Source: Candidatus Omnitrophota bacterium (GTDB lineage Bacteria > Omnitrophota > Omnitrophia > Omnitrophales > Aquincolibacteriaceae). From it: DNA of 64,000 bases. The stretch spans positions 56,348 through 120,347 of the forward strand of contig JAUYMS010000046.1 of NCBI GenBank assembly GCA_030698625.1, given 5' to 3'. Below are positions 1 through 64,000 of this stretch, in pieces (positions within the stretch are counted from its first letter, which is position 1; each line of letters starts with the position of its first letter). Position numbers and translations under genes: made by a program. Below the pieces are notes generated by a model. That model was not told the origin of the DNA, ran no database searches, and was given only the letters and a program-made list of their open reading frames with translations.

Positions 1-1284
1 CATTTCGCGCGAAAGCTCAATGGTGTCGCGTAATTGGCCGAGGGTTTCTTTGGGGAAGCCGATGATGAGAAAGCCCCGCGTAAAGATCTGAGGGTACTTA
101 TTCATCATGATGCCGAGTTGTTTGAAGTGTTTAACGCCCGAGGGCTTCTTGATGCGCCGCAATATTTCATCATTGCCGGACTCGATCCCGAAGTACATCC
201 CGATACAGCCGGATTCAGCGGCAGCGGGAACCAATTCGTTATGAACCACGGCGGCCGAGCCGATAACACCGTTGGAAGCATCCCAGGTTATTCCGAGTTT
301 TCTCTTAGCAATTTCCTTAAAGAGCAGGAGCGTGCGATCGACATTGTAAAAAAGGTCGTCGTCCAGCCATGTGATGTGCGTGATGTTATATCGTGTTTTG
401 AGGTCTTCGATCTCGTCAACAACAGAGCGTACGTCGCGGGCGCGAACCCCCGGGCCGTTGAAATTGGCCACGCTGCAAAAAGTGCATTTCGCCCGGCAGC
501 CGCGATTCGAAAGGACCGAACCGCCCAAGGCCTCTGCCGGTCTCCAGTAGCGGAACGTTCCGATTTCGCCCAAGCGGTTGTACTTGCCGACGGGAAGCTT
601 CCCGTAATCGGGAATGACGTTTAGATCGTTTGGAGCGGGGGCTCTGCGGTCTCCTATGGATTTGTACTCACCGTGAACGAGAGTTCCGATTTGGGTTAGT
701 TGATCTTCCGTAGTCTTGCCGTTGACGAAATCCAGCATGTCGCAGAAGCTGAGATCACTCTCGTAGAGAGATGCGAGATCGATATTTTCTCCGTGTGTCA
801 GCACATTTTTAGGGGCATTGGTTACATGTACGCCGCCGGCAACCACCGGGAGGTCTTTGTGATGCTCTTTGATGAAGTCCGCGCTTCGGGCAAGCAGTTC
901 ATGGCCCATGGTGAAGGTGCAGGATAGCCCGACGACATCGGGATCGAAGGCTTTGATGGTGCTTTCCAGCTTTTCCTGCCAGATAGCGGTAATCTCTTCC
1001 TGCGTAATCTTGCCGTCTTTTTTTCCGAAAATAAATTCGAAGACCTCGTAATTCAGATCCAAGAGATAGGGCTCGTAACCCCGTTTCTTCAGATTGGCTG
1101 AAAGCACGCCGAGAGAATAGGGTGGATACATGTAGTAACGCTTGTTTCTGGCGATAGGGATATCGATTTTATTTTCGCTCAGCTGAACGGGTTGCACGAG
1201 GAGCACCCGCCGGCAATTCCCTGAAAATAGCCCGCGAATTTTTTCGGCGATAATCTGTCTTTCAGTCGAATGTGTTTTCGGCAT
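1..1284 (-). CDS. B12-binding radical SAM protein (class B rSAM), C-terminus cut by window edge
   Basis: Minus-strand ORF absent from the track because its stop lies before position 1. ATG at 1282-1284 is preceded by AAGGAG. Translation MPKTHSTERQIIAEKIRGLFSG... has a cobalamin-binding-like N-terminal domain followed by CRAKCTFC (CxxxCxxC). Confidence 0.6.
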   Translation of the reverse strand, partial: MPKTHSTERQIIAEKIRGLFSGNCRRVLLVQPVQLSENKIDIPIARNKRYYMYPPYSLGVLSANLKKRGYEPYLLDLNYEVFEFIFGKKDGKITQEEITAIWQEKLESTIKAFDPDVVGLSCTFTMGHELLARSADFIKEHHKDLPVVAGGVHVTNAPKNVLTHGENIDLASLYESDLSFCDMLDFVNGKTTEDQLTQIGTLVHGEYKSIGDRRAPAPNDLNVIPDYGKLPVGKYNRLGEIGTFRYWRPAEALGGSVLSNRGCRAKCTFCSVANFNGPGVRARDVRSVVDEIEDLKTRYNITHITWLDDDLFYNVDRTLLLFKEIAKRKLGITWDASNGVIGSAAVVHNELVPAAAESGCIGMYFGIESGNDEILRRIKKPSGVKHFKQLGIMMNKYPQIFTRGFLIIGFPKETLGQLRDTIELSREM

Positions 1285-1299
1285 AAACTTATAGGCTCC

Positions 1300-2073
1300 T
1301 TAGTGAAGAGGGATGACCCTCCTGCGGGCCGATTCTCCCGGAATAAAGTCTTCCCCCTTGCTGATATACGAACATGAGAATAAGGGGCGGGATCTGGTTT
1401 TGGATAGGTTAGGATATGAACCGTGAATCGTGTTACCGTTCAATACGACGAGATCGCCCTTCTTGAAGGAAAGGTCGACGCGGCTGTATGTATTCGGAAC
1501 ATCAACAGTATTCCCGGGATTTGAGCCTTTTTCTTCGCGATAACTAACGGTCGGTTTTGATGGCAGCAGATCTTCGTTATGAGAGCCCGGGTAGATATAG
1601 AGGCTGCCGTTTTCCCTATCGGCATCGCCGAAGAAAAGGTTTGTTGTGATGTACTGCTTGTTGGCGTTGCGCGGGTAGGTGTTATCCTGATGGGGATTCC
1701 AGGCCTGAAGCGCGTATGGAGTCCCCACCCATTTGAAAAGCATTTGGCTCATGAGTCCCACGACCTCGCGTCCCTGGAGGGCTTCGAGAACGGAAACCAA
1801 TCTCGAATCCTTCAGGTAATTGCGAAAGAGTTTTGAAGTTGCCGTGACGCTTTCCGGCGAACTGTGAGGGGCCTGCCGCGCTAATTCTTCTTCTCGGTCC
1901 GCGTTCATAATCGCTGCAAAATCTTTGTCCGCATGCGGTGCGATGCTCTCAAGCAGTCTGTCCGCTTCCTCTCCCGATATCAGGTTTTGGACGACGAGGT
2001 AGCCGTTCTCATGATAAAAATCGTGCTGCTCCTTGCTAAGTTCGTATGTTTTTCGATCGGCTTCCATTGTCAT
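1300..2073 (-). CDS. Phytanoyl-CoA dioxygenase (PhyH) family Fe(II)/2-oxoglutarate oxygenase
   Basis: 257 aa; H-x-D ...H pattern (NPHQDNTY ... TIHGSYPN) and overall PhyH-like sequence. Confidence 0.55.
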   Translation of the reverse strand: MTMEADRKTYELSKEQHDFYHENGYLVVQNLISGEEADRLLESIAPHADKDFAAIMNADREEELARQAPHSSPESVTATSKLFRNYLKDSRLVSVLEALQGREVVGLMSQMLFKWVGTPYALQAWNPHQDNTYPRNANKQYITTNLFFGDADRENGSLYIYPGSHNEDLLPSKPTVSYREEKGSNPGNTVDVPNTYSRVDLSFKKGDLVVLNGNTIHGSYPNLSKTRSRPLFSCSYISKGEDFIPGESARRRVIPLH

Positions 2074-3485
2074 AGTGCCACCGTCGGGGCATCAAAGAAA
2101 TCATCCGGAAATTGGTCGGTCCTGCAATACCTGTCAAAGATGCGGCAGACCAGGTTCGAAAAGTTCTTCCCGAGCTCGGTAATGATAAGGACGCCATCGG
2201 TTATTTCGATCATGCCATCTCTGAGAAACTCATCCAAAATGGGTTCCTCGTCTTTAAAGTAATCATTAAACACGATTCTGTATCTGGCCTCGATATCGCG
2301 GCAATTGAGAGTGAAGATGCTCCGCAGTGTGTGGATGACGTCGCGGCGAATCACGTCATCCTGGGTCAATTTGTGACCGCGATAAATAGGGAATTCGCCC
2401 TTAGAGACCCTTTCTTTGTAAGCACCTTCTTCATAGAGGTGCTGCGAATAATGTCTTTCTCCGATGCGGCCGTAACTGGATTCGCCGAGGCCTATGAGGT
2501 AGCTGCATCTTCCGGACGTGGCGCCTAAGGAGTTATACTGAACCGTCTTGGTTTTGACTGCCTTGGCGACGTCGTCGGTGGGTTTGGCGAAATGTTCAAA
2601 GCCCGTGCGCACGTAATCGCTCCGGACCAAGGCCTGAACCGCCTCCTCGTGGAGGACCTTGCGTTCGCGGAAATCGGGCAGTTTGTCGTTCTTCTTCATC
2701 ATTTTTTGATGCGGCGCATATTTAGGCGAATAGTGCATAAAACTGAGTGCGATCCTGTCCGGTCCGATGTCAATGACCTGATCTATGGTTCTCCTGACGG
2801 ACTCTCTGGTTTGTTTCGGGAGACCGACCAAAAGATCGAAGTTCACACTTTTGAAGTGTTTGCGGATGTCGGGCGTCAGAAGATTTTTGATGAGGTGAGG
2901 CGGTTGGATGCGATTAATGGACTTTTGCACTTCAAGATCAAAATCCTGGACGCCGAAGGATATCCGGTCGATGCCCTGTTCATGGTAGAAATGCATCCGC
3001 CTTTGATCCACTCGGCGCGGATCAATCTCGATCGTAAATTCATCCAAGTTATCGAAGCTGCAGATGGTCTGAAGCTTTGCCTTCAATTCTAGAAATTCCT
3101 TCTCCTCGAGGTAAGTAGGCGAACCGCCGCCGAGATGGCACTCCTTAAAATTCGGAGTAATGTCGTGCTCGTTCAGGAAGGTCCGGATCATATCAATTTC
3201 GCTGTGAAGGTACGTGAGATAGTCTTTGATGCGATCGTAGTTGTGCGTGATATTGAAATGACAGACACAGAACCAGCACATCTGCGGACAAAAGGGAATA
3301 TGCACATAGAGGACGACGGGCGGATTCTTCTCGGATAGAAAGAGGCTCTTAAGGCCTTCTCTGTAATCTTTGTCACCAAACTTTTCAGACCAGAAGCTCT
3401 TGTGCGGATACTCAATATAATCGAACGCATAGATGTCGTATTTGTTCAGTAAATACTGATTGGAATCTAGCAGGATGCTATTCAT
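2070..3485 (-). CDS. hemN: Oxygen-independent coproporphyrinogen III oxidase-like radical SAM (HemN family)
   Basis: 471 aa; LYVHIPFCPQMCWFCVCHFN closely matches the HemN 4-Cys motif (HIPFCxxxCxFCxC); length matches HemN. Confidence 0.7.
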   Translation of the reverse strand: MNSILLDSNQYLLNKYDIYAFDYIEYPHKSFWSEKFGDKDYREGLKSLFLSEKNPPVVLYVHIPFCPQMCWFCVCHFNITHNYDRIKDYLTYLHSEIDMIRTFLNEHDITPNFKECHLGGGSPTYLEEKEFLELKAKLQTICSFDNLDEFTIEIDPRRVDQRRMHFYHEQGIDRISFGVQDFDLEVQKSINRIQPPHLIKNLLTPDIRKHFKSVNFDLLVGLPKQTRESVRRTIDQVIDIGPDRIALSFMHYSPKYAPHQKMMKKNDKLPDFRERKVLHEEAVQALVRSDYVRTGFEHFAKPTDDVAKAVKTKTVQYNSLGATSGRCSYLIGLGESSYGRIGERHYSQHLYEEGAYKERVSKGEFPIYRGHKLTQDDVIRRDVIHTLRSIFTLNCRDIEARYRIVFNDYFKDEEPILDEFLRDGMIEITDGVLIITELGKNFSNLVCRIFDRYCRTDQFPDDFFDAPTVAL

Positions 3486-3769
3486 GGACTTTTTCCAGTT
3501 CTGGTATAGTGAAACCGCTGGCTTCCGGATACATATAATTGATCGATTATGGATGTAATCAGTATATGGTTATTATTATCGCTATATAATGGTCTAAATA
3601 GTCTATAGATATTATACCATACAACCGCCTCAAGGCAAGTCGGGCCTAGGAGCCGTATCCCTTGCAGGACAAGGGTTCTAGGTGGATTCAACGTCAAATT
3701 TCAGGGCAGACTCCACTACTAGATCTCGTCTAGGAGGGGTCTTAACTTGAGGGCCTTCTTAGAGGGGGG
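3486..3769. promoter_or_regulatory. AT-rich intergenic region, likely promoter/5' leader for the hemN-phyH-rSAM operon (minus strand)
   Basis: 284-nt AT-rich gap in a GC-rich genome, multiple TATAAT-like hexamers, GGAAAAAG RBS before hemN ATG. Confidence 0.35.
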
Positions 3770-4435
3770 TTATTTGAAGCGCTCTGAAAGGATGAGCTTG
3801 AGCGCCGCAAAGCCGTTTGCGAGAGGATTCAGCTTGCTTATGCCACCGATCCGCTTTGGCTCATCTCCCGGAATATCGGCCACTTTCCGCTTTTCCTTGG
3901 CGCACTTGATGGAGAAGTAGAGTTCGTAGCCCGCCAAGGGCGGTATGTCTTTGGTCGAAGAACGAAGCAGGTCGGTTCTCCAGGCCCGAAACATAACGAG
4001 CACGTCGGTGTAACGGCTGCCATAGAGAAGGTTGATCATGCTCGTAAACAGCCAGTTTCCAAAAGCGGTCACAATCGTGTCATCCGCGCTTTTGGCGCCT
4101 TTGGCGTAACGCGAGACGATCACCATATCGTAACCTTCTTTCATCTTTTCGACGAGCACCGGAATCAGTTCAGGGACAGAATTACCGTCGGGGCTGAAGG
4201 TAATAATAATATCATTGGTAATCTGCTCCACGGCATCCTGATAAGCGCCGGTACCGCCTTTGCGTGTTTGCTGCAATACGCGGATTCCCATTGATTCGGC
4301 AAATTCGGGGGTTCCATCGGTTGATGCACCATCGACCACAAGGATTTCATCCACCCACTCTCTTTTAATCCGCGGCAGGATTGCCTTCATGCCGTCAATT
4401 TCGTTTAATGTGGGGATGAGGAGAGTTGTTTTCAC
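3770..4435 (-). CDS. Family 2 glycosyltransferase, dolichol/polyprenyl-phosphate sugar synthase (DPM1)-like
   Basis: Track ORF 3770-4540 trimmed to GTG at 4433-4435 (VKTTLLIPTLNE..., GAGGGA RBS upstream); DxD-type GT2 N-terminal region; paralog of 16605-17276. Confidence 0.7.
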   Translation of the reverse strand: MKTTLLIPTLNEIDGMKAILPRIKREWVDEILVVDGASTDGTPEFAESMGIRVLQQTRKGGTGAYQDAVEQITNDIIITFSPDGNSVPELIPVLVEKMKEGYDMVIVSRYAKGAKSADDTIVTAFGNWLFTSMINLLYGSRYTDVLVMFRAWRTDLLRSSTKDIPPLAGYELYFSIKCAKEKRKVADIPGDEPKRIGGISKLNPLANGFAALKLILSERFK

Positions 4436-4439
4436 GAGC

Positions 4440-5432
4440 CTATTTCCCTCCCGGATCGTTGCTGAAGATGCTGTAACGCCGCGACTGATAGTCCGGGTTC
4501 TGGAGATACCATTCGACGGTTTCACGAATAGCGTTCTCAAGTGAGTACTTCGGTTCGAACCCGATTTGATCGCGAGCCTTTGTCGTATCCATCAGGCGTA
4601 TTTTATTGCCGGCAGGTTTGGACGCGTCCCACTCAAGTTTCGGAGATTGCGGCGCATACCTGCAAATAGTTTCAGCGACCTGTTTGATTGAGACTCCGAC
4701 CCCGCTGCCGAGGTTAAGCGGATCGCAAGGGGCAGCGGCCTCCATGGCCAGCATCATGCCGCGTGCGCAGTCCTTGCTATAAATGAAATCACGCACGGGC
4801 GTCCCGTCGCCCCAGACCACGAGGGGATCTTCTCCCGCACAAGCCCTGGCAATGAGCGCCGGAATAACCATAGCCGTATTAGGATTGAAGTTGTCATAAG
4901 GGCCGTAAATGTTAGCGGGGCGGACAATGACCGCTTGATAATCATATTGTTCCAGATAGGCTTCGCACTGCAATTCTCCGAAGCGCTTCGCCCAGGCCCC
5001 GTACCAGTCCGACGGGTGAGGGGGCTTGTCCCAAACCTCGCTTTCCTTAAAAATCTCCGCATCGGGGTAGACTCCGATCGTGCTCGTGAATAGGTACCGA
5101 GCCGCACCGCATTCGCGTGCGGCCTTTAACATGTGGAGGTTGATAAAGGCATTCCCTTCGAGAAAACGGGCTCCCTGGCTGCGGCCGACCCCGACCCCGC
5201 CCTTAATTCCTGCGAGATGGAAGATGAAATCGACTCCTTCGCATGCCTTCAGGCATGCTTCCCACCGAGTTAAGTCGACTTTCAAAAACTCAGCGCCTTC
5301 GGGAAGGCCGAAGGGATTATCGAGAGAGGCGATTCGCACGCGGGCTCCAGCCTCAGCAAGCATGTTGACCAGCGGGGTTCCGATCATTCCCGTGCCGCCG
5401 GTCACCAAGACCTTCTTGTTTTTGAAGTACAT
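4440..5432 (-). CDS. GDP-L-fucose synthase (Fcl)/GDP-colitose synthase (ColC)-like SDR epimerase-reductase
   Basis: VLVTGGTGMIG Rossmann motif; NIYGPYDNFNPNTAMVIPALI ... VWGDGTPVRDFIY closely parallels Fcl motifs. Confidence 0.65.
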   Translation of the reverse strand: MYFKNKKVLVTGGTGMIGTPLVNMLAEAGARVRIASLDNPFGLPEGAEFLKVDLTRWEACLKACEGVDFIFHLAGIKGGVGVGRSQGARFLEGNAFINLHMLKAARECGAARYLFTSTIGVYPDAEIFKESEVWDKPPHPSDWYGAWAKRFGELQCEAYLEQYDYQAVIVRPANIYGPYDNFNPNTAMVIPALIARACAGEDPLVVWGDGTPVRDFIYSKDCARGMMLAMEAAAPCDPLNLGSGVGVSIKQVAETICRYAPQSPKLEWDASKPAGNKIRLMDTTKARDQIGFEPKYSLENAIRETVEWYLQNPDYQSRRYSIFSNDPGGK

Positions 5433-5438
5433 AATACC

Positions 5439-6350
5439 TTAGCCGGGTTGAATTAGGTTTCTGATTTTGGCAAGGATGCGGGCGACGGTCGGCGTGCCAT
5501 TGTCGAGATGCGGGGCAAATCCCGCGGATCGATCCTCAAGTCCAAGCGTGTGAACGGGCACGGAAGTCTTCAACATCAACTCATGCGCGATTGATCGGGA
5601 AGGACCCGAGATTTCAAAATCAGAATCCAAGACAAGGCCGAGTCCTGTTTTTTTGAGCGAAGCAATCATGGTTTCCGAAATCGTGAACGGTTTTAACCAA
5701 AGGAGATGAATGAGATCGCATCGAATCCCTTCGCCATCGAGTTTCTTTATGGCCTCAAGGGCATTCAGTCTCGTCGCGCTGATCGCGATCAGCGTGATTT
5801 TCGCATCGGCTTCTATCGTGTCATTCATTTCGTAATCAATAGGAAAACTGCGGCGATGCTCGCTGATGTATAGCGGGTCATCGTGATCCATAAACGACTG
5901 CCAGGCTTCAAGCCACTCGCCGGGCGTCATGGGAGCGCAGACCGGCATGCCGGGCATGTGCATAACGAGGCCGTGGTGACTGGCGCTCGCGACAGGACCA
6001 ATGCCGCCCTCCATGGCGATGGATCGGATGAGAATGGGGCAGGGGACATTCCACATGTCCTTGGATTTTGCCGCGTAGTTAACGAGCGGCGCCGCGTTAT
6101 ACCACATGAACCCCTGGTAACGAATGACGTAAATAGGTCTGCGTCCGACGAGTGCCGCACCGACCGCAATGCCCGAACCAGAGACATCGGCCATGGAGAG
6201 CTCGACGATACCCTCTTCTTCGGTCATTTCAGGAACGGTCCCGCCAATCCACCCGACAGCTGTCACGCATTGGCCGAATAGAAGACCGTTGTTTTCCTTC
6301 AAATGTTTGCGCGTTGTCTCGCCTATTGTTTGCGCAACTGTTCTTGCCAT
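5439..6350 (-). CDS. TPP-dependent 2-oxoacid dehydrogenase E1 beta subunit-like (transketolase C-terminal type)
   Basis: 303 aa with E1-beta/transketolase pyrimidine-binding and C-terminal domains; directly follows E1-alpha gene; 28-nt overlap. Confidence 0.7.
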   Translation of the reverse strand: MARTVAQTIGETTRKHLKENNGLLFGQCVTAVGWIGGTVPEMTEEEGIVELSMADVSGSGIAVGAALVGRRPIYVIRYQGFMWYNAAPLVNYAAKSKDMWNVPCPILIRSIAMEGGIGPVASASHHGLVMHMPGMPVCAPMTPGEWLEAWQSFMDHDDPLYISEHRRSFPIDYEMNDTIEADAKITLIAISATRLNALEAIKKLDGEGIRCDLIHLLWLKPFTISETMIASLKKTGLGLVLDSDFEISGPSRSIAHELMLKTSVPVHTLGLEDRSAGFAPHLDNGTPTVARILAKIRNLIQPG

Positions 6351-7993
6351 AAGCTTTCCATGCTTTCGCGTGCCGCAGTTTCTATTTTCTTCACTTCAGT
6401 GGCCAGACCCAGTGTCTTGAGCTTCTTCTTAAAGAGTTCGAATCGGTTCCACTCCGGGGCGCCGTCGTTGCCTGTGCCCGCATGCCAGAGATGCCGGCAT
6501 GTCCTGATATTGATAAATGCGGGCAGGGTGTTGAGAAACTTTTCGACATAATGCGCAATAAGCCAGGGATCATCGGCTATATCCACGGCCTTCATGCCGA
6601 GAGACTCACAGACGTCTGCCATGCTCCAGGAACGTCTCTTCTCCACCTTAGTCAGAATCGAAAGATCGTTGTCTTCACAGATAAAGAGAACGGGAATTTT
6701 TTTTGTGGCGGCATAACCCATCGCGCCATAGACGTAATCTTCCTCGACAGAAGCGTCGCCGGTCACGGCCAGCACATTTTTACCGGAGCCCAAGGCCGCG
6801 CCAACCGCGATCGGCACCTGATCGCCCATTAACCCGCTGTGACCAAACATGCCGATTCTCGGATCGTGAATGGATGCCGATCCTCCCATGCCCCTTGCGC
6901 ATCCCGACTCACGATGCAACAACTCATCGATCAGCGCCTTAGGGTCACCGCCGAATGACAGGTAGTAGGAATGGCAACGGTGCTGTGCAAAGATCATGAA
7001 GTCGGTGGCGACCGTCGCGATGGCGGCGGGAATGTGTTCTTGGCCGACTGAAAGATAGATGGGCATCTTCATGAGTTTCTTGTCATAAGCCTTGGCCGCT
7101 TCAATTTCAAAGTATCGGTTGATGCAGGTCTGGCGAAAGATGTCCAGCGTCTTAGGAACGGAAAAACTCTTCGAGAGTCCTTTGATAAGGCCCAGTTCCG
7201 GACCGCGATCTCGGGTGGTCGAATTTCTGGTCCGTTCCGTACGTCTTTCTTGGGCGGTCTGGGCCGCTCGGTCATGTTTATCTTTCTGAATAGTCAGCAA
7301 TGTCATGCCCCGCGGGGCAGGGAAGACGGAGGCGACGCGGACCAGACTGTCGAGAGAACCGACTTCGCCCGGGCCGACCAAGACCTCACCTTTTTCGCTC
7401 GTGAGCGCTCCGCCGAGCACAGCAATGGTGTCGTCTCCCGGTCTCTTTTTTAGAAGCGAAAGGTCGGAAAGTTTTTCAATCATGATGATTCTGCCTTGAA
7501 CGTGATAGGCGTTGGGCTTTCCTTCCAGCGGCTGTTTGAAACGAATATACTCCTCTGGGATTGCTTCCATCTTGTCTTCGCCTTCATACGGCTTTCCCTG
7601 GCGCCCGTACTGATCCTGAAACCGGACGAGGTTGTCCTTGTCGCCGGCGGTCTCCACCTCCAGTAAAATGGCGCCCCCTTGCGATACGGCCTTTGTCGAA
7701 TGGAAAAGTCCTGGGCGAATAATGAGTTTGGTGACGGCCGACAGATGGGTGCTGTCCTTTAAAAATGAAATGTCGACCTCTCCTGCGAGGACAATCATTC
7801 CCGTCTTTTTGGTTGGGTGGCAGTGGAGGGAAGTCGCCGCCCCATACCGGATATGGAGATACCAGATGGCGACCTCATCGTTCTGGAAAATAAGGTACTC
7901 GTATCCCCACGGTTTGTTGACGATCACATTCTGGAAATCAACTTTATCCATAGGGCTACTCAGAACTCGAGTTAAGAAGTTGTTTGATCGCAT
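6323..7993 (-). CDS. Fusion protein: N-terminal PMI-type cupin domain + C-terminal TPP-binding E1 alpha subunit
   Basis: N-terminus KPWGYEYL...HCHP...LLEVETAGDKDNLVRFQDQYGR resembles the ManC/PMI type II C-terminal cupin; low-complexity linker; C-terminus has E1-alpha motifs (GMGGSASIHD, GDQVPIAVGAALG, TGDASVEEDYVYGAMG). Confidence 0.7.
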   Translation of the reverse strand: MRSNNFLTRVLSSPMDKVDFQNVIVNKPWGYEYLIFQNDEVAIWYLHIRYGAATSLHCHPTKKTGMIVLAGEVDISFLKDSTHLSAVTKLIIRPGLFHSTKAVSQGGAILLEVETAGDKDNLVRFQDQYGRQGKPYEGEDKMEAIPEEYIRFKQPLEGKPNAYHVQGRIIMIEKLSDLSLLKKRPGDDTIAVLGGALTSEKGEVLVGPGEVGSLDSLVRVASVFPAPRGMTLLTIQKDKHDRAAQTAQERRTERTRNSTTRDRGPELGLIKGLSKSFSVPKTLDIFRQTCINRYFEIEAAKAYDKKLMKMPIYLSVGQEHIPAAIATVATDFMIFAQHRCHSYYLSFGGDPKALIDELLHRESGCARGMGGSASIHDPRIGMFGHSGLMGDQVPIAVGAALGSGKNVLAVTGDASVEEDYVYGAMGYAATKKIPVLFICEDNDLSILTKVEKRRSWSMADVCESLGMKAVDIADDPWLIAHYVEKFLNTLPAFINIRTCRHLWHAGTGNDGAPEWNRFELFKKKLKTLGLATEVKKIETAARESMESLWQEQLRKQ

Positions 7994-8621
7994 TTGAATT
8001 TCTTAACTCGGCAAGCGACGCGAGCACTTCGTCAGCTCCGGTCAAATACTGTTCCTTCATAGTGGTACATAAGGCGATGCAGTAGGCGCCCGCCTTTTTG
8101 GCCGACTCAACGCCGAGCGGCGCATTTTCGATCACGATACAGTTTTCCGGTTTTATGCCCAATTTTTCCGCTCCGCGCAGATAAGGGTCTGCCGCAGGTT
8201 TTCCCTGTTTGGTGTCATCACCTGTGACCACGGCATTAAACTTATCGAGAAAGCCGGAGGGAACCGAACGCGCCAATCTGTCTTTGAGTGCGGCGGTAAC
8301 CACCGCGATCGGAACCTTTTTCGATATCAGCGTATCAAGCAATGCGTCAACCTCCGGATATAGGGCAAAACGATGATGTTCCAGATAATAGGCTTCTTTC
8401 TTGCGAACGACCTCGGCGGGATCAGGCGTCTTATGCGCGTGTTTCGAGAAAATCCGTTCCGGGATCTCATAAACGCGCAAACCCTCTAGGGGATAATAAT
8501 CTTCGGGCTGGATCGTTATGCCGTAATCCGACACTGCGGCTTTCCATGCCTCAAAATTATCTTCCATGGTCATCGCCAAAACCCCGTCAAAATCAAAAAG
8601 GATCGCATGAAATTTAATCAC
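7956..8621 (-). CDS. HAD-superfamily hydrolase (beta-phosphoglucomutase/phosphatase-like, subfamily IA)
   Basis: Track ORF trimmed to GTG (VIKFHAILFDFDGVLA...); DxDGV motif I, GDDTKQGKP motif. Confidence 0.6.
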   Translation of the reverse strand: MIKFHAILFDFDGVLAMTMEDNFEAWKAAVSDYGITIQPEDYYPLEGLRVYEIPERIFSKHAHKTPDPAEVVRKKEAYYLEHHRFALYPEVDALLDTLISKKVPIAVVTAALKDRLARSVPSGFLDKFNAVVTGDDTKQGKPAADPYLRGAEKLGIKPENCIVIENAPLGVESAKKAGAYCIALCTTMKEQYLTGADEVLASLAELRNSNAIKQLLNSSSE

Positions 8622-8632
8622 TTTAAACCCTG

Positions 8633-9163
8633 CTATACCTTTGCAGCTGCCCTTTTTTCGACCAATGCCAGTGCTTCCTTCATCCACGGGCCAAGGTGCT
8701 TATAGTGAGGGCATGAAACGATGTTGGCGTCTACAACAGCCGGCCCATCAACATAAGTCGCACCGGCATTGTTGATATCGTCTTTGATGCTGTAGTAACC
8801 GGAGATCTTTCGTCCCTTCACGACTTTTGCCGAGATCAAGAGCTGCGCGGCATGACAGATACTCGCGATGACTTTTCCGGTTGCATTGAAGTCTGAGATG
8901 ATCTTCAGGATTTCGGTGTCCTGGCGCATATATTCCATCGCCTTGGCGCCGCCTGGTAATATAAGAATGTCATAATCGTCGATTTTTACGTCCGGGATAT
9001 CGAGGGTCGGTACGATCTTAGAACCGATAATGCCGAGCACCAGTTCCTTTCCCCGGACCGCCACGTCCACTTCGTAACCTTCTTCCTGCACCCGGTAGTA
9101 GGGGTAGATGTACTCATGATCCTGAACAAGCTTTCCGGTAAGAATGAGTGCCCGTCTTTTCAT
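8633..9163 (-). CDS. DJ-1/PfpI family protein
   Basis: 176 aa; nucleophile elbow SICHAAQLL typical of PfpI/DJ-1. Confidence 0.65.
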   Translation of the reverse strand: MKRRALILTGKLVQDHEYIYPYYRVQEEGYEVDVAVRGKELVLGIIGSKIVPTLDIPDVKIDDYDILILPGGAKAMEYMRQDTEILKIISDFNATGKVIASICHAAQLLISAKVVKGRKISGYYSIKDDINNAGATYVDGPAVVDANIVSCPHYKHLGPWMKEALALVEKRAAAKV

Positions 9164-9180
9164 GGCTAGTGTCTCCGTTT

Positions 9181-10179
9181 CTATTGTGTTCCGCGCGGGG
9201 AGCTGCCTTTAGCGGCTTCCGGAGCCGGAAAATGTTTTCGGTACCAGGCCAGCGTCCTTTCAATGCCGATGTCCAAGGATGTCTCCGGCGTCCAGTCGAA
9301 GACATCCTTGGCCCGGTCGATGCTGACCTTTAATTTGAATCCTATGCTGGGTTTGGAATGGTCGTATTCAATTGTTAACTTACGCCCGGAATGCTCGATG
9401 ATCTTTTCCACGAGCCGGGTTACGGATATCGATTCTCCGGAACCGACATTGACGAGCTCAAAGGGCTGCTCCTGATTCTCAATCGCGAGGGCCATAAAAT
9501 TAACAAGATCTTCCACGTAAAGAAAATCGCGCTCGTCCGACCCGTCGCCCCAGACGACGACCTTACCGTCTTTGGCCGACATGACCTTGGCCATTGTGGC
9601 ACCAAAAACATGTGCCGTTTCCAGGTCAAATTTGTCGCGGGGCCCATAGATGTTCGTATGGCGAATCACGGTAAATTTCGTCGGGCTGATGCGCGAATAA
9701 AATTCGCACATCTTCTCATTGTAGACCTTCGTCCAACCTACTCCGAAATATTTATCGATCATTTCACCGTTAAAATCCTCTTCCTTGACCGGAGCATCCT
9801 GCTCTTTGTACATGGTTGTGCAGCTTAGGAAAACCACATGCTTGATTTTCGCTTCGTAGCAGGCCCTCAGGATATGCGCATTCATAACCGCGTTATCGGT
9901 AACGTGAAGGTAAGGTTTGTTGATGATGACATTGGCCCCGGAAGTCGTGGCAGCCGCCTGAATCACAATATCTTTTCCCTGAATAGCGCGCGCGGCATCT
10001 TCGGGGTTTCTGAGATCAGCATGAATGAATTCCACCGGCCCTTTCTGATTGTTGATCAGAGGCGGGACCTTGCGGTATGTGGCGAAGAGCTCAAAGGCCG
10101 TGTCTCCAAGGAATCTCTCCACCAAACTTCTTCCTATAAATCCGGTACTTCCGCAAACGAGGACTTTTTGCCTTTTCAT
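9181..10179 (-). CDS. NAD-dependent nucleotide-sugar epimerase/dehydratase (extended SDR)
   Basis: Start set to MKRQKVLVCGSTGFIGRSL (ATGA overlap with upstream gene); YxxxK region and SDR fold. Confidence 0.65.
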   Translation of the reverse strand: MKRQKVLVCGSTGFIGRSLVERFLGDTAFELFATYRKVPPLINNQKGPVEFIHADLRNPEDAARAIQGKDIVIQAAATTSGANVIINKPYLHVTDNAVMNAHILRACYEAKIKHVVFLSCTTMYKEQDAPVKEEDFNGEMIDKYFGVGWTKVYNEKMCEFYSRISPTKFTVIRHTNIYGPRDKFDLETAHVFGATMAKVMSAKDGKVVVWGDGSDERDFLYVEDLVNFMALAIENQEQPFELVNVGSGESISVTRLVEKIIEHSGRKLTIEYDHSKPSIGFKLKVSIDRAKDVFDWTPETSLDIGIERTLAWYRKHFPAPEAAKGSSPRGTQ

Positions 10180-11159
10180 TCTTCTCTCACTCTCCGGCGC
10201 CATTCGTCCAGCAGGTGAATGACGCTCTCTTCGAAATCGATTTTGGGTTCCCAACCGGTTGCCTTGTGAAACTTATCCGTATTGGGAATTTGAAGTGTCA
10301 CATCAGCCGGTCTCAGAAGAGCCGGGTCCTGCCGTGAAGGAATCTTCTTCTTCGCATGCTTTTTGAGGAGCTCCAAAAAATCACCTACGGAAATCGTTTT
10401 CTTACCACCGATATTATAAACCTCGCCCGGCTCACAATGTAAAATAGCGATCCAATAAGCCTCCATGGCGTCGCGGACGTCGATGAGGGTGCGGATGGAA
10501 TCCAAGTTGCCGTGTAAGAGCTCTTTCTGCAGTCCTGCCTCGATGCGAGCCACCTGCCTGGCGAAGGATGTCGCGAAGAGGTCAGTCCGCCGCGGATTGA
10601 TGTAGGCAAACATGCGCGTCCGGATCATCTTCATCCCGTAGCTTCTATAATAAGTCCACGCCAGCTGGTCTTGAGCCGTTTTTGAGACGGCATAAGGGCT
10701 TGAAGGACAGATGGGACAGTCTTCGGTGATTGGGACATTCTTGGGGTCTACCTGTCCGTAAACTTCTGAGGTGGAACAGTGCTGGATGATGGGGTTGAGT
10801 TTGAGGATGCGTATCGCCTCAAACAGATTGAGTGTTCCCATGATATTGTTTTCCATCACGGCGCGCGGGTAGAGAAAAGAAGCCCGCACATTGGCATTCG
10901 AAGCGAGGTGAAAGATGACGTCGGGTTTTACCTTCTCCAGCACTCCGAGTACGGAAGAGAGGTCGTTCAAATCACATTCATGCAGGCGGCATTTGTCTTT
11001 GACAGCCGCAAGATTTCGCGGGGCGCTCGTGCTGTGCCACCGCATAATACCGTGAATTTCAACTTTCTGATTCTGGGCCAGATACTCAGCCAGGTAGCTT
11101 CCGCCCGATCCGGAAATTCCCGTTATCAATGCCCGTTTAATTTTTTTTGCATCGATCAT
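10176..11159 (-). CDS. gmd: GDP-mannose 4,6-dehydratase family (GDP-sugar 4,6-dehydratase)
   Basis: KRALITGISGSGGSYLAEYL matches the Gmd N-terminus (ALITGITGQDGSYLAEFLL); GNLDSIRTLIDVRD resembles the Gmd GNLDAKRDWG region. Confidence 0.6.
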   Translation of the reverse strand: MIDAKKIKRALITGISGSGGSYLAEYLAQNQKVEIHGIMRWHSTSAPRNLAAVKDKCRLHECDLNDLSSVLGVLEKVKPDVIFHLASNANVRASFLYPRAVMENNIMGTLNLFEAIRILKLNPIIQHCSTSEVYGQVDPKNVPITEDCPICPSSPYAVSKTAQDQLAWTYYRSYGMKMIRTRMFAYINPRRTDLFATSFARQVARIEAGLQKELLHGNLDSIRTLIDVRDAMEAYWIAILHCEPGEVYNIGGKKTISVGDFLELLKKHAKKKIPSRQDPALLRPADVTLQIPNTDKFHKATGWEPKIDFEESVIHLLDEWRRRVREE

Positions 11160-11215
11160 AAGAGACTCTTCTAAGCAGTTTCATTCTCTCGAAAGACGTT
11201 TAAACGTTTTCGGTT

Positions 11216-12199
11216 TTAAGCTGTTTTATTTTTTCTGAAAACGTTATAGCGTTTACCGATTTTGTCGCGATTTTCGCGGAACCAATCCATGACTTCTTTG
11301 ATCCCATCCTCAATGGAGATCTCGGGCTCGAACCCGAGTTCTCTCATTCGCGATGTATCCATCAAGCGTTTTTGATCGCCCGAAGGTTTGGAAGTATCCC
11401 ATTCGATTTCAGGTCGTGGGTCTGTATTGCGCGAAATGATCTCAACGATTTCGCTGATCTTGACGCCTTGACCGCTTCCGAGATTGACGGGTTGCAGTGC
11501 CGGCTTTTCAAGCGCGGCGATCATGCCGCGGGCGACATCGCGGGCGTGAATAAAGTCCCTCACGGCAGTGCCGTCGCCCCAAACCTTCAGGGGGTTTTCT
11601 CCGTCAAGTGCCCGGCGAATTAAAGTGGGAATCACCATGGCATTTTCGGGGTCAAAGTTGTCATACGGCCCATAGACGTTCGCGGGCCGGACGATGACGA
11701 CATCTTTCCAGTCGTACTCAATGCGATAGGCTTCAGCCTGCAGCTCACCCATGCGTTTTGCCCAGCCGGCAAATCGATCATGTTCGGACGGAAACGTTTT
11801 CCAGACATCGTCTTCATGAAAGACCTCAGCCGGTGCATAGACGCCAATCGTGCTGGTGTAAAGATACCGCTTTACGCCGGACTGGCGCGCGGCCTCCATC
11901 ATATTGGTGTTGAAGGTGATGGTGGGGACGAAGAAGCTCGCAGGCTTCTTGGCGGTCATTGCCGGCGATCCCTTGATTCCGGCAAGATGGAACACGTAAT
12001 CCATATCTTCGCAGGCTTCCAGGCAGTGGTTCAGGTACATGAGGTTTTTTTGAATGAACTCGGCCTTCGGGTGAGCGCGCGAGGGATCGTCCAGGGAAAC
12101 GATGGTCACTTGTGCGCCCCGCTCCAAGAGGAGTTCCACGAGAGGTCTTCCGATCAGCCCCGTCCCGCCTGTTACAAGCACCCGCTTATCTTTAAACAC
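11216..12199 (-). CDS. GDP-L-fucose synthase/ColC-like SDR epimerase-reductase (second copy)
   Basis: Paralog of 4440-5432; start likely GTG at 12197-12199 with an AGGAGA RBS overlapping the stop of the upstream E1-beta gene (track ORF extends to 12238). Confidence 0.65.
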   Translation of the reverse strand: MFKDKRVLVTGGTGLIGRPLVELLLERGAQVTIVSLDDPSRAHPKAEFIQKNLMYLNHCLEACEDMDYVFHLAGIKGSPAMTAKKPASFFVPTITFNTNMMEAARQSGVKRYLYTSTIGVYAPAEVFHEDDVWKTFPSEHDRFAGWAKRMGELQAEAYRIEYDWKDVVIVRPANVYGPYDNFDPENAMVIPTLIRRALDGENPLKVWGDGTAVRDFIHARDVARGMIAALEKPALQPVNLGSGQGVKISEIVEIISRNTDPRPEIEWDTSKPSGDQKRLMDTSRMRELGFEPEISIEDGIKEVMDWFRENRDKIGKRYNVFRKNKTA

Positions 12200-12207
12200 G
12201 CTATCTC

Positions 12208-13263
12208 CTAAAAGGGACCCTTGAAGCGATTTTCCCAAGAATAAAAACTTTCACCGGAAAGATCTGTTTCGTCTAATCCAAGCATCTGTTCAACCGTGCG
12301 AATGATAGTGACGGCTGAGGGATAAAATAAATTCTCAAGCGGACGAGTCGTCGGGCAGGGTGTGTGAGCGAAGCCCAGGCGTTTGACCGGAGATTTCAGA
12401 TCTCCAAAACAGGCCTCGGAAACCTGCGCAGCGACCTCAGCGCCGAATCCGCAAAAGGCCCAGTCGTAGTCTGCCACGATACAGCGCTTCGTTTTTTTTA
12501 CGGAATCGATAATGGTAGCAGAGTCAAGCGGGGCCAGCGTTCGGACATCGACGATCTCGACCGATACGTTTCGCTTCTCCAGGACCTCACGCGCCTTCAG
12601 GGCCTCGACCATCATCCACGAAGTCGTCACGATGCTTACGTCTTTACCCTCGCGTTTCACTAGGGCCTTTCCGAGCGGGATCTTAAAGTTAAAATCGACA
12701 TCGCCATAGGCGTCATAAAGCCAGCGGTGCTCCAGGACAATAACCGGATCGTCGTCTTGAACGGCAGACCGCAGCAGGCTGTAGGCGTCTTGCGGGTTCG
12801 TGGGCATAACGACCTTAAGGCCCGGGATATGGGCAAAAACGCTCTGCATGGTTTTACTGTGTTGGGCGCCTTGGCCCCAGCCACGACCGATGACGGCACG
12901 GATCACAATCGGGAGTTTGAGTTTTCCTCCTGAGAGATACCTGGCGCATGAGATCATGTTAGCGATCTGATTCATAGCGAGCATCATGAAATCAACACGG
13001 ATATGGACATGGACCGGCCGTAGTCCGCTGATGGCCGCACCGAGGGCCAGACCCGTCATCGCATCTTCAGATAGGGGAGTGGAAAAACAGCGCCTTGGGC
13101 CGAATTTCTCAACGAGCCCGACCGTGCTTCCAAAGATCCGTTTGTGGTCGGCGACATCCAAACCGTAGACGAAGACCTTGTCGTCGGCTTGCATTTCGTC
13201 GACAAGCGCGCGATTCAGCGCTTCTTTGAATTGGATCTGGGTTTTTATGGCGCTCTCCGACAT
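12208..13263 (-). CDS. TPP-dependent 2-oxoacid dehydrogenase E1 beta subunit-like (second copy)
   Basis: 351 aa E1-beta/transketolase C-terminal architecture. Confidence 0.7.
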   Translation of the reverse strand: MSESAIKTQIQFKEALNRALVDEMQADDKVFVYGLDVADHKRIFGSTVGLVEKFGPRRCFSTPLSEDAMTGLALGAAISGLRPVHVHIRVDFMMLAMNQIANMISCARYLSGGKLKLPIVIRAVIGRGWGQGAQHSKTMQSVFAHIPGLKVVMPTNPQDAYSLLRSAVQDDDPVIVLEHRWLYDAYGDVDFNFKIPLGKALVKREGKDVSIVTTSWMMVEALKAREVLEKRNVSVEIVDVRTLAPLDSATIIDSVKKTKRCIVADYDWAFCGFGAEVAAQVSEACFGDLKSPVKRLGFAHTPCPTTRPLENLFYPSAVTIIRTVEQMLGLDETDLSGESFYSWENRFKGPF

Positions 13264-13271
13264 GGTTTCGC

Positions 13272-14462
13272 TTAGTTGATGTCGTTTAATAGCGAACAGA
13301 GTTTCTTGATCTTGCTCACTTCAAGGTCCGGATAATTACCGATATAAAAACCGAGAAAATGGATCAGCTCCACCTGCGGGTACTTATCAAACTGGTCGCC
13401 GACAAGATGCCTCAAATACGGCTGACGCAATTGATTGCCACCACCGGATAAACCGCGGCGGTACTCCACACCGCAATCGCCGAGCAGAGTTGTCACCTGA
13501 TTGACCCGGTCTTTGAAAGATTCTTGAAGCACTAGGGTGAAGGCATAGTTGCTTGCGCCTTCGACCTCAAAATCGGCCCGGTACTTTTTGGGGTCCAGGG
13601 AGCTCAAAAATATGTTCAGGTTGTAATTTCTTTGCTCGATCTCTTTTTCCAGGCGAGGCAGATGATGGCGGCCGATCACCGCATTTATTTCAGTGCTGCG
13701 CACATTGTAAGCGGGAAAGGCGAATATGAATTCCGGGTTCAGGTCTTTGTGTCGGGTCGCATAGAAAGACTTAATTTCCTCAGAGGTTGATTCCCGCACC
13801 AGACCGTGCGAGCGTAACATACGTACTGTCTGATACACCTTTTCGTCATTTGTGCAGACCATACCGCCTTCTATCGTGCTCAGGTGATGTGCGTAATAAA
13901 AGGAAAAGTTTGAGGCCCAGCCGTGAGAACCCACCCGCTTGCCCTTGAATGTGGCGCCGTGCGATTCACAGGCGTCCTCGATTAGGGGAATGCCCCGTTC
14001 TTTTAAACCGTCGATGAGACGGTCCGTCAGAGCGTTATAACCAAGAATATGTGTCAGAAAGACGGCCTTCGTATTCGGGGTGATTTTTTTAAAGACTTCC
14101 TCATCGTCGAGGCCGAGTCGGCGAGGGTGAATATCCGCAAAGACGGGTTGGAAGCCGCATTGAAAAACCGCGGCAATATCGGAAACCCAGGTGAGCGGGG
14201 GGACGATGATTTCACCCGGCCCGAAGATCTCGCGCAATGCTGCAAGCGTCAAAAGATTGGCCGAAGAGCCTGAATTAACGAACACGCTATAGCGTACCCC
14301 GACCCACTCGGCCCATTCGCTCTCAAATTGTTGCACTTCCTCAGACTGAGTCAAACGCGGATTTCCCTTTAAAAAACGAATGACGGCATTGATGTCGTCT
14401 TTAGAAATATTATTACTCATAAGCGGCCAGTTCAGGCCGGAAGGTTTTTCAGAGACGGTCAT
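13272..14462 (-). CDS. DegT/DnrJ/EryC1 family PLP/PMP enzyme of the sugar 3-dehydratase type (ColD/E1-like, His replaces the Schiff-base Lys)
   Basis: 396 aa DegT-family fold; the FSF..K lysine position reads NFSFYYAHHLSTIEGG, the signature of ColD/E1/SpnQ 3-dehydratases; no C-terminal Fe-S Cys motif, so ColD-like. Confidence 0.6.
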   Translation of the reverse strand: MTVSEKPSGLNWPLMSNNISKDDINAVIRFLKGNPRLTQSEEVQQFESEWAEWVGVRYSVFVNSGSSANLLTLAALREIFGPGEIIVPPLTWVSDIAAVFQCGFQPVFADIHPRRLGLDDEEVFKKITPNTKAVFLTHILGYNALTDRLIDGLKERGIPLIEDACESHGATFKGKRVGSHGWASNFSFYYAHHLSTIEGGMVCTNDEKVYQTVRMLRSHGLVRESTSEEIKSFYATRHKDLNPEFIFAFPAYNVRSTEINAVIGRHHLPRLEKEIEQRNYNLNIFLSSLDPKKYRADFEVEGASNYAFTLVLQESFKDRVNQVTTLLGDCGVEYRRGLSGGGNQLRQPYLRHLVGDQFDKYPQVELIHFLGFYIGNYPDLEVSKIKKLCSLLNDIN

Positions 14463-14464
14463 GG

Positions 14465-15433
14465 TTAACTTAACACTCCTGTGTAGAGGTCATCGATTCC
14501 GGGAAAGGCGTCTGTCCGCGCCTTTGCGACACTCGCATCTATTTCCTTGTCAATGTCCGCCGCAATTTTCTCTAACGCCGCTTCCTTTGCCCCCAAGCCG
14601 AGCACCCAGTCTTTGGCCGCCAGTACGGGGTCCACGGCCTCGAGTTCCGCGGCGCTCGGTTTGGGCCGGTAGCCGGCCGCATAATCCAGCCGAACACCGA
14701 CATGGCTGCGAAAGCGATGATACTCGCATTTTAGAAAGCCAGGCTTCCCATCCTTGGCCATTTTGGCCAAAAGTCCTGTGGCGGCTTCGTGGATCAAGTC
14801 GACTCGGTGCCCTGGCGCTTCACCGTAGTGACATTCGAATCCTGCGACCGCGTCTTTCGCTGAACGGAATCCTTGCCGCTCTTTCTTGCCGGTGTGAATG
14901 GCCAGGTTATTGTCTTCGCAGACAAAGAGAACAGGGAGTTTGTGGAGGGAAGCAAAGTTGATGCTTTCCCAGAAAGCGCCTTCCTCCATGGCGCCGTCAC
15001 CGAAAAAACTCGCGACAACATTTTTCTTGTTCTGATAAACATTTGCGAATGCCGCACCGACCGCAACAGGGATTGTGGTGGCAACCACCGCTGACGTCAG
15101 AAGCAGGCCGCGTTCAGGTGCCGTCAAATGCATGGAACCCGCTTTGCCGTGGGCACAACCCGTGACTTTGCCGTAAAGTTCCGCAAAGAAGGTATCGGTA
15201 TCTCCCGTCAGCATAAGGTAATGGGCGTGGTTGCGGTAGGTTCCGAATACCTGGGGCGAACTCCCGAGAGCTGCGATTACGCCGACGGCAATGGCCTCAG
15301 CTCCGATGTGCAGGTGCACAGGGGTTTTGATCTCATCAGTGGCATATTCGGAGCAGATTCTATCCTCACACTTGCGGATGAGGAGAATCTTGTGATAAAA
15401 CTGGATGGCGTTTTTCGCGGAAAGCCGGCTCAC
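14465..15433 (-). CDS. TPP-dependent 2-oxoacid dehydrogenase E1 alpha subunit-like (second copy)
   Basis: 322 aa; GSMH and FFGDGAMEEGAFWESINFA TPP-binding motifs. Confidence 0.7.
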   Translation of the reverse strand: MSRLSAKNAIQFYHKILLIRKCEDRICSEYATDEIKTPVHLHIGAEAIAVGVIAALGSSPQVFGTYRNHAHYLMLTGDTDTFFAELYGKVTGCAHGKAGSMHLTAPERGLLLTSAVVATTIPVAVGAAFANVYQNKKNVVASFFGDGAMEEGAFWESINFASLHKLPVLFVCEDNNLAIHTGKKERQGFRSAKDAVAGFECHYGEAPGHRVDLIHEAATGLLAKMAKDGKPGFLKCEYHRFRSHVGVRLDYAAGYRPKPSAAELEAVDPVLAAKDWVLGLGAKEAALEKIAADIDKEIDASVAKARTDAFPGIDDLYTGVLS

Positions 15434-16428
15434 TGGAAATTGTTGGGTTCATAGATGACGATTTTGCTTCCCGTAAAATCCAATCGGAAATTCACATGAA
15501 TCAAATCCTTAAGCTTTTCACGAATTTCGGGTTGGCGATCGGGTCGCGCGAATAAAAGCATAAAACCTCCGCCGCCTGCACCCAGGAGTTTCCCCCCGTA
15601 GGCACCGGCGCTCTTGGCGGCTTCATAGATCGTATCCAGTGCCGGTGTGGTCACCTTATCGGATAAAGATCGCTTGTACTGCCAATATTCATGTAGGAGC
15701 TTCCCGAAGTTTTCTATCGGAATCTTCGGATTAATCAGAATCTCCATGCCTTCTTTGGCCATCTGCTGCATAATTTGCATCTCCCGCTTACGTGCTTCCA
15801 TGTTTGCGATGTGATGCTTTGCGATTTCGGAGGCGATGCGCGTAAATCCCGTGAAGACCAGCATCATATGTTTCTGAAAATCCTCGATGCGGTCTTTGGC
15901 CAAGATGAGCGGGGTGATATCAAAACTATCGTCAGCATGAAACTGAATGACGTTCAGACCACCGTGAGTCGTGAGTACTTGATCCTGGGAACCGACATGC
16001 TCCTTGAGAATATCCTGCTCCATGTGAACCGCCTCGGTGGCCAGATCCTTCTTGGAAATCATCTGCCCCTTGAGAGCATGGATGGCGTGGATCAGCCCCA
16101 CCGTGAATGAAGAACTAGATCCCAATCCGGAGCGAGCCGGCAGATCCCCGTCATGGTGGATTTCCAGGCCATTTTTGACGTCCATGGTATTCAAGATGCC
16201 GCGCACGGCAGGGTGCTTGATGTCCTTAACTTCATTGACTGAATCGATTTGCGAGTAAACGATGCGGTGCTTGAAGTCGAAGAAGGGGGGCAAATACCGG
16301 CAGCTTATGTAGCAAAACTTATCAATGGTTGAGCCGAGCACCATACCGCCATATTTGCGGTACCAAGCAGGATAATCGGTGCCTCCGCCAAAAAACGAAA
16401 TTCGAAAAGGTGTCCTACTGACAATCAT
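15430..16428 (-). CDS. GHMP-family sugar kinase (heptose-7-phosphate kinase HddA-like)
   Basis: RISFFGGGTDYP and PARSGLGSSSSF GHMP motifs. Confidence 0.65.
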   Translation of the reverse strand: MIVSRTPFRISFFGGGTDYPAWYRKYGGMVLGSTIDKFCYISCRYLPPFFDFKHRIVYSQIDSVNEVKDIKHPAVRGILNTMDVKNGLEIHHDGDLPARSGLGSSSSFTVGLIHAIHALKGQMISKKDLATEAVHMEQDILKEHVGSQDQVLTTHGGLNVIQFHADDSFDITPLILAKDRIEDFQKHMMLVFTGFTRIASEIAKHHIANMEARKREMQIMQQMAKEGMEILINPKIPIENFGKLLHEYWQYKRSLSDKVTTPALDTIYEAAKSAGAYGGKLLGAGGGGFMLLFARPDRQPEIREKLKDLIHVNFRLDFTGSKIVIYEPNNFQ

Positions 16429-16604
16429 ACCGTAATTTTCGTCTTATACCGCGTTAGGCTTAAGTGGAATAAGATACACCATTTAGGACAAAAAGACCAA
16501 GCGAAATTGGGGAAGGCTGATACTCTTCAGTCGCTCCCAGTTCTCTACAGGAAAAGCGTACCACATTGTGGGTGATTGTGTTAGATGCGGAAGGAAATAG
16601 TCGT

Positions 16605-17276
16605 TTAGGAGAAGCGCTCTGCGGCGATGAGGCGGAGGATGTCCATGCCATTAATGAGAGGGTTCATTTTTCGCACCCCGCCGATGCGGGCGGGTTCGTC
16701 GCCCGGGATTTCGCCTGTGTTGAGCTTGTGTTTGGCACAGCGAATAGACAGAAGCGGCTCAAAACCGGCACGCGGCACGCTGGTCTCAAGCTTCAGCATC
16801 GGCATGAGCGACATTCGCCAAGCCCGAAACATGACCAGTGAATCCGTATAGTGCCCTCCAAAAATGACATTGATCATGCGGGTAAACATCCAGTTGCCGA
16901 ACGCTGTGACGGGATCGTCATCCTCGCTCTTGGCGCCGTCCAGGTATCGCGAAACGACAACCATGTCGAAACCTTCCTTCATCTTGCTGACCAGATCGGG
17001 GATACGTTCCGGCACTGAATTCCCGTCGGGGCTGAAAGCGAGGCAAATATCCGTCTTTACGTGGGGGAGTCCCTCTTGATAGGCGCCCGTAATGCCCTTT
17101 GTCCGGGTCTGATGGACGATTTTATACCCCTGATCCTGTGCATATTCGAGTGTTCCGTCTGTCGATCCGCCGTCGACAAAGAGAATCTCATCCACCCATT
17201 CACGTTTGACGAGGGGCATGACGGCCTTCATTCCGGTGATCTCATTGAGTGTGGGTACGAATAATGTAACGCTCAC
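16605..17276 (-). CDS. Family 2 glycosyltransferase, polyprenyl-phosphate sugar synthase (DPM1)-like (second copy)
   Basis: GTG start overlapping the upstream stop (GTGA); paralog of 3770-4435. Confidence 0.7.
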   Translation of the reverse strand: MSVTLFVPTLNEITGMKAVMPLVKREWVDEILFVDGGSTDGTLEYAQDQGYKIVHQTRTKGITGAYQEGLPHVKTDICLAFSPDGNSVPERIPDLVSKMKEGFDMVVVSRYLDGAKSEDDDPVTAFGNWMFTRMINVIFGGHYTDSLVMFRAWRMSLMPMLKLETSVPRAGFEPLLSIRCAKHKLNTGEIPGDEPARIGGVRKMNPLINGMDILRLIAAERFS

Positions 17277-18028
17277 TTGAAAAACTCCTTTATAACTTCA
17301 AGGGATGTTTTTCGAAGTTCCGGCAAGACCGCTACCGCTTTATCTATGACAATGTTGCCGACACGATAATCGAACTCGCCGAAGCGAACGCGTTTGCGCA
17401 CAATATCGGCGAGTTCGGCCATGTGAATATTTTTATTCGAAGCGATATTATAAATTCCTTGTAGGTTCTGATCCAGAGCCTTTTGAATAAAACGAGATAC
17501 GGTGGAATGCGTCACGAAGTTGCATTCGGAGTCAGGCGTCAAACTCAACACCGGCTCTTTATCTTCGAAGATTTTTTTCAGATTTCCCTTTTTAGCATGT
17601 TGACCGAGAAGGCCCGCGCAGCGAATGATGAGGTGATTGGGTGTGTTGACGCGAACAATGGTCTCTGAGACGATCTTGGCCACAGAATAGGGATTTTCGT
17701 GGCTTTCCACATCCAGTGTTTCCTCCTCGCTGTGGGAGACCTCGTTTTTCGGGTAGACCTCGGTGGACGAGATGTAGACGAATTTCTTGTGAGGAAGAGC
17801 TGTTAATTTTTGAGTTAACATGACATTGTCTTCCAGGTAAGCGGGGAGAGTCTCCGGTGAGACCTTGCCTGTGGCATTGAATGCGGCGTGAATGATGAGA
17901 TCAACTCCTTCTTTCGCGAGTTTTTCCAGGAGTTCGGCGCTGTTTTCACGGCTGAGCCCGTAACCGCCAAAAACCTCATAGAGATGCCTTCCCAGGCCCT
18001 GTGCGACGCCGGTTGTGAGTACATTCAT
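17273..18028 (-). CDS. NAD(P)-dependent oxidoreductase, short SDR-type sugar reductase
   Basis: 251 aa; TGVAQGLGRHL Rossmann-like N-terminus; assignment by context and fold-level similarity only. Confidence 0.45.
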   Translation of the reverse strand: MNVLTTGVAQGLGRHLYEVFGGYGLSRENSAELLEKLAKEGVDLIIHAAFNATGKVSPETLPAYLEDNVMLTQKLTALPHKKFVYISSTEVYPKNEVSHSEEETLDVESHENPYSVAKIVSETIVRVNTPNHLIIRCAGLLGQHAKKGNLKKIFEDKEPVLSLTPDSECNFVTHSTVSRFIQKALDQNLQGIYNIASNKNIHMAELADIVRKRVRFGEFDYRVGNIVIDKAVAVLPELRKTSLEVIKEFFK

Positions 18029-18103
18029 GGTTGTCTATCATGTACGTCCGGCCCAGGTATTCCCTTAACTAAGAATGTCGCGTAAAATGTCGTTAGAGTA
18101 ATC

Positions 18104-19678
18104 ATGGGAATCCTATTCGCATCCTCTAGCCGGTTTCGCCTCAAAAACGAGAATGTTGTCGTTGCCATTCTTGCTGCGGCGCTTGTCATTCTCACGCTTC
18201 TTATCTGCAGCTCCGACCTGTCGAGTCATTCCATCTGGCTGGACGAAGCCGAGACGAGATTTAATGCGGATAAAGACAAGTCGGTCGGCGAGGTTGTGAA
18301 TATGTATACGCGCCGCGGTTCGCCCCCCCTCTACTTTCTTGTGATTCACGAGGTCCTGAAGATTCGTGATGACGAGATCAGTTTGAGGATGCCGTCTGTC
18401 ATTTTCGGGGCGGGGCTCATCTTAGCCGTTTTTCTCCTGGCCCGAAAGCTCTTCGGTAATGGCGTGGGGTTTTTTGCCGCGCTTGCATTTTTTCTTTCAG
18501 ATAAATTCCTGCATCATGCCCGCGACGCGAATCCCTACACGATGTACGCCTTTCTCACCACTTTATCGACCTACTGCCTTTGGTGTGCCTGGGAGACGAG
18601 GCGCAAAAAGGACTGGCTTATTTACGCCGCCGTTGCGCTCCTGGCAGTGGGCACACACCTGTTTGCCGTGCTGTTTGTATTTGGGCAGATGGTCACATAT
18701 TTGTTTCTTATCCGGTTCTGGGAAATTTTCAAAATGAAGTCGCGCGAAGAGCTGAAAGCCTTTATTGAAAAAGAAAAGTGTTACTTTGTTGTGGCGGGTG
18801 TTTTTGGTGTGATTTCCGCGGCTTGGTTACTTTTCTACTTTGCGTCCGCGGGATCACGCCCGACGCATCTGTATGAAGAGGTCGTCTCCGCCTCGTTCTG
18901 GTTAGGTCTGGCAAAGAGCGCGTATTTTGCTTTCTTCCCGTTAAAGCGGTATCTCGTCTTTATTGTGCTAGGGCTGGCCTACTACATAATTTCCGACAGA
19001 GAGAAGGGGGCCTATGTCACGGCTGTGGCCGTAGTTCCCGCAATCTTACAAATCGCCGCACTCAGTACGGGCGCCGAAACAGCACCGCGTTATTTCATTA
19101 CGACGGCGCCGCTGCTCTACATTGTGGCGGCCTCAAGCATTCGATTGGGGCAGGTCCTTGTGGAGAAGGCCCGCGTTCACAAAGCGGTAGGCATCGGAAT
19201 AACGATGGCAACTCTCTTATTCTTTGTTCAACCCATGGTTCTTTACAAAGACACCATGAATCAGATTCTGCACAAGACGCGGAACTACAGTTGGCGTCAT
19301 ACGGCACAGTTGCTGGACCATCATGCCACCGAGAACGACATCATCTTGGTCTGTGCCGATTACATGATGTTGCCCCTGGAGTATTATTATAAGGGGTCCG
19401 TAGAGAGAATAGGAATTGAGAAGGACAATGACGACCCCGCTTATTTTAATAGAGTTGTGGATGCCAATTTAATTGGCAAACAAAGGGTTTGGCTCATCCT
19501 CTCACACGTTCGAGGGGATCAGCCGATCGTCGATTATCTTAATCATTTTAAGAGGAAGCTTCGCACCCAAAGCGGGGCGGAGTTTACGATTATGACAAGG
19601 CAGGTAGGGTTTAATCCGATGGCGGACATCGCCATTGTGATTTACGAGCTGGGAATCGCACCTGAGGTAGGAACTTAA
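18104..19678 (+). CDS. Polytopic membrane glycosyltransferase of the GT-C type (ArnT/PMT-like, GT39/83-like)
   Basis: 524 aa, about 11-13 hydrophobic helices in the N-terminal two-thirds plus a soluble C-terminal domain; adjacent to DPM1-like GT2 genes, as in lipid-linked sugar transfer systems. Confidence 0.5.
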   Translation: MGILFASSSRFRLKNENVVVAILAAALVILTLLICSSDLSSHSIWLDEAETRFNADKDKSVGEVVNMYTRRGSPPLYFLVIHEVLKIRDDEISLRMPSVIFGAGLILAVFLLARKLFGNGVGFFAALAFFLSDKFLHHARDANPYTMYAFLTTLSTYCLWCAWETRRKKDWLIYAAVALLAVGTHLFAVLFVFGQMVTYLFLIRFWEIFKMKSREELKAFIEKEKCYFVVAGVFGVISAAWLLFYFASAGSRPTHLYEEVVSASFWLGLAKSAYFAFFPLKRYLVFIVLGLAYYIISDREKGAYVTAVAVVPAILQIAALSTGAETAPRYFITTAPLLYIVAASSIRLGQVLVEKARVHKAVGIGITMATLLFFVQPMVLYKDTMNQILHKTRNYSWRHTAQLLDHHATENDIILVCADYMMLPLEYYYKGSVERIGIEKDNDDPAYFNRVVDANLIGKQRVWLILSHVRGDQPIVDYLNHFKRKLRTQSGAEFTIMTRQVGFNPMADIAIVIYELGIAPEVGT

Positions 19679-19689
19679 GGCAAAAAAAA

Positions 19690-19715
19690 TACCGGGTGCC
19701 CTTCGGCACCCGGTA
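19690..19715. terminator. Bidirectional rho-independent terminator (strong for the minus-strand groEL operon)
   Basis: Stem taccgggtgcc / ggcacccggta with cttc loop; an A8 run upstream gives a U8 tract on the minus transcript, TTTG on the plus side. Confidence 0.7.
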
Positions 19716-19737
19716 TTTGCAATACTTTCTACTGACT

Positions 19738-21333
19738 TTACTCTGCTTTGACTTTCTTTTCTTTCGGTTTTTCGGTGATGGCACACTCGGTTGTCAATAA
19801 CAGGCCGGCAATGCTGACCGCATTTTCAATCGCGGTACGCGCTACCTTGGCCGGATCAATAACACCTGCCTTCACCAAATCTTCGAACTTGCCCGTCTGA
19901 GCATTGAAACCGAAGCCGCCGCTCCCTTCCAGAATCTTACGCACGACAACGGAACCGTCAGAGCCTGCATTTTCTGCAATGCGGCGTGCGGGTTCCTGAA
20001 GCGCGCGGCGAATAATCTGAACGCCGGTTGCTTCGTCGCCTTTTAGCTTGAGCGTATCGACGGCTGCGATGGCACGTAGAAACACCACTCCACCACCAGC
20101 AACGACACCTTCCTGTATGGCCGCGCGGGTTGCATGCAGTGCATCTTCCATGCGAGCCTTCTTCTCCTTCATTTCAACTTCCGTCGCGGCACCGACTTTA
20201 ATCACGGCAACGCCGCCTGAAAGTTTGGCGAGACGCTCTTGCAGCTTTTCCTTGTCATACTCGGAATCCGAGTTGGCAATCTGGCCCTTGATCTGCTCAC
20301 AGCGGGCCTTGATGTCCTTCTGCGAACCGGCTCCGCCGACGATGGTCGTATTGTCCTTATCGATGACAACGCGCTGGGCCGTTCCGAGACTGTCGGTATC
20401 AACATTCTCGAGTTTGACGCCTAGATCTTCGGAGATGAACTTTCCTTTGGTGAGGACCGCAATGTCGTCCATCAACTGCTTGCGACGATCTCCGAATCCG
20501 GGGGCCTTGACGGCGGCAACGTTCAGCACGCCGCGAAGCTTATTGACGACCAAAGTCGCTAACGCTTCGCCCTCGAGATCCTCGGAAATAATCAGAAGCG
20601 GCTTAGCGAGACGGGCCACCTTCTCAAGAAGGGGAACCAGATCCCGAATGGCCGAAATCTTCTTTTCGAAGAGAAGGATGAGCGGTTCTTTGAGAACAAC
20701 TTCCATTCTCTCTGGGTCGGTCACAAAGTACGGTGAGCTGTAACCCCGATCGAACTCCATCCCTTCGACGTATTCCAGTTCTGTGTTCAGGGTCTTAGAC
20801 TCTTCAACGGTAATGACGCCGTCTTTTCCGACCTTTTCCAAAGCTTCGGCAAGGAGAGAACCAATGGTAGTGTCACTGTTGGCACTGATTGTTCCAATGG
20901 CTTGAATATCTTCCTTGCCCTTGATGTTCTTAGCAGACTTCTTGATGGACTCGACGACTATCAGCAGAGCCTTATCGAGACCGCGCTTCAGAGACATCGG
21001 GTTGGCGCCAGCCGAAACATTCTTCAGGCCTTCTTCGATAATGGCCTGTGCGAGAACGGTTGCGGTCGTAGTTCCGTCGCCGGCCTCGTCAGAGGTCTTT
21101 TCGGAAACCTCGCGAACCATTTGGGCACCCATATTCTCATAGGGGTCCTTTAGCTCGATTTCCTTGGCGACGGTGACGCCGTCTTTTGTTATGGTAGGCG
21201 CGCCGAACTTACGATCGATGACAACATTGCGCCCGCGCGGACCGAGTGTAATTCCTACGGTCTTCGCGAGCGTGTCGACACCGCGCTTAAGCTTACGGCG
21301 TGCGGACTCAGAAAATACTAATGTTTTTGCCAT
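19738..21333 (-). CDS. groL: Chaperonin GroEL (copy 1, no Gly-Met tail)
   Basis: 531 aa canonical GroEL; ends KEKKVKAE. Confidence 0.92.
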
Positions 21334-21368
21334 AATGTGTGGCTCCTTTAGAGATTAGTCGGCAACGA

Positions 21369-21656
21369 TTATGCGTAAACAGCTAGGACTTCGCTCTCTT
21401 TGAGGATCTTATACTTCTTCCCCTCAACGAGGAGCTCATCACCCGCATATTTGCCAAAAATGATGCGGTCACCGGACTTCACTTCTAAAGGCTGAATTTT
21501 GCCTGACTCAAGTGCCTTACCGGGACCCACGGAAACGACCTTACCTTCGGTCTTTTCTTCCTTGGCGGTGTCCGGGAGAATAATGCCTCCCTTGGTCTTT
21601 TCATCGGATTCCAAAACTTCTACGAGGATCTTATCCCCTAACGGCTTAATCTTCAT
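21369..21656 (-). CDS. groS: Co-chaperonin GroES
   Basis: 95 aa canonical GroES. Confidence 0.92.
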   Translation of the reverse strand: MKIKPLGDKILVEVLESDEKTKGGIILPDTAKEEKTEGKVVSVGPGKALESGKIQPLEVKSGDRIIFGKYAGDELLVEGKKYKILKESEVLAVYA

Positions 21657-21713
21657 TTTTCACTCCTCCTATTAATTTAATTAAGGTAACTGGTTGAATT
21701 TATTTAGACGGTG

Positions 21714-23402
<1,689 letters not shown>

Positions 23403-23485
23403 TTATTACTGTAAATTGGCTTCTTGAAAAGAATGCTGAGATAAGCCCGACTGGAAATGGTGTTGCGGCCAGTTCTACAGAAGCA

Positions 23486-23512
23486 TTAGCACTCTCAGCC
23501 CTCGAGTGCCAG
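23486..23512. promoter_or_regulatory. CIRCE operator (HrcA binding site) of the groEL2-groES-groEL1 operon
   Basis: TTAGCACTC-N9-GAGTGCCAG versus consensus TTAGCACTC-N9-GAGTGCTAA. Confidence 0.7.
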
Positions 23513-23519
23513 ATGACGC

Positions 23520-23547
23520 ATTGTAGTCGAATTGGCTGAAAAATCAA
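23520..23547 (-). promoter_or_regulatory. Sigma70-type promoter for the groEL operon (TTGATT-16-TACAAT) immediately upstream of CIRCE
   Basis: Minus-strand reading TTGATTtttcagccaattcgacTACAAT, followed by CIRCE, the classic arrangement. Confidence 0.5.
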
Positions 23548-23605
23548 GAAATAATTTGGGATGGAGATTTTGGGTATTCCGTAAAAAGACGCGCCATTCG
23601 ATCAT

Positions 23606-24355
23606 TTAAGAACAGGCGCAATCCTTATAGATCATGAGGAGGGATTTGATTGAGTGTTTTGGGTCAAAGCGGTAGCGGCCCTTCATATAGGGAACCAAAT
23701 GCTGGGCATAGCCTCCGGTTAGAATGACCTTCAAATCTGTTCCCCTCTCGCTGCGGAATCGATCAATGATCCCCTCAGTCATAGCCGCAAATCCGTGCAG
23801 TACCCCAGACTGGAGACAGCCGTAGGTGTTTCGCGCTGTCAGGCTTGGTGCACGCCTTGGCAATGGCAGTGTCCGCGGCAAAAGGGCGGCTTTCTTGATG
23901 AGACTGTGGTAGGCAAGCTCGGGCCCCGGGATGATCATGCCGCCCTCAAAGACGCCCTTTTTTGAAACATAGTCCGCAGTAATGGCGGTGCCGAAGTCTA
24001 TTATGAGAAGCGGCGGCTTGTACATGCGGAGCGCCCCGTAGATATTGACCCTTCGATCCATACCTAAAGTCTTAAGTGGACGATACTTGTGAGGAAACAA
24101 CGGTTTGATGTCCTGACCCAACACCCAGATCTTCATGGGGCCTTTACTCCGCAGAGCTCTCTTTAAAAATAGCGTCATTTTTGGGACGACTGAACTTATT
24201 AAGCACTCACTATGCTCTGGCCTCCCACTTGACGACCATTTTTTTGATAGTTTTGGGATATCATCTTCAGTGGCTGAACCACTGGAAAGCATTCTCCCGC
24301 CATGGTAAACCCCATAGGTGACGGCTGTGTTTCCGATATCAAGGAGTATGGGCAT
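23606..24355 (-). CDS. coaX: Type III pantothenate kinase
   Basis: ILLDIGNT N-terminus, DFGTAIT motif, 249 aa. Confidence 0.75.
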   Translation of the reverse strand: MPILLDIGNTAVTYGVYHGGRMLSSGSATEDDIPKLSKKWSSSGRPEHSECLISSVVPKMTLFLKRALRSKGPMKIWVLGQDIKPLFPHKYRPLKTLGMDRRVNIYGALRMYKPPLLIIDFGTAITADYVSKKGVFEGGMIIPGPELAYHSLIKKAALLPRTLPLPRRAPSLTARNTYGCLQSGVLHGFAAMTEGIIDRFRSERGTDLKVILTGGYAQHLVPYMKGRYRFDPKHSIKSLLMIYKDCACS

Positions 24356-24884
24356 AAAGAGGGGCTAGGTCTTCTCGCAGTTGGGACAGAATTCTCTTAA
24401 GAAGCGGCTGTATGCGGTATTGCTGACCTCGCTCCGCAAACATGGAAGTGCTCCTTTTCCTTAGTGATTGGGGTGCCGCGCCGACATTGAGGCCGATACC
24501 GATAACCGCGCTTTGAAGTTGTCCGGCGGATGACGAGGCCTCCACTAAGATACCGCAGATTTTCTTGCCCTTGATAAGCAGATCATTTGGGCGCTTCAAG
24601 GTGGGGTGAAGACGATAGTGCTTCTTCAGAATCTTGGCCACCGAGCGGCAGGCGATCTGCGTCAGCATCGGCGCCTTGGCGGCCGTGACCGGCGGGCGGA
24701 CCAATACTGAAAAGAGCAAATTCTCATTCCTTTTCGAATACCACTTGCGGCCGAATCGGCCGCGCCCGAATTTCTGATAATCGGCAACCACGACCGTTCC
24801 TTCCGGCCGTCCTTCCCGGGCGTACTGACTCACAAGGGTGTTTGTGGAATCAAGCGATTTGAAATGTTCAATTTTGAAACGCAT
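24339..24884 (-). CDS. birA: Biotin--[acetyl-CoA-carboxylase] ligase (catalytic domain only, group I BirA)
   Basis: GRGRFGRKW motif; LDSTN; birA-coaX adjacency is common. Confidence 0.7.
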   Translation of the reverse strand: MRFKIEHFKSLDSTNTLVSQYAREGRPEGTVVVADYQKFGRGRFGRKWYSKRNENLLFSVLVRPPVTAAKAPMLTQIACRSVAKILKKHYRLHPTLKRPNDLLIKGKKICGILVEASSSAGQLQSAVIGIGLNVGAAPQSLRKRSTSMFAERGQQYRIQPLLKRILSQLREDLAPLYAHTP

Positions 24885-24899
24885 GTTATGTATGCTTTC

Positions 24900-26033
24900 C
24901 TACCCGTGGTATCTCGGAAGATGCGTTGCGAGGCGAGTGACGACTTCGTAAGGAATCGTATCTGCCCAGGAAGCCAGCTCTTCGACGCGGATGGAGTCGT
25001 CGCCATCCTCACCGATCAAGGTGACCGTGTCGCCGATTTGAACTGAGTGGTTTCCGAAATCTACGGCGAGATAGTCCATCGAAACGCGGCCGGCCAGGGG
25101 AAAACGCTTTCCGTCCAGAAGTACCGAGGCCCGGTTGGATGCCTTAAAAGGGTAGCCCTGACTGTAACCGAGCGGTACGAGCCCGATTGTGGTAGGTGTG
25201 GACGCGACAAAATCGCGCCCGTAACCGACTGTCTGCCCCGCCTTGGCGTGCTTGACCGATATGATTTTCGTCTTCAATGAAAGGATCCCGGAAAGCGCAA
25301 TGTCGCTCTCCAGCGAGGGGTCGGGATAAATACCGTACAGCATGAGACCCGGGCGGACCATATTAAAAATCGGGGAATGAACTTTGACACAACCGGCACT
25401 ATTGGCGCCGTGCCGATACTTGAAACGGATACCCTTGTGATCTAAGGCCTGCACGATCAACCCAAAATCGCGGACCTGCCTTTCAATAAATCCGTCCTCG
25501 CGTTCGGCTGTGGGGAAATGCGTGTAGATCCCCTCCAATTCGAGGGCGGGAAGGGCGGCAATGGCCTCGATGGCTTTGACGGCATCGCTGAAGGGGATTC
25601 CTAGTCGGCCCATGCCGGTATCCACCTTAATATGAATCGGACTGCGGCGCTTCAGGGCCTGCGACTGTTCCGAGATCTCCTTCGCCTCCTCCACGCTCGA
25701 AACCGTCAGTGTAATTCCTTCGGTCAGAGCCAGGGGGAGTTCGTCCTTGAGAATGCGCGAAAGAATGAAGACGGGAGATTCAAATTTGCTTTCTCTTAGT
25801 TTGAGGGCTTCTGCGAGCGAACTCACTCCGAAGTAGGCGACATTACCATCGAGAGCCCGCGCGATCTCGAGTATGCCGTGGCCATAGCCATTCGCCTTGA
25901 CGACGGCCATCACCTCGGTTGATGGCCTGCAGATTCGCCGGATCGCGTTTAGGTTTTTGATCAGGCGGTCCAGGCGGACTTCAATCCATGCACTGTGTTG
26001 AATTATCTGCTGAGACTCAGCCGTTCTTACCAC
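24900..26033 (-). CDS. alr: Alanine racemase
   Basis: AVVKANGYGHG PLP-binding motif, 377 aa. Confidence 0.8.
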   Translation of the reverse strand: MVRTAESQQIIQHSAWIEVRLDRLIKNLNAIRRICRPSTEVMAVVKANGYGHGILEIARALDGNVAYFGVSSLAEALKLRESKFESPVFILSRILKDELPLALTEGITLTVSSVEEAKEISEQSQALKRRSPIHIKVDTGMGRLGIPFSDAVKAIEAIAALPALELEGIYTHFPTAEREDGFIERQVRDFGLIVQALDHKGIRFKYRHGANSAGCVKVHSPIFNMVRPGLMLYGIYPDPSLESDIALSGILSLKTKIISVKHAKAGQTVGYGRDFVASTPTTIGLVPLGYSQGYPFKASNRASVLLDGKRFPLAGRVSMDYLAVDFGNHSVQIGDTVTLIGEDGDDSIRVEELASWADTIPYEVVTRLATHLPRYHG

Positions 26034-26736
26034 GAGATCGCTTTCTTTCGATGGGTTCCGGGTGTCTTATGTAAAAGGGCAAAAAATCCGCGGGCTTTCT
26101 CAGGCGCTTCAGCCGAGTCTTTTTATGCCCGAACCACTCGATCAAGGTTGAGGCCCGGGGGTACCAATAGGGCTCGGGGTAACACTCCGCAATATGTCCG
26201 TTACTGTGCTTCTCAACGACGTCCGCATAACGCCGCAGAGCATCCCCTGTGATACAGGATCCGGGAGGAAATTTTGCGATCATGTCCTGAGCGGCAACGG
26301 CTCCCGGCCGGCCTTTTGGTTCCCACTGACCTTTGTGTAAACGATAGAAACGGCCGTAAATCTGCTCTCGCCGCGCATCCAGGCAGACGCCCAGATCGGA
26401 AATTCTTTCACGGGGGATTCTGGCTGCAATCATATCCAAACTCAGAGCTCCATAGCAAGGCTTTTCCCGGGCGGCGAGAAATCCTTTAACGGCTGCGAAT
26501 GCAATCTTCAAACCTGTGAACGAACCGGGGCCGCGCCCGATCAAAAAGGCGTCAATATCGCCTATTTTGAGGGCGTTTTTGTTCAGCAGTTCGTCGATCA
26601 TGGGGAGCAGGTTTTTGGCGTGTTCCATAAAACCCTCCAGGCAGGTCTCAGAGGTCGTCTCGCTCCCTCTTTTGACGGCCACGCTCAGGACGGGGCTCGA
26701 GGTATCCATGGCTAGGAGGTTGGGTAGTGATTTCAT
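26017..26736 (-). CDS. tsaB: tRNA threonylcarbamoyladenosine biosynthesis protein TsaB (YeaZ)
   Basis: LAMDTSSPVLSVAV ... GRGPGSFTGLKI motifs. Confidence 0.7.
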   Translation of the reverse strand: MKSLPNLLAMDTSSPVLSVAVKRGSETTSETCLEGFMEHAKNLLPMIDELLNKNALKIGDIDAFLIGRGPGSFTGLKIAFAAVKGFLAAREKPCYGALSLDMIAARIPRERISDLGVCLDARREQIYGRFYRLHKGQWEPKGRPGAVAAQDMIAKFPPGSCITGDALRRYADVVEKHSNGHIAECYPEPYWYPRASTLIEWFGHKKTRLKRLRKPADFLPFYIRHPEPIERKRSRGKNG

Positions 26737-26790
26737 CGGTCGCTGTTCTCGAGTCTACAGCTTTTTTGAGGGCAGGCCGATATAATTCTT

Positions 26791-27150
26791 ATGTACCGCA
26801 AGTCCGACCTTAAGTTTTTCGCTACGTTTTCTATCATCGGTAATCTACTGATGCTGGCGGCTTTTCTGCTTATCATTATCTACCACTTCTATGTGGGAAA
26901 GGTTCTTTACCGTCAGCTGGCGATCTGTCTTCTGGTGGTATCGGTTTTCATGAAATTTCAGATTTTTATGCTCAAAATCTCAGTCTTGGAAATACGTCTC
27001 TCAAACCTCATTGAGGTCGGAGAGCGTCCCGGGAAAATCGCTTTCGGCTCCGGGATACTGGCGCTTATCCTCTATTCGATTCTCTTCTGGCTTACGTCGA
27101 TCGGCATCCTGCTGAGTCTCATGCCGGTAAACTGGTTTCAAGGCGGCTGA
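26791..27150 (+). CDS. Hypothetical small membrane protein (doubtful)
   Basis: 119-aa hydrophobic ORF in an AT-rich gap between two minus-strand genes; overlaps the 3' end of 27119-28000; no recognisable motif. Confidence 0.2.
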   Translation: MYRKSDLKFFATFSIIGNLLMLAAFLLIIIYHFYVGKVLYRQLAICLLVVSVFMKFQIFMLKISVLEIRLSNLIEVGERPGKIAFGSGILALILYSILFWLTSIGILLSLMPVNWFQGG

Positions 27151-28000
27151 GCATCGCCTGAACCCGGGCGGCCTCGTCGTTCTTTCCGCGCTTCGTCGCG
27201 CCACGGATATAAATTGCAGCCTTATCTTCTAGTGTTTCCGCCGCGGCACGCCGCTGCTCCGGTGTAAGGACATTTGAATTCAGGATGTTCACGAGCGCAC
27301 GAATGCGGAATTGATCCATAGCTTGATAGGCCTGTGATTGCTGATCACTGTGGCCTCCGTAGCGGATGACATGCGGGGACTCGATCAAGCCCACCGGAAA
27401 GCGGGATGCGATTCTGAGCCACAGGTCATAGTCTTCGCAGGCCGGAAACGTTTCGTCGAAGAGGCCGACCTCATCAAATAAGTCGCGTGCCATCATCACC
27501 GCCGACGGGCTGATGATACATAAAGGCAGACACCTCTCAAATATTTGTCCGCCGTATTTGCGATGTTTGTCCATGGGATTGACCCGGCGGCCGTTACGAA
27601 TCCATATCTCTTCGCTCTGGCATATCCGATAGTCCGGACGGCCTTCAAAAAATGAAAGCTGTGTTCTTAGCTTACGGGGCATCCATTCGTCGTCGGAATC
27701 AAGAAAGGCGATCCATGCTCCCGAAGCCTGCCTGATTCCCGTGTTCCTGGCCGCTGCCGGCCCCTGATTTTTCTGCCGGACATAAGTCACCGAAGGAAAT
27801 TCCGCGGCAATCATGGTTTCTGTGCCGTCAGTTGATCCGTCGTCGACAACAATGAGTTCGAACGCAACGGATTCCTGAGCCAAAACCGTCTCTAAAGCCC
27901 TGCGGAGTCTGGGTTTCCTGTTCCAAGTAGGGATAATGACGCTGACTTCGATCATGAGAAGGGCCATTATAAGCGAGATCGACTTATTCTTCACGCTCAA
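27119..28000 (-). CDS. Family 2 glycosyltransferase
   Basis: VSVIIPTWNR, VVDDGSTDGT, DSDDEW GT2 motifs; true start ambiguous (ATG at 28000, 27967 or 27955). Confidence 0.65.
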   Translation of the reverse strand: MSVKNKSISLIMALLMIEVSVIIPTWNRKPRLRRALETVLAQESVAFELIVVDDGSTDGTETMIAAEFPSVTYVRQKNQGPAAARNTGIRQASGAWIAFLDSDDEWMPRKLRTQLSFFEGRPDYRICQSEEIWIRNGRRVNPMDKHRKYGGQIFERCLPLCIISPSAVMMARDLFDEVGLFDETFPACEDYDLWLRIASRFPVGLIESPHVIRYGGHSDQQSQAYQAMDQFRIRALVNILNSNVLTPEQRRAAAETLEDKAAIYIRGATKRGKNDEAARVQAMLSRLETSLPA

Positions 28001-28031
28001 AAACCTTGCGGGAAATGACGTTAGTTAAGGC

Positions 28032-29822
28032 ATGTTTGAGTTTGAGATTCAATCCAAGGAACTGCAGGCCTCAGACGTTCCCCCCGCCGTCCTGAGCAGT
28101 TTTACCTGTGAGGAGCCTTTTGAGAGGTCTATTCTTGCCTGGGGCGAACACTGCATCGAGTGCGCTATTCCTCAATGTTACAAAACCTGCGATCTTTATG
28201 AGGCCCGTTCCGATTTGAAGTGCCGGCGTTTCATCGACGGCATTGTGAAGATACGCATGCCGGCGAGTTATCAGGGCTATATTACGCGCATCACCTTTAA
28301 GACGTGGGGGGAACTCTGGTCTTTCGGTAATGCCCGTGTCTACAGCCGTGCGGGAGCAGTCGAGGCCGTCTATCGTTTTTTCGCGCGTGTCGCCAAACTG
28401 TTTCCTTCGGTTCTGGGCCTGGGCTATTGGAATGTGCCGCGTCTTTTCAGCAGCTTTTGTAAGGGAGTGGTTGACGCGATGCGCGCCCTTCCGATCGGGC
28501 GCGAAGCCGAATACTTCTTGATTCAAATCTACAATGAGGAAAGCCGCGTAGTGACTTATTCGCTGAAGATTACCAATGAACCCGAAGGCGGAAAGATCCC
28601 TTTCATGAAGCTCTTTGAAATCGATCCCGGCTATCATGAAGTTTTGGTCCATGTCAGTGAGATCTCCGAGAGGGTCGATCTGAAATCGCGGTTTAGCATC
28701 TATCTTGTTCCGAACATCGAAGACGGTCCTGTTACGGCCTATTTTTCTCTAGTCCATTTTGTGCGGTATGCGCGCGGCCGCCAGCACCCGTGTTCGGCAA
28801 AGAACGTTAAGTGTGTTGTTTGGGATCTTGATGATGTCCTGTGGGAAGGGATTCTTGCGGAAAGCGATATTTCCTCATTGAAGCTCCGCGACGGCATGCG
28901 CGATATTCTGCGGACACTCGATGAGAGGGGCGTTTTACAGAGTATCGCCAGTAAGAACCACCCGGATCTTGCCATGGAGGCCTTGAGGCATCTGGGCATT
29001 GACCACTATTTTCTCTATCCGCAGATCCACTGGCACCCTAAAAGCCGATCATTAAAAACTCTGCAGGAGCAACTGGGTCTCGGCATGGAGGCATTCGCCT
29101 TGCTGGACGACTCCCCATTCGAGCGTGCGGAGGTGAAACAGAATTGCCCGGGCGCGCTCACGATCGACGCGGTCAATTGTCAGAACCTGCTGGCATATCC
29201 TTGTTTCGGGGGAAGCCGTGACGAAGATTCGCGCCAGCGCCGATACTACTATCAGGTAGAGGCAAAGCGAAAGGAAGAACTTGAAAGCAAGTTCAAGGAT
29301 GAGTACTCGACATTTCTCAGGGGTTCCAAGATCACGCTGACACTCTCACATCCCGATTCGGAGAACGCCGACCGCATTCACGACCTCATTCAACGCACCA
29401 ATCAAATGAATTTTTCGCCCAACCGTTACAGCCGCGAAGAAGTCGCGCGCATTATTAAAAACCCGGATCTTGAAAAATGGGTGCTCTCGGCCGCCGACCG
29501 TTTCGGCGATTACGGCATTATCGGTTTTTCGGTGATTGATAAGAAGGCGGCTCATATCACGGATCTGCTGTTCAGCTGCAGAGTTCAAATGAAGAGAATC
29601 GAACACGCCTTCCTGTCACATGTCTTGGACAAGTATCGAAAGGCCGGCGCGAAGCATTTCAAAGTAACCTTTTACGAAACCAAGAGGAATAGCCACAATG
29701 CCAAGGTTTTTGATGACCTTGGCTTTGAACGGGTTGCCGCCGGCGACGGGGTGGATTCCTTTCAATTTCTCTTCGACCGGGGGATTCCCCGCGAAGATAT
29801 CGTCTCTGTTCTCGAACGATGA
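28032..29822 (+). CDS. FkbH-like protein (HAD-IIIC phosphatase domain + GNAT-like C-terminal domain) with an extra Cys-rich N-terminal domain
   Basis: KCVVWDLDDVLWEG (FkbH/HAD-IIIC motif I) near aa 262; C-terminal about 170 aa GNAT-like as in FkbH proteins; N-terminal about 255 aa has CIECAIPQCYKTCDLY...C with no family I can assign. Confidence 0.55.
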   Translation: MFEFEIQSKELQASDVPPAVLSSFTCEEPFERSILAWGEHCIECAIPQCYKTCDLYEARSDLKCRRFIDGIVKIRMPASYQGYITRITFKTWGELWSFGNARVYSRAGAVEAVYRFFARVAKLFPSVLGLGYWNVPRLFSSFCKGVVDAMRALPIGREAEYFLIQIYNEESRVVTYSLKITNEPEGGKIPFMKLFEIDPGYHEVLVHVSEISERVDLKSRFSIYLVPNIEDGPVTAYFSLVHFVRYARGRQHPCSAKNVKCVVWDLDDVLWEGILAESDISSLKLRDGMRDILRTLDERGVLQSIASKNHPDLAMEALRHLGIDHYFLYPQIHWHPKSRSLKTLQEQLGLGMEAFALLDDSPFERAEVKQNCPGALTIDAVNCQNLLAYPCFGGSRDEDSRQRRYYYQVEAKRKEELESKFKDEYSTFLRGSKITLTLSHPDSENADRIHDLIQRTNQMNFSPNRYSREEVARIIKNPDLEKWVLSAADRFGDYGIIGFSVIDKKAAHITDLLFSCRVQMKRIEHAFLSHVLDKYRKAGAKHFKVTFYETKRNSHNAKVFDDLGFERVAAGDGVDSFQFLFDRGIPREDIVSVLER

Positions 29823-30577
29823 TCCCGAAATTCATCAAAAGATCGTGGGTTTCGGCGCGCCAGGCAGTCAGCTGCAGGGTTCTGGCGAAAAGGGTAAACG
29901 TCAATCTCGCCGAACCGCTCGTAACATTCACCTTTGATGATGTTCCCGTTTCGGCTTTCGATGCGGCCGCGCCGATTCTGGAAAAGCATCACTTTAAAGG
30001 GACCTTTTACGTTTCTGGTGCGCTCGCCGAATCAACGGCGGGATTTATGGGGCGGCAACAGATCCGTTCGCTGATCAAACGCGGGCATGAAATCGGATGT
30101 CACACCTACAGTCATGTGAGGACCGGTTTTTCAACCCGGGCCCGGCTGGAGGCTGATCTCCGACGGAACGCCGACTACTTCGAAGAAAACTTCGCGGCGT
30201 ATCGATTATCGAGCTTTGCCTATCCGTTCGGTTCCATTGGGTTATGGAATAAGCCGGTATTGGCAAAACGGTTTCATTCGGCCCGGGGCAATGCCCCGGG
30301 AATTAATCTCGGGGCCACGGACCTTTACACGCTTGCCTCCCACCGCCTTTATTCCAACTTTATGAGTCCGGAATTTGCAGATCGCATTATTCGGGACGCC
30401 ATAGAAAAAAAGGCCTGGCTCATTTTCTATACCCATGATGTGCTGGAAAGCCCGACCCCTTACGGATGCACCCCGGCTCTTTTTACGCATGTCGTGAAGG
30501 CTGTTTCTGATTCCGGCGTGCGCGTCGTCACGATGAAAGAGGGGACCGATTTCATCAGCCCCTTAAGGAGTCGCTAG
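29819..30577 (+). CDS. Polysaccharide deacetylase (CE4/NodB homology domain)
   Basis: TFTFDDVP and HTYSH motifs. Confidence 0.65.
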   Translation: MIPKFIKRSWVSARQAVSCRVLAKRVNVNLAEPLVTFTFDDVPVSAFDAAAPILEKHHFKGTFYVSGALAESTAGFMGRQQIRSLIKRGHEIGCHTYSHVRTGFSTRARLEADLRRNADYFEENFAAYRLSSFAYPFGSIGLWNKPVLAKRFHSARGNAPGINLGATDLYTLASHRLYSNFMSPEFADRIIRDAIEKKAWLIFYTHDVLESPTPYGCTPALFTHVVKAVSDSGVRVVTMKEGTDFISPLRSR

Positions 30578-30578
30578 A

Positions 30579-31358
30579 GTGAATATGTCGTGGATTTGGA
30601 GAAAGGTGACGGCTCTGCCGGTCGGCCGTATTTGCCGCCGGCTGATGCAGCCCGGCATGATCCCCATTTTCATTTCAATGCCGCAGCCGAAGTCTGTGGC
30701 GGAGTCGTCGCAGGCCCTGTTTCCCGACGAAGGCGGCGAAACCATTTTGAATATGCGCAAGCAGCTCCTAGGGAATCAGAGTTTCTTTTCGGATCTTACG
30801 GCGACCATGCATAAAGTCGGGCAGTATCACGATATTCATGACGACTGGTTTCAGTTTCTCTACCTCGTAACGCGTCTTGCGAAACCGATGGTTGTCGTCG
30901 AGACCGGCGTCTTCGCGGGTCTTTCGACGGCTTTTATTTTGCAGGCGATCAAGGACAACGGACGCGGAAGACTCGTGTCCGTGGATCTTCCGGCCGAGAA
31001 TGTGATCGTGGGGTCTACGGACCGTATGCATGATTCCGCGCTTCCTCCCGGATGCGATCCCGGATGGATCGTTCCGCCGGCTCTGAAGGTGAATCACTCG
31101 CTGGTGGTCGGCAACAGTCAGGAAGTATTACCGCGGGTGTTCGAAAAGCACCGAGCCATCGACGTTTTCATCCATGACAGCCTGCACACCGCGGCGCATC
31201 AGAGTTTTGAGTACGCCATAGCTTGGTCCCGCCTCAGAGAGGGAGGAATTCTTCTCAGCGACGATATTTTCTGGAGTCCCGCCTTTCACGAATTCTGCCG
31301 CAAACACCGCAAGCCCTACCTCCATGTTGTGGAAGGTCGCGGTGCTGTTAGAAAGTAG
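30579..31358 (+). CDS. Class I SAM-dependent methyltransferase (TylF/MycF/CmcI-like O-methyltransferase family)
   Basis: VVETGVFAGLST glycine-rich SAM motif, acidic residue in VSVDLP. Confidence 0.5.
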   Translation: MNMSWIWRKVTALPVGRICRRLMQPGMIPIFISMPQPKSVAESSQALFPDEGGETILNMRKQLLGNQSFFSDLTATMHKVGQYHDIHDDWFQFLYLVTRLAKPMVVVETGVFAGLSTAFILQAIKDNGRGRLVSVDLPAENVIVGSTDRMHDSALPPGCDPGWIVPPALKVNHSLVVGNSQEVLPRVFEKHRAIDVFIHDSLHTAAHQSFEYAIAWSRLREGGILLSDDIFWSPAFHEFCRKHRKPYLHVVEGRGAVRK

Positions 31359-31561
31359 TCCCTAGAGCCCCCAAGGTACGCTATTTATTACTATAATATT
31401 ACTACTTAATGATATAATTTGATTGATTATTATCTTGTTTAGTTTGTATTTTGTGTTATTGAGCGTGTATATTCTAAATATAGTTATCTAGTTAGCGTTA
31501 TACCACATTCCACAAAGGCACCGAAACTGGGCTAGAACAATCGGAGTCGGGGAGAAAACTC
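31359..31561. promoter_or_regulatory. Strongly AT-rich intergenic region (promoter/leader of the B12-rSAM gene)
   Basis: 203 nt with long A/T runs (tattactataatattactacttaatgatataatttgattgattattatc...) in a GC-rich genome; similar character to 3486-3769. Confidence 0.35.
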
Positions 31562-33211
31562 ATGGATCTACTCATCATCAACACCAGAATTATGTGGTTT
31601 TCACACAAGTCAATGATTGCCACGGGTCCGCTCGTGCTCGCATCTTACCTGCATGAAAAAGGATTTAGCACCGGTGTGATTGATGATAACTCTGTCTATA
31701 AGCGATACCGACTCAAGGACTACGTCGATTTCATAGAGCGCAATGATGTCAAGATGATCGGGTTTTCGGTTAACACTTTAAATGCCTATAACAGTTACGA
31801 ACTGGCCAAGGCGCTTCGGAAAAAGTTTCCTGATAAGCCGCTACTTGCCGGCGGGTTGCAGAGCTTTGATGCGATCGAAGAAATGGAGCAGCAGTCCTTT
31901 GACGTTATCTTTAAAGGGGAAGCTGAGATTGCTTCGGCGAAGTTTATGGCGGCGGCTAAGAAGTGTTCACCTCATTTGACCCGAGCCATGTTTCGGGATT
32001 CGTCCTTCATGAGTGAACTCGCAGAAATCCAGGGCCTGCATATCAACGTAGACGGCAGGAAAACCGCAACCAGCGACGGGTTCTGCGAATTGGTGCAGGA
32101 TTTAGACGACGTTCCGTTCAGCAATTACGATCTAATCAATCTGAGCGATTACATCAAGTCGAAATTTGATCATCATTCCGTGACGAATCAGCTTAACTTT
32201 CAAAGAGGGTGTCCCTATGCGTGCACCTTCTGCAAGTCGGCCGTCATTGCGCAAAAACTGCGCAATAACAGCGCTCACTATATGATCAGCGAACTCGAGC
32301 GCCGTTACGAGAAGTTCGGGCTGAGCAACTTTTTCATTACCGACTCGAATTTCACGATCGACAAAGCGCGCGTGCAAGAATTCTGTGCGATCATGATTTC
32401 CAAGGGATTGAACAAGAAAATCAATCTCATGATTCAGACTTCGATTGTGATTCCGTTAAGTGACGATGAGATCGACCTGCTTCAGGAAGCGGGAGTGACG
32501 ATGTTTGCTATCGGGGTCGAACGTTTGGGTGAAGGCAACCGCAAGCAGATCAAAAAGGCGGGGAGCGGGACATTAGCCACAACCCTGATCCGCAAGCTGT
32601 ACGATCGCGGTATGCGGTCTATGGTCAATATCCTCGTGAATCTTCCCTTCGACAGCGAAGAGACTATGAAAGAGGAGACCGGTCTCATCACAAAGAACTT
32701 GCCTTACGTCGGATTCCTCTATATCAATTATCTTTGGCCGATGCCGGGAACACCGATTTGTGATGATGACACCAGCAGCAAATACAAAGCATGGTACCTC
32801 GATAAGAACATCGCCGGTTTTCAGGTCCCCTATTACAGCTACGCCTTTCTCCTGGAGGGGGCTCTGGCACTTGACGTGAATATTTTCGGCCACTCGAAGA
32901 AGACGCTTCGGGCCATTCGCCGCTTTAAGGAAGAATTTCAGTGGAAGGGGACCATGGGCGCAACCCGTTTGCCCCTGCTGAAAGTGCTTTTTGCTGCAGA
33001 CATGTTCCTGGGCAAGATCTCCTATTTTGTCGGGCGAATATCACCGAAGTTGGAGCATTTCGTCTTCGCCCCCTTTAAATTCCTGCGTATAAGAGGATAC
33101 AAGATAGTGTTCAATTTCTTCATGGGGCTTGAAAAGAAGCGGGCCAATGCCGAATCCAACCGCTCCGTGACCGGAAAAACCGCGAAATTGGCACTCTCAA
33201 AACCCTGCTAG
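31562..33211 (+). CDS. B12-binding radical SAM protein (class B rSAM, methyltransferase-like)
   Basis: N-terminal cobalamin-binding-like domain; CPYACTFC CxxxCxxC motif; 549 aa. Confidence 0.7.
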   Translation: MDLLIINTRIMWFSHKSMIATGPLVLASYLHEKGFSTGVIDDNSVYKRYRLKDYVDFIERNDVKMIGFSVNTLNAYNSYELAKALRKKFPDKPLLAGGLQSFDAIEEMEQQSFDVIFKGEAEIASAKFMAAAKKCSPHLTRAMFRDSSFMSELAEIQGLHINVDGRKTATSDGFCELVQDLDDVPFSNYDLINLSDYIKSKFDHHSVTNQLNFQRGCPYACTFCKSAVIAQKLRNNSAHYMISELERRYEKFGLSNFFITDSNFTIDKARVQEFCAIMISKGLNKKINLMIQTSIVIPLSDDEIDLLQEAGVTMFAIGVERLGEGNRKQIKKAGSGTLATTLIRKLYDRGMRSMVNILVNLPFDSEETMKEETGLITKNLPYVGFLYINYLWPMPGTPICDDDTSSKYKAWYLDKNIAGFQVPYYSYAFLLEGALALDVNIFGHSKKTLRAIRRFKEEFQWKGTMGATRLPLLKVLFAADMFLGKISYFVGRISPKLEHFVFAPFKFLRIRGYKIVFNFFMGLEKKRANAESNRSVTGKTAKLALSKPC

Positions 33212-33243
33212 CTGCCTCTCTCTAAATCTCTCCTCGCGTCGCG

Positions 33244-33272
33244 TTGACAGGGCCTAACTACGCCCCTATACT
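33244..33272 (+). promoter_or_regulatory. Near-consensus sigma70 promoter (TTGACA-17-TATACT) upstream of the ftcD-folD-panB operon
   Basis: TTGACA at 33244-33249, 17-nt spacer, TATACT at 33267-33272, about 50 nt upstream of the start at 33320. Confidence 0.5.
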
Positions 33273-33319
33273 AAACTTTTGGTCTCCGCAGCTGTCCCCA
33301 AAAGGAGGGTTCTGTTCTC

Positions 33320-33946
33320 ATGAAAAAATTTACCGATATGACGCTTGAAGATTATCTCAAAGAGCTTTCCGGCGACGCACCCGTGCCGGGCGGAGGCAGT
33401 GCCTCGGCTTATGTGGGGTCGCTTGCAATGGGGCTGACTCAGATGGTCGCCAGCATCTCCCTAAAGCGCAAGAAAAAGGCGGGCCTAAGCCCCGAAGAGG
33501 AAAAGAAGGACGATGAGCAGCGCGCGACCATAAAGAAGATCCGGGCCTCGCTTGAGAAGGCGAAGCGCGACGCGTTTCAGATCGTGAATCTGGATCCCCA
33601 GGTTTATGAGGAAGTCATGGCGGTTTGGGGCGATGCGGAAAAAATGGAAGATGCCCTGCAGAATTCGTTCCGGTTGCAGGCGGACCTGGCCTTTATTCTT
33701 GTGATGGCGCGCGAATGGAATAATGCCCTTGCCTCTCTGGTCACGGGTTCCATCAAAAATGATTTGCTCGTGAGCGCGGCCATGGGCGAAGCCGCTTACA
33801 AGGGCGCTTATCACACGGCCATGATCAATGCCCATTATATGAAGGACGAGGGCCGCAAGGCGCACGCGGAGAAAGCCCTGCAGGAACTGAAAGTCCGTTT
33901 TGAGAAAGGAGATTCCTGTGTCGGCGAGCCAAGTCAAACTGCTTGA
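33320..33946 (+). CDS. Formiminotetrahydrofolate cyclodeaminase / methenyl-THF cyclohydrolase family protein
   Basis: PVPGGGSASA motif of the cyclodeaminase domain; 208 aa; adjacent to folD. Confidence 0.6.
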   Translation: MKKFTDMTLEDYLKELSGDAPVPGGGSASAYVGSLAMGLTQMVASISLKRKKKAGLSPEEEKKDDEQRATIKKIRASLEKAKRDAFQIVNLDPQVYEEVMAVWGDAEKMEDALQNSFRLQADLAFILVMAREWNNALASLVTGSIKNDLLVSAAMGEAAYKGAYHTAMINAHYMKDEGRKAHAEKALQELKVRFEKGDSCVGEPSQTA

Positions 33947-34781
33947 AGGAAAAGTCCTCGCGAAAGAAATCCGTGAGCAGATTAAGATCGAAGTCGAAGG
34001 CTTTACCGCAAAAGGAATGGAAACGCCGCGTCTCGTCGCACTTCGCGTTGCCGACGATGCCGCCAGCGACTGGTATCTGGACCAGCAGGCAAAGTGGGCG
34101 GAGAAACTGGGGATGCGATTCGAACGCGTCGACGTTCAACCGGCCGCGGAAGCCAATCTCCGCGACAAGATTAAACGCGTCAATGCGGACGGGGATTGTC
34201 ACGGCGTCTTTGTGACGATGCCGCTGCCGAAGGGAATCGACCCGGATATCCTGCTCGAACTCGATCCCAAAAAGGATGTCGAAGGTGTTCATCCCGCAAA
34301 CCTCGGTCTGATTGTGCTTCGCCGTGCCAAGCTTGTGCCGTCGACGGCCCTTGCGGCGTTCCGTCTCATTGAATCGACCGGCGCGAATCTGCGCGGCATG
34401 AATGCCGTGATCATCGGGCAGAGCGCAATTGTCGGCCGACCGCTCAATCTCCTCCTGGGTGAGAAGCGCGTCACGACTACCGTCTGCAATACGGGAACAT
34501 CCGCCGAGCTGTTGGAAAAGAGTGTGCGCGCTGCCCAAATTGTGATCGCATGCGCGGGGCAGCCGGGCATGGTGAAGGGGGATTGGATTCGTTCCGGCGC
34601 TATCGTCATTGATGTCGGAACGACTGAGGTTGACGGGAAACTTGTGGGGGATGTTGAGTTTGCTGCGGCCAGCGAGCGCGCTGATTACATTACACCCGTT
34701 CCGGGCGGTGTCGGCCCGCTTACGGTCACGATGCTGATGCAAAATCTCGTCACCGCGTATAAATGGCAAAAATCACTCTAG
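33918..34781 (+). CDS. folD: Bifunctional methylenetetrahydrofolate dehydrogenase/cyclohydrolase
   Basis: Canonical FolD sequence; start likely GTG at 33918 (track ATG at 33900 overlaps upstream gene). Confidence 0.8.
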   Translation: MSASQVKLLEGKVLAKEIREQIKIEVEGFTAKGMETPRLVALRVADDAASDWYLDQQAKWAEKLGMRFERVDVQPAAEANLRDKIKRVNADGDCHGVFVTMPLPKGIDPDILLELDPKKDVEGVHPANLGLIVLRRAKLVPSTALAAFRLIESTGANLRGMNAVIIGQSAIVGRPLNLLLGEKRVTTTVCNTGTSAELLEKSVRAAQIVIACAGQPGMVKGDWIRSGAIVIDVGTTEVDGKLVGDVEFAAASERADYITPVPGGVGPLTVTMLMQNLVTAYKWQKSL

Positions 34782-35573
34782 ATGCGACTTACCGTAAAAT
34801 CGATATATCAAAAAAAGAAAAAGCGCGAAAAGATCGTGGCCCTTACGGCCTACGATTCTCTCTTCGCCGATCTCCTCGACAGTGCGGGTGTTGACGTTCT
34901 CCTCGTGGGGGATTCTGTCGGCATGGTGCTTCTCGGATTCGACAGTACAGTTCCTGTCACGCTTCGCGACATGCTCCATCACACAAAAGCCGTGGCTCGC
35001 GCCCGGCCGAATGCACTCATCGTTGCGGATATGCCGTACGGTTCCTACGACACGGTGACTCGAGCCTTGCGATCGGCCAAGCGCCTGATCCAGGAAGGCG
35101 GGGCCGATGCCGTCAAGCTTGAGGGGGGGCAGCGCATCGAAAGACAAGTTAAGGCCCTTGTCCGCGCCGGGATCCAGGTAATGGGGCACTTGGGGATGAC
35201 GCCTCAGACGGCCGGCGCACTCGGCGGTTACCGGGTTCAAGGCAAGCACAAGGCAGAGGCCGACAAGATTTTACGCGATGCCGTACGCCTCGATCGGCTA
35301 GGCGTTTTTTCTCTCGTGCTGGAATGTGTGCCGGCAGTTCTGGCCGGAAGGGTGACGAAAAAAGTTAAATGCCCGACCATTGGTATCGGGGCCGGCGTAA
35401 AAACAGACGGGCAGATTCTCGTGATGCATGACATGCTCGGCCTTGAGGGGAAAATCCACCCGCGTTTTGTCCGGGCCTACGCAAAACTCAGCAGTGAAGT
35501 ACGCCGGGCGGTGCGCTGTTACCGCAAAGATGTCTTGGCCGGAAAGTTTCCCTCCAAGACGGAAAGTTTTTGA
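34782..35573 (+). CDS. panB: 3-methyl-2-oxobutanoate hydroxymethyltransferase (ketopantoate hydroxymethyltransferase)
   Basis: LTAYDSLFA, LVGDSVGMV motifs; 263 aa. Confidence 0.8.
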   Translation: MRLTVKSIYQKKKKREKIVALTAYDSLFADLLDSAGVDVLLVGDSVGMVLLGFDSTVPVTLRDMLHHTKAVARARPNALIVADMPYGSYDTVTRALRSAKRLIQEGGADAVKLEGGQRIERQVKALVRAGIQVMGHLGMTPQTAGALGGYRVQGKHKAEADKILRDAVRLDRLGVFSLVLECVPAVLAGRVTKKVKCPTIGIGAGVKTDGQILVMHDMLGLEGKIHPRFVRAYAKLSSEVRRAVRCYRKDVLAGKFPSKTESF

Positions 35574-35579
35574 TCCCAC

Positions 35580-37022
35580 ATGAAAGTTCTGGCTGCCGAT
35601 AAAGATACGGTTATTCTGTCGCTTGTTTCCACGAGGCTTACCGCCCGAGGTTACGAGGTCGTGGAGTTTTCTGATAAGGAAACCATGCTTCGTTATCTGG
35701 GCCGGGAAACGGTCGATTTGATTTTACTTTCCACGACCATGGATCGCATGGGAGGTATCCTTCTGGTGGAAAAGATCCGTCACACGCCTCATCTTGCAAC
35801 GATACCGATCGTCATGATGGCCGATGAGGACAGTCTTGCGGAGCTCATGATGGCCCGGGAGCACGGTTTTGACGATTTCCTCATCAAGCCTTTTAATGCC
35901 TTCGTGCTGCAGCTGCGCGTCGACATTAATATTTCGCGTAATCGCGCAAGGATCGAGGCCAACGCCCTGACGCATCTTCCGGGCAATCACTCTATTGAAA
36001 GAACGGTGCAGGCGAAGATCCAGAGCGGCGAAAAGTTCTCCGTCCTTTATATCGATATCGGGCACTTTAAATCCTTCAACGATGTGTATGGGTTTGACCG
36101 GGGTGATGACGTCATCCGTCATACGGCGCGTCTTATGTTGGAGACCGCCAGACAACTTATTCCGGAGGGGGAGTATTTTGTCGGTCATGTCGGTGGGGAT
36201 GATTTTGTCGTTATCCTAAACCCTGAATATGAAAAGAGTTATGCAAATAGCTTTATTGCCGAGTTTGACCGAATCATCGGGGCTTACTATAATGACGAAG
36301 ACCGCAAACGCGGTTTCCTGCGCGTGACCAACCGTCGCGGGAAGCGCGAAAACCTGCCTTTGATGTCATGTTCTGTGGCGGCCTGTAATAATCTTCATCG
36401 CAAGTACACCAGTTTGAGAGAAATTGCGCAGGACGCGAGCGAACTTAAGGCGTTTTTGAAATCCCAATCCGGGAGTCATTATCTTCGTGACCGTCGATCA
36501 GAGCCGATTCCTAATATGGAAGCCGCGGTTCAGATTCTGGCACCTCAAAATGATAAGAAGAAGCCTCAGGGCTCATCGGAACCGCTCGGCAAGATATTGC
36601 TTGAGGCGGGACTTATTAACGAACAGCAGCTTTCCAATGCCTTGAAGCGGCAATTTAAGACGGGGCAGCGATTGGGGCAAATTCTAATCGCTGCGGGGGC
36701 CGTCAAGAGCGATGATGTCGGCTCGGTGCTGCAGAAGAAACTCCGCGTGCCTTACGTAAGTCTTACGCGGTACAAGCCGGACCGGCAAGCCTTGAAGGTT
36801 TTTACGGCGGACTTTATGAGATCGGCGCATGTCGTTCCGCTTTCGATGCAGTCGGGCAAGATCAAACTGGCGATGTGTGACCCCTTTGATCTCAAAGTTA
36901 TGGCGGATGTCGAACGCATCACGGGTTATAAGCCGGTACCGAGCATAGCCTTAGAAGATGAATTCGAGAAATTCATGGAGCGTTATGGAAATGAATTCTG
37001 GCCGGAAGAAAACGCGGGGTAG
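35580..37022 (+). CDS. Signalling protein: receiver-like domain + degenerate GGDEF domain (GGDDF) + C-terminal MshEN-type c-di-GMP-binding domain
   Basis: N-terminal CheY-like fold with Ser at the expected phospho-Asp position (DLILLS); GHVGGDDF in place of GGDEF; C-terminal tandem LGKILLEAGLINEQQL / RLGQILIAAGAVKSDDVGSVL MshEN motifs. Confidence 0.6.
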   Translation: MKVLAADKDTVILSLVSTRLTARGYEVVEFSDKETMLRYLGRETVDLILLSTTMDRMGGILLVEKIRHTPHLATIPIVMMADEDSLAELMMAREHGFDDFLIKPFNAFVLQLRVDINISRNRARIEANALTHLPGNHSIERTVQAKIQSGEKFSVLYIDIGHFKSFNDVYGFDRGDDVIRHTARLMLETARQLIPEGEYFVGHVGGDDFVVILNPEYEKSYANSFIAEFDRIIGAYYNDEDRKRGFLRVTNRRGKRENLPLMSCSVAACNNLHRKYTSLREIAQDASELKAFLKSQSGSHYLRDRRSEPIPNMEAAVQILAPQNDKKKPQGSSEPLGKILLEAGLINEQQLSNALKRQFKTGQRLGQILIAAGAVKSDDVGSVLQKKLRVPYVSLTRYKPDRQALKVFTADFMRSAHVVPLSMQSGKIKLAMCDPFDLKVMADVERITGYKPVPSIALEDEFEKFMERYGNEFWPEENAG

Positions 37023-37028
37023 AAAACG

Positions 37029-37859
37029 ATGAATCCTCTGTCATTATCACTGCTCTCGATTGCCCAGCTGTTTTACGCGCTGACTTTTGTCCTCCACCTG
37101 CTCCTTTTTTCCGGCAAAGTTGTACGCGGTTATCGCGGCGCCCTCGCCTGCATGCGCCTGGGATTCCTACTCAATACGTTTTATTTCTTCACCGAGGCCG
37201 TCGGTCAGGGAACCTTGCTTCCGGTCGCGAGTGTCTCGCAGGCGATGGCCTTTTTCGCCTGGTCCCTTGCCTTTGTTTATCTCGTGCTTTTCATCCGTAT
37301 TCAAACCGAATCCTTCGGCCTGATCTTAAGCCCGATCCTCCTGGCCTTTCTTGCCTTGGCGTCCTGGGCGCGTGCTTTTTCAGCCTATGAACTGCCCGAG
37401 AGCCTCAATGCCTACTTCACCGTTCATATCGTGAGCGCCTTTTTCGCTTATGCCTGTTTCACCATATCCTTTACCGCCGGGGTGCTTTACCTGATGCAGC
37501 AGCGTGAACTCAAGCGTAAGAACCCGGGCCAAGTTTATTATCGGCTGCCGTCTCTGGAAGAACTCGAAGGCCTGATCTATCAGCCCATGATCTGGGGCGC
37601 GCTGCTCTTGCTCGTTGCCGTCGGTGTGGGTTTCTTCTGGTCGAAACTTGCTTACGGCGAGTTTTCGTTTTTGGATCCGAAGACGGTTTCGACACTGGTG
37701 ACGGCTGCGCTCTATCTAGCGGTCCTTTTTCTGCATTATGTGAGCTCGCAACGGGGTAAAAAAGTTGTTGTCCTCAGTATGGTTGCATTCGGTATGGTCC
37801 TCTTTAGCTTTCTGGGAACGCGTTTCCTGGAAGGAAGCCATAATTTCTTACACTCATAA
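37029..37859 (+). CDS. HemX/CcsA-like cytochrome c assembly family membrane protein
   Basis: 276 aa, 8 predicted TM helices, positioned immediately upstream of hemA as Bacillus hemX (also 276 aa). Confidence 0.45.
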   Translation: MNPLSLSLLSIAQLFYALTFVLHLLLFSGKVVRGYRGALACMRLGFLLNTFYFFTEAVGQGTLLPVASVSQAMAFFAWSLAFVYLVLFIRIQTESFGLILSPILLAFLALASWARAFSAYELPESLNAYFTVHIVSAFFAYACFTISFTAGVLYLMQQRELKRKNPGQVYYRLPSLEELEGLIYQPMIWGALLLLVAVGVGFFWSKLAYGEFSFLDPKTVSTLVTAALYLAVLFLHYVSSQRGKKVVVLSMVAFGMVLFSFLGTRFLEGSHNFLHS

Positions 37860-37887
37860 CCGCGCACAACATCTCATTTAAGGCAGG

Positions 37888-39186
37888 TTGGTTTTGGAAT
37901 TTTTTGTTTTGGGAATAAGTCATAAAGAGTGTCCGGTAGCCATACGGGAGAAACTGCATTTTAGTAAAGAGCAGATAGATTTGGCTTTGAGAGAAGCGCG
38001 GGCGGAGAGCTCTTTTTCGGAACTCGTGATTCTATCGACATGCAACCGGGTAGAGTTTTACGGCGTCGCCCATTCCGAACAGGAGGGAGAGGCGGGTCTC
38101 TTGCGTATGGTGGAACGCATTCACGGTATTAGCAGCGATGAATTCCGCCCTTATCTATATCGCCACTCAGGTACGGAGGCCCTCAGACACATTTTTCGTG
38201 TCGCGGCGGGTCTTGATTCGCTGGTCGTCGGGGAAAACGAAATTCTCGGCCAGGTTCGTGATGCCTTTCGCGCCGCTGATCGTCTTCGGGCGTTAGACTC
38301 TTTACTCTACAGGCTTATGGAAAAGGCGCTTAAAACCGGCAAGGAAGTACGCACGCAGACGCGCATCAACAAAGGTGCCGTGAGTATTCCGTCCGTGGCG
38401 GTCGAGCTTGCCGAGAAAATATTCGGCAAACTCGTCGGCGAAAAAATCATGGTCCTCGGCACCGGTGAGATGAGTATCCTGACGCTGAAGAATCTGGGGA
38501 ATGCGGGGGCCGAGATTCTTTACGTGGTGAGCCGCAATCAAGAGAAGGGTGAGTCGGTGGCTAAGGAGGCGGGCGCGGAATGGGTCGCGCTCGATGATTG
38601 GGGGCGTTATCTGACGGATGTCGACATTCTCATTTCGTCGACGGCGGCGCCGCACCCGATTGTGCATTATGATCAAGTACGCGAGGTCATGAATGCCAGG
38701 CGCCACAGGCCCCTGTTCCTAATTGATATCGCCGTGCCGCGCGATATCGAAGCGCGCGTTAACGAGATCGACGATGTCTACCTTTACAACATCGATGATC
38801 TTAAGGGCGTCTCGGCATCGAATCTCAGGCTGCGCCGTTCCGAAATTCAGGCGGCCGAAGAGTTGGTTGAGCACTCGGTAGGTCTTTTTAATTCATGGCT
38901 CAAACAACTCGAGGTCAGGCCCACCATGGAGCGCTTCGAGATTTTTTTGAGTGATATTTTGGATAAAGAATTATCACGGATTTCCAGCCACGAGACGCTC
39001 GATGAAAATAAGCGCCGTGAGTTACGCGACCGAATTTCAGCCAAGCTCCTGCATCAACCTCTGAGTAAGATCAAAGAGGCGTCCCGGAACGGGGGAGTGG
39101 CAAAATATGTCGAAGCGCTGCAGGCGCTTTTCGGCCTCGAACAGAAACCGCATGAAACAGACCATTCGCATCGGAACGCGCGGTAG
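37888..39186 (+). CDS. hemA: Glutamyl-tRNA reductase
   Basis: LSTCNRVEFYG motif, TTG start, 432 aa. Confidence 0.85.
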   Translation: MVLEFFVLGISHKECPVAIREKLHFSKEQIDLALREARAESSFSELVILSTCNRVEFYGVAHSEQEGEAGLLRMVERIHGISSDEFRPYLYRHSGTEALRHIFRVAAGLDSLVVGENEILGQVRDAFRAADRLRALDSLLYRLMEKALKTGKEVRTQTRINKGAVSIPSVAVELAEKIFGKLVGEKIMVLGTGEMSILTLKNLGNAGAEILYVVSRNQEKGESVAKEAGAEWVALDDWGRYLTDVDILISSTAAPHPIVHYDQVREVMNARRHRPLFLIDIAVPRDIEARVNEIDDVYLYNIDDLKGVSASNLRLRRSEIQAAEELVEHSVGLFNSWLKQLEVRPTMERFEIFLSDILDKELSRISSHETLDENKRRELRDRISAKLLHQPLSKIKEASRNGGVAKYVEALQALFGLEQKPHETDHSHRNAR

Positions 39187-40099
39187 CGCGCTCGCTCTTT
39201 ATCAGGCCGAGCTAGTCAAAGGCAGTATCCTCAGGGAATTTTCGCTGCTGGATGTCCGCATCGTTGTCATTAAGACCAGCGGCGATATGGTTCGCAGGCG
39301 CTCCGCGTCTCCCCTGGAAACAAAGCGCATGTTCACGCGTGAAATCGAAGACGCACTTTTGGATGACCGCGCTGACCTAGCCGTGCATAGTGCTAAGGAC
39401 TTGTCGGTGCATATGCCGGAGGGCCTCGTGATTGGTGCGGTTCTGGCCCGTGAAGATGCGCGCGATTGTCTGCTTACTCCGAACCAGGGGAAAAAGCTCG
39501 CCGAGCTTCCCATCGGTGCGCGAGTCGGTACGAGTTCTTTGAGAAGGAAGGCGCAGCTCCTGCGTTTGTGTCCCGAACTGGTCGTCGAAGAATTGCACGG
39601 CAACGTAGATTCTCGCATCAAGAAGATGCAGAAGGGCAATTATGACGCAATCATCCTGGCTTATGCGGGAATCAAGAGACTGGGATTGACGAATCATGTT
39701 TCGGAGATTCTGCCGGAAGAAATATTTTATCCCGCACCCGGCCAGGGAGCTATCGTGTTGCAGTCACGCGCGGGGGATCGCGAAATAGCCGAGGTCCTAA
39801 ATTCTTTGAATGACAAGAACACGGCCGACCGTCTCGAATGTGAACGCGCCTTTTTGGCGCGGCTCGAGGGCGGATGCCAGCTTCCATGCGGCATTAGTAC
39901 CGTTTTGGATGGCGGGAGAATAAGGACACGCGGCGCGCTTTTTGCGATCGAAGAAAGAAAGTGGGCCGAGGGAGAGCATGACGGTGACGCGGCGGATGCT
40001 GCCGGCGCGGGGCAAACGCTTGCGGAGGTGGTTTTAAGCAACGGCGGGCGGGAAATCCTAGAAGAAATCAAAAAGGGTGTTCGAGGTCAGGCATCATGA
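39152..40099 (+). CDS. hemC: Porphobilinogen deaminase (hydroxymethylbilane synthase)
   Basis: IRIGTRGSALALYQA motif; start trimmed to MKQTIRIGT. Confidence 0.85.
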   Translation: MKQTIRIGTRGSALALYQAELVKGSILREFSLLDVRIVVIKTSGDMVRRRSASPLETKRMFTREIEDALLDDRADLAVHSAKDLSVHMPEGLVIGAVLAREDARDCLLTPNQGKKLAELPIGARVGTSSLRRKAQLLRLCPELVVEELHGNVDSRIKKMQKGNYDAIILAYAGIKRLGLTNHVSEILPEEIFYPAPGQGAIVLQSRAGDREIAEVLNSLNDKNTADRLECERAFLARLEGGCQLPCGISTVLDGGRIRTRGALFAIEERKWAEGEHDGDAADAAGAGQTLAEVVLSNGGREILEEIKKGVRGQAS

Positions 40100-41658
40100 A
40101 AGCGGTTAAAAAACGACGGGAAAAAGGGAAAGTGTTTTTCGTGGGTGCCGGACCCGGAGATCCCGGGCTTCTGACGCTGCGCGGCGCCGAGGTCCTGCGG
40201 GACGCTGACGTTGTGGCCTACGACAGACTCGTCAACCCCGAGATCCTGAATTTTGCACCGGCAGCTGAGAAGATTTATGTGGGTAAAAAATCCGCGTCAC
40301 GACCGGACCGTACCAAACGCCATACGGTTTCAGACCAGCAGAAGATCAATCACCTCCTTGCCCGTCTGGCCAAGCCGGGGAAAGTCGTCGTCCGATTGAA
40401 GGGCGGCGATCCTTTCATTTTTGGCCGCGGCGGCGAAGAGGCCCATTACCTGAAGAAAAAGGGTGTTCCTTATGAGGTGGTTCCGGGAATCAGTGCCGGC
40501 TATGCCGTGCCCGCCTATGCCGGAATCCCGGTGACCGACCGGCGACTATCTTCGTCGGTGACGTTTGTGACAAGTCATGAGGGCGCCGATAAAAAGGCCC
40601 GGGCTGTCGACTGGAAAAAGCTCGCCGCACTCGACGGAACAGTCGTTTGCTTCATGGGAATCAACACGTTCCCGGCCGTGATCAAGGCGTTTATCGCGGC
40701 CGGAAAACCGGGCAGCACCCCGGTTGCGATCATTGAGAACGGGACTTTACCGGGACAGAGAGTTGTCGAGGGGACGCTTCGCACCATTGCGGCAAAAATG
40801 CGTGCGGCCAAGATTACGTCGCCGGCACTGACCGTTATAGGAGACGTCATCCGTTACCGAAAGGAACTCGCCTGGTTTGACGACAAACCGTTATCGGGAA
40901 AGACTGTTCTGTTGACGCGGCCCCGTTCCCAGATGTCGCTCTTGCGCGGAGCTTTAGAAAAGGAAGGCGCGCGTGTCCTGGAGTTTCCGGCGATCGAGAT
41001 TCTGCCTCCCGTAAACTGGGAAGGGTTGGACCGTGCCATTGCAAACCTAAGCGAATTCGATTGGATTGTCTTCACGAGCGCGAATGCGGTGCGCCATTTT
41101 TTCACGCGTCTTTTCGATACCGGTTACGATATCCGTCACTTGGCGAGAAACAAGATTGCCGTCGTCGGCAGCGCGACTCAGGAAATCTTGCTCAAGGTGG
41201 GACTGCGCGCGGATGTGATGCCGTCCAAATTTACTTCAGAAGCACTCGTGGATCTATTAAAGCAGCTTGATGCCGTGCGCGGCAGCCGGTTTCTCCTGCC
41301 TCGGACCGACATCGCGCCGGAATATTTGAGGCGCGAACTGAAAAACGCGGGCGCGGAAGTGACTCAGGTCATCGCTTACCGTACGGTTCGCGTCGCCGGA
41401 GGCGGGCAGAAATTGAAGAATTGGCTGCGCCGGGGAAAAATTGATTACATTACATTTACGAGTTCCTCAACCGTGGACAATTTTTTTGACGCCCTTCCCA
41501 AAGGAAGGCGGCCGCGAGTCAAGAGCCGGCTCGTTTCGATCGGCCCGGTCACGAGTCACACCCTCAAGGCATACGGTTATCGCCCGTATCGGGAGGCCGG
41601 CGAACATACGGTGCGCGGCCTGGTGCAAACCCTTATTAGCGGAGGTAAGAAGTCATGA
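40096..41658 (+). CDS. Bifunctional uroporphyrinogen-III C-methyltransferase / uroporphyrinogen-III synthase (CobA-HemD fusion)
   Basis: VFFVGAGPGDPGLLTLRG SUMT motif in the N-terminal half, HemD-like C-terminal half, 520 aa. Confidence 0.8.
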   Translation: MKAVKKRREKGKVFFVGAGPGDPGLLTLRGAEVLRDADVVAYDRLVNPEILNFAPAAEKIYVGKKSASRPDRTKRHTVSDQQKINHLLARLAKPGKVVVRLKGGDPFIFGRGGEEAHYLKKKGVPYEVVPGISAGYAVPAYAGIPVTDRRLSSSVTFVTSHEGADKKARAVDWKKLAALDGTVVCFMGINTFPAVIKAFIAAGKPGSTPVAIIENGTLPGQRVVEGTLRTIAAKMRAAKITSPALTVIGDVIRYRKELAWFDDKPLSGKTVLLTRPRSQMSLLRGALEKEGARVLEFPAIEILPPVNWEGLDRAIANLSEFDWIVFTSANAVRHFFTRLFDTGYDIRHLARNKIAVVGSATQEILLKVGLRADVMPSKFTSEALVDLLKQLDAVRGSRFLLPRTDIAPEYLRRELKNAGAEVTQVIAYRTVRVAGGGQKLKNWLRRGKIDYITFTSSSTVDNFFDALPKGRRPRVKSRLVSIGPVTSHTLKAYGYRPYREAGEHTVRGLVQTLISGGKKS

Positions 41659-42689
41659 CACAGTTACCGGGACAATACCCTGAGTACCGTCCGCGGCGCA
41701 TGCGGCAAAATGAGGCCTTTCGGCGTCTCATTCGAGAGACCCGTCTGTCGGCCGAACAACTCATCATGCCGTACTTTGTGGTGGAAGGCCGCGGCGTTAA
41801 AGAGGCGATCGAGGCGATGCCGGGCCAGTACCGCTATTCTCCCGACACGCTGCTGGCGGAACTAGAGACGCTGGTTGCGCTGGATGTTCGCACCGTGCTC
41901 CTCTTCGGTGTGCCGGATGAAAACGAAAAAGACGAACAAGCCTCCGCGGCCTCGTCGGCGGAGGGGATTCTTCAAAAAACGGTACGCGAGATCAAGAGCC
42001 GATTCAAAGATCTCTTGGTCATTACAGATGTGTGTTTGTGTGCTTATACGAGCCACGGCCACTGCGGCATGCTTTCACCGGAAGGTCAGATCGATAATGA
42101 TGCCTCGCTGGATCGCCTGGCCGAGACCGCACTTTCGCATGCGCAGGCGGGCGCCGATATTGTGGCGCCGAGCGATATGATGGACGGACGCATTCGGGCC
42201 ATCAGGACTAGACTCGACGCCGCCGGTTTTAAGAACACGGCCATTTTGAGTTATGCGGCGAAGTATGCTTCAGCTTTCTACGGGCCTTTTCGCGAGGCGG
42301 CCCATTCGGCGCCGGCCGCCGGCGACAGGTGCAGTTATCAGATGGATCCGGCCAACCGGGAAGAGGCCCTGCGTGAGATTGCCATGGATATCCAGGAGGG
42401 GGCGGATATGGTCATGGTGAAACCTGCGCTAGCCTATCTGGACGTGTTGCGAGAAGCCCGGGAGCGCTTTCAATTCCCCCTGGCGGCTTATGCTGTAAGC
42501 GGTGAGTATTCCATGCTCAAAGCCGCCTCTGAGCGCGGTTGGGTGGATGAAAAAAAGATTGTCCTGGAAATGGCAGTAAGTTTATTGCGTTCAGGAGCAA
42601 ATACTATCGTTACTTACCATGCGAAGGACATTGCCTTTTGGTTAAAAAACTCACAAGTCAATCATTTTAAAGAGGTTAAAACTTTTTAG
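41655..42689 (+). CDS. hemB: Porphobilinogen synthase (delta-aminolevulinate dehydratase)
   Basis: Cys-rich metal site DVCLCAYTSHGHCG, 344 aa. Confidence 0.85.
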   Translation: MTQLPGQYPEYRPRRMRQNEAFRRLIRETRLSAEQLIMPYFVVEGRGVKEAIEAMPGQYRYSPDTLLAELETLVALDVRTVLLFGVPDENEKDEQASAASSAEGILQKTVREIKSRFKDLLVITDVCLCAYTSHGHCGMLSPEGQIDNDASLDRLAETALSHAQAGADIVAPSDMMDGRIRAIRTRLDAAGFKNTAILSYAAKYASAFYGPFREAAHSAPAAGDRCSYQMDPANREEALREIAMDIQEGADMVMVKPALAYLDVLREARERFQFPLAAYAVSGEYSMLKAASERGWVDEKKIVLEMAVSLLRSGANTIVTYHAKDIAFWLKNSQVNHFKEVKTF

Positions 42690-42762
42690 TAACTTGTTTG
42701 TAAACAGTCAGATAGAGGGATATACTTTACTTATAGATCTAAGAAGTTGATCCTATTTGTTG

Positions 42763-42788
42763 GCGCATCACAGGCTGCGCTGTGATGC
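42763..42788 (+). promoter_or_regulatory. Perfect 10-bp inverted repeat (cgcatcacag-N6-ctgtgatgcg) abutting the RBS of the GGDEF/HD-GYP gene
   Basis: Read directly from sequence; candidate operator or translational hairpin. Confidence 0.4.
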
Positions 42789-44542
42789 GAAGGGAGAACA
42801 AGATGGGGCAGAAAAATGGTCCTGGTTTCTCCGTCCTCGTTGTTGAGGAAGATAATGAGTTCCTATCTTTACTCAAACGAAGCCTCGAAGACAATCCGCG
42901 CTTTCCCTACCGGGTCGATCAAGCCCGCAATATTAGCGAAGCCGTCGATAAAATAGGCCGCAACTCTTATAACCTACTCCTAGTAGAATCTACGCTGCAA
43001 GACCACAACGGTTTGGAACTACTCGACCAACTTAATCGCTCTCATATCAATCTACCGTTTGTTCTTATGACCGATGTCCGCGACGACCGCTTGGCTCGCG
43101 AAGCCCTCAAGCTCGGAGTGGCCGACACGATCATCAAAAGTGAGAGCCAGTTTCATGAGTTGGCGGAGTTGCTTGCAAAATCTTATCAGAAATACTGCGA
43201 TCGTCATCCCGAAGGCAATCTCCCGCAAATGCGTCCGGCGGGGCGCCGCAGCGGCGACCGGGATGCCTTCGAGTTTATCGTGCCCGAAGCGGCGGAACGG
43301 AAAATTGCAGAACCCTCGCACCGTGATGAACTTACCGGCTTATACAGCCACTCGTTTTTGCAGGAGCGCATCGTTCAGCAGTTCTCTTCGGCGGCGCGCT
43401 ACAACTATCCGATGTCATGCATTGTGCTGAATATCGATCACTTCAAGGCGATCAATGAGGGGAAGGGGTATTTGGTCGGCGACAAACTTCTCAAGGAGTG
43501 TGCCGAACTGCTTTTCGACAAGTGCCGCATGTGCGATGTCATTGCCCGCTACGGCGGGGAAGAGTTTGCGGTGATGATGCCTCATGTGAGCTATGCCGGG
43601 GCTATGGAGCTCGCCAAACGCCTCAGGACCGCGTTTTCCGAGCATATCTTTATGCAGGATTCCGAACAGATCAACCTGACGGTAAGTGTGGGCGTGTCGT
43701 CCTATCCCGAAGACAGCATGAGCCGGCGGTGTGAATTGATGAGTTTTTCCAACCAGGCGCTTTTCCGCTCCAAGGTGGCGGGGCGCAATACGGTAACGGC
43801 CTATAAAGATATCCTGCCGGTTTTCGGTTCCGGTCTGCCGAATCTTCACATAAGCGAAGACAAGGTTGCTGAGTTTCAGCGGAGGTTGACGGAAATCTCG
43901 CATACGGCACGCCGTGCCTATATCGACGCCTCGAAGGCGCTGATTATCGCGCTTGAGTCCAAGGACCGTTTTACGGCAGGGCACGCGGCCAGCTCAGCCA
44001 AGTACGCCATTCAGGTTGCCGAAGCCCTGGGAATGTCGATCGACGAAGCCGAGGTGGTTGAACACGCGGCACTTCTGCACGACATCGGAAAGATCTGTAT
44101 TCCTGACAACATTCTGCTGAAACCGGGCAAGCTCACTTTCAGCGAGTACGAGGCGATGAAGCAGCACCCCTATATGGGGTATAAAATTCTGAAGCCGATC
44201 AAATTTTTACAAGAGGAGTCCATTCTGGTGCTTCACCATCACGAATGGTTTAATGGCGAGGGATATCCGTGCCGCCTCAAGGGCAATGAGATTCCTCTGG
44301 GTGCCCGTGTCATTTCGGTCATCGACGCCTATGACACGATGCGTATCGCCGGGGGGCGTTATCGTGCCACCGCTACTGTCGAAGTCGCTGTCAATGACTT
44401 GATTGCTTGCTCAGGCACCCAGTTTGACCCTGTCGTCGTGAAGGCCTTCATCGAGGTCGTCAAGATGCGCCGGGAACTGACCACCGAAGACTACAACAAA
44501 GACGCTCTCGAAGAAGCCATCCGCAATTGCCTGGGGCAGTAG
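42782..44542 (+). CDS. c-di-GMP turnover protein: receiver domain + GGDEF (RYGGEEF) + HD-GYP phosphodiesterase domain
   Basis: GGEEF motif with upstream RxxD-like context; LHDIGK (HD) and GEGYP (GYP) motifs; probable true start MGQKNG about 21 nt downstream of the track start. Confidence 0.7.
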   Translation: MMRRENKMGQKNGPGFSVLVVEEDNEFLSLLKRSLEDNPRFPYRVDQARNISEAVDKIGRNSYNLLLVESTLQDHNGLELLDQLNRSHINLPFVLMTDVRDDRLAREALKLGVADTIIKSESQFHELAELLAKSYQKYCDRHPEGNLPQMRPAGRRSGDRDAFEFIVPEAAERKIAEPSHRDELTGLYSHSFLQERIVQQFSSAARYNYPMSCIVLNIDHFKAINEGKGYLVGDKLLKECAELLFDKCRMCDVIARYGGEEFAVMMPHVSYAGAMELAKRLRTAFSEHIFMQDSEQINLTVSVGVSSYPEDSMSRRCELMSFSNQALFRSKVAGRNTVTAYKDILPVFGSGLPNLHISEDKVAEFQRRLTEISHTARRAYIDASKALIIALESKDRFTAGHAASSAKYAIQVAEALGMSIDEAEVVEHAALLHDIGKICIPDNILLKPGKLTFSEYEAMKQHPYMGYKILKPIKFLQEESILVLHHHEWFNGEGYPCRLKGNEIPLGARVISVIDAYDTMRIAGGRYRATATVEVAVNDLIACSGTQFDPVVVKAFIEVVKMRRELTTEDYNKDALEEAIRNCLGQ

Positions 44543-44661
44543 GCCCGGCTGCAGGCCCGATTTGCCATAATATCCCTTGAGATTGCTGCCCTCTCCGTAG
44601 ATAATAGTCAGCCTCAACTGAATCTTAATTAACCTCTAGCGCTCGCAAGTGATTCCATATC

Positions 44662-44997
44662 ATGGGTATAGAAACCTTTCCGGAGATCGAGAATTTTCAG
44701 AAGCTGCCCCACCAAGTCATCGTCAAGGGCGGTGAGCTTAGCTACCAGGTCTCCAAGGGCGCGGACCTGACGGGCATCGTGATCAATAACTCCGGTAACG
44801 ATATCCGCGACATTCGCGTGCACGCCGTTTTATTTGATGAAGATAAGATCCCCATCCTAAGTCAGTCGATCCAAGCCTTGCCCGAAAAGCTCGCCCAAGG
44901 GGGCATCGGTTCATTCACCTTCCAGTTCGAGCATGGTGAAAGAAAAATAGCCGATTACTACCTCTATACGAACTGGAAGTTCGACGAGGGCGATTAA
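44662..44997 (+). CDS. Hypothetical protein
   Basis: 111-aa ORF, good coding look, no motif recognised. Confidence 0.35.
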
Positions 44998-44999
44998 CG

Positions 45000-46994
45000 G
45001 TGGGCAAGACAGCCGAACCCCAAAATATCTCCGTTCTGCTTGACGAGAAGAGGCGATTTCCGCCCCCCAAAGGTTTTCAGAAATCCGCCTGGGCCAATGA
45101 TCAATCGGTGTATGCCGAAGCGGCCAAAGACCCCGAAGCTTATTGGGCCCGGTGGGCATCGGAGCTGACCTGGACCAAGCCCTGGAAGAAGGTCCTCGAG
45201 TGGAAACCGCCTTTTGCTAAGTGGTTCGTCGGCGGAAAACTTAATGCCAGCGTGAACTGTCTCGACCGCCACGTCTATGCCTCGGAGAGCGATTATTCCC
45301 GTCGCAATAAAGCCGCGATCATCTGGGAAGGCGAGCCCGGAGATACGCGCGTGATGACTTACTGGGATCTCTATCGCGGGGTCAATAAATTCGCCAATGT
45401 CTTAAGAAAACTCAAAATCAAAAAGGGCGACCGGGTTGCGATTTACATGCCGATGGTTCCCGAAGCAGCGATTGCTTGTCTTGCCTCGGCCCGGATCGGC
45501 GCGGTGCACAACGTGGTGTTCGGTGGGTTCAGTGCCGAGTCCCTCAGTGACCGCATCAATGACTCCAAGGTCAAACTCGTGATCACCGCCGACTTCGGTT
45601 GGCGGCGCGGCAAGCCCATTGCTTTAAAGCAGGCCGTTGACGATGCGTTGAAGAGCACCGACTGTGTCGAAAATGTCGTAGTCGTTGAGCGTAATCACGG
45701 GCGCGGGGAGTCGCCGATTCAGTGTCATATTGAAGAGGGCCGTGACCATTGGTGGCATCGCCTGATGGACGATGCCGAGGCCTATGCCGAACCCGAAGAA
45801 ATGGATGCCGAGGATATGCTTTTTATCCTCTACACCTCCGGCACTACCGGCAAGCCCAAGGGAATCGTGCATACGACCGGCGGTTACATGACCGGCGTCT
45901 ATGCGACAACGAAGTGGGTCTTCGATATGAAGGAGGATGACGTTTTCTGGTGTACGGCCGATATCGGTTGGGTGACCGGCCACAGTTATGTGATCTATGG
46001 GCCGCTTGCCAACGGCTCGACGGTCTTCATGTATGAAGGTGCTCCCGATTGGCCCGAAAAAAACCGCTTCTGGAAGCTCATCGAGAAATACGGAATCACC
46101 ATTTTCTATACCGCACCCACCGCCATTCGCGCTTTCATGAAATGGGGCACAGAGTGGGTCGACAAGGCCGATCTGTCATCGCTCAGGCTTCTCGGCAGCG
46201 TTGGAGAGCCGATCAATTCCGAGGCTTGGATGTGGTATCACAACCATATCGGTAAGGGAAAGTGTCCGATCGTAGACACGTGGTGGCAGACTGAGACCGG
46301 CGCCATTATGGTGACGCCGCTCGCCGGTATTACCACAACCAAACCCGGTTCGGCTACGCGGGCCTTTCCCGGCATTTCTGCGGAAGTCCTGAATGAAAAG
46401 GGAGAAGTGGTCAAAGAAGGCGGCGGCTATATCGCGATCACGAAACCGTGGCCTTCCATGCTGCGCACCATCTACGGCGACGAACAGCGGTATATCGATA
46501 CTTATTGGTCTAAGTGGGGGAAGGGAACTTACTTTCCCGGCGACGGGGTGCGTCGCGATAAGGACGGCTACTTCTGGTTTATGGGGCGGGTCGACGACGT
46601 CATGAATGTGGCGGGTCACCGCATCGGGACCATGGAAGTCGAGAGTGCGCTTGTCGACCACAAGTCGGTCGCCGAAGCGGCGGTCGTGGCCAAAACTCAC
46701 GAGATCAAGGGACAGGCTATTTATGCCTTCGTCACGCTGAAGCACGGAATTGAAGGTACCGCGAGTCTTATCGACGAATTGAAAAAGCACGTGGCCACAA
46801 AAATCGGTGCGATCGCCAGACCCGAAGATATTGTCTTTTCAGCCGATCTTCCGAAGACGCGTTCGGGCAAGATCATGCGGCGTCTCCTGCGCGACATTGC
46901 CGAGGGAAAGGCTTTGGGCGATACCACGACCCTGGCCGATCCGGCCGTGGTCGAGAATCTCAGAAAGCAATATGAAAGCCTCGAAGGCAGTTGA
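45000..46994 (+). CDS. acs: Acetyl-CoA synthetase (AMP-forming)
   Basis: [14 protein letters not shown]-binding motif, 664 aa, GTG start. Confidence 0.85.
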
Positions 46995-48280
46995 TGGTAT
47001 CGGGCGCTAAGCAGACGAGACTCTATAATAAGGCCAAGAAGTTTATCCCCTCCGGAGTCAATTCTCCCGTGCGTGCGTTTAAGGCCGTCGGAGGAACCCC
47101 GGTCTTTGTGATGCGCGGCAAGGGCCCGTTTATCTGGGACGAGGACAAGAAACGGTATCTGGATTTCTGTTGTTCCTGGGGCCCGCTGCTCTTTGGGCAT
47201 GCTCCTGATGCGTTGCTCAAACGCCTGCGTTCAGAAATTTCCAAGGGTACGAGCTTCGGCGTTACGACCCGGAAAGAAGTCGATCTCGCAGAGCGCATCT
47301 GCTCTTTTTTTCCTTCTGTCGAAAAAGTCCGCCTCGTCTCTTCCGGCACCGAAGCTGTGATGAGCGCCGTGCGTCTCGCGCGCGGATTTACGGGCCGGCA
47401 GAAGATCCTAAAGATTGACGGCGGTTATCACGGGCATGTCGATAGTTTGCTCGTGAAGGCGGGTTCGGGGCTGACGACATTCGGCATCGCTGACTCCGCA
47501 GGTGTTCCGCCGGGCCTCGCCAAGCAGACGATCTCCGTTCCTTTTAATGACGAAGCCGCACTCGAAAGGGTCTTTAAGAGGGAAGGCAGGAATATCGCCG
47601 CCATGATCCTTGAGCCGGTGCCGGCCAATATGGGGGTGGTACTTCCTGCCGACGGTTACCTGAAGCATGCGCGCCTCATCACGAAAAAGTACGGGGCTGT
47701 TCTTATTTTCGATGAAGTCATCACGGGCTTTCGCGTTGCAAAAGGCGGAGCCCAGGACTATTTTGGTGTCCGTCCCGACTTGACCTGTCTCGGTAAGGTG
47801 CTGGGCGGCGGTTTTCCTTTGGCGGCCTTCGGCGGCAAGCGTCAGATCATGAATTACCTGGCGCCTTCAGGCCCGGTCTACCAGGCAGGCACCTTGTCGG
47901 GTAATCCCGTCGCCGTAAGCGCGGCGCTCTGGATGCTGACGGAGCTCGACAAACGCGATCCCTGGGAGCGGTTGAATCACCGCGCCGAGAATTTTATCAA
48001 AAGGCTGCGTGCCGTCATTTCGGTCGAGGGCTACCCCTATCAATTGAATTCTATTCGTTCCATGTTTACGCTTTTCTTTTGCCCCGTTCCGGTAACGGAC
48101 TTTGCTTCCGCGAAAAAGTCCGACACCCGCCGCTTCAGCCGGTTTTTCCACCTGGTCCGCAAAGAGGGAGTCTATTTGGCGCCGTCGCAGTTCGAGGCGA
48201 ATTTTATCTCTACGGCGCACAGTGAACGGCATCTCGAGACCGCGCTGAAAGTTTTCCGCAAGGCCCTCAAAAAAGCTTAG
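46991..48280 (+). CDS. hemL: Glutamate-1-semialdehyde 2,1-aminomutase
   Basis: [10 protein letters not shown]-terminus, 429 aa class-III aminotransferase fold. Confidence 0.85.
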
Positions 48281-48282
48281 GG

Positions 48283-49158
48283 ATGCGGAAACGCTTACCG
48301 GCTTATTCCTATATTGAAATCGCACTAACAGGAAGGACGAGTGAGCGCGCGGCCTACACCGAAGCCCTCCGTTTTTTCGCCGACCGCGGCTTCGACGGAT
48401 CCCATCCCGCCACGTTTCACTTCAAAGGACGGTTCAAGGTTGCCGTATACACGCGTTCTCCGGCGAAAGTCAGCAGTCTGCGGCGTGACTTCCGCTGCCT
48501 GCGGGGAAGCGGACTTCGCTGTAAGACCAAAGTGCTTCATCGCGAGGACTGGTTCGATAAATGGCAAAAGGGATACCGGCCGACACCTTTAGGCCGACGT
48601 TTCATTGCCGTGCCGGTGCCGGCGAAGCGGAAAAAAATCGATAAGCGAATACCCATTTATCTCGACCCAAAAGGGGCCTTCGGATCCGGCATGCATGAAA
48701 CCACTCAGCTTATGGTGCGTGTCATGGAGCAGCTCGGCGGAAAGTTCGAGAGCTTTCTTGATGTGGGGATCGGCACGGGAGTTCTCTCGGTCGTGGCGGT
48801 TCGGCTCGGCGCGACGCGCGTTGCGGGCCTGGATCATGATGCCGCCTCGGTCACGTCGGCGCGTTACAATCTGAAACTGAATGCCTGCAAGCCTGCCTTC
48901 ATTCGGCGTTTGGATATCGGGGCGCTCAAAGCCGTACCGCGCTTTGATCTGGTGGGAGCCAATCTCTTATCGAGCACGTTGACGGCTGCCAGGCGAAAGC
49001 TCGAACGCTTGATCGGGAAGGGTAAGTATCTGGCGGTCTCAGGTATTTTACTCCGTAATCTCAAGGGTTTTCGGCGGGATTTCGCGAGCCCGTCGCTCCG
49101 CTGTTTAAAGACTTTCCGGGGCAGGCAGTGGTGTGCGATACTTTACAGAAGAAAATGA
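48283..49158 (+). CDS. prmA: Ribosomal protein L11 methyltransferase
   Basis: DPKGAFGSGMHETTQL, LDVGIGTGVLS motifs. Confidence 0.7.
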   Translation: MRKRLPAYSYIEIALTGRTSERAAYTEALRFFADRGFDGSHPATFHFKGRFKVAVYTRSPAKVSSLRRDFRCLRGSGLRCKTKVLHREDWFDKWQKGYRPTPLGRRFIAVPVPAKRKKIDKRIPIYLDPKGAFGSGMHETTQLMVRVMEQLGGKFESFLDVGIGTGVLSVVAVRLGATRVAGLDHDAASVTSARYNLKLNACKPAFIRRLDIGALKAVPRFDLVGANLLSSTLTAARRKLERLIGKGKYLAVSGILLRNLKGFRRDFASPSLRCLKTFRGRQWCAILYRRK

Positions 49159-49177
49159 GGAAAGGCGGTAGCCGGCG

Positions 49178-49690
49178 GTGAAAAAGCAGAAGGCATGCAT
49201 CATCTGCGGTAATCTATTCGACGCGGGACAAGAGTATATCTGTTCGCGCTGCAAGCAGAGTACGGCGTCCCCCGAACCGTCGACACCTAAAAAAAAGACG
49301 GAGCATAAGCGGCGCATCCTGGTCATTGACGATGAGCCCATGATCGTGAAGATGCTGCAGAGCCGCCTTGTTGCGAACGGTTACGAAGTCCTTACTGCCT
49401 ATGACGGGGAGCAGGGCTTTCAAATGATCAAAGCTGAAAAACCGGATCTCGTCATCTCGGATATCATCATGCCTAAGGTAAGCGGTTATAATCTGGTGGA
49501 GTTGATCGCGGCCGAGACCGACGGCACCGAAAAAACCCCGGTCATCATTATGACCGCACGCGGCAGCATGAAGGAGCTTTTCCATGTGTGGAATTACGCG
49601 CACTTTATAGAGAAACCCTTTGAGCCGGAAGATCTAATGACCAAAGTTCGCGAAGTCTTTAAACAGATGGAAGAAGACGGAGAAGGCTAA
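49178..49690 (+). CDS. Stand-alone response-regulator receiver domain with N-terminal zinc-ribbon
   Basis: CIICGN...CSRC ribbon, then ILVIDDEP ... DLVISDIIMP receiver motifs. Confidence 0.6.
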   Translation: MKKQKACIICGNLFDAGQEYICSRCKQSTASPEPSTPKKKTEHKRRILVIDDEPMIVKMLQSRLVANGYEVLTAYDGEQGFQMIKAEKPDLVISDIIMPKVSGYNLVELIAAETDGTEKTPVIIMTARGSMKELFHVWNYAHFIEKPFEPEDLMTKVREVFKQMEEDGEG

Positions 49691-49699
49691 GGCCCCGCC

Positions 49700-50116
49700 A
49701 TGTTTACAAAGCTGCTGGTAATTTTTATCGGAATTCCGCTTGTCGAGATCCTGATCCTAATCAAGCTCGGCGAACTCTTCGGTTTCTGGTCGACCTTTCT
49801 TCTGGTGATCGTCACCGGTTTCGCGGGAGCGGCCATGGCCCGCGTGCAGGGTTTTCGCGCTTGGCAGAATATTCAGAGTCAGCTGAGTCAAGGCGCGATG
49901 CCTGCCGAAGAGATGATCGACGCTCTCCTTATCTTTCTTGCCGGTGTGCTGCTGATCACACCGGGACTGCTCACGGATATGTCGGGTTTTGTGCTCCTGG
50001 TCCCGTGGAGCCGTTTTTATTTTAAGCGGTGGCTCCGGCGCAAGTTCGACGACATGATCCGCCGGTCGCGCGAAGGCGGCGGTCCGGGCGGCGACATCCG
50101 CTTCATCATCCGTTAA
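49700..50116 (+). CDS. fxsA: FxsA family cytoplasmic membrane protein
   Basis: LLITPGLLTDMSGFVLLVP motif, 138 aa. Confidence 0.6.
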   Translation: MFTKLLVIFIGIPLVEILILIKLGELFGFWSTFLLVIVTGFAGAAMARVQGFRAWQNIQSQLSQGAMPAEEMIDALLIFLAGVLLITPGLLTDMSGFVLLVPWSRFYFKRWLRRKFDDMIRRSREGGGPGGDIRFIIR

Positions 50117-50503
50117 TTGCGCAGAAAGCAAGTTTGCCGGCCAGGCAATGGAAGTGCCTGGCTTAACTCAGCCGTTGGCATAACACGGGCAGCCAGCAGC
50201 TTCGCCATCCGGCAACGGCGGTTCGGCCGCTCCGGCGGCGGCCGACCGCCTGCGGTCTCACCTCCTGGACTCGCCTGCGGCGAGACCAAGCTCCAGGAGG
50301 TTCCGACAGCTGCCTCCTGGCAAACCTGCTGGCTGCCCCTGTTACTTCGCCTATTGAGCGTTAGGCCAGGCATCCCCGCTGCTCGGAGGGACACGTGAGG
50401 CCGGATTTCCTATGGTAATGGGAAATTCGTGCCGAACGGTCCCGCAGGGCAGCGGGGATGCCTGGCCCGCAAGTATGGGTCGCACGGTATTTAAGATCGG
50501 TAA
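50117..50503 (+). other. GC-rich structured non-coding region (candidate ncRNA or 5' leader of the aminotransferase gene), class unknown
   Basis: About 390 nt with no credible ORF. Nested perfect complementarities: gccaggc/gcctggc hairpin, gggcagccagcag...ctgctggctgccc (about 130 nt apart), interleaved ggtctc/gagacc and cctcctgga/tccaggagg, and a 17-bp stem ccaggcatccccgctgc...gcagcggggatgcctgg. Confidence 0.3.
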
Positions 50504-51730
50504 ATGAATATGAAATTTTCGAAGAGGACGGATTGGGAGAGCGCACCGAATGCGCTGAGCGCTTGCTTGGCGCGGCTGAAGCAGGCGGGGGAGCCGGTCA
50601 TTGATCTCACCGAATCGAACCCGACGCGTTGCGGGTTTAAGTTCCTGAACGCCGCCTGGCTCAAACCGCTTAGTGACGAGGCCAACCTGCGCTATGAACC
50701 CCATCCGAAGGGCCTGCTTGAAGCGCGCGAGTCCGTTTGCGCGTATTACCGCGAATTGGGTTATGCGGTCAACCCGGAGCAGGTGTTTCTCACGGCGAGT
50801 ACGAGCGAGGCCTACAGCTATCTCTTCCGGCTCCTTACCGATCCCGGCGACAGGGTGATGGCCCCGCAGCCGAGTTATCCCTTATTTGATTACCTGGCAC
50901 AACTCGGGGATGTGCAGATGGAGCGCTACCGCCTGCGCTATGATGCCGCCTGGAAATTGGACAAAGCTTCGCTGACCGGGCAAACGGCGAAGGCCGTGCT
51001 TACCGTCAATCCCAATAATCCCACCGGTACCGTGATTGGGCCCGGAGAACGCACCGCGCTCAACAATTTCGCCGGAGAGGCGAATGCGGCAATCATTTCC
51101 GATGAAGTTTTTCTGGATTACGTGCGCGACGAAGACCTTCGCCGCAGCGCAAGTTTTGCCGCCAATGACACGGTGCTCACATTCACCCTGAGCGGTGTCT
51201 CCAAACTCATGGCACTGCCGCAGATGAAACTCTCCTGGATCGTCGTGAGCGGTCCGCCCGATGAGCGCGACGAGGCGGTGAGGCGATTGGAAATTATTGC
51301 CGATGCCTACCTTTCGGCGAATACGCCCTCGCAGCGGGCGCTGGCGACATGGATGCAGATGCGCCCTGAGGCGACGGCTGAGATTCGCGGGCGCTTGAAA
51401 GAAAATGGCGACTGTCTCGCGGCGTGGGTAAGGGAATCAGGAAGACTCGAACTCCTCTCATCTGACGGCGGGTGGTATGCGGTGCTTAAAGCAAAAACAG
51501 AAATTTCGGATGAGGATCTTGCCGTGAACCTGCTCGAAAGAAGACACGTGTATGTCTACCCGGGGTATCTGTTTGATTTTGAGGAGGGAACTTACCTGGT
51601 GATCAGTCTTCTGCCCGAAAGCGCAATTTTTCAGGAAGGGTTAGAGCGCTTAAAACGTGATAACTTCTTCTTTGGCGATCTCGAAAACACCGCCGAGTGC
51701 GGTGATCGTGGAAGTGGTCTCATCGGGTAA
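50504..51730 (+). CDS. Class I/II PLP-dependent aminotransferase
   Basis: 408 aa; LSGVSKLMALP (SxSK Schiff-base lysine region). Confidence 0.7.
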   Translation: MNMKFSKRTDWESAPNALSACLARLKQAGEPVIDLTESNPTRCGFKFLNAAWLKPLSDEANLRYEPHPKGLLEARESVCAYYRELGYAVNPEQVFLTASTSEAYSYLFRLLTDPGDRVMAPQPSYPLFDYLAQLGDVQMERYRLRYDAAWKLDKASLTGQTAKAVLTVNPNNPTGTVIGPGERTALNNFAGEANAAIISDEVFLDYVRDEDLRRSASFAANDTVLTFTLSGVSKLMALPQMKLSWIVVSGPPDERDEAVRRLEIIADAYLSANTPSQRALATWMQMRPEATAEIRGRLKENGDCLAAWVRESGRLELLSSDGGWYAVLKAKTEISDEDLAVNLLERRHVYVYPGYLFDFEEGTYLVISLLPESAIFQEGLERLKRDNFFFGDLENTAECGDRGSGLIG

Positions 51731-52270
51731 CGCGACTTCAACTTCGATGATTTCATCGCCGCGTAGCGACCTGTCTTTCAGCACCTCAACTTTCGCGACG
51801 TCTTTGGGTAAGATGTATTCATCTTCCGGATACAGACGCTGCTTCGAAGTCTTCCCGTTTTCTTTGGTGACCTGAATCGTGACGTAGATATTCCCGGTGT
51901 TCTTGACGGAACCCAGAATCATTTCCGCTGCCTCTGCTTCTTCGGTACCGTCTTGATTGAGCTTGTAGGTGCCGCCCAATGCCGTGATAGTGCCGACCGT
52001 ACCGTTGCTCTCCACAATGGTGAGCAGAATCGTTTCGTCGCCGTGCCCTTTAAACGAACCGCCGGGAATGTGCACTGCCGTGGCGTCGTCCGGCATGGAG
52101 ATGGTTTGACCGGGATAGATGTGGGACTTGCGAGAGGTGCCTTTGTTGCGTTTGATTTCGACCTGCACGGCATAATTGCCGTCATTGGTGATGCCCGCCT
52201 CGGCCGGCAATACGAGCACAACGACCGATAAACTGAGCAGCAGCATTATGACGAGACTCGTCTTCTTCAT
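51650..52270 (-). CDS. Secreted hypothetical protein with two tandem about 90-aa repeat domains
   Basis: Start trimmed to MKKTSLVIMLLLSLSVVVLVLPAEA signal peptide; internal repeats ending TITALGGTYKL / TITALGGVFEI; 3' end overlaps the convergent aminotransferase by about 80 nt. Confidence 0.45.
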   Translation of the reverse strand: MKKTSLVIMLLLSLSVVVLVLPAEAGITNDGNYAVQVEIKRNKGTSRKSHIYPGQTISMPDDATAVHIPGGSFKGHGDETILLTIVESNGTVGTITALGGTYKLNQDGTEEAEAAEMILGSVKNTGNIYVTIQVTKENGKTSKQRLYPEDEYILPKDVAKVEVLKDRSLRGDEIIEVEVALPDETTSTITALGGVFEIAKEEVITF

Positions 52271-52397
52271 GTCTAGAGCGTATACGCCCCGTATAGCTGC
52301 TGTCAACTGAATCAACTAAATCAACTTAATATGCCCGCTACAAAGGGCTTTTTTTAGCTACCCGCCGGGGCCTATTTTGCTATAATGGCGTCCTCTT

Positions 52398-53390
52398 ATG
52401 AGCCAGACGATTGCCCTCGAAGACATCTATGCCCCGATAGAGCCCCAGTTGCAGAGTGTCCCCGCGGCTATTTTGGAGACCGTTTCGGGCTCCAATGAGC
52501 TGGCTGAAGACGTGATCCGTTACTTTTTTTCGGCGAAGGGCAAGCTGCTTCGTCCGGCCATGACCTTTCTCGGGGCTGCGGTAAAAGATCCCGGTGTCGC
52601 TTGCCGTGACCGCCTGGTGCGTCTAGGCGCCGCATTTGAAATCTTTCACGGTGCGACTCTCATTCACGATGACATTATCGACTCCGCATATGTGCGCCGC
52701 AATCTGCCGACCGTTCATATTAAGTGGAATCCGCAGATCGCTGTCCTCGTGGGGGATTTCCTGCATGACCGCGCGATCGGTACGATCTTCGAATACGGCA
52801 CTCCGGCGATTACCAAACTCTTCCTGAAGACGGCCGGCACGGTTTGTGACGGTGAAATTCATGAGCTCAAAGAAAAAGAGAACTTAGCGCTGAGTGAAGA
52901 CGACTACTTCGATATCATTGATAAGAAGACGGCATCGCTTATGGCATGTGCCTTAGCCTCCGGGGCCCTTCTCGCCGGCGCCGACGATGAAGAGGTTGAA
53001 GCCCTCAAACAGTTCGGGCATTGTTTCGGAATTGCCTTTCAGATTGTCGATGACTGCCTGGACTTTACCGGCAGTGAACACGAGTTCGGCAAGACCCTCG
53101 GCGCTGACGTTGCCGCGGGGGTGCTGACACTGCCGCTCATCCGCTTGCTGGCCGCGGTCGAAGCCGAAAAAAAGGCCGAAGTCTGCAATGTCCTTCGCAG
53201 TGAGATGACGCCCGAGAAGCTGCAGATGCTGCTCGGGTGGATCCGTGAATACGACACCCTGACTTATTCCTTTGAAAAGGCCCGCGAGTTCAGCGACCGG
53301 GCCCGCAATCAGCTCGCGATCTTTGACGACACTCCTGCGAAAGGGAGTTTAGATCGGCTCCTCAATTACGTCCTCGAAAGAAACCGTTAA
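52398..53390 (+). CDS. Polyprenyl diphosphate synthase (trans-IPPS, IspB-like)
   Basis: Two DDxxD motifs (LIHDDIIDSAY, QIVDDCLDFTG). Confidence 0.8.
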   Translation: MSQTIALEDIYAPIEPQLQSVPAAILETVSGSNELAEDVIRYFFSAKGKLLRPAMTFLGAAVKDPGVACRDRLVRLGAAFEIFHGATLIHDDIIDSAYVRRNLPTVHIKWNPQIAVLVGDFLHDRAIGTIFEYGTPAITKLFLKTAGTVCDGEIHELKEKENLALSEDDYFDIIDKKTASLMACALASGALLAGADDEEVEALKQFGHCFGIAFQIVDDCLDFTGSEHEFGKTLGADVAAGVLTLPLIRLLAAVEAEKKAEVCNVLRSEMTPEKLQMLLGWIREYDTLTYSFEKAREFSDRARNQLAIFDDTPAKGSLDRLLNYVLERNR

Positions 53391-53397
53391 GAGACCC

Positions 53398-54081
53398 ATG
53401 CTGTACCTGGTCCCTACGCCTATCGGCAATCTTCGTGACATCACCCTGCGGGCCCTCGATGTTCTCATGGAGGTAAACGGGGTCATCTGCGAAGATACGC
53501 GCCATACCGGCAAGCTCTTGAAACACTTCAATATCGAACAGCCGATGATTAGTTTTCATGACCACAGCGGACCGGGTGCGCGGGAAAATATTATTGACCT
53601 GTTGAAGCAAGGCAAGCATCTGGCCCTCGTGGCGGATGCCGGAACACCCCTTGTCTCCGATCCCGGTTTTAAGATCGTGCGCGACGCCATTAAGAACGGC
53701 ATTTCGGTAGAGGCCCTTCCGGGCCCTTCGGCTTTTGTGACGGCCCTTGTGGCGAGCGGTCTTCCGACCGACAGTTTCGGGTTCTTCGGCTTTCTGCCGC
53801 AGAAGTCGGCGGGGCGCAGAAAAGAGCTCGGGGCTCTCGCGTCGCGCGAAGAGACGCTCATCTTTTATGAGTCGCCGCATCGAATCTTGAAATGCCTCAC
53901 GGACATTAAAGAGATACTCGGCGATCGAGAAGCGGCGGTTTGCCGCGAACTGACGAAAAAGTTTGAAGAAGTCGTGCGCGGACGGATTTCATCGATTATC
54001 GATAAATTTACACAGAAACCGCCGAAAGGGGAAATGGTGGTCTTGATTTCAGGGCACGGCCGTAAAGAGGTGCTCGCATGA
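53398..54081 (+). CDS. rsmI: 16S rRNA (cytidine1402-2'-O)-methyltransferase
   Basis: MLYLVPTPIGNLRDITLRALDVL N-terminus. Confidence 0.75.
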   Translation: MLYLVPTPIGNLRDITLRALDVLMEVNGVICEDTRHTGKLLKHFNIEQPMISFHDHSGPGARENIIDLLKQGKHLALVADAGTPLVSDPGFKIVRDAIKNGISVEALPGPSAFVTALVASGLPTDSFGFFGFLPQKSAGRRKELGALASREETLIFYESPHRILKCLTDIKEILGDREAAVCRELTKKFEEVVRGRISSIIDKFTQKPPKGEMVVLISGHGRKEVLA

Positions 54082-54671
54082 AACGCCTGGCTTTCATGGC
54101 ATCGGGTAACGGGACCAATGCCGAAAACCTCATCAAGAAGATACGCTCGGGCGTCATCAGCGCGGATCCGGCGGTGGTGATCTGCGACCAGCCCGGTGCG
54201 GGCGTAATCGAACGTGCCAGAAGCCTTGGTGTACCTGTCGTGATCGTGGAGCGCAGGGAGTTCGAAGACAAGGCGGCGTTTGAAGCCGAGATCCTGCGCG
54301 AACTCGGCGACCGCAAGATCGACTTGATCTGCCTTGCGGGTTACATGCGTATCCTCGGCGAAGAATTTGTGAAACTCTATTGGGGCCGCATCATCAACGT
54401 GCATCCGGCCTACCTGCCGGCCTTTCCGGGAGCGCATTCGGTTAAGGATGCCTTCGAAGCAAAGGCGGCGGAGACGGGAGTGACCATTCACTTCGTCGAT
54501 ACCGGCGTTGATTCGGGCCCCATCATCCTTCAGCGCAAGGTTGCTATCGACCCGAACGATTCGCTCGAGTCGCTCGCGACTAAAATCCATGCCGTGGAGT
54601 ATGAGCTTTATCCCGAGGGACTGAATCGGGTCCTCTCCGGCAGAGCGACCATGGCCGGCGGGCCGCGCTAG
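54078..54671 (+). CDS. purN: Phosphoribosylglycinamide formyltransferase
   Basis: FMASGNGTNAENL, formyl-transferase fold, 197 aa. Confidence 0.8.
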   Translation: MKRLAFMASGNGTNAENLIKKIRSGVISADPAVVICDQPGAGVIERARSLGVPVVIVERREFEDKAAFEAEILRELGDRKIDLICLAGYMRILGEEFVKLYWGRIINVHPAYLPAFPGAHSVKDAFEAKAAETGVTIHFVDTGVDSGPIILQRKVAIDPNDSLESLATKIHAVEYELYPEGLNRVLSGRATMAGGPR

Positions 54672-54696
54672 ACAAAGGCCCGGCGAAGTCTTATAA

Positions 54697-56377
<1,681 letters not shown>

Positions 56378-56381
<4 letters not shown>

Positions 56382-57622
56382 CGCATCTTTATGACACAGC
56401 TATCGTAGGAGCCGGGGCCGCAGGGCTCATGACCGCGATTCAATGTGCGCGTAAGGGGATTGATGTGTTGCTCCTTGATGGCCGTGAAAAGATCGGCGCC
56501 AAGATCCTCATGTCGGGCGGCACTCGCTGCAATGTCACCAACCAACAGGTTGACGAACGTGACTTTGCCGGCGACCGGCCCATCGCCATCCGCAATGTGC
56601 TCCGGGCCTATCCCGCAGACAAAGCCGTAGCCTTCTTCAACGAAATCGGCGTCGACCTTATCTCCGAGGAAGGCGGCAAATACTTCCCATCGACTCACTC
56701 CGCCCGGACCGTGCTCGATGCCCTTCTCGCAGAGTGTAAGAAGGGCGGCGTTGATCTCGTGACCGGCCGGAAGATCACACGCGTTTTCTCAGATGGAGAA
56801 TGCTTTACGCTTTGGGCGGGGGAAGAAGAATTCACGGCCAAGACAGCCGTCCTTGCAACCGGAGGGCTTTCCTACCCGACAACGGGCAGCGACGGATCGG
56901 GCTATCCCGTCGCAGAACACTTCGGCCACACACTCGTGCCGACAGTCCCGGCGCTCACGCCCCTGAAAACCGAAGATGCGATCTGGAAGAAACTGAGCGG
57001 GGTAGCGCTTCCGGTAAGACTCACATTGAGGACCGGCGGAAAACGCATTATCCAATTTGAGGAGCCGCTGCTCTTCACCCATTTTGGTTTCAGCGGACCG
57101 GCGGCACTTAATATCAGCCGCTACTGGCTAAGGCATGCGGCCCAAAAAAACACGGAAATCATCGCCTCATTTTTACCGGAATCCTCCGAAGAAATACTGG
57201 CCTTAGAGATCGAAGAGGCGAGAAAAGAAACCCCGCAGGCAAGCGTGCGCAATTTTATGGCTCAGAAAACACCGAAACGCATTGCCGCATTCCTGCTTGA
57301 TCTCGCAGAAATTCCGGCTGACCGCAACTTCGCAGACTTACGCCGCGAAGAGCGCCATGCGCTCATGACCCATTTCTTTTACTGCATGCTTCCGGTAAGC
57401 GATGTCATGGGCTATGGCAAGGCCGAAGCGACAGCCGGGGGAGTCCGCCTTGCCGAAATCGATACGGCCACCATGGAATCAAAGCTGGAGCAGGGCCTCT
57501 TTTTTGCGGGAGAAATGCTCGATGCCGACGGCCATATCGGCGGGTTTAACTTCCAGTGGGCGTGGTCGAGCGGCACCGTCGCCGCCGGGGGAATCGCAAA
57601 ACGCCTAAAGCTGCAAGTGTAG
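56378..57622 (+). CDS. HI0933/BaiN-like FAD-dependent flavoprotein
   Basis: DTAIVGAGAAGLMTA FAD-binding motif; 414 aa. Confidence 0.65.
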
Positions 57623-57624
57623 AC

Positions 57625-57665
57625 AAAAAAAAGGAGCTACGATTGTAGTCGTAACTCCCTTTCTC
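57625..57665. terminator. Bidirectional rho-independent terminator (A8 / ggagctacga-ttgtag-tcgtaactcc / CTTTCTC)
   Basis: Hairpin with U8 on the minus transcript (terminates the tRNA) and a T-rich tail on the plus side after the flavoprotein stop. Confidence 0.6.
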
Positions 57666-57670
57666 GGATT

Positions 57671-57940
57671 TGGTAGCGGGGCCAGGATTTGAACCTGGGA
57701 CCTTTGGGTTATGCTTACCACTAAGGCTTTCGCCTCCTCCTAAGAGTTTGTGGTCTGGACTATACCTTCACCCTAATGGGTGTCTGCCGTCTAGTCTCTA
57801 CACCTTCCTGTCTTTCGACAGGCTTGGCTCGGTATTACCATTTAACAGGCTTCACCGAGTTTGACAAATCATCTTTCCCGCCATTCCTGGCGGGACGCCC
57901 ACATTGAGCCCAACGAGCTACCGAGCTGCTCCACCCCGCG
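57671..57940 (-). tRNA. tRNA-Met(CAU), initiator-like, interrupted by a group I intron (exons 57907-57940 and 57671-57713)
   Basis: Joined exons give a 77-nt cloverleaf: C1xU72 mismatch, A73, CCA encoded, A11:U24, three G:C pairs at 29-31:39-41, anticodon loop CUCAUAA, T-loop TTCAAAT. Confidence 0.75.
57714..57906 (-). ncRNA. Group I (IC3-like) self-splicing intron in the tRNA anticodon loop, about 193 nt, no ORF
   Basis: Contains GUCAAACUCGG (P3-like), CCGAGCCAAGCC, and AAGGUGUAGAGACUAGACGGCA (J6/7-P7 core) matching, from memory, the Azoarcus tRNA-Ile and cyanobacterial tRNA-fMet/tRNA-Leu introns; 5' exon ends in U, intron ends in G; P2 hairpin CCCGCCA-GGAA-UGGCGGG. Confidence 0.75.
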
Positions 57941-57951
57941 ATGAGTAGAGC

Positions 57952-57980
57952 ATTCTATTACATAACCCCTTACCGTTCAA
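57952..57980 (-). promoter_or_regulatory. Promoter of the tRNA gene (TTGAAC-17-TAGAAT)
   Basis: Minus-strand hexamers with 17-nt spacing ending about 11 nt upstream of tRNA position 1. Confidence 0.45.
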
Positions 57981-58105
57981 TGGCTTTATTAAAGCGGTTT
58001 TCTCATGCTACAATGCGTCGTATTTACAGCAAATATGGGTTGTGGCGGACACATAAAGACACGGTGAAACCGGTTTACCCTCTTACATAAAAGGAGGGTT
58101 TTTTT

Positions 58106-59689
58106 ATGGATACAAAACTTAAAGCCGACATAGCCGAAACAGCCGTTACCGCGAAATTGTTACGGCGTGGTCTTGCAGTACTCCGACCGGTTGGAGATCG
58201 CCTATCTTATGACCTCGCTGTTGATACAGGCTACGGCCGAATCCTTCGCTTACAAGTGAAAAGTGCATGGAAGCAGCAAGGCGCCTACCTTGTTGATAAC
58301 AGGCGGACCAAAACGAATCGTCGTAGGATGCTGCGCACAGCCTATTGTCGAGAGGATTTTGATTTTGCGGCGCTCTATATTGATGACCTGGACATTACTT
58401 ATATCATGCCCGTAGACGTGTTCACTACATACAAGAGCGGCATTTCCTTAGTAGAAGGGAACAAGCGCCAAAGGAAACCGCGCTCGTACGCATATCGGGA
58501 AGCATGGCATCTGCTGGTTGCCGCACAACCCAAAGGTCGCAGGTTAATCACGGTAGGTGCTGACCCCGTGGACACCTCCGGAGCTACCCCAAATTCCCTC
58601 CGGCGGGAAATTGGAGCGATTTTTATGGTTAAATTTCTTCTTGTGACGGCAGGCCTTCTCTTTCCTGCCGTCGCTTGGGCCGAGCCGGTGACGGACCCCG
58701 GCACTGAAATCCGCGAGCTCATTATTCATGAGCATCCCGATACGAATTATCGCCCGCTCCTGCCCGATTTGATGCATGCCTTCGAGCGGCCGGGCCGCGC
58801 GGAGCCTGTTGGTTGGGCGATCGTGGCGGCAAGTGAGCAGAATGCGGCTGTCCTGCGCGAACGTTTGCGGTACCGGGGCCTCGATGCCGTTACGGGCCGT
58901 ACGCGGTTTCTCATTGATCCGGAGCGTTTCGATACGTGGGCCCGGGATGTTTATGAGATAGAAGGCCTGCGGTCGGTGCCGGGCGGTGATATTACCGCCG
59001 ACGATGCCTTTGTTTATTTGGGTGAAAAATCTGAAGCGGCCGCGGACCATCTCGAAAAAGTGTTTCAGAGAAAAGTCCTGATCCTTCCCGGCGAAGACGC
59101 GCATCAGGACCGTTACCACATGCCGCTCGGGGTGGTGAACGGCCGGCGAACAAGTCTGCTGGCTGACCCGCTGAGCGCTTTGGAAATTCTCATGGGCCTT
59201 AGCGAGGAAGAAAAGCTTCAGCTCATCGCATATTACATCAAACATTATGACTGGCAGGACCCCGCCGAAACCCGCCGGCAATTTGAATCCTTTTTTACCA
59301 TGAGCCCGCGCGACCTCGATAATTACCGCACAAGCCCTTACGTTAAATCTCTCGATAAAGTCGAAGCGGTGCTGCGTGCGCAGGGTATTCAGACCGTACG
59401 TATCCCCACGCTTCACCGCGACATCATCAAAGAGGCGCCGCTCCCGCTCGGGCTTTATTACATCAACCTGGTGCAGGACACCTACCGCGACCTCGACGGC
59501 GGTATCCGCCGCAAAGCGGTACTGGCGAGCTACGGCATAGGGCCGCTCGATACCGAAGCGCGCCGCAGGCTCGAAGCGCTCGGCCATTTTCAGGAGATCC
59601 GCATGGTTGAAGCGGTGCCCGAAGGTTTCCGCGGCGGGGGAATACGCTGTCTTTTGCGGGTGGCCGGTGATAAAATAACGACCCAATGA
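58106..59689 (+). CDS. Composite ORF: N-terminal PD-(D/E)xK (Hjc-like) nuclease-fold domain; internal signal-peptide-like segment; C-terminal guanidino-group-modifying-enzyme superfamily domain (agmatine deiminase/amidinotransferase-like)
   Basis: N-terminus AETAVTAKLLRRGLAVLRP...YDLAV...LRLQVKS; internal MVKFLLVTAGLLFPAVAWA at aa 174; C-terminus GFRGGGIRCLL resembles the GGGxxHC catalytic end of that superfamily. May be two genes or a fusion. Confidence 0.4.
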   Translation: MDTKLKADIAETAVTAKLLRRGLAVLRPVGDRLSYDLAVDTGYGRILRLQVKSAWKQQGAYLVDNRRTKTNRRRMLRTAYCREDFDFAALYIDDLDITYIMPVDVFTTYKSGISLVEGNKRQRKPRSYAYREAWHLLVAAQPKGRRLITVGADPVDTSGATPNSLRREIGAIFMVKFLLVTAGLLFPAVAWAEPVTDPGTEIRELIIHEHPDTNYRPLLPDLMHAFERPGRAEPVGWAIVAASEQNAAVLRERLRYRGLDAVTGRTRFLIDPERFDTWARDVYEIEGLRSVPGGDITADDAFVYLGEKSEAAADHLEKVFQRKVLILPGEDAHQDRYHMPLGVVNGRRTSLLADPLSALEILMGLSEEEKLQLIAYYIKHYDWQDPAETRRQFESFFTMSPRDLDNYRTSPYVKSLDKVEAVLRAQGIQTVRIPTLHRDIIKEAPLPLGLYYINLVQDTYRDLDGGIRRKAVLASYGIGPLDTEARRRLEALGHFQEIRMVEAVPEGFRGGGIRCLLRVAGDKITTQ

Positions 59690-60912
59690 ATAAACTCCTC
59701 TTCCTCCTCACGGCAATGTTACTTATCACTCCGGTGCCCGCGCTTCGTGCCGATGATCCGCCTGCGGGCGGCGGCAACCGCGACCAAGGTACGGTCGGCG
59801 GCGATGCCGGCGGTGCGCGCCTCGGCGAGAGTGACCGGGGAATCGAGAATGCCCTTCGCGGGCAGGGAATTATTAGCGGTGGCGGCACAAATACCGGCAC
59901 CAATGCCGGTGCGACCGTAGGTACAAGCGGGCCGGGGCAAACGAGCACGCGCACCGAAACCACCGACAGCGGCGGGACGCGCACCGTCATAACGGGTCCG
60001 GACGGCAGCCGCACGGTCACCGAGACCGGCCGCGGTGTTGAGCCTGCCACGCTATCCATAACATTCAACAAGGACGGGAGCGTCGTTTCGCAAAACAGTC
60101 AGCATACCAACGGTACGGTTGATACCATGACTTATAACCCCGCAACCGGCGTGCGGGAAAGCACCTCGGTTCAGCCCGACGGCGCCACGACGCGCTCCGT
60201 TTCGCAAAGGGACGGCAGCGGGGTTATTACGCAGACGGGTTTTAATCCGAACACCCAGGTGACCGAAGAAGATGCCCAGGGCCACGTCACCGAAACCACC
60301 TCGCGACCCGACGGCACCAAAACGGTTGTGACCTTTACGCGCATTCAGGGCGACCCGTATGCCACACGCGGCGAGCCGGTGACGCACACCACCACCGATT
60401 ACAATGCCGCCGGCAAGCCCACACGCCAGGTGCGTGAGACCAACGAACGATACGGCAGGGGTTATCGTCAGACGCGCCGGGAAGTGACCGAATACGACAG
60501 CCGGGGCAAACCGAAAAAAACGACCGTAAGCCAGCCGCGGCAGGGCTACGGCGATTTGCTTGTGCGCGAAGAAGTGGAGTATTGGCACAACGGTTTTCGG
60601 AAAGTGATCAAGCGCCGTGATGAAAGCGGCAGGATCACCGAAGTCTATTATTATGACCATCTCGGACACCTGACGCGAAGCTCCATTCAGCCCGGGCACA
60701 CCGCCGGCGCAGAGCCGACTACCGGAACATTTTTCCAACCGCAAAATGATAACCGCCAGTCAGCCGTGCCGACTCAGCGCGAAGATGCCTTTGCCCGCGC
60801 CGACAGTGCCGGCTCCAGCACGCCGGGGCTCGATGGCCTTGGCGGGACGCTCGCGCGCGAGCTCGTCAACCGCCCCGTTCCCGACCGCCGCGAAAGCAAC
60901 GAAAACGAGTAG
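59686..60912 (+). CDS. Secreted Gly/Thr-rich hypothetical protein
   Basis: Signal peptide MNKLLFLLTAMLLITPVPALRA; low-complexity G/T-rich body; one YD-repeat-like motif (EVYYYDHLGHLT). Confidence 0.45.
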   Translation: MNKLLFLLTAMLLITPVPALRADDPPAGGGNRDQGTVGGDAGGARLGESDRGIENALRGQGIISGGGTNTGTNAGATVGTSGPGQTSTRTETTDSGGTRTVITGPDGSRTVTETGRGVEPATLSITFNKDGSVVSQNSQHTNGTVDTMTYNPATGVRESTSVQPDGATTRSVSQRDGSGVITQTGFNPNTQVTEEDAQGHVTETTSRPDGTKTVVTFTRIQGDPYATRGEPVTHTTTDYNAAGKPTRQVRETNERYGRGYRQTRREVTEYDSRGKPKKTTVSQPRQGYGDLLVREEVEYWHNGFRKVIKRRDESGRITEVYYYDHLGHLTRSSIQPGHTAGAEPTTGTFFQPQNDNRQSAVPTQREDAFARADSAGSSTPGLDGLGGTLARELVNRPVPDRRESNENE

Positions 60913-60919
60913 TCAGCGT

Positions 60920-61351
60920 ATGATCAAAAGGGCCCTCCTTTTAATGACCGTGTTATTGCTTTCACCGGGCGTACTCCAGGCAGGTTTTAACAGCGACGCG
61001 CAAGGCCTTGCGCTCAAAGGTTATGACGCGGTGGCTTACTTCACCGAAAGCGCCGCCGTTCCGGGTACGGCCGAACACGAAGTTGCTTGGCAGGGCGTGA
61101 AGTGGCGTTTCAAAAATGAGGAGAACAAGGCTCTCTTTGCCGCAGATCCCGAAAAGTATGCCCCTCAGTACGGCGGGTATTGCGCCTTTGCCGTGAGCCG
61201 CGGAGCCACAGCCGACGGGGACCCGAATGCGTGGTCGATCGAAGGCGGGAAACTCTATCTGAACCTGAACGCGCGCATCCGCTCAAGGTGGCAGCAAAAT
61301 GCCCGGGCGAACATCGAAAGCGCCGACAAGAACTGGCCGAATATCAGCTAG
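60920..61351 (+). CDS. Secreted YHS-domain protein
   Basis: Track ORF trimmed to MIKRALLLMTVLLLSPGVLQA signal peptide; LKGYDAVAYF ... PEKYAPQYGGYCAFAV motifs. Confidence 0.55.
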   Translation: MIKRALLLMTVLLLSPGVLQAGFNSDAQGLALKGYDAVAYFTESAAVPGTAEHEVAWQGVKWRFKNEENKALFAADPEKYAPQYGGYCAFAVSRGATADGDPNAWSIEGGKLYLNLNARIRSRWQQNARANIESADKNWPNIS

Positions 61352-62262
61352 AAGCGCTGCCAGCCCGTTCCTTCGTGACCGAAGGAAAATTTTTCCGGAT
61401 ATAAAATCTCGGCAAAAATTTCCAGGGACTCTACGAGACGCGGTCCGGGCCGGTTAAAATACTGATTGCCGTCGGTCAAAAACACCCGCCCCGTTCGTAC
61501 GGCCTTTAATTTCTTCCACTCTGCTTTTTGAGTTACGGCCGCCATTTCAAGGCGCGACTTCTCGATGCCCCAGCCGCAGGGAAGCACGACAATCACATCG
61601 GGGTCCTGCCCGACTAACTCTTCCCATTTCATCCAGGGGGAATGTTCACCCGGTCTGCCGAAAAGATCTTCGGCGCCGAGCAACGCCAGTAATTCCGGAA
61701 TCCAATTCCCGCCGGCCATGAGCGGGTCGAGCCATTCGAGGCAGGCGACCCTAGGGTGTCCGCCGATCGATTTCGCTTTTTGGGAGATGGCCTGCATTCT
61801 TTCGCGGTAGCTATTGATTAAGTCGTCGCCTCTGTCTTTTACTTTCAGGGCGCCGGCGATTCGCCGAATGCCTGACCACACATCTTCTAGATTGTTCGGA
61901 AGCAAAGTCACGATCTCGGGTTTCGCGTCATCGGCCCAATCGCAGACGGCGTTCTCGACGTCTTTCAGGCTGACTGCGCAGACCTCACAGTGGTCCTGAG
62001 TGATAATGACATTGGGTTCAAGGGCTTTTAAAGCCTTGGCGTCGATCCGGTAAACCGAGCCGGAATCGCTTACGGTTTCCTTAACGCGGTCATCGATTTC
62101 CCTGCTTGTTCCTTCGATGTTGATTTTTGGTTCCGAGCAAGTCGGCAGGCTTTTGACTACAGCCGGAAAATCGCATTCATGGGAACGACCCACGAGTTGG
62201 TCGCCGCAACCTAAGGCGTGAACAATCTCGGTACTGCTGGGGATCAGGGAAACAATGCGCAT
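61348..62262 (-). CDS. Class III periplasmic-binding-protein fold (BtuF/FhuD-like cobalamin/siderophore binding protein), no signal peptide
   Basis: MRIVSLIPSSTEIVHALG N-terminus and overall BtuF-like pattern, 304 aa. Confidence 0.55.
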   Translation of the reverse strand: MRIVSLIPSSTEIVHALGCGDQLVGRSHECDFPAVVKSLPTCSEPKINIEGTSREIDDRVKETVSDSGSVYRIDAKALKALEPNVIITQDHCEVCAVSLKDVENAVCDWADDAKPEIVTLLPNNLEDVWSGIRRIAGALKVKDRGDDLINSYRERMQAISQKAKSIGGHPRVACLEWLDPLMAGGNWIPELLALLGAEDLFGRPGEHSPWMKWEELVGQDPDVIVVLPCGWGIEKSRLEMAAVTQKAEWKKLKAVRTGRVFLTDGNQYFNRPGPRLVESLEIFAEILYPEKFSFGHEGTGWQRF

Positions 62263-62336
62263 TGGAGAATTCTACCCGTTCTGCCGTCCGGTGGCTACCG
62301 GTAAAAAAGGCGAAAGTGTGTTATAATCAGGGCATC

Positions 62337-62567
62337 ATGAGCGACGGCAGTATACCCGCGGTAAGTCAAGATTGTTGGAAGCCGTGTAATATTTGCAAGA
62401 AGGCAATAGCCTTTCAAGCCGTCTATTACCTCTGCTCCGTTAGTACCTGCCGCAGTAAACGCACCGGCCTCGTCTTCTGCTCTACGTCCTGTTATGACGG
62501 CCACCTTGGTTTTGCCCGTCACCGCAGCTCCTACTGTGAAGAAGAAGTTGCCCCCGTCAAGTTTTAA
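62337..62567 (+). CDS. Small Cys-rich hypothetical protein (possible metal-binding)
   Basis: CWKPCNICKK...CSVSTC...CSTSCYDGH...C; start within the 62262 track ORF. Confidence 0.3.
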   Translation: MSDGSIPAVSQDCWKPCNICKKAIAFQAVYYLCSVSTCRSKRTGLVFCSTSCYDGHLGFARHRSSYCEEEVAPVKF

Positions 62568-62570
62568 CCG

Positions 62571-63083
62571 CTAACCGGCCGCCCGTATTTGGGCAAGGCT
62601 CAGGTAGGCGGGTGACTTTGTAATGAAGCTATTTTTGAGGCCTTTACTGTATGTTGTGAAGCTGATGTAAGGGTAATCATCCGCGTGTTTAACTAGGCCG
62701 GCTCTTAACGGATTTCTCTCAATATACCTTGCGCATTCCAATAGATATTCCTCCCTGTCAACGGACTTACTCCTGTACATTCTTTCGAACGTCGCTCCGG
62801 AAATCCTGTATTCTTTACTGTGGTAATAAGCGTACTTTCTCTTGAGAAAATGAGAGAAACGAATGAGATTCTCAATGGCAGTCGTAAAAACAAGCATGTG
62901 GACATGGTTCGTCATAAGGCAATAGTGGTAAATGGCAACCTGAGAAGCCGAAGCGTGTTCTCGGGTCAGGTTCAAGAAAAAGTCGTAGTCTCTAGGGCGA
63001 TGGAAAAGATCTTTGCGGTTAATGCCGCGTGCTATCCAGTGATAGATTCCAGACGGACTAATTTGGCGTTTTTTTCGCGGCAT
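62571..63083 (-). CDS. IS200/IS605-like Y1 (HUH) transposase, REP-associated tyrosine transposase (RAYT) type
   Basis: HUH motif HVHMLV, YHWIARGINR, catalytic-Tyr region; start trimmed to MPRKKRQ; no terminal repeats found. Confidence 0.65.
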   Translation of the reverse strand: MPRKKRQISPSGIYHWIARGINRKDLFHRPRDYDFFLNLTREHASASQVAIYHYCLMTNHVHMLVFTTAIENLIRFSHFLKRKYAYYHSKEYRISGATFERMYRSKSVDREEYLLECARYIERNPLRAGLVKHADDYPYISFTTYSKGLKNSFITKSPAYLSLAQIRAAG

Positions 63084-63249
63084 AAGAGAGGCCACAAGTC
63101 GCCTTGCGAGAGGAGAGCTTTCGAGGTGTGTCAGAGAAGCAGAGGCAGTATAATGCAATGGTCAGAAGACGGCGTCCGGAAAATTTCTTATTTGCGTATA
63201 TTCCAAGATAGTCATATTATGTGAGCAGCTATCATTTTATGGAGGTTCT

Positions 63250-63603
63250 ATGACAAAGGTACAGAGAGTCAGCTCAGATGATATGGTTTTCAAGATTAAG
63301 GCAGATTTCCTGAGAGCGCTTTCGCATCCGTTACGTCTCAAAATTATAGATCGCTTAAGACATGCTGAATCCAGTGTCGGAAGCTTGGGAAAAGAGCTGG
63401 GCGTTCACCAGTCGACATTATCCAAACATTTAACGGCTTTACGCGAAATCGGTATATTGCAGGCACGGCAAGAAAAAACGTCCGTCTTCTATGCAATAAC
63501 GGACCAAGACTTATTTCTTATATTACGGCCTATTTCGGAGCTTCTTCGCAAAAAATTTAAGAGAAGCAACAATTTGCTCAATAAATTGGCAAAAGGTTTA
63601 TGA
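63250..63603 (+). CDS. ArsR/SmtB family metalloregulatory transcription factor
   Basis: LRALSHPLRLKIIDRL ... LGVHQSTLSKHLTALREIG winged HTH. Confidence 0.7.
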   Translation: MTKVQRVSSDDMVFKIKADFLRALSHPLRLKIIDRLRHAESSVGSLGKELGVHQSTLSKHLTALREIGILQARQEKTSVFYAITDQDLFLILRPISELLRKKFKRSNNLLNKLAKGL

Positions 63604-63648
63604 AGTAATGAGTATTCTGGAATAGGACTGTCGAAAGGAGGGAATCCT

Positions 63649-63864
63649 ATGGTGACCTGGATTGGTTTATGTGCAGGCGAGGTGTGGAAATATCTTGAAA
63701 CTCATGAGGGCTATTGTCCTGTTGAAAAAGTTATTAATGACATCGATGCGCCTGAGCAATCTGTATTAATGGCAATTGGCTGGCTAGCACGTGAAGGCCA
63801 TATTCTGCTTCGTGGAGCCCCACCTGACTATCGAATCATTCTCAACATAAAAAAGACAACTTAG
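63649..63864 (+). CDS. Hypothetical small protein
   Basis: 71-aa ORF with RBS GGAGGGAA upstream; no motif recognised. Confidence 0.35.
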   Translation: MVTWIGLCAGEVWKYLETHEGYCPVEKVINDIDAPEQSVLMAIGWLAREGHILLRGAPPDYRIILNIKKTT

Positions 63865-63913
63865 CGAAGACTGTCGCATAAACAGAGGATAGGCGGAAGC
63901 CGCCATAATAAAA

Positions 63914-64000
63914 AATGTTTAAACCAAAATTATTGACTTGTCTTAAAGATTATTCATTACCGCAGTTCCGATCAGATGTGATTGCCGGACTCATCGTTGG
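63914..64000 (+). CDS. SulP family anion transporter, N-terminal fragment (continues past window end)
   Basis: MFKPKLLTCLKDYSLPQFRSDVIAGLIV matches the conserved SulP N-terminus. Confidence 0.5.

What the first reader, a model, noticed from the sequence alone, without database searches (positions are those of the whole stretch)
6323..7993. Gene fusion of a PMI-type cupin domain to a TPP-binding E1 alpha subunit
The N-terminal about 110 aa (KPWGYEYL...HCHP...VRFQDQYGR) look like the C-terminal cupin of type II mannose-6-phosphate isomerase/GDP-mannose pyrophosphorylase. A low-complexity linker joins this to a complete E1-alpha. The cupin could act as a sugar keto-isomerase or epimerase delivering substrate to the TPP site. 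I do not know of this architecture elsewhere, and the second E1-alpha copy at 14465-15433 lacks the cupin.
Basis: partly seen in the sequence, partly recalled or inferred. Interest (0 to 1): 0.65.

Follow-up and report, generated by a model that had tools for sequence, protein, structure and literature searches.

The report
Cupin module fused to thiamine enzyme
A real, conserved gene fusion joins a mannose-isomerase-like cupin module to the thiamine-binding subunit of a divergent E1-type enzyme in a sugar-nucleotide gene cluster, and it exposes a widespread, uncharacterised three-part enzyme set (DJ-1 protein, cupin module, thiamine enzyme) that probably builds unusual cell-surface sugars.

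Summary
The ORF exists at 6323-7993 on the minus strand; the likely start is 7951, giving 542 aa. It is a genuine fusion, not a frameshift. Eighteen other protein clusters and six independent genome assemblies carry the same in-frame architecture.

It is a conserved 225-aa module: a PMI-II-like cupin with three invariant His, followed by a second beta-rich domain. A variable linker then leads into a compact, divergent but full-fold E1-alpha. Its partner, a divergent E1-beta, follows with a 28-nt overlap.

Elsewhere the two halves are usually separate adjacent genes in the order DJ-1/PfpI, cupin module, E1-alpha*, E1-beta*. Relatives of the cupin module were found in 242 species across many phyla, including SAR11.

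In other lineages the same cupin module sits next to, or is fused to, an AHAS/YerE-type thiamine enzyme. It is also found fused to DJ-1. These independent fusions show tight functional coupling.

The surrounding genes (4,6-dehydratase, nucleotidyltransferase, aminotransferase, reductases) point to thiamine-dependent C-C bond formation on a keto-sugar nucleotide. The cupin probably does enolisation chemistry on the same sugar, but its exact reaction is untested. I rate this a new variant of a known kind, of moderate interest.

The parts
6323..7951 (-). Fusion ORF: cupin module, linker and E1-alpha*. 542 aa from the ATG at 7951, with the stop codon at 6323-6325. An alternative upstream ATG at 7993 would give 556 aa.
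   Evidence: P0001 is 100% identical. Eighteen other clusters share the full-length architecture at 61-66% identity and 96-97% coverage (one truncated at 88%).
7592..7951 (-). Domain 1 (aa 1-120): a PMI-II-like cupin barrel. H43, H45 and H84 are invariant, T50 replaces the usual Glu ligand, and the C-terminal LVRFxDxYGR motif is present.
7280..7591 (-). Domain 2 (aa 121-224): a conserved beta-rich domain with two short helices and no conserved His. It may be a degenerate second barrel.
   Evidence: AF2 pLDDT is above 90. The best whole-model matches are two-barrel cupins, but TMq is only about 0.4. hhalign finds no sequence similarity to domain 1.
7187..7279 (-). Variable low-complexity linker (aa 225-255), rich in K, R, T and Q.
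   Evidence: Its length and sequence vary among the fused homologues, and pLDDT is 61-66. It corresponds to the C-terminal tail of the stand-alone cupin protein plus the N-terminal tail of stand-alone E1-alpha*.
6326..7186 (-). E1-alpha* (aa 256-542): a compact, divergent ThDP-binding subunit. The GDA...EDN Mg/ThDP motif and the R-x-H, GGS and W-H-A-G motifs are conserved.
5439..6350 (-). E1-beta*: the divergent beta subunit partner (Transket_pyr plus Transketolase_C). It overlaps the 3' end of the fusion by 28 nt. An invariant Asp sits where the cofactor-activating Glu is expected.
   Evidence: The same 28-nt overlap occurs in L001 and L002.
8633..9163 (-). DJ-1/PfpI family protein, a constant neighbour of the cupin module.
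   Evidence: Pfam E 1e-42. NCBIfam PfpI subfamily scores 150.6 bits against a cutoff of 139. It is present beside the module in most loci and is fused to the cupin module in P0364.
7956..8687 (-). HAD-IA (beta-phosphoglucomutase-like) hydrolase. It lies between DJ-1 and the fusion in the fused group and in its closest unfused relative, L009.
10176..11159 (-). GDP-mannose 4,6-dehydratase-like SDR, the probable source of the 4-keto-6-deoxy sugar nucleotide.
   Evidence: Pfam GDP_Man_Dehyd E 6e-72. NCBIfam gmd scores 161 bits, which is below its equivalog cutoff.
12208..15433 (-). A second, canonical-like E1 pair (E1-alpha at 14465-15433, E1-beta at 12208-13263) split by a DegT aminotransferase gene (13272-14462). 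It carries no cupin.
15430..16428 (-). GHMP sugar kinase (HddA-like), found in 36 of 60 E1-type loci.

Best explanation
**What it is (shown).** The ORF is a bona fide fusion protein. A 225-aa accessory module, made of a PMI-II-like cupin with a three-His site plus a second beta domain, is joined by a flexible linker to the alpha (ThDP/Mg-binding) subunit of a divergent E1-type enzyme. This family is called alpha-KADH2 in the ThDP literature.

**How it is assembled (inferred).** The fusion pairs with the overlapping downstream E1-beta* gene to form an alpha2beta2 ThDP enzyme. Together with the nearby DJ-1/PfpI protein it forms a conserved three-part unit.

**What it does (inferred).** There is no E2 or E3, so it is not a dehydrogenase complex. 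I think it decarboxylates a 2-oxo acid, most likely pyruvate. It then adds the ThDP-bound acyl-anion equivalent to the carbonyl of a GDP-4-keto-6-deoxy sugar (hexose or heptose) made by the cluster's 4,6-dehydratase. The known YerE-type and E1-type sugar C-branching enzymes work this way.

**Role of the cupin (inferred).** The cupin module performs enediol-type chemistry on the same labile keto-sugar, either keto-isomerisation or epimerisation, directly before or after the C-C bond is formed. Fusion, or translational coupling in other genomes, keeps the two active sites together.

**Basis of each step.** The fusion, the conserved module, the independent fusions and the sugar-nucleotide context are shown. 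The donor, the acceptor, the cupin reaction and the DJ-1 role are inferred.
For: **The fusion is real.**
- The ORF is uninterrupted.
- Eighteen other 90% clusters from NCBI, JGI, ENA and Logan share the full architecture at 61-66% identity.
- Six GTDB assemblies (L003-L008) carry it in frame, with linkers of differing length.
- The closest unfused relative, L009, has the two genes overlapping by 4 nt, so one small indel would fuse them.

**Fold.** Both halves have pLDDT of about 91. Cupin matches are and E1-alpha matches.

**Functional coupling.**
- The stand-alone 225-aa cupin protein (49% identical, E 1e-78) lies directly next to E1-alpha*/E1-beta* and DJ-1 in about 50 loci from many phyla.
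- In 16 loci without E1* genes it lies next to an AHAS/YerE-type ThDP enzyme plus DJ-1.
- In 5 of those 16 loci it is fused to that enzyme, giving ORFs of 852-896 aa.
- The 1.84-billion representative library also holds DJ-1-cupin, cupin-AHAS and E1-alpha*-E1-beta* fusions.

**Sugar-nucleotide context.**
- In the window: a GMD-like dehydratase, DegT, three Fcl-like SDRs, a GHMP kinase, a HAD and glycosyltransferases.
- Elsewhere: GmhA, GmhB, HddA and HddC-like genes, and NTP-transferase plus 4,6-dehydratase in the AHAS-type loci.

**Precedent.**
- Both YerE-like and E1-alpha/beta (alpha-KADH2) ThDP enzymes are established C-branching enzymes of deoxy-keto sugars (PMC12247030, PMC9306805, PMC4802897).
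- CapF is a cupin epimerase fused to the next keto-sugar enzyme (PMC3699295), and its structure 4yrd appears among the fold hits.

**ThDP site.** The ThDP/Mg motif and the other E1-alpha motifs are invariant.
Against: - No activity can be tested here.
- The cupin lacks the usual Glu metal ligand, which is an invariant Thr. It matches neither the RmlC nor the FdtA Pfam families that hold the known sugar-nucleotide epimerases and keto-isomerases.
- E1-beta* carries an invariant Asp where every canonical E1-beta has the cofactor-activating Glu. The ThDP chemistry may therefore be unusual or weak.
- The window already has a second, more canonical E1 pair that could be the real C2-branching enzyme. 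That would leave a different role for the fused pair.
- The role of DJ-1 is unexplained.
- The GMD-like gene scores below NCBIfam's equivalog cutoff, so the nucleotide and the sugar are not certain.
- The full-length model has pTM 0.65, so no confident contact between the cupin module and E1-alpha is predicted.
Confidence: 0.55

Rival explanations
1. Sugar-phosphate route. The ThDP enzyme acts like DXP synthase or transketolase. It extends an aldose phosphate by two carbons to give a higher ketose phosphate. The PMI-like cupin then isomerises ketose phosphate to aldose phosphate. The GHMP kinase, the HAD phosphatase and a nucleotidyltransferase activate the product. This parallels the GDP-heptose and lincosamide GDP-octose routes.
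For: - PMI-II cupins act on sugar phosphates, and the family's closest specific Pfam model is MannoseP_isomer.
- The GHMP kinase and the HAD lie beside the fusion. The fused group has no SIS (GmhA) isomerase gene within reach.
- E1-alpha* gives weak DXP_synthase_N hits.
Against: - The GHMP kinase is absent from all 16 AHAS-type loci and from 24 of 60 E1-type loci, although the DJ-1/cupin/ThDP triad is constant.
- Thirteen loci have both a GmhA-like SIS isomerase and the cupin module.
- AHAS/YerE-type partners are known for ketone acceptors on NDP-sugars, not for sugar phosphates (PMC9306805).
Confidence: 0.15
2. The cupin module is not an enzyme of the sugar. It is a non-catalytic, substrate-binding, regulatory or scaffolding subunit of the ThDP enzyme, for example one that docks the nucleotide sugar or DJ-1.
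For: - The canonical Glu ligand is absent.
- The second domain has no conserved polar cluster.
- The module accompanies two structurally different ThDP enzymes, as an adaptor might.
Against: H43, H45, H84, E98, E100, K105, R110, D113, R117, Y122 and E123 are invariant across 77 members that are only 44-60% identical. That pattern is typical of an active site. The cupin barrel itself is intact, with pLDDT above 90.
Confidence: 0.12
3. The cupin acts on the 2-oxo acid donor or on a dicarbonyl, as BacB, AerE or KdgF do. The triad of DJ-1 (glyoxalase III or deglycase), cupin and ThDP enzyme prepares or detoxifies a small reactive carbonyl compound rather than handling the sugar.
For: - Whole-model fold hits include BacB, AerE and KdgF.
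- The DJ-1/PfpI family includes glyoxalase III and deglycases.
- ErwE-type enzymes need specially made functionalised 2-oxo acid donors (PMC9306805).
Against: The fold matches to BacB and AerE are poor (TMq 0.38-0.40, rmsd about 14 A). The nearest sequence family is PMI-II, not those enzymes. No aldolase or other donor-forming gene is a constant neighbour.
Confidence: 0.1
4. The cupin is a three-His, O2-dependent dioxygenase of the cysteine dioxygenase or Dke1 type. It oxidatively cleaves or hydroxylates the acyloin product of the ThDP enzyme.
For: The site has three His and no Glu, as in cysteine dioxygenase. Cysteine dioxygenase structures appear among the fold hits (4qm9 and 3eqe, 21% identity). 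P0330 gives a weak CDO_I hit.
Against: The module occurs in strict anaerobes, including Geobacteraceae, Desulfuromonadales, Thermodesulfobacteriota and Methanoregula, as well as in Omnitrophota and CPR lineages. The specific sequence signature (PWG..., LVRFxDxYGR) is that of PMI-II.
Confidence: 0.05
5. Artefact: a sequencing frameshift or misassembly merged two separate genes, or the E1 pair is an ordinary central-metabolism 2-oxo acid dehydrogenase E1.
For: The closest unfused relative has the two genes overlapping by 4 nt, so a single-base error could mimic a fusion. This is a MAG contig.
Against: - The same in-frame fusion occurs in 18 other clusters and 6 independent assemblies from different phyla and studies, with different linker lengths.
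- No Met lies near the junction to start a separate E1-alpha*.
- No E2 or E3 genes are in the cluster. The E1 pair is highly divergent, scoring 112 bits against an equivalog cutoff of 394, and it is embedded in glycan genes.
Confidence: 0.02

Closest known systems
E1-alpha/beta (alpha-KADH2) ThDP enzymes that C-branch deoxy-keto sugars: AviB1/AviB2-type, paulomycin Plm8/9, the aldgamycin pair and kibdelomycin KbDH-alpha/beta (PMC12247030, PMC4802897, PMC4425429)
   Same: - A heteromeric E1-alpha plus E1-beta pair with no E2 or E3.
- It is encoded inside a sugar-nucleotide cluster with a 4,6-dehydratase, reductases and an aminotransferase.
- The ThDP/Mg motif is conserved.
   Different: - Those enzymes carry no cupin module and are not described with a DJ-1 partner.
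- They are fairly close to PDH and acetoin-DH E1, whereas E1-alpha*/E1-beta* are compact (about 290 and 303 aa) and very divergent.
- E1-beta* has Asp in place of the cofactor-activating Glu.
- Those enzymes come from actinomycete antibiotic clusters with dTDP-type sugars. This one is in an environmental glycan cluster with GDP-type genes.
YerE/ErwE-type (AHAS-like) ThDP carboligases of acyl-branched sugars (PMC9306805)
   Same: The same cupin module and DJ-1 accompany, or are fused to, AHAS-like ThDP enzymes in other lineages. Those loci have an NTP-transferase plus 4,6-dehydratase context like yerE clusters.
   Different: - The ThDP fold family differs from the window's enzyme.
- The described YerE and ErwE clusters are not reported with cupin or DJ-1 partners. 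The paper lists an aldolase, a dehydrogenase and a reductase instead.
C-terminal cupin of type II phosphomannose isomerase / GDP-mannose pyrophosphorylase (Pfam PF01050)
   Same: - It is the best specific Pfam family for the N-terminal domain.
- Shared signatures are PWG-x-Y/E, SL-x-x-H and the C-terminal (L/I)VR-x-x-D-x-YGR.
- The fold is a cupin barrel.
- In PMI-II, as here, the cupin is one domain of a fusion with another sugar-nucleotide enzyme.
   Different: - The window protein scores below the gathering cutoff.
- The Gln/His-His-Glu-His ligand set is replaced by His-His-Thr-His.
- An extra 100-aa domain follows the cupin.
- The fusion partner is a ThDP enzyme, not a nucleotidyltransferase, and the cupin is N-terminal rather than C-terminal.
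CapF of Staphylococcus aureus: an SDR plus cupin two-domain enzyme (PMC3699295; PDB 4yrd)
   Same: A cupin domain is fused to the enzyme of the neighbouring step of a 4-keto sugar nucleotide pathway. In CapF these steps are C3 epimerisation followed by C4 reduction.
   Different: - The partner domain is an SDR reductase, not a ThDP subunit.
- The domain order is reversed.
- The structural match is weak (TMq 0.41, rmsd 4.5 A over 122 columns).

Membership tests
Cupin superfamily | Small double-stranded beta-helix (jelly-roll) barrel | tested here: met
   The AF2 model has pLDDT 91. Foldseek matches single-barrel cupins at TMt 0.70-0.82 and rmsd 1.4-1.9 A over 90-105 residues (3h8u, KdgF 5fq0, PMI 7zvy).
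Cupin superfamily | Two cupin motifs carrying the metal ligands: H-x-H-x3-4-E in motif 1 and H in motif 2 | tested here: inconclusive
   H43, H45 (motif 1) and H84 (motif 2) are invariant in 77 members. The Glu position is an invariant Thr (T50). Metal binding cannot be tested here.
PMI type II C-terminal cupin (Pfam PF01050 MannoseP_isomer) | Score at or above Pfam's gathering threshold (23.6 bits) | tested here: not met
   The window protein scores 17.5 bits as the full ORF and 19.7 bits as the module alone. At family level, 70 of 77 members hit at E <= 0.01 (best 6e-7). P0364 scores 48 bits, above the cutoff. The family is therefore a divergent relative, not a clean member.
PMI type II C-terminal cupin (Pfam PF01050 MannoseP_isomer) | Mannose-6-phosphate/fructose-6-phosphate isomerase activity | not testable with these tools
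   This needs an enzyme assay.
E1 component alpha subunit of 2-oxo acid dehydrogenases / alpha-KADH2 (Pfam PF00676 E1_dh) | Pfam E1_dh above threshold, and the E1-alpha fold | tested here: met
   The score is 54.2 bits against a cutoff of 22, covering model positions 9-182 of 300 only. The fold matches human PDH and BCKDH E1-alpha over about 300 columns at TMt about 0.65.
E1 component alpha subunit of 2-oxo acid dehydrogenases / alpha-KADH2 (Pfam PF00676 E1_dh) | ThDP/Mg2+ binding motif GDG-X(25-30)-NN | tested here: met
   G398-D399-A400 ... E426-D427-N428 is invariant in 25 aligned sequences. The third position is Ala instead of Gly.
E1 component alpha subunit of 2-oxo acid dehydrogenases / alpha-KADH2 (Pfam PF00676 E1_dh) | A partner beta subunit supplying the pyrimidine-binding domain, with the conserved Glu that activates ThDP | tested here: inconclusive
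   The adjacent E1-beta* (5439-6350) has Transket_pyr and Transketolase_C. The Glu position is an invariant Asp in 56 of 56 homologues.
Pyruvate dehydrogenase E1 alpha (NCBIfam TIGR03182 equivalog), i.e. a dehydrogenase complex component | Equivalog score cutoff, and E2/E3 partner genes | tested here: not met
   The score is 111.8 bits against a cutoff of 393.85. None of the cluster's genes scanned (1300-19678) has a lipoyl or 2-oxoacid_dh domain.
Sugar C-branching ThDP enzymes (functional class; YerE-like and alpha-KADH2) | Encoded in a cluster with an NDP-sugar 4,6-dehydratase that makes the keto-sugar acceptor | tested here: met
   A GMD-like gene lies at 10176-11159. 4,6-dehydratase-like genes are present in 22 of 60 E1-type and 8 of 16 AHAS-type loci within 10 kb.
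Sugar C-branching ThDP enzymes (functional class; YerE-like and alpha-KADH2) | Demonstrated carboligation of a 2-oxo acid donor onto a keto-sugar nucleotide | not testable with these tools
   This needs in vitro reconstitution or analysis of the glycan structure.

The most novel reading that the evidence does not exclude
DJ-1/PfpI, the 225-aa cupin module and a ThDP enzyme (of either the E1 or the AHAS type) together form a previously unrecognised three-enzyme machine. It would be a physical complex that makes a new class of C-branched or chain-extended nucleotide sugars. It would use unusual ThDP chemistry, with Asp instead of the universal activating Glu in the E1-beta* form. It would be widespread in uncultured bacteria and some archaea, including SAR11, CPR and DPANN lineages. 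The window's fusion would be one of several Rosetta-stone fusions that reveal it.
Probability: 0.35. Interest if true: 0.75.

Novelty: new variant of a known kind. Interest (0 to 1): 0.55.

Why it matters
**Hidden architecture.** ThDP-dependent C-branching of sugars is known from a few antibiotic and LPS pathways. Here the branching-type enzyme comes with two constant, unstudied partners. In databases the architecture is effectively invisible, because the cupin scores below Pfam thresholds. The fused proteins are labelled only 'thiamine pyrophosphate-dependent enzyme' or 'pyruvate dehydrogenase E1 alpha'.

**Guide for experiments.** The fusions say which proteins to co-express:
- cupin with E1-alpha*;
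- cupin with an AHAS-type enzyme;
- DJ-1 with cupin;
- E1-alpha* with E1-beta*.

**Scope.** The module occurs in at least 242 species-level genomes across many phyla, including abundant marine SAR11. Solving its chemistry would therefore annotate a recurrent block of surface-glycan 'dark matter'. It could also supply new carboligases for making tertiary alcohols.

**ThDP catalysis.** If the invariant Glu-to-Asp change in E1-beta* still supports catalysis, it would interest people who study ThDP enzyme mechanisms.

Tried and rejected
- **Frameshift or assembly artefact:** rejected, because independent assemblies carry the same in-frame fusion.
- **Ordinary PDH or acetoin-DH E1:** rejected. The equivalog score is far below its cutoff, there are no E2 or E3 genes, and the gene sits among glycan genes.
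- **Second domain of the N-module as a diverged duplicate of the cupin:** hhalign of domain 1 against domain 2 gave probability below 1%. 'Bicupin' therefore rests only on weak whole-model Foldseek matches (TMq about 0.4), and I treat it as tentative.
- **Profile search of the N-module against PDB sequences:** it found only generic Cupin_2 proteins (best E 8e-4), with no functional lead.
- **Single origin of the fusion:** an NJ tree of E1-alpha* domains did not recover the fused forms as an exclusive clade. A single origin is likely, since they share one 50% cluster and the DJ-1-HAD-fusion synteny, but it is unproven.
- **Literature searches:** searches for cupin with ThDP and nucleotide sugar, for YerE with cupin, and for GDP-6-deoxy-heptose with thiamine found no description of this module.
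- **Unexplained search behaviour:** the N-terminal query did not list the fused proteins among its best 120 hits, although they are 60-66% identical. I take this to be a quirk of candidate selection and drew no conclusion from it.

Full report

Coordinates 6323-7993 hold one uninterrupted ORF on the minus strand, 556 aa from the first ATG. The probable start is the ATG at 7951. It lies 4 nt after the TAG stop of the upstream HAD gene. NCBI's own product starts there (P0001, 542 aa, 100% identical, 'MAG: Candidatus Omnitrophota bacterium, thiamine pyrophosphate-dependent enzyme'), and so do all homologues.

Pfam finds the following on the ORF:
- E1_dh at 54 bits (cutoff 22), on aa 295-462.
- TPP_enzyme_C.
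- MannoseP_isomer, the C-terminal cupin of type II PMI/GMP, on aa 24-127, at 17.5 bits and below its threshold (E 0.005).

NCBIfam agrees. It gives weak PDH E1-alpha hits, far below the equivalog cutoffs, and weak GMP_PMI hits on aa 25-131.

**2. Is it a real fusion?**

Yes.
- A search of 5.8 billion clusters returned 18 further proteins of 488-556 aa. They cover 96-97% of the query (one truncated member covers 88%) at 61-66% identity. They come from NCBI, JGI, ENA and Logan, and carry labels including Acidobacteriota and Omnitrophota.
- In the alignment both halves are conserved, while the junction (aa 225-255) varies in length and sequence.
- Six species-representative genomes (L003-L008) carry the same in-frame ORF.
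- In the closest unfused relative, L009, the two genes overlap by 4 nt. A small indel therefore suffices to fuse them.
- No Met lies near the junction in the window protein.

In the library of 1.84 billion 50%-identity representatives, only one representative (P0019) has this architecture. The fusion is real but confined to one narrow group. An NJ tree of the E1-alpha* domains did not resolve that group as an exclusive clade, so a single origin is likely but not proven.

**3. Anatomy**

The N-terminal unit is 225 aa, not about 110.

*Stand-alone homologues.* The 225-aa unit is homologous to a separate protein of 220-240 aa. There are 972 hits at E <= 1e-3. It is 49% identical to the L001 protein, at E 1e-78.

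*Predicted structure.* AF2 on a 77-sequence alignment gives pLDDT 91 and pTM 0.88, with two beta-rich domains.

*Domain 1 (aa 9-101) is a cupin.*
- It superposes on single-barrel cupins at TMt 0.70-0.82 and rmsd 1.4-1.9 A. These include the T. kodakarensis PMI (7zvy) and KdgF.
- 70 of 77 family members hit Pfam MannoseP_isomer and 66 of 77 hit Cupin_2.
- One relative scores 48 bits on both models, above both cutoffs.
- The invariant residues include H43, C44, H45, H84, E98, E100, K105, R110, D113, R117, Y122 and E123.
- The usual motif-1 Glu ligand is an invariant Thr.

*Domain 2 (aa 121-224).* It is conserved and confidently modelled, but it has no conserved His. It shows no profile similarity to domain 1. 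The best whole-model matches are two-barrel cupins (OxdC, quercetinase, BacB, AerE), but only at TMq about 0.4. I therefore call it 'possibly a degenerate second barrel'.

*E1-alpha* (aa 256-542).*
- It has the full E1-alpha fold, with about 300 aligned columns to human PDH and BCKDH E1-alpha at TMt about 0.65.
- It keeps the GDA...EDN ThDP/Mg motif and other E1-alpha motifs.
- It is compact and divergent. Its best PDB sequence hit is at E 1e-19 over aa 17-186 of 288.
- It is 31% identical to the window's second E1-alpha.

*Whole protein.* The full-length model has pLDDT 91.6 but pTM 0.65. The linker has low confidence, so the mutual position of the two halves is not predicted.

*Partner subunit.* The downstream gene 5439-6350 is the matching divergent beta subunit. 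It overlaps the fusion by 28 nt, exactly as in the unfused loci L001 and L002.

**4. What the surroundings and relatives show**

A scan of one genome per species found 242 genomes encoding a relative of the cupin module, and 80 loci were fetched. The genomes include:
- Omnitrophota, Acidobacteriota and Geobacteraceae (among them the cultured Geomonas limicola);
- Nitrospiraceae, Elusimicrobia, Planctomycetia, Verrucomicrobia, Chloroflexota/SAR202 and Binatia;
- many Pelagibacteraceae (SAR11) and Thiothrix;
- CPR phyla, Nanoarchaeota, Woesearchaeota and Methanoregula.

I mapped the window's proteins onto these loci and clustered all ORFs. The picture is consistent:
- **E1-type loci.** Sixty loci have E1-alpha*/E1-beta* with the cupin module and a DJ-1/PfpI gene. 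The usual order is DJ-1, cupin, E1-alpha*, E1-beta*. In Geobacteraceae it is DJ-1, E1-alpha*, E1-beta*, cupin.
- **AHAS-type loci.** Sixteen loci have no E1* genes. There the cupin module lies directly beside an AHAS/YerE-type ThDP enzyme (TPP_enzyme_N/M/C; NCBIfam acetolactate-synthase-like), again with DJ-1.
- **Fusion to the AHAS-type enzyme.** In five of those sixteen loci (L063, L073, L075, L079, L080) the cupin module is fused to that enzyme. The ORFs are 852-896 aa with almost no linker.
- **Further fusions in the representative library**: cupin-AHAS (P0307, P0341, P0351), DJ-1-cupin (P0364) and E1-alpha*-E1-beta* (P0241, P0246).

The three components are therefore linked by fusions in every pairing. 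The cupin module is the constant partner of two ThDP enzymes of different architecture. This is strong evidence for tight functional coupling, probably physical.

**5. Pathway context**

The window cluster lies entirely on the minus strand, from about 1300 to 18000. It encodes:
- a GHMP (HddA-like) kinase;
- a second, more canonical E1-alpha/E1-beta pair, split by a DegT aminotransferase gene;
- three Fcl-like SDRs and a GDP-mannose-4,6-dehydratase-like SDR;
- DJ-1 and a HAD-IA hydrolase;
- the fusion and E1-beta*;
- small GT2 proteins, a HemN-like radical SAM enzyme and a PhyH dioxygenase.

A PMT_2/ArnT-like transferase lies alongside on the plus strand.

Related E1-type loci add GmhA, GmhB and HddC-like genes, which make up the GDP-heptose route, together with B12-radical SAM enzymes. 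AHAS-type loci carry NTP-transferase, 4,6-dehydratase-like SDRs, Ldh_2, HAD and DegT, but never the GHMP kinase.

The common denominator is a nucleotide-activated 4-keto-6-deoxy sugar. No E2 or E3 genes are present.

**6. Mechanism**

Both YerE-like enzymes and E1-alpha/beta (alpha-KADH2) enzymes are established catalysts of one reaction class. They decarboxylate a 2-oxo acid and add the acyl-anion equivalent to the keto group of a deoxy-keto sugar nucleotide (PMC12247030 section 2.2; PMC9306805; paulomycin, PMC4802897 and PMC4425429).

The same cupin module accompanies both enzyme types here. The simplest reading is that the fused E1* enzyme belongs to this reaction class, and that the cupin works on the shared element, the keto-sugar.

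PMI-type cupins catalyse enediol chemistry. CapF shows that a cupin epimerase can be fused to the next enzyme of a 4-keto-sugar pathway (PMC3699295; 4yrd among the fold hits). I therefore favour keto-isomerisation or epimerisation of the GDP-keto-sugar, immediately before or after the C-C bond forms.

My confidence by level:

| Claim | Confidence |
|---|---|
| The fusion is real | about 0.95 |
| The module belongs to ThDP-dependent sugar modification | about 0.75 |
| The specific cupin chemistry | about 0.3 |

Cautions:
- The Glu ligand is missing.
- There is no match to the RmlC or FdtA families.
- E1-beta* has an invariant Asp where the cofactor-activating Glu should be (56 of 56 homologues).
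- The second, more canonical E1 pair in the same cluster may be the true C2-brancher.
- DJ-1's role is unknown.

Rivals are listed separately in this report: a sugar-phosphate chain-extension route, a non-catalytic adaptor, action on the 2-oxo acid donor, and a three-His dioxygenase.

**7. Comparison and novelty**

The protein works like the known E1-type sugar-branching enzymes and meets the structural criteria of an E1-alpha subunit. It fails the PDH equivalog test.

Its cupin is a divergent relative of the PMI-II cupin and not a clean member. The window protein scores below the Pfam cutoff, and its ligand set is altered.

I found no paper describing a cupin or DJ-1 partner of ThDP sugar-branching enzymes. 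The literature tool covers only open-access text, so this absence is weak evidence.

I class the finding as a new variant of a known kind. The fusion itself is a narrow lineage feature. The more interesting result is the widespread, uncharacterised DJ-1/cupin/ThDP triad that it reveals.

Noticed in passing
window 5439-6350 (-): In E1-beta*, the position of the universal ThDP-activating Glu of E1 beta subunits is an invariant Asp. The local sequence is 'ELSMAD', against 'STPLSE' in the window's canonical copy. All 56 homologues share it, and the ungapped register agrees.
   Followed up: partly
window 12208-15433 (-): A second, canonical-like E1-alpha (14465-15433) and E1-beta (12208-13263) are separated by a DegT aminotransferase gene (13272-14462). 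In other loci the equivalent pair is adjacent.
   Followed up: partly
L063:9920-12538, L073:9920-12514, L075:9911-12514, L079:9920-12478, L080:2086-4776: The same cupin module is independently fused to an AHAS/YerE-type ThDP enzyme, giving ORFs of 852-896 aa. Each is followed by a second AHAS-type gene and DJ-1.
   Followed up: yes
proteins P0364, P0241, P0246, P0335: Further fusion architectures of module parts: DJ-1/PfpI with cupin (387 aa), E1-alpha* with E1-beta* (619-628 aa), and a cupin with a GNAT acetyltransferase (327 aa).
   Followed up: partly
window 6323-6350; L001 8891-8918; L002 8891-8918: The E1-beta* start overlaps the end of the E1-alpha* or fusion gene by exactly 28 nt in distant genomes. 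This suggests conserved translational coupling.
   Followed up: no
window 4440-5432, 9181-10254, 11216-12238 (-): Three paralogous GDP-L-fucose-synthase-like SDR genes lie in one cluster.
   Followed up: no
window 19738-21333 and 21714-23378 (-): Two tandem Cpn60/TCP-1 family chaperonin genes (531 and 554 aa).
   Followed up: no
window 1-1284 (-): An ORF cut off by the left edge of the window groups with the B12-binding radical SAM genes that flank the module in other loci.
   Followed up: no
window 27119-33211: A second glycan-type gene group: GT2, a 596-aa protein with a HAD-like segment, a polysaccharide deacetylase, Methyltransf_24 and a B12-binding radical SAM enzyme.
   Followed up: no
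window 1300-3485 (-) and related loci: An O2-dependent PhyH dioxygenase and an O2-independent HemN-like radical SAM gene sit side by side. Across loci, PhyH and radical SAM or AKR genes vary with lineage, which may reflect aerobic and anaerobic versions of a tailoring step.
   Followed up: no
output: The search with the N-terminal 225 aa did not list the fused homologues P0002-P0019 among its best 120 hits, although they are 60-66% identical. This is probably an artefact of word-index candidate selection.
   Followed up: no

Follow-up and report, generated by a model that had tools for sequence, protein, structure and literature searches.

Replacement of lysine by histidine is the defining trait of sugar 3-dehydratases, and among these ColD has no iron–sulfur cluster, unlike E1 and SpnQ (PMC8987622). 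ColD (WbdK) is the GDP-4-keto-6-deoxy-D-mannose 3-dehydratase of E. coli O55 (structures 2gms, 2r0t, 3b8x and 3gr9), while E1 (DdhC/RfbH/AscC) is a CDP-6-deoxy-L-threo-D-glycero-4-hexulose 3-dehydrase whose Cys-rich insertion holds a [2Fe-2S] cluster and which depends on the partner protein E3. The PLP-dependent C3-dehydratase of C. jejuni HS:5/HS:11 acts on GDP-6-deoxy-4-keto-D-lyxo-heptose, in a pathway with neither a thiamine nor a radical-SAM enzyme, and C. jejuni enzymes with biochemical proof of function share 62–67% identity with ColD (PMC10440746).

Some thiamine diphosphate (ThDP) enzymes branch deoxy-keto sugars. One is YerE of the yersiniose pathway (E1/E3, YerE and YerF), a flavoenzyme of one chain that resembles acetolactate synthase; yersiniose itself is CDP-linked. 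In this pathway a 3,6-dideoxy-4-keto product feeds ThDP-dependent C-branching, an enzymatic step that accepts 3,6-dideoxy-4-keto sugars (PMC9306805). The α-KADH2-type enzymes (KbDH-α/β, Plm8/Plm9 and AviB1/AviB2) instead share an E1 α/β architecture without E2 or E3 and place C2 branches from pyruvate onto deoxy-keto sugars, with the known examples coming from actinomycete antibiotic clusters and acting on dTDP-sugars made by 2,3-dehydratases (PMC12247030, PMC4802897).

Here we analyzed a 64,000-nucleotide stretch from an Omnitrophota MAG (contig JAUYMS010000046.1; the window), in which a predicted 3-dehydratase gene lies between the two subunit genes of a thiamine enzyme. The best explanation of the locus, and one that we consider probable, is a ColD-type, iron–sulfur-free PMP/PLP 3-dehydratase that works in a GDP-sugar pathway with ThDP-dependent branching.

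Fold and family of the dehydratase

The earlier note had placed a DegT-family enzyme at 13272..14462, and the open reading frame is indeed found there, on the minus strand, with an ATG start and 396 aa. The Pfam model DegT_DnrJ_EryC1 (PF01041) covers residues 19–390 (226 bits, E 1.1e-66), and this full-length profile match, together with the fold, places the protein in the DegT/DnrJ/EryC1/StrS family of the fold-type I sugar aminotransferase superfamily. Among solved structures searched by sequence, the best match is ColD 2gms (E 3.5e-49, 170.9 bits). The AF2 model of the protein (pLDDT 96.8) also returns ColD at the top of a Foldseek search (TM 0.86–0.88), with GDP-perosamine synthases second, and superposes on ColD, PerA, PseC and ArnB with TM values of 0.80–0.88. 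On the basis of the Pfam, PDB, AF2 and Foldseek results, the gene is annotated as a predicted ColD-type PMP/PLP-dependent nucleotide-sugar 3-dehydratase, referred to below as the dehydratase.

In an alignment of 91 family sequences, N63, S64, S67, A68, N69, E162, C165, E166 and R223 each reach at least 90% conservation, and G65, D163, S187, E198 and R335 are invariant. Residues N63–N69 and E162–E166 align with the ColD motifs SSGSTANLL and EDNCES, and the dehydratase has the SGSxAN phosphate loop, the EDxCES Asp and the Ser before the active-site motif, to which we assign cofactor-binding roles from general knowledge of the family. R223 and R335 align to two ColD arginines that presumably contact the GDP pyrophosphate. 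Further features in common with ColD are the length of ~390 aa, the missing Fe–S motif and the GDP-sugar genes alongside. Unlike ColD, the dehydratase has Ala rather than Ser before the catalytic His, and its gene is not part of a colitose cluster, ManB and ManC being absent from the window, but lies between thiamine-enzyme subunit genes and close to a heptose-kinase-like gene.

Similarity to ColD stays below the level expected of orthologues, at 31% identity over 377 aa by BLASTP and 32% in the multiple alignment, and the dehydratase falls in a clade (at least 44% identity) apart from the ColD-like representatives (50–54% to ColD). Judged by these comparisons, it is not a ColD orthologue but a member of a large subfamily, which comprises at least 523 species representatives and keeps ~60–70% identity across phyla while sharing only ~31% with ColD. 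Since the proven C. jejuni enzymes are much closer to ColD, function is transferred here over a long distance. A literature search found no assay of any member of the subfamily, and nothing was returned for the exact gene combination of the locus.

A histidine in the lysine column

Residues 185–200 of the dehydratase read NFSFYYAHHLSTIEGG, within which the codons CAT CAC (13884..13889, minus strand) specify His192 and His193. It had been claimed that this His-His pair replaces the Schiff-base lysine; from the sequence read and column identity, the claim is correct for the first histidine, His192 (codon 13889–13887), which is the predicted general acid/base, and incorrect for the second, and the pair itself also occurs in both ColD and E1. 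The alignment with ColD (2gms) runs through the motif without gaps (FSFYYAHHLSTIEGG versus FSSFYSHHIATMEGG) and puts His192 in the column of ColD His188, as the earlier note had expected. It is exactly in this column that the engineered ColD chains H188N (3b8x), H188K (2r0t) and S187N/H188K (3gr9) depart from wild type. In the genuine aminotransferase 7b0d, the residue opposite His192 is the Lys of the motif FSFYPTKNLGAYGDGG.

When 125 full-length cluster representatives of the dehydratase family are aligned with MAFFT, the His192 column is His in 125/125, which leads us to dismiss chance or sequencing error, and the following column is His in 110/125. No Lys is conserved at 90% or above anywhere in the 91-sequence alignment, where a conserved Schiff-base lysine would have spoken against the assignment. 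The dehydratase thus lacks the Schiff-base lysine of sugar aminotransferases (S-x-x-x-x-K motif) and has the His-for-Lys replacement of the NDP-sugar 3-dehydratases (ColD/E1/SpnQ class). The proposal of C-3 deoxygenation rather than transamination is supported by this invariant column and by ColD being the best match in both sequence and predicted fold.

A thiamine enzyme and sugar genes surround the dehydratase

The dehydratase gene is translationally coupled between genes for PDH-E1 α-like and β-like subunits of a ThDP enzyme, confirming the arrangement first read from the sequence. The stop codon of the α gene (14465..15433, minus strand, 322 aa; PF00676, E 1.2e-39; TIGR03182, 246.9 bits with a cutoff of 393.85) lies 2 nt before the dehydratase start, and the β gene (12208..13263, minus strand, 351 aa; PF02779 and PF02780; NF006667, 317.7 bits with a cutoff of 321) starts 8 nt past the dehydratase stop. 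The best PDB match of the α subunit is human PDH E1 α (4e-31), and the β subunit matches 1ik6/3duf (~1e-65). The pair carries E1_dh, Transket_pyr and Transketolase_C domains, and E2, E3 and lipoyl genes are found neither in the cluster nor in the annotated related loci L002 and L004. A two-subunit E1 α/β enzyme without E2/E3 inside a deoxy-keto-sugar cluster is the architecture of the α-KADH2 type, and the pair is likened to KbDH, Plm8/9 and AviB1/2 by architecture and context. Unlike those enzymes, it comes from an Omnitrophota MAG and from a cell-envelope glycan cluster (GT2 and GT-C) with a ColD-type 3-dehydratase, and it differs from YerE in being a PDH-E1 α/β heteromer.

Upstream of the α gene lies a GHMP sugar kinase (15430..16428, minus strand; PF00288/PF08544) that is nearest to D-glycero-D-manno-heptose-7-phosphate kinases (HddA/WcbL-like), with PDB matches 4n3o, 3k85 and 4usk and an NCBIfam HddA score of 142.7 bits, far under the 600 cutoff. 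In the same operon, 2 kb from the dehydratase gene, is an extended SDR of the GDP-sugar 4,6-dehydratase/4-reductase type (10176..11159, minus strand; GMD/RMD/GDP-heptose dehydratase-like; PF16363, E 6e-72). Its best PDB matches are to GDP-specific enzymes, namely 2pk3 (GDP-6-deoxy-lyxo-4-hexulose reductase, 1e-56) and 7us5 (GDP-D-glycero-D-manno-heptose 4,6-dehydratase, 1.5e-55), its translation contains STSE and YxxxK motifs, and from its sequence it is the probable supplier of the 4-keto-6-deoxy substrate. The GDP-sugar context is extended by several GDP-fucose-synthase-like SDRs, among them one at 11216..12238 (minus strand; GDPFucSynFcl, 159 bits with a cutoff of 500; PF01370), a candidate epimerase/reductase acting after the dehydratase and branching steps, and a second at 9181..10254 (minus strand; Pfam/NCBIfam). 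The heptose-kinase-like gene and the 7us5-like dehydratase are heptose-pathway-type genes shared with C. jejuni HS:5/HS:11, where the same chemistry as predicted here is carried out on a GDP-linked sugar.

Two glycosyltransferases complete the set. A small GT2 enzyme (16605..17276, minus strand; PF00535), of the size of polyprenyl-phosphate sugar synthases, is kept in 14 related loci at 44–74% identity, and a divergently transcribed GT-C membrane glycosyltransferase (18104..19678, plus strand; PF13231; PMT_2/ArnT-like) is probably the final transferase, on the outer-face side of the membrane. The window was searched for a nucleotidyltransferase and a GmhA-type isomerase by tblastn with the related-locus versions and by Pfam on the ORFs up to 41.6 kb; neither turned up, and for this reason the nucleotide and the sugar of the pathway are not fixed. 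The same operon-like cluster also contains a second two-subunit thiamine enzyme (5439..7993, minus strand; Pfam/NCBIfam), with an E1-α-like subunit bearing an extra N-terminal domain (6323–7993) and an E1-β-like subunit (5439–6350); this enzyme and accompanying HAD and DJ-1 genes are kept in loci L008 and L013 at 64–75% identity.

Gene linkage across related loci

Linkage was counted over the 69 related loci having enough upstream DNA. The most constant neighbour of the dehydratase is the GHMP kinase, found in 63/69, and an NTP_transferase gene is present in 41/69. A full-length E1 α/β pair occurs in 30 of the 69, and in another form, seen in 22/69, a short E1_dh and Transket_pyr pair lies directly upstream of the dehydratase and the β subunit has no C-terminal domain. 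Many relatives have a ThDP enzyme cut down to subunits of 203 aa and 178 aa. Coupling to thiamine is frequent, not obligatory, since in 17/69 loci the vicinity of the dehydratase gene holds no recognised thiamine enzyme. A gene for a B12 radical-SAM enzyme follows the dehydratase in 45/68 loci, and a GMD-like gene is detected in only 20/85 (tblastn threshold). The recurring partners of the family are a GHMP kinase resembling heptose kinases, a thiamine enzyme with two subunits and, in many cases, a B12 radical-SAM enzyme.

One lead from these loci to a known glycan was followed and rejected. The S-layer O-glycan of Kuenenia stuttgartiensis contains an unidentified residue of 174.09 Da (PMC5088730). 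By our own arithmetic, such a residue (C8H14O4) is isomeric with a yersiniose-type or methyl-3,6-dideoxyheptose residue. The two loci titled 'Kuenenia' (L035 and L058) carry no thiamine enzyme, and the lead is also weakened by their 67% G+C, which we take not to fit Kuenenia.

Alternative chemistries

Automatic annotation points to an enzyme of the E1/RfbH/SpnQ type, which would hold a [2Fe-2S] cluster and need E3 or a ferredoxin/flavodoxin reductase to reduce the glucoseen intermediate: RfbH (NF011936) is the best NCBIfam model for the dehydratase, JGI calls the homologues CDP-6-deoxy-D-xylo-4-hexulose-3-dehydrase/E1, and E1 has the same HH pair. However, the RfbH score is 168.3 bits against a cutoff of 423, and E1 matches less well than ColD (95.7 versus 170.9 bits; 26% versus 32% identity). 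In the alignment the Cys-rich insertion of E1, WGRDCYCAPGCDNTC, is missing from the dehydratase: RDCYCAPGCDNTC of E1 is without counterpart, the dehydratase and ColD having a short loop in common. A regex search for the four-Cys [2Fe-2S] motif C.C..C..C gave 0 matches in the dehydratase and 109 relatives, and no ferredoxin-NAD(P) reductase-like ORF is present among the cluster genes (1300–19678). With score, motif and E3 partner all wanting for E1/RfbH/DdhC (CDP-4-keto-6-deoxyglucose 3-dehydrase), we rejected the E1/RfbH name and consider such an enzyme scarcely credible here. Because the Cys-rich insertion is absent, the assignment to the 3-dehydratase class made in the earlier note is narrowed to the ColD type, and its E1/SpnQ part is dropped; the sequence supports a ColD-type enzyme predicted to be recycled by glutamate and to have no reductase partner. 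The automatic label 'CDP-6-deoxy-D-xylo-4-hexulose-3-dehydrase (E1)' on homologues would be corrected accordingly. It is also very unlikely, if less so, that the protein is mainly a sugar 4-aminotransferase, or a SpnQ-like enzyme of dual function that lacks a reductase, making a 4-amino-4,6-dideoxy sugar despite having no lysine. In favour of this, the dehydratase has the overall fold and the PLP-binding residues of sugar aminotransferases, its second-best structural match is GDP-perosamine synthase, and SpnQ does transaminate without reductase (PMC8987622), but this has to be set against the invariant histidine and the lack of any other conserved Lys. Moreover, according to a review, ColD and E1 showed no transferase activity under conditions in which SpnQ did, and it took the H220K substitution for E1 to transaminate (PMC8987622). 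The genes next to the dehydratase include no N-acyl- or N-methyl-transferase of the sort expected in amino-sugar pathways.

More room is left for a His-type PMP enzyme that is tied to the thiamine enzyme and differs in substrate or chemistry, acting for example on a keto-sugar phosphate or a ThDP-derived ketose, in which case the order of dehydration followed by branching would be wrong. The 31% identity to ColD allows for this, the tightest partners of the gene are the kinase and the ThDP enzyme rather than a 4,6-dehydratase, the window holds no nucleotidyltransferase, and a B12 radical-SAM gene so often follows. We nevertheless consider it unlikely, since the related loci do frequently contain an NTP_transferase, every His-type member characterised so far is an NDP-sugar 3-dehydratase (PMC8987622), the GDP-sugar dehydratase-like SDR is in the same operon, and R223 and R335 correspond to the two ColD arginines.

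Proposed pathway

For the preferred reading, a ColD-type 3-dehydratase, a mechanism can be proposed by analogy with ColD and the Campylobacter C3-dehydratases. L-glutamate would turn enzyme-bound PLP into PMP, which would condense to a ketimine with an NDP-4-keto-6-deoxy sugar at its C-4 carbonyl; His192 would then take the C-4′ proton as the 3-OH is expelled, and hydrolysis of the resulting enamine would give an NDP-3,6-dideoxy-4-keto sugar and ammonia. Gene context suggests that the GDP-linked substrate may come from the GMD/GDP-heptose-dehydratase-like SDR acting on GDP-mannose or, at least as likely, on GDP-D-glycero-D-manno-heptose. GDP specificity of the dehydratase itself is suggested by its neighbours and, by analogy, by GDP-perosamine synthase as the second-best fold match. 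GDP-4-keto-6-deoxymannose, the substrate proposed in the earlier note, is plausible from the sequence rather than established, since the dehydratase is so distant from ColD, and the gene neighbourhood speaks for GDP-6-deoxy-4-keto-heptose with equal or greater force. The most likely role of the dehydratase is to make a GDP-3,6-dideoxy-4-keto sugar, either hexose or heptose.

This product could be the acceptor ketone for the flanking ThDP enzyme, which would add a two-carbon (acetyl) branch from pyruvate, following a logic like that of yersiniose with an α-KADH2-type enzyme; the likeness to yersiniose is at the level of the pathway, and the nucleotide context here is of the GDP type. SDR reductions would follow, the GT2 enzyme would load the sugar on polyprenyl phosphate, and the GT-C enzyme would transfer it. 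The probable product of the operon as a whole is a branched deoxy-sugar destined for the cell surface.

A conserved module in environmental phyla

The dehydratase is a new member of a known enzyme class, and the call is not surprising, since both the class and the His-for-Lys signature belong to textbook glycobiology; of more use is the context, a large, well-conserved 3-dehydratase subfamily with recurring gene partners. From its linkage to a heptose-type kinase and a thiamine enzyme of two subunits, one would expect poorly studied environmental phyla to bear a family of branched 3,6-dideoxy sugars on their envelopes. A more speculative reading, which we put forward only tentatively and judge rather less likely to hold than to fail, is that the conserved module (heptose-type GHMP kinase, nucleotidyltransferase, ThDP enzyme, 3-dehydratase and often B12 radical-SAM enzyme) builds an undescribed sugar, namely a 3,6-dideoxy sugar of higher carbon number, C-branched and/or C-methylated, that would derive from GDP-heptose and be exported via polyprenyl phosphate and the GT-C enzyme. 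The position of the dehydratase between the α and β genes could also reflect a physical complex in which the labile enamine or 4-keto product passes straight to the ThDP site. If this reading is true, α-KADH2-type branching would be widespread in primary cell-envelope glycans and not a speciality of actinomycete antibiotics. Hundreds of species, from Omnitrophota, Verrucomicrobiota, Planctomycetota, Cyanobacteria and other groups, carry the module, and cultured carriers of the dehydratase subfamily include Gemmata algarum, Floridaenema and Nodosilinea nodulosa PCC 7104.

A histidine in the lysine column

The gene under study (13272-14462, minus strand) is a complete reading frame with an ATG start that encodes a DegT-family protein of 396 aa, of which residues 19-390 are covered by the Pfam domain DegT_DnrJ_EryC1 (E 1.1e-66). 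Residues 185-200 read NFSFYYAHHLSTIEGG, with the two histidines encoded by CAT CAC (13889-13884, minus strand). An identical protein is present in a Candidatus Omnitrophota MAG.

The replacement of lysine by histidine is the key difference of sugar 3-dehydratases from aminotransferases (PMC8987622), and the earlier claim was that a histidine stands here in place of the Schiff-base lysine. The closest solved relatives are four deposited forms of the Escherichia coli 3-dehydratase ColD (E 3.5e-49 to 1.6e-47), to which the query aligns without gaps through the His motif, and the variants H188N (3b8x), H188K (2r0t) and S187N/H188K (3gr9) depart from wild-type ColD exactly opposite His192 of the query. 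The next-best match, the genuine sugar transaminase 7b0d, sets the lysine of FSFYPTKNLGAYGDGG opposite the same residue. When the query was aligned by MAFFT with ColD, the sugar 3-dehydratase E1 and 7b0d, His192 fell in the same column, opposite ColD position 188. Together these comparisons bear out the claim. When clusters at 50% identity were sampled by 125 full-length representatives (each with E 1e-48 or better), His occupied this column in 125/125 and the column after it in 110/125. No conserved Schiff-base lysine emerges after gapping: in a 91-sequence family alignment no Lys is ≥90% conserved at any position, leaving no alternative Schiff-base lysine, while D163, S187, H192, E198, R278 and R335 are invariant. 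Judged from these alignments, His at the lysine column is a family trait and not an accident.

A ColD-type enzyme that is not a ColD orthologue

The earlier note had named a ColD/E1/SpnQ-type 3-dehydratase, a grouping that joins two kinds of enzyme, as E1 and SpnQ also hold a [2Fe-2S] cluster on four cysteines whereas ColD is without one (PMC8987622). The E1 sequence from 3bcx carries the Cys-rich insertion WGRDCYCAPGCDNTC; at this site the query and ColD have in common a short cysteine-free loop, and a search of the query and 109 relatives gave no instance of the Cys motif. There is also no reductase-like gene among the ORFs of the dehydratase cluster. AlphaFold, run on the family alignment, gave a confident model (pLDDT 96.8, pTM 0.93), whose top PDB fold matches are ColD chains (TM 0.86-0.88), with GDP-perosamine synthase next. 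The dehydratase is therefore ColD-type, and an iron-sulfur enzyme like E1 or SpnQ is very unlikely.

Like ColD, the query has the fold, the His in the lysine column, the cofactor motifs and no Fe-S motif, but it fails a test of orthologue-level similarity. It is 31% identical to ColD (26% to E1), compared with 62-67% for Campylobacter jejuni C3-dehydratases of proven activity (PMC10440746), and is for this reason, at the level of sequence, not a ColD orthologue. The highest-scoring NCBIfam model is RfbH, whose 168 bits fall short of its cutoff of 423. The query is best described as a member of an uncharacterised subfamily of ColD-type 3-dehydratases, and we consider its assignment as a predicted sugar 3-dehydratase to be quite probable.

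Close homologues, at 60-70% identity, abound: a 90%-cluster database gave 8000 scored matches, and such a gene is present in at least 523 species-representative genomes. Carriers include Omnitrophota, Verrucomicrobiota, Planctomycetota, Cyanobacteria, Binatia, Chloroflexota and various proteobacteria, among them the cultured Gemmata algarum and Nodosilinea nodulosa PCC 7104, and the labels are automatic, reading either 'DegT family aminotransferase' or 'CDP-6-deoxy-D-xylo-4-hexulose-3-dehydrase/E1'. Two related loci titled Candidatus Kuenenia stuttgartiensis (L035 and L058) both have 67% G+C, which does not fit Kuenenia. Their bins are probably contaminated or mislabelled, and for that reason we dropped the idea that the family might be connected with an unidentified 174-Da sugar in the S-layer glycan of Kuenenia (PMC5088730).

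Gene context in the window and in related loci

The dehydratase cluster spans ~1300 to 18028 on the minus strand. In transcription order, a short SDR (17273-18028), a small GT2 (16605-17276) and a GHMP kinase (15430-16428) precede the thiamine-diphosphate E1 alpha (14465-15433), the dehydratase and E1 beta (12208-13263). These are followed by a GDP-fucose-synthase-like SDR (11216-12238), a GMD-like SDR (10176-11159), a second fucose-synthase-like SDR (9181-10254), a DJ-1/PfpI protein, a HAD phosphatase and a second E1-alpha-like/E1-beta-like pair, with another SDR, another GT2, a HemN-like radical-SAM enzyme and a PhyH dioxygenase as the last genes. A GT-C (PMT_2) transferase (18104-19678, plus strand) is divergent from the cluster. 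The placement of the dehydratase between E1 alpha and E1 beta, as previously claimed, is correct, and the spacers of only 2 nt (E1-alpha stop to dehydratase start) and 8 nt (dehydratase stop to E1-beta start) indicate that the three are co-translated.

The best matches of the GMD-like SDR are both GDP-specific, namely 2pk3 (GDP-6-deoxy-lyxo-4-hexulose reductase, 1e-56) and 7us5 (C. jejuni GDP-D-glycero-D-manno-heptose 4,6-dehydratase, 1.5e-55), and those of the GHMP kinase are the heptose-7-phosphate kinases 4n3o, 3k85 and WcbL. These similarities suggest that the sugar is GDP-linked and may be a heptose. No sugar nucleotidyltransferase or GmhA-type isomerase was found in the window, the cluster and its surroundings (1-19678) included; the gene for the activating enzyme must lie at another place in the Omnitrophota genome.

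The second thiamine enzyme (5439-7993, minus strand) consists of an E1-alpha-like protein of 556 aa, then an E1-beta-like protein of 303 aa. The former has ~270 extra N-terminal residues that look cupin/PMI-like by eye (KPWGYE...HCHP), a resemblance that Pfam does not pick up. This pair and the adjoining HAD and DJ-1/PfpI genes are kept in two related loci (L008 and L013) at 64-75% identity. At the cluster's end (1300-3485, minus strand), the HemN-like radical-SAM enzyme (471 aa; 2070-3485) and the PhyH-family dioxygenase (257 aa) suggest that the sugar undergoes C-methylation and/or hydroxylation as well.

We compared 82 independent related loci, with upstream genes counted in the 69 that have at least 2.5 kb upstream. 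A GHMP kinase is present in 63/69, adjoined by an NTP_transferase in 41/69, and a full-length E1 alpha/beta pair in 30/69. In 22/69 the full-length pair is replaced, directly upstream of the dehydratase, by a minimal pair of a 203-aa E1_dh protein and a 178-aa Transket_pyr-only protein without Transketolase_C (for example L071, 11581-12192; L046, 9439-9975), and 2 of the remaining 17 have the window's second-type pair with its putative cupin extension. The loss of Transketolase_C fits a putative E2-independent carboligase role; no E2 or E3 components occur in the annotated related loci. GmhA-like SIS genes occur in 12 related loci. A gene for a B12-binding radical-SAM protein (~511 aa) directly follows the dehydratase in 45/68 loci (for example L068, 6442-7977; L002, 11285-12832); the window has none at this position, and a distant B12 radical-SAM gene lies at 31562-33211 (23% identity). 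Only the window and its nearest relatives (L004/L005, L006 and probably L011) show the order alpha-dehydratase-beta, the other related loci having alpha-beta-dehydratase.

A proposed pathway

If the enzyme acts as its homologues ColD and the Campylobacter C3-dehydratases do (PMC8987622; PMC10440746), PLP would be charged to PMP by glutamate, and PMP would form a ketimine with C-4 of an NDP-4-keto-6-deoxy sugar. His192 would then take the C-4' proton with expulsion of the 3-OH, and hydrolysis would give a 3,6-dideoxy-4-keto sugar and ammonia. Such sugars are the acceptor ketones of ThDP enzymes for acyl-branched yersiniose, erwiniose and caryophyllose (PMC9306805), and alpha-KADH2 enzymes of the E1 alpha/beta type are known, or implicated by genetics, to place C2 branches from pyruvate on deoxy-keto sugars, with examples from the pathways to aldgamycin, kosinostatin, kibdelomycin, paulomycin and avilamycin (PMC12247030; PMC4802897). 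On these precedents the dehydratase may make the ketone on which the flanking thiamine enzyme places a branch, after which SDR reduction and export via GT2 and GT-C would follow. We give this pathway, read from gene context, about an even chance of being right. The pairing of a dehydratase with an alpha-KADH2-type ThDP enzyme follows established biosynthetic logic; to our knowledge it is undescribed in a GDP/heptose-type envelope-glycan context in these phyla, and no paper on this combination of genes came up in a literature search.

Other genes in the window

Translations show tandem GroEL paralogues (19738-23378, minus strand) of 531 aa and 554 aa, with a GGM-repeat tail only on the second, and between them a 95-aa ORF (21369-21656) that may be GroES. 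A second glycan-modification group (27119-33211) holds a GT2, a 596-aa protein with a HAD-type phosphatase domain, a polysaccharide deacetylase, a Methyltransf_24 methyltransferase and a B12 radical-SAM enzyme. Further on, tetrapyrrole biosynthesis genes stand in a row (37888-41658, plus strand), encoding glutamyl-tRNA reductase, porphobilinogen deaminase and a fused uroporphyrinogen-III methylase/synthase; before them come genes for a cytochrome c assembly protein and for a response-regulator/GGDEF/MshEN protein.

Follow-up and report, generated by a model that had tools for sequence, protein, structure and literature searches.

What might an FkbH module do when its gene lies beside a sugar deacetylase gene instead of a carrier protein (ACP) gene, and when the module is joined to a Cys-rich domain of no catalogued family? 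An FkbH module draws a three-carbon glyceryl unit from glycolysis. To our knowledge, hardly any role is on record for FkbH enzymes except the supply of glyceryl-ACP for polyketide extender units and tetronates, and every characterised enzyme of this type that we know of (FkbH, OzmB, ZmaN) loads an ACP. The question is raised by a gene in a Candidatus Omnitrophota MAG, located at positions 28032-29822 (+ strand) of the 64-kb stretch of DNA analysed here (hereafter the window). From an ATG start, it encodes a protein of 596 aa in three parts (an N-terminal domain, a HAD-IIIC domain and a GNAT-like domain), which is deposited at NCBI as MDP3921299.1 with 'HAD-IIIC family phosphatase' as its sole annotation. 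The start call is supported by an M-[FY]-E-x-E N-terminus found family-wide, with M1 kept at 91% and E3 at 82%. An independent assembly, SRR13727534, contains the identical protein in the same gene order, and the single-chain model of the protein reaches a pTM of 0.82 and a pLDDT of 91.5.

Residues 259-596 constitute a complete FkbH module, i.e. a HAD-IIIC core followed by a GNAT-fold domain with a conserved Cys516. The assignment to FkbH-like enzymes made in the initial annotation is borne out by the FkbH-specific model TIGR01686, against which aa 259-566 score 213.4 bits (cutoff 146.65); the HAD-IIIC model TIGR01681 adds 48 bits (cutoff 35.75). The phosphatase core itself (aa 259-400; 28806-29231, + strand) includes the VWDLDDVLWEG motif at aa 263-273 and carries motif I (D265-L-D267-D-V269), S307/K308/N309, K337 and D359/D360. 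In 88 homologues, D265/D267/V269, S307, K337 and D359/D360 show little or no variation, and canonical FkbHs have the same residues; position 269 of motif I is Val here, Thr being usual for the FkbH family. The C-terminal domain (aa 401-596; 29232-29819, + strand) adopts a GNAT fold in the predicted model, with TM scores of up to 0.78 against N-acetyltransferases, in agreement with the GNAT-like C-terminus first proposed, and the HAD fold is seen in the same model. A sequence signature of acyl-CoA-type GNATs is not recognisable in it (Pfam Acetyltransf_3, E = 0.096 only). Cys516 (codon at 29577-29579, + strand), part of an S-C-R-V motif, is 99% conserved and aligns with the same Cys of canonical FkbH/ZmaN-type proteins, and it is the presumed acyl-thioester site. 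More generally, the residues common to canonical FkbH proteins, the thioester Cys included, are 99-100% conserved in the family studied here.

The canonical proteins of the FkbH/OzmB/ZmaN type (TIGR01686) form glyceryl-ACP in PKS/NRPS pathways. Using a Streptomyces FkbH from a methoxymalonyl-ACP cassette and a B. cereus ZmaN-type protein as comparators, aa 251-596 align over their full length at 33-36% identity, and all motifs are identical (HAD motifs I-IV, RTNQxN, and SCRV with Cys516). However, the canonical proteins are only about 340-360 aa long and have no N-domain, whereas the Omnitrophota protein adds a 255-aa Cys-rich domain. Likewise, canonical genes are surrounded by those for an ACP, acyl-CoA and hydroxyacyl-CoA dehydrogenases, an O-methyltransferase and PKS/NRPS, whereas the gene in the window has a CE4 deacetylase and no ACP as company; neither PKS/NRPS genes nor FkbG/I/K-type downstream enzymes were found near it or in a neighbour clustering of 74 loci.

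The N-terminal region (aa 1-255; 28032-28796, + strand) had been set apart as belonging to no known family, and it still does: aa 1-255 have no match in Pfam or NCBIfam, 35 family members have no credible family match in Pfam, and a profile of the domain found nothing among PDB sequences. It is uncatalogued but not rare. An exhaustive HMMER search recovered at least 548 representative clusters (50% identity), which span Acidobacteriota, Gemmatimonadota, Planctomycetota, Nitrospira, Verrucomicrobiota, Omnitrophota and cultured Photobacterium. The homologue count rests on this search, which replaced a word-indexed search with aa 1-258 that found one fragment only and profile versions that returned mostly short fragments. 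Related loci were gathered with an alignment of the Cys core, the pattern W[GAE]EHCTEC biasing the sample towards Thr at position 42. In 71 of 74 genomic loci from many phyla, complete genomes among them, the domain is fused to FkbH. Apparent stand-alone N-domain proteins proved to be split genes with an FkbH-sized ORF downstream, in long-read assemblies, and the long N-terminal extensions of four family members (L022, L027, L069 and L002) are artefacts of the ORF caller. The N-domain is thus real and obligatorily fused to FkbH, in an architecture that is widespread yet undescribed. Neither finding that the initial annotation would have taken as refutation, a match to a common known domain or an artificial fusion of two genes, was obtained.

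Nearly every invariant residue of the N-domain falls within aa 37-70 (28140-28241, + strand), where the alignment reads W-x-E-H-C41-x-E-C44-A-x-P-x-C49-x3-C53-x2-Y-x2-R-x-D-x2-C64-R-R-F-x2-G. The cysteines of this core, CIECAIPQCYKTC...C, are C41, C44, C49, C53 and C64 (CX2CX4CX3CX10C). As 88 homologues with an average column identity of 35% keep all five either without exception or at 99%, the pattern is not due to chance. The core is a presumed metal or Fe-S site, a suggestion of the initial annotation that gains weight because the spacing CX2CX4CX3C is documented for [4Fe-4S] sites (PMC6405883, PMC11430716); judged by spacing, Zn(Cys)4 is an equally compatible solution. Searches for known Fe-S domains gave no Pfam or NCBIfam match (for the query and 35 members), no match among PDB sequences and no Fe-S protein in Foldseek, and PDB profile searches that used the N-domain or its Cys core as query yielded only noise (2dis, thymidylate synthase). 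The same spacing occurs in NfnB, the glutamate-synthase small subunit and some 2[4Fe-4S] ferredoxins. Yet in those proteins the motif belongs to helical two-cluster domains and has CP at its end, whereas that of the N-domain is predicted to lie in the loops of a beta-sandwich, has no CP and is followed by a fifth Cys 10 residues on; no similarity in sequence or fold to NfnB/ferredoxin-type proteins was found.

The AF2 model of the N-domain has a pLDDT of 86, falling to 66-69 at the Cys core, and its Foldseek matches are weak but consistently of the CBM type: CBM11/61/30/22/4 at E about 1e-3 and TM 0.35-0.53. The predicted fold is a CBM-like beta-sandwich with a strongly basic helical insert. 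This helical hairpin (aa 106-156; 28347-28499, + strand) has a median net charge of +7 across the family (versus −11 for the HAD module) and no TM segment, making it a candidate membrane or polyanion-docking surface. Bacteroides fragilis BF1531 (PDB 3slr), an FkbH-like protein, matches the HAD core better than any other in structure and sequence and has about 218 residues ahead of its own HAD domain, but the alignment is confined to the HAD part (163 columns). A kinship between the N-terminal domain of the BF1531 type and the N-domain is not supported, 3slr being outside the top 50 Foldseek hits and without a sequence match.

Directly downstream, the polysaccharide deacetylase noted previously is confirmed at 29819-30577 (+ strand), its start overlapping the stop codon of the FkbH-type gene (ATGA). 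The 252-aa product is an HfsH-like CE4 enzyme without signal peptide (PF01522, E = 2.4e-23), in which the motifs TFDD, H-T-x-x-H (HTYSH) and Y-T-H-D (YTHD) are present. Its best NCBIfam match is HfsH of the Caulobacter holdfast, a cytoplasmic CE4 oligosaccharide deacetylase (E = 1e-52), with which it shares the metal and catalytic motifs and the missing signal peptide; the 179 bits scored against the HfsH equivalog NF050820 are far below the cutoff of 400, so the partner is a relative of HfsH rather than HfsH. We know of no pairing of HfsH with an FkbH protein. Here, by contrast, the CE4 gene adjoins the FkbH-type gene on the same strand in 49/74 related loci, usually overlapping it or separated by at most 20 bp; the closest homologue and a Photobacterium locus are among these cases.

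Other neighbours are less constant. One nucleotide past the CE4 stop lies a class I SAM methyltransferase gene (30579-31358, + strand; Methyltransf_24, E = 1.7e-19) with a marginal Methyltransf_3 match, i.e. a weak O-methyltransferase match; the product had been called TylF-like, a label to be dropped since the TylF family model gave no match at E ≤ 0.1. After a 203-nt AT-rich spacer follows the B12-binding radical SAM protein that had been recognised correctly (31562-33211, + strand), with PF02310 and PF04055 both above cutoff and no NCBIfam equivalog reached. On the opposite strand, a divergent family-2 glycosyltransferase is encoded upstream (27119-28000, − strand), and GT2 genes recur close to the family gene in roughly every second locus. 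Within the window, the surroundings thus comprise GT2, CE4, methyltransferase, rSAM and housekeeping genes. The initial annotation had seen in them an elaborate tailoring system within a glycan-modification block. The deacetylase, however, is the only conserved partner, as the radical SAM gene has no homologue in 80 other related loci and the methyltransferase has distant same-family counterparts in 6 loci only; such tailoring would be at most organism-specific. A glycan block is indeed a frequent setting, GT, Wzy or acyltransferase genes occurring at most 6 kb away in at least 40/73 loci, but it is not universal: in Photobacterium, the pair resides among housekeeping genes, a non-glycan locus. 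Neighbour clustering of the 74 loci revealed no acyltransferase conserved with the pair. A PMT_2-like gene upstream of one family fragment (P0001) is unrelated to the PMT_2 gene of the window. An Rfam scan of the window returned no matches and therefore no riboswitch or rRNA, and a promoter and terminator scan of 26.7-33.5 kb gave counts no higher than expected from shuffling, leaving the operon undelimited.

A carrier protein was sought next to the gene as the expected partner of an FkbH enzyme, and none came to light: neither the 64-kb window nor 79 of 80 related loci contain an ACP-like ORF, as far as can be judged by a 4-sequence HMM and one Pfam check, a procedure that may miss very divergent carriers. 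The single ACP-like ORF among the 80 loci is that of L037, about 7 kb from the family gene. A small ORF at 26791-27150, considered as a hidden ACP, has no family match. A carrier is retained, by contrast, in the canonical cassette and with both of the other FkbH proteins examined from glycan loci. Of the latter, a 628-aa FkbH-like protein of S. meliloti is encoded beside an ACP and an MBOAT near the rkp capsule genes, while a 1003-aa protein of Aquisphaera giovannonii is an FkbH-ACP-thioesterase fusion in an O-antigen-type locus. Both resemble the Omnitrophota protein in adding extra domains to an FkbH module in polysaccharide biosynthesis loci. However, their N-terminal extensions are missed by the N-domain HMM and have no Cys motif, and neither is paired with a CE4. 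A further parallel is Campylobacter jejuni Cj1302, an FkbH-domain gene in the flagellin glycosylation locus (PMC7099621). It, too, is an FkbH-domain gene inside a glycan-modification locus, but unlike the Omnitrophota protein it has no reported Cys-rich N-domain. Presumably, the Cj1302 locus also encodes ACPs.

Glyceroyl and O-methyl-glyceroyl N-acyl groups do occur on bacterial sugars, e.g. as (di-O-methyl-)glyceroyl pseudaminic acid (PMC3068675, PMC5378307), and the genes behind N-glyceroyl and di-O-methyl-glyceroyl sugars are largely unknown (PMC5378307, PMC3068675). With this in mind, our tentative preference, held at somewhat less than even confidence, is that the protein transfers glyceroyl groups without an ACP, re-acylating an amino sugar that the CE4 enzyme has freed. 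The transferase and its translationally coupled, probably cytoplasmic deacetylase would then work as a two-gene unit. By analogy with the characterised FkbH, OzmB and ZmaN, Cys516 would attack 1,3-bisphosphoglycerate and the HAD domain would strip off the 3-phosphate, yielding D-glyceryl-S-Cys516. Because no ACP was found, we propose that the GNAT-fold domain hands the glyceroyl group straight to the acceptor. The likeliest acceptor would be a free amine (or hydroxyl) bared when CE4 removes an acetyl group from a sugar, possibly in a glycan attached to a nucleotide or a lipid at the inner membrane face, so that the net outcome would be an acetyl-to-glyceroyl swap. The N-domain may bind the acceptor (glycan or lipid-pyrophosphate) and hold it in place, and the adjacent methyltransferase, which directly follows the pair in the window and recalls the O-methylated glyceroyl sugars of C. 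jejuni, may then O-methylate the glyceroyl group in the Ca. Omnitrophota host. Architecture, conservation of catalytic residues, CE4 pairing, ACP absence and predicted folds are established. The ACP-independent transfer, by contrast, is largely what we infer, as are the substrate that donates the group, the kind of acceptor that receives it, what the N-domain does and which metal is involved.

A more conventional explanation would keep the enzyme ACP-dependent, with the carrier encoded elsewhere (an ACP from an unlinked gene, or housekeeping AcpP), an additional acyltransferase moving the unit to the glycan, the N-domain serving docking or regulation and CE4 being a pathway neighbour. That all characterised FkbH-type enzymes load an ACP, that the catalytic residues are identical to theirs, that the glycan-linked proteins of S. 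meliloti and Aquisphaera use carriers and that L037 has its distant ACP-like ORF all argue for it. We nonetheless consider it somewhat unlikely, given that the HMM and Pfam checks detected no ACP in the window and 79/80 loci whereas canonical and other glycan-linked systems keep theirs adjacent or fused, the lack of an acyltransferase conserved with the pair and a Photobacterium module of just two genes and a GNAT. The possibility that the FkbH half has been recruited for other chemistry and handles no glyceryl units, for example as a sugar-phosphate phosphatase plus a GNAT-type acyl-CoA transferase, would suit the bare NCBI annotation, the versatility of both folds and the Val at position 269. 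It is very unlikely in view of the 99-100% conservation of all canonical FkbH residues including the thioester Cys, the faint Acetyltransf_3 match and a score well above the FkbH-specific cutoff. As for a fusion or assembly artefact or a chance Cys pattern, nothing was found to support it save for a few database entries in which two ORFs take the place of one; with the same architecture in 71/74 loci of many phyla, an identical protein in SRR13727534, a confident single-chain model and five invariant Cys in 88 sequences, its probability is vanishingly small and we regard it as refuted.

A bolder alternative assigns the N-domain itself a catalytic or carrier role as a new cofactor-bearing module that replaces the ACP in FkbH chemistry. 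Either one of its invariant Cys would act as an in-cis thiol relay in place of phosphopantetheine, or the domain would hold a [4Fe-4S] centre to bind or alter the 2,3-dihydroxyacyl unit carried by the enzyme, in which case the group moved would not simply be glyceroyl; by analogy with dihydroxy-acid dehydratases, dehydration might yield a pyruvoyl or lactyl-type unit. The domain offers one Cys beyond the need of a single Zn or [4Fe-4S] site, the spacing of such a cluster, and an active site-like gathering of invariant residues within aa 37-70 (H40, E39, E43, Y56, R59, D61 and R66), and it is present only where the ACP is missing. Still, it resembles no Fe-S enzyme, ferredoxin or carrier in sequence or fold, its predicted overall fold is a beta-sandwich like that of binding modules and the idea is purely inferential, making it unlikely in our view. 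If true, it would disclose an unrecognised carrier-free route from glycolysis (1,3-BPG) to cell-envelope sugars and could supply the missing N-glyceroyl transferase.

Returning to the acetyl-to-glyceroyl swap that we tentatively prefer, the family has the FkbH chemistry module but no carrier protein, and in it the module is linked to a sugar deacetylase and an uncatalogued five-Cys domain. Since it combines the FkbH module with an N-domain resembling sugar-binding ones, is usually paired with a deacetylase and lacks the usual carrier, the gene is a good candidate for the enzymes that add glyceroyl groups to bacterial surface sugars, and the proposal is testable, as cultivable Photobacterium species possess the pair. 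If the swap does take place, it would give the databases a new domain family and would explain genetically how sugars acquire N-glyceroyl and O-methyl-glyceroyl modifications, the enzymes for which have been called unidentified (PMC5378307); it would also connect central glycolysis directly with the decoration of surface glycans.

The open reading frame lies exactly where the initial annotation had placed it, at 28032..29822 (+); it starts with ATG, encodes 596 aa and carries the motif VWDLDDVLWEG (residues 263–273) and a Cys cluster (C41, C44, C49, C53 and C64). An M-[FY]-E-x-E N-terminus common to the family backs this start, and NCBI lists the protein, which belongs to a Candidatus Omnitrophota MAG, as MDP3921299.1 with the annotation ‘HAD-IIIC family phosphatase’. 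The proposed FkbH-like identity was borne out by NCBIfam, where residues 259–566 match TIGR01686 (FkbH domain) with a score of 213 bits (cutoff 146.65) and TIGR01681 (HAD-IIIC) also exceeds its cutoff, as well as by end-to-end alignment of residues 251–596 with Streptomyces FkbH (341 aa, 36% identity) and a Bacillus cereus ZmaN-type protein (359 aa, 33% identity). All motifs common to the protein and both references are kept, i.e. KCVVWDLD, SxASKN, a Lys, a DD pair, RTNQxN and the SCRV cysteine, which is C516 here and 99% conserved in the family. Foldseek places a HAD core after the N-terminal domain (best matches BF1531/3slr and MDP-1) and, as previously noted from sequence, a GNAT fold in the last part of the protein (TM up to 0.78). 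By its motifs, the FkbH half is canonical. Such FkbH/OzmB/ZmaN modules load 1,3-bisphosphoglycerate onto a Cys, dephosphorylate it through the HAD domain and transfer the resulting glyceryl unit to the thiol of an ACP.

The N-terminal domain, in turn, is as hard to place as was first stated: residues 1–255 have no match in Pfam or NCBIfam, 35 family members yielded no credible Pfam family match, and searching PDB sequences with a profile of the domain found nothing. Yet when residues 1–258 were run exhaustively by HMMER against 1.84 billion representatives, 548 proteins passed E ≤ 1e-3, and 269 of these also passed E ≤ 1e-10; most are 590–660 aa long and matched over their own residues 1–250. 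A one-genome-per-species scan gave 126 loci, 80 of which were retained; Acidobacteriota, Gemmatimonadota, Planctomycetota, Nitrospira, Verrucomicrobiota, Gammaproteobacteria and further groups are represented, the carriers including Novipirellula and cultured Photobacterium phosphoreum, P. kishitanii, P. aquimaris and P. malacitanum. Where the gene was callable, domain and FkbH module form one ORF in 71/74 loci. Apparent stand-alone copies were rejected as split genes, since in long-read assemblies the ORF directly after them is FkbH-sized, and none of 217 plasmid records bearing FkbH modules contains the domain. For these reasons, a fusion artefact of two genes, which had been named as a possible refutation, is ruled out; the identical protein and gene order are also present in an independent assembly. 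The domain is thus real, widespread and always fused to FkbH.

In an 88-sequence alignment (mean column identity 35%), nearly all invariant positions of the domain fall within residues 37–70, with the motif W37-x-E39-H40-C41-x-E43-C44-A-x-P47-x-C49-x3-C53-x2-Y56-x2-R59-x-D61-x2-C64-R-R66-F67-x2-G70. The CX2CX4CX3C spacing is known from [4Fe-4S] sites of NfnB, the glutamate-synthase small subunit and some ferredoxin subtypes (PMC6405883, PMC11430716); the domain shares this spacing but no sequence or fold similarity with these proteins. A Zn(Cys)4 site, in which a CxxC zinc knuckle precedes a helix carrying CxxxC, would be an equally good fit. The earlier suggestion of a metal or Fe-S site stands as a likely metal site, predicted from the invariant Cys residues and their spacing.

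AlphaFold2 confidently models the full-length protein with a pLDDT of 91.5 (pTM 0.82) and the domain alone with a pLDDT of 86, predicting a beta-sandwich (strands in residues 67–104 and 161–246) split by a helical hairpin (residues 107–152). Confidence is lowest at the Cys core (66–69), which is what modelling a site in the absence of its cofactor should give. In a PDB search, Foldseek returned weak but thematically consistent matches to carbohydrate-binding modules (CBM11, 61, 30, 22, 4 and 28; best E = 9e-4, TM 0.35–0.53). The helical insert is strongly basic family-wide (median net charge +7, versus −11 for the HAD module), which suits docking to an anionic membrane surface or a pyrophosphate-bearing substrate; the charge and segment analysis of the family found no transmembrane segment.

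When every ORF up to 6 kb from the gene was clustered across 74 loci, a CE4 polysaccharide deacetylase of ~255 aa stood out, present in 53/74 and adjacent on the same strand in 49/74, mostly overlapping or within 20 bp. Other neighbours vary in placement: GT2 (~36/74) and GT4 (12/74) glycosyltransferases, asparagine-synthase-like proteins (12/74), two Wzy/O-antigen-ligase-like clusters (9 loci each) and Acyltransferase_3 (6/74). A glycan marker occurs in at least 40 of 73 loci. In the window, the CE4 start (29819..30577, +) overlaps the preceding stop as ATGA, and the adjacency recurs after the closest homologue and in a further fetched locus, L086. The window CE4 carries the NodB motifs, lacks a signal peptide and has as its top match HfsH, a cytoplasmic holdfast deacetylase, albeit well under the equivalog cutoff. 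Among cultured Photobacterium species, CE4 comes first and the pair is accompanied by a GNAT (Acetyltransf_3) and a gene of the glyoxalase family; the flanking genes encode a DEAD-box helicase and PEP synthase, a housekeeping setting rather than a polysaccharide locus (P. phosphoreum JCM 21184; L062, 8107–11746). In Gemmatimonadales MAGs (L003, L008, L010, L013 and L026), the pair sits directly beside divergent genes for an AcrB-type efflux pump and an outer-membrane factor, an arrangement conserved across these loci. Because the pair persists in both settings, it is the conserved unit.

While FkbH identity, unassigned Cys-rich domain and likely metal site have held up, the elaborate tailoring system initially envisaged reduces to this FkbH–CE4 pair. 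No homologue of the B12-radical-SAM protein of the window turned up in the other 80 fetched loci, and the window gene may be a separate transcription unit since a strongly AT-rich spacer of 203 nt (31359–31561) separates it from the methyltransferase gene. For the methyltransferase, only 6 loci have counterparts, all of them distant members of Methyltransf_24; in 3/6 they lie next to the FkbH gene. Rfam gave no match anywhere in the window.

Several further features of the window were recorded. A large sugar-nucleotide-type cluster (1300–18028, −) encodes two TPP-dependent E1 alpha/beta-like pairs (14465–15433 with 12208–13263; 6323–7993 with 5439–6350), a DegT aminotransferase, a GHMP kinase, several SDR epimerase/dehydratases, a HAD hydrolase, DJ-1/PfpI, a PhyH dioxygenase, a HemN-like radical SAM protein and GT2s, and resembles a route to an unusual sugar, possibly a two-carbon-branched one. 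Tandem Cpn60/GroEL-family paralogues (19738–21333 and 21714–23378, both −) lie between it and housekeeping genes. A PMT_2/ArnT-like membrane glycosyltransferase (18104–19678, +) is unrelated by BLASTP to the PMT_2-like gene directly upstream of the N-domain gene on the fragmentary contig L001, and a 480-aa protein (35580–37022, +) combines receiver, GGDEF and C-terminal c-di-GMP-binding MshEN domains.

Looking for an ACP partner nearby had been suggested at the outset; six-frame translations, searched with an HMM as well as four seed sequences, contained none across the 64-kb window, and the 80 related loci gave one credible match. A small ORF between tsaB and a GT2 gene (26791–27150, +; 119 aa) has no Pfam match; it was rejected as a hidden ACP and may not be a real gene. 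The Streptomyces FkbH gene, by comparison, belongs to a textbook methoxymalonyl-ACP cassette beside a type I PKS, with an FkbM-like methyltransferase, hydroxyacyl-CoA dehydrogenase, ACP and acyl-CoA dehydrogenase. Two other glycan-linked FkbH-like proteins also keep a carrier: on a pSymB-type plasmid of S. meliloti (L088, 3057–8092), a 628-aa FkbH-like protein stands beside an MBOAT and an ACP in a Dlt-like arrangement near rkp capsule export genes, whereas an Aquisphaera giovannonii plasmid (L089, 5386–8397) encodes a 1003-aa FkbH–ACP–thioesterase fusion in an O-antigen-type locus. The N-terminal extensions of both proteins gave no match to the N-domain HMM and are unrelated to the Cys-rich domain. 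The Cys-rich domain and CE4 hence appear to occur where the ACP is missing.

The best-supported model, tentative as it is, casts the protein as an ACP-independent glyceroyl transferase acting with CE4. On the cytoplasmic side of the membrane, CE4 would uncover an amine or hydroxyl on a sugar within a glycan attached to a nucleotide or lipid, the N-terminal domain would bind this acceptor, and the GNAT-fold domain would move the glyceryl unit from Cys516 to the exposed group. An ACP encoded at an unlinked site would preserve the usual chemistry; we consider this rather unlikely, as both glycan-linked comparators have their carrier adjacent or fused. Somewhat less probable is a catalytic or carrier role of the Cys-rich domain: its five invariant Cys together with H40, E39, E43, Y56, R59, D61 and R66 suggest that the site does more than give passive structural support, but its lack of resemblance to the Fe-S proteins sharing its spacing speaks against this. 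Recruitment of the FkbH module for other chemistry is more doubtful again, given that every shared motif including C516 is retained, and an artefact is hardly conceivable with 71/74 loci fused and an identical protein assembled independently.

N-glyceroyl and di-O-methyl-glyceroyl groups are present on bacterial nonulosonic acids (PMC5378307, PMC3068675), the genes behind them being largely unknown according to PMC5378307, and the FkbH-domain gene cj1302 lies within the C. jejuni flagellin glycosylation locus (PMC7099621). The methyltransferase following the pair in the window would fit O-methylation of such a glyceroyl group, a link that is local and not conserved. Although FkbH enzymes as a kind are already known, the domain family and its partnership with CE4 are both undescribed.
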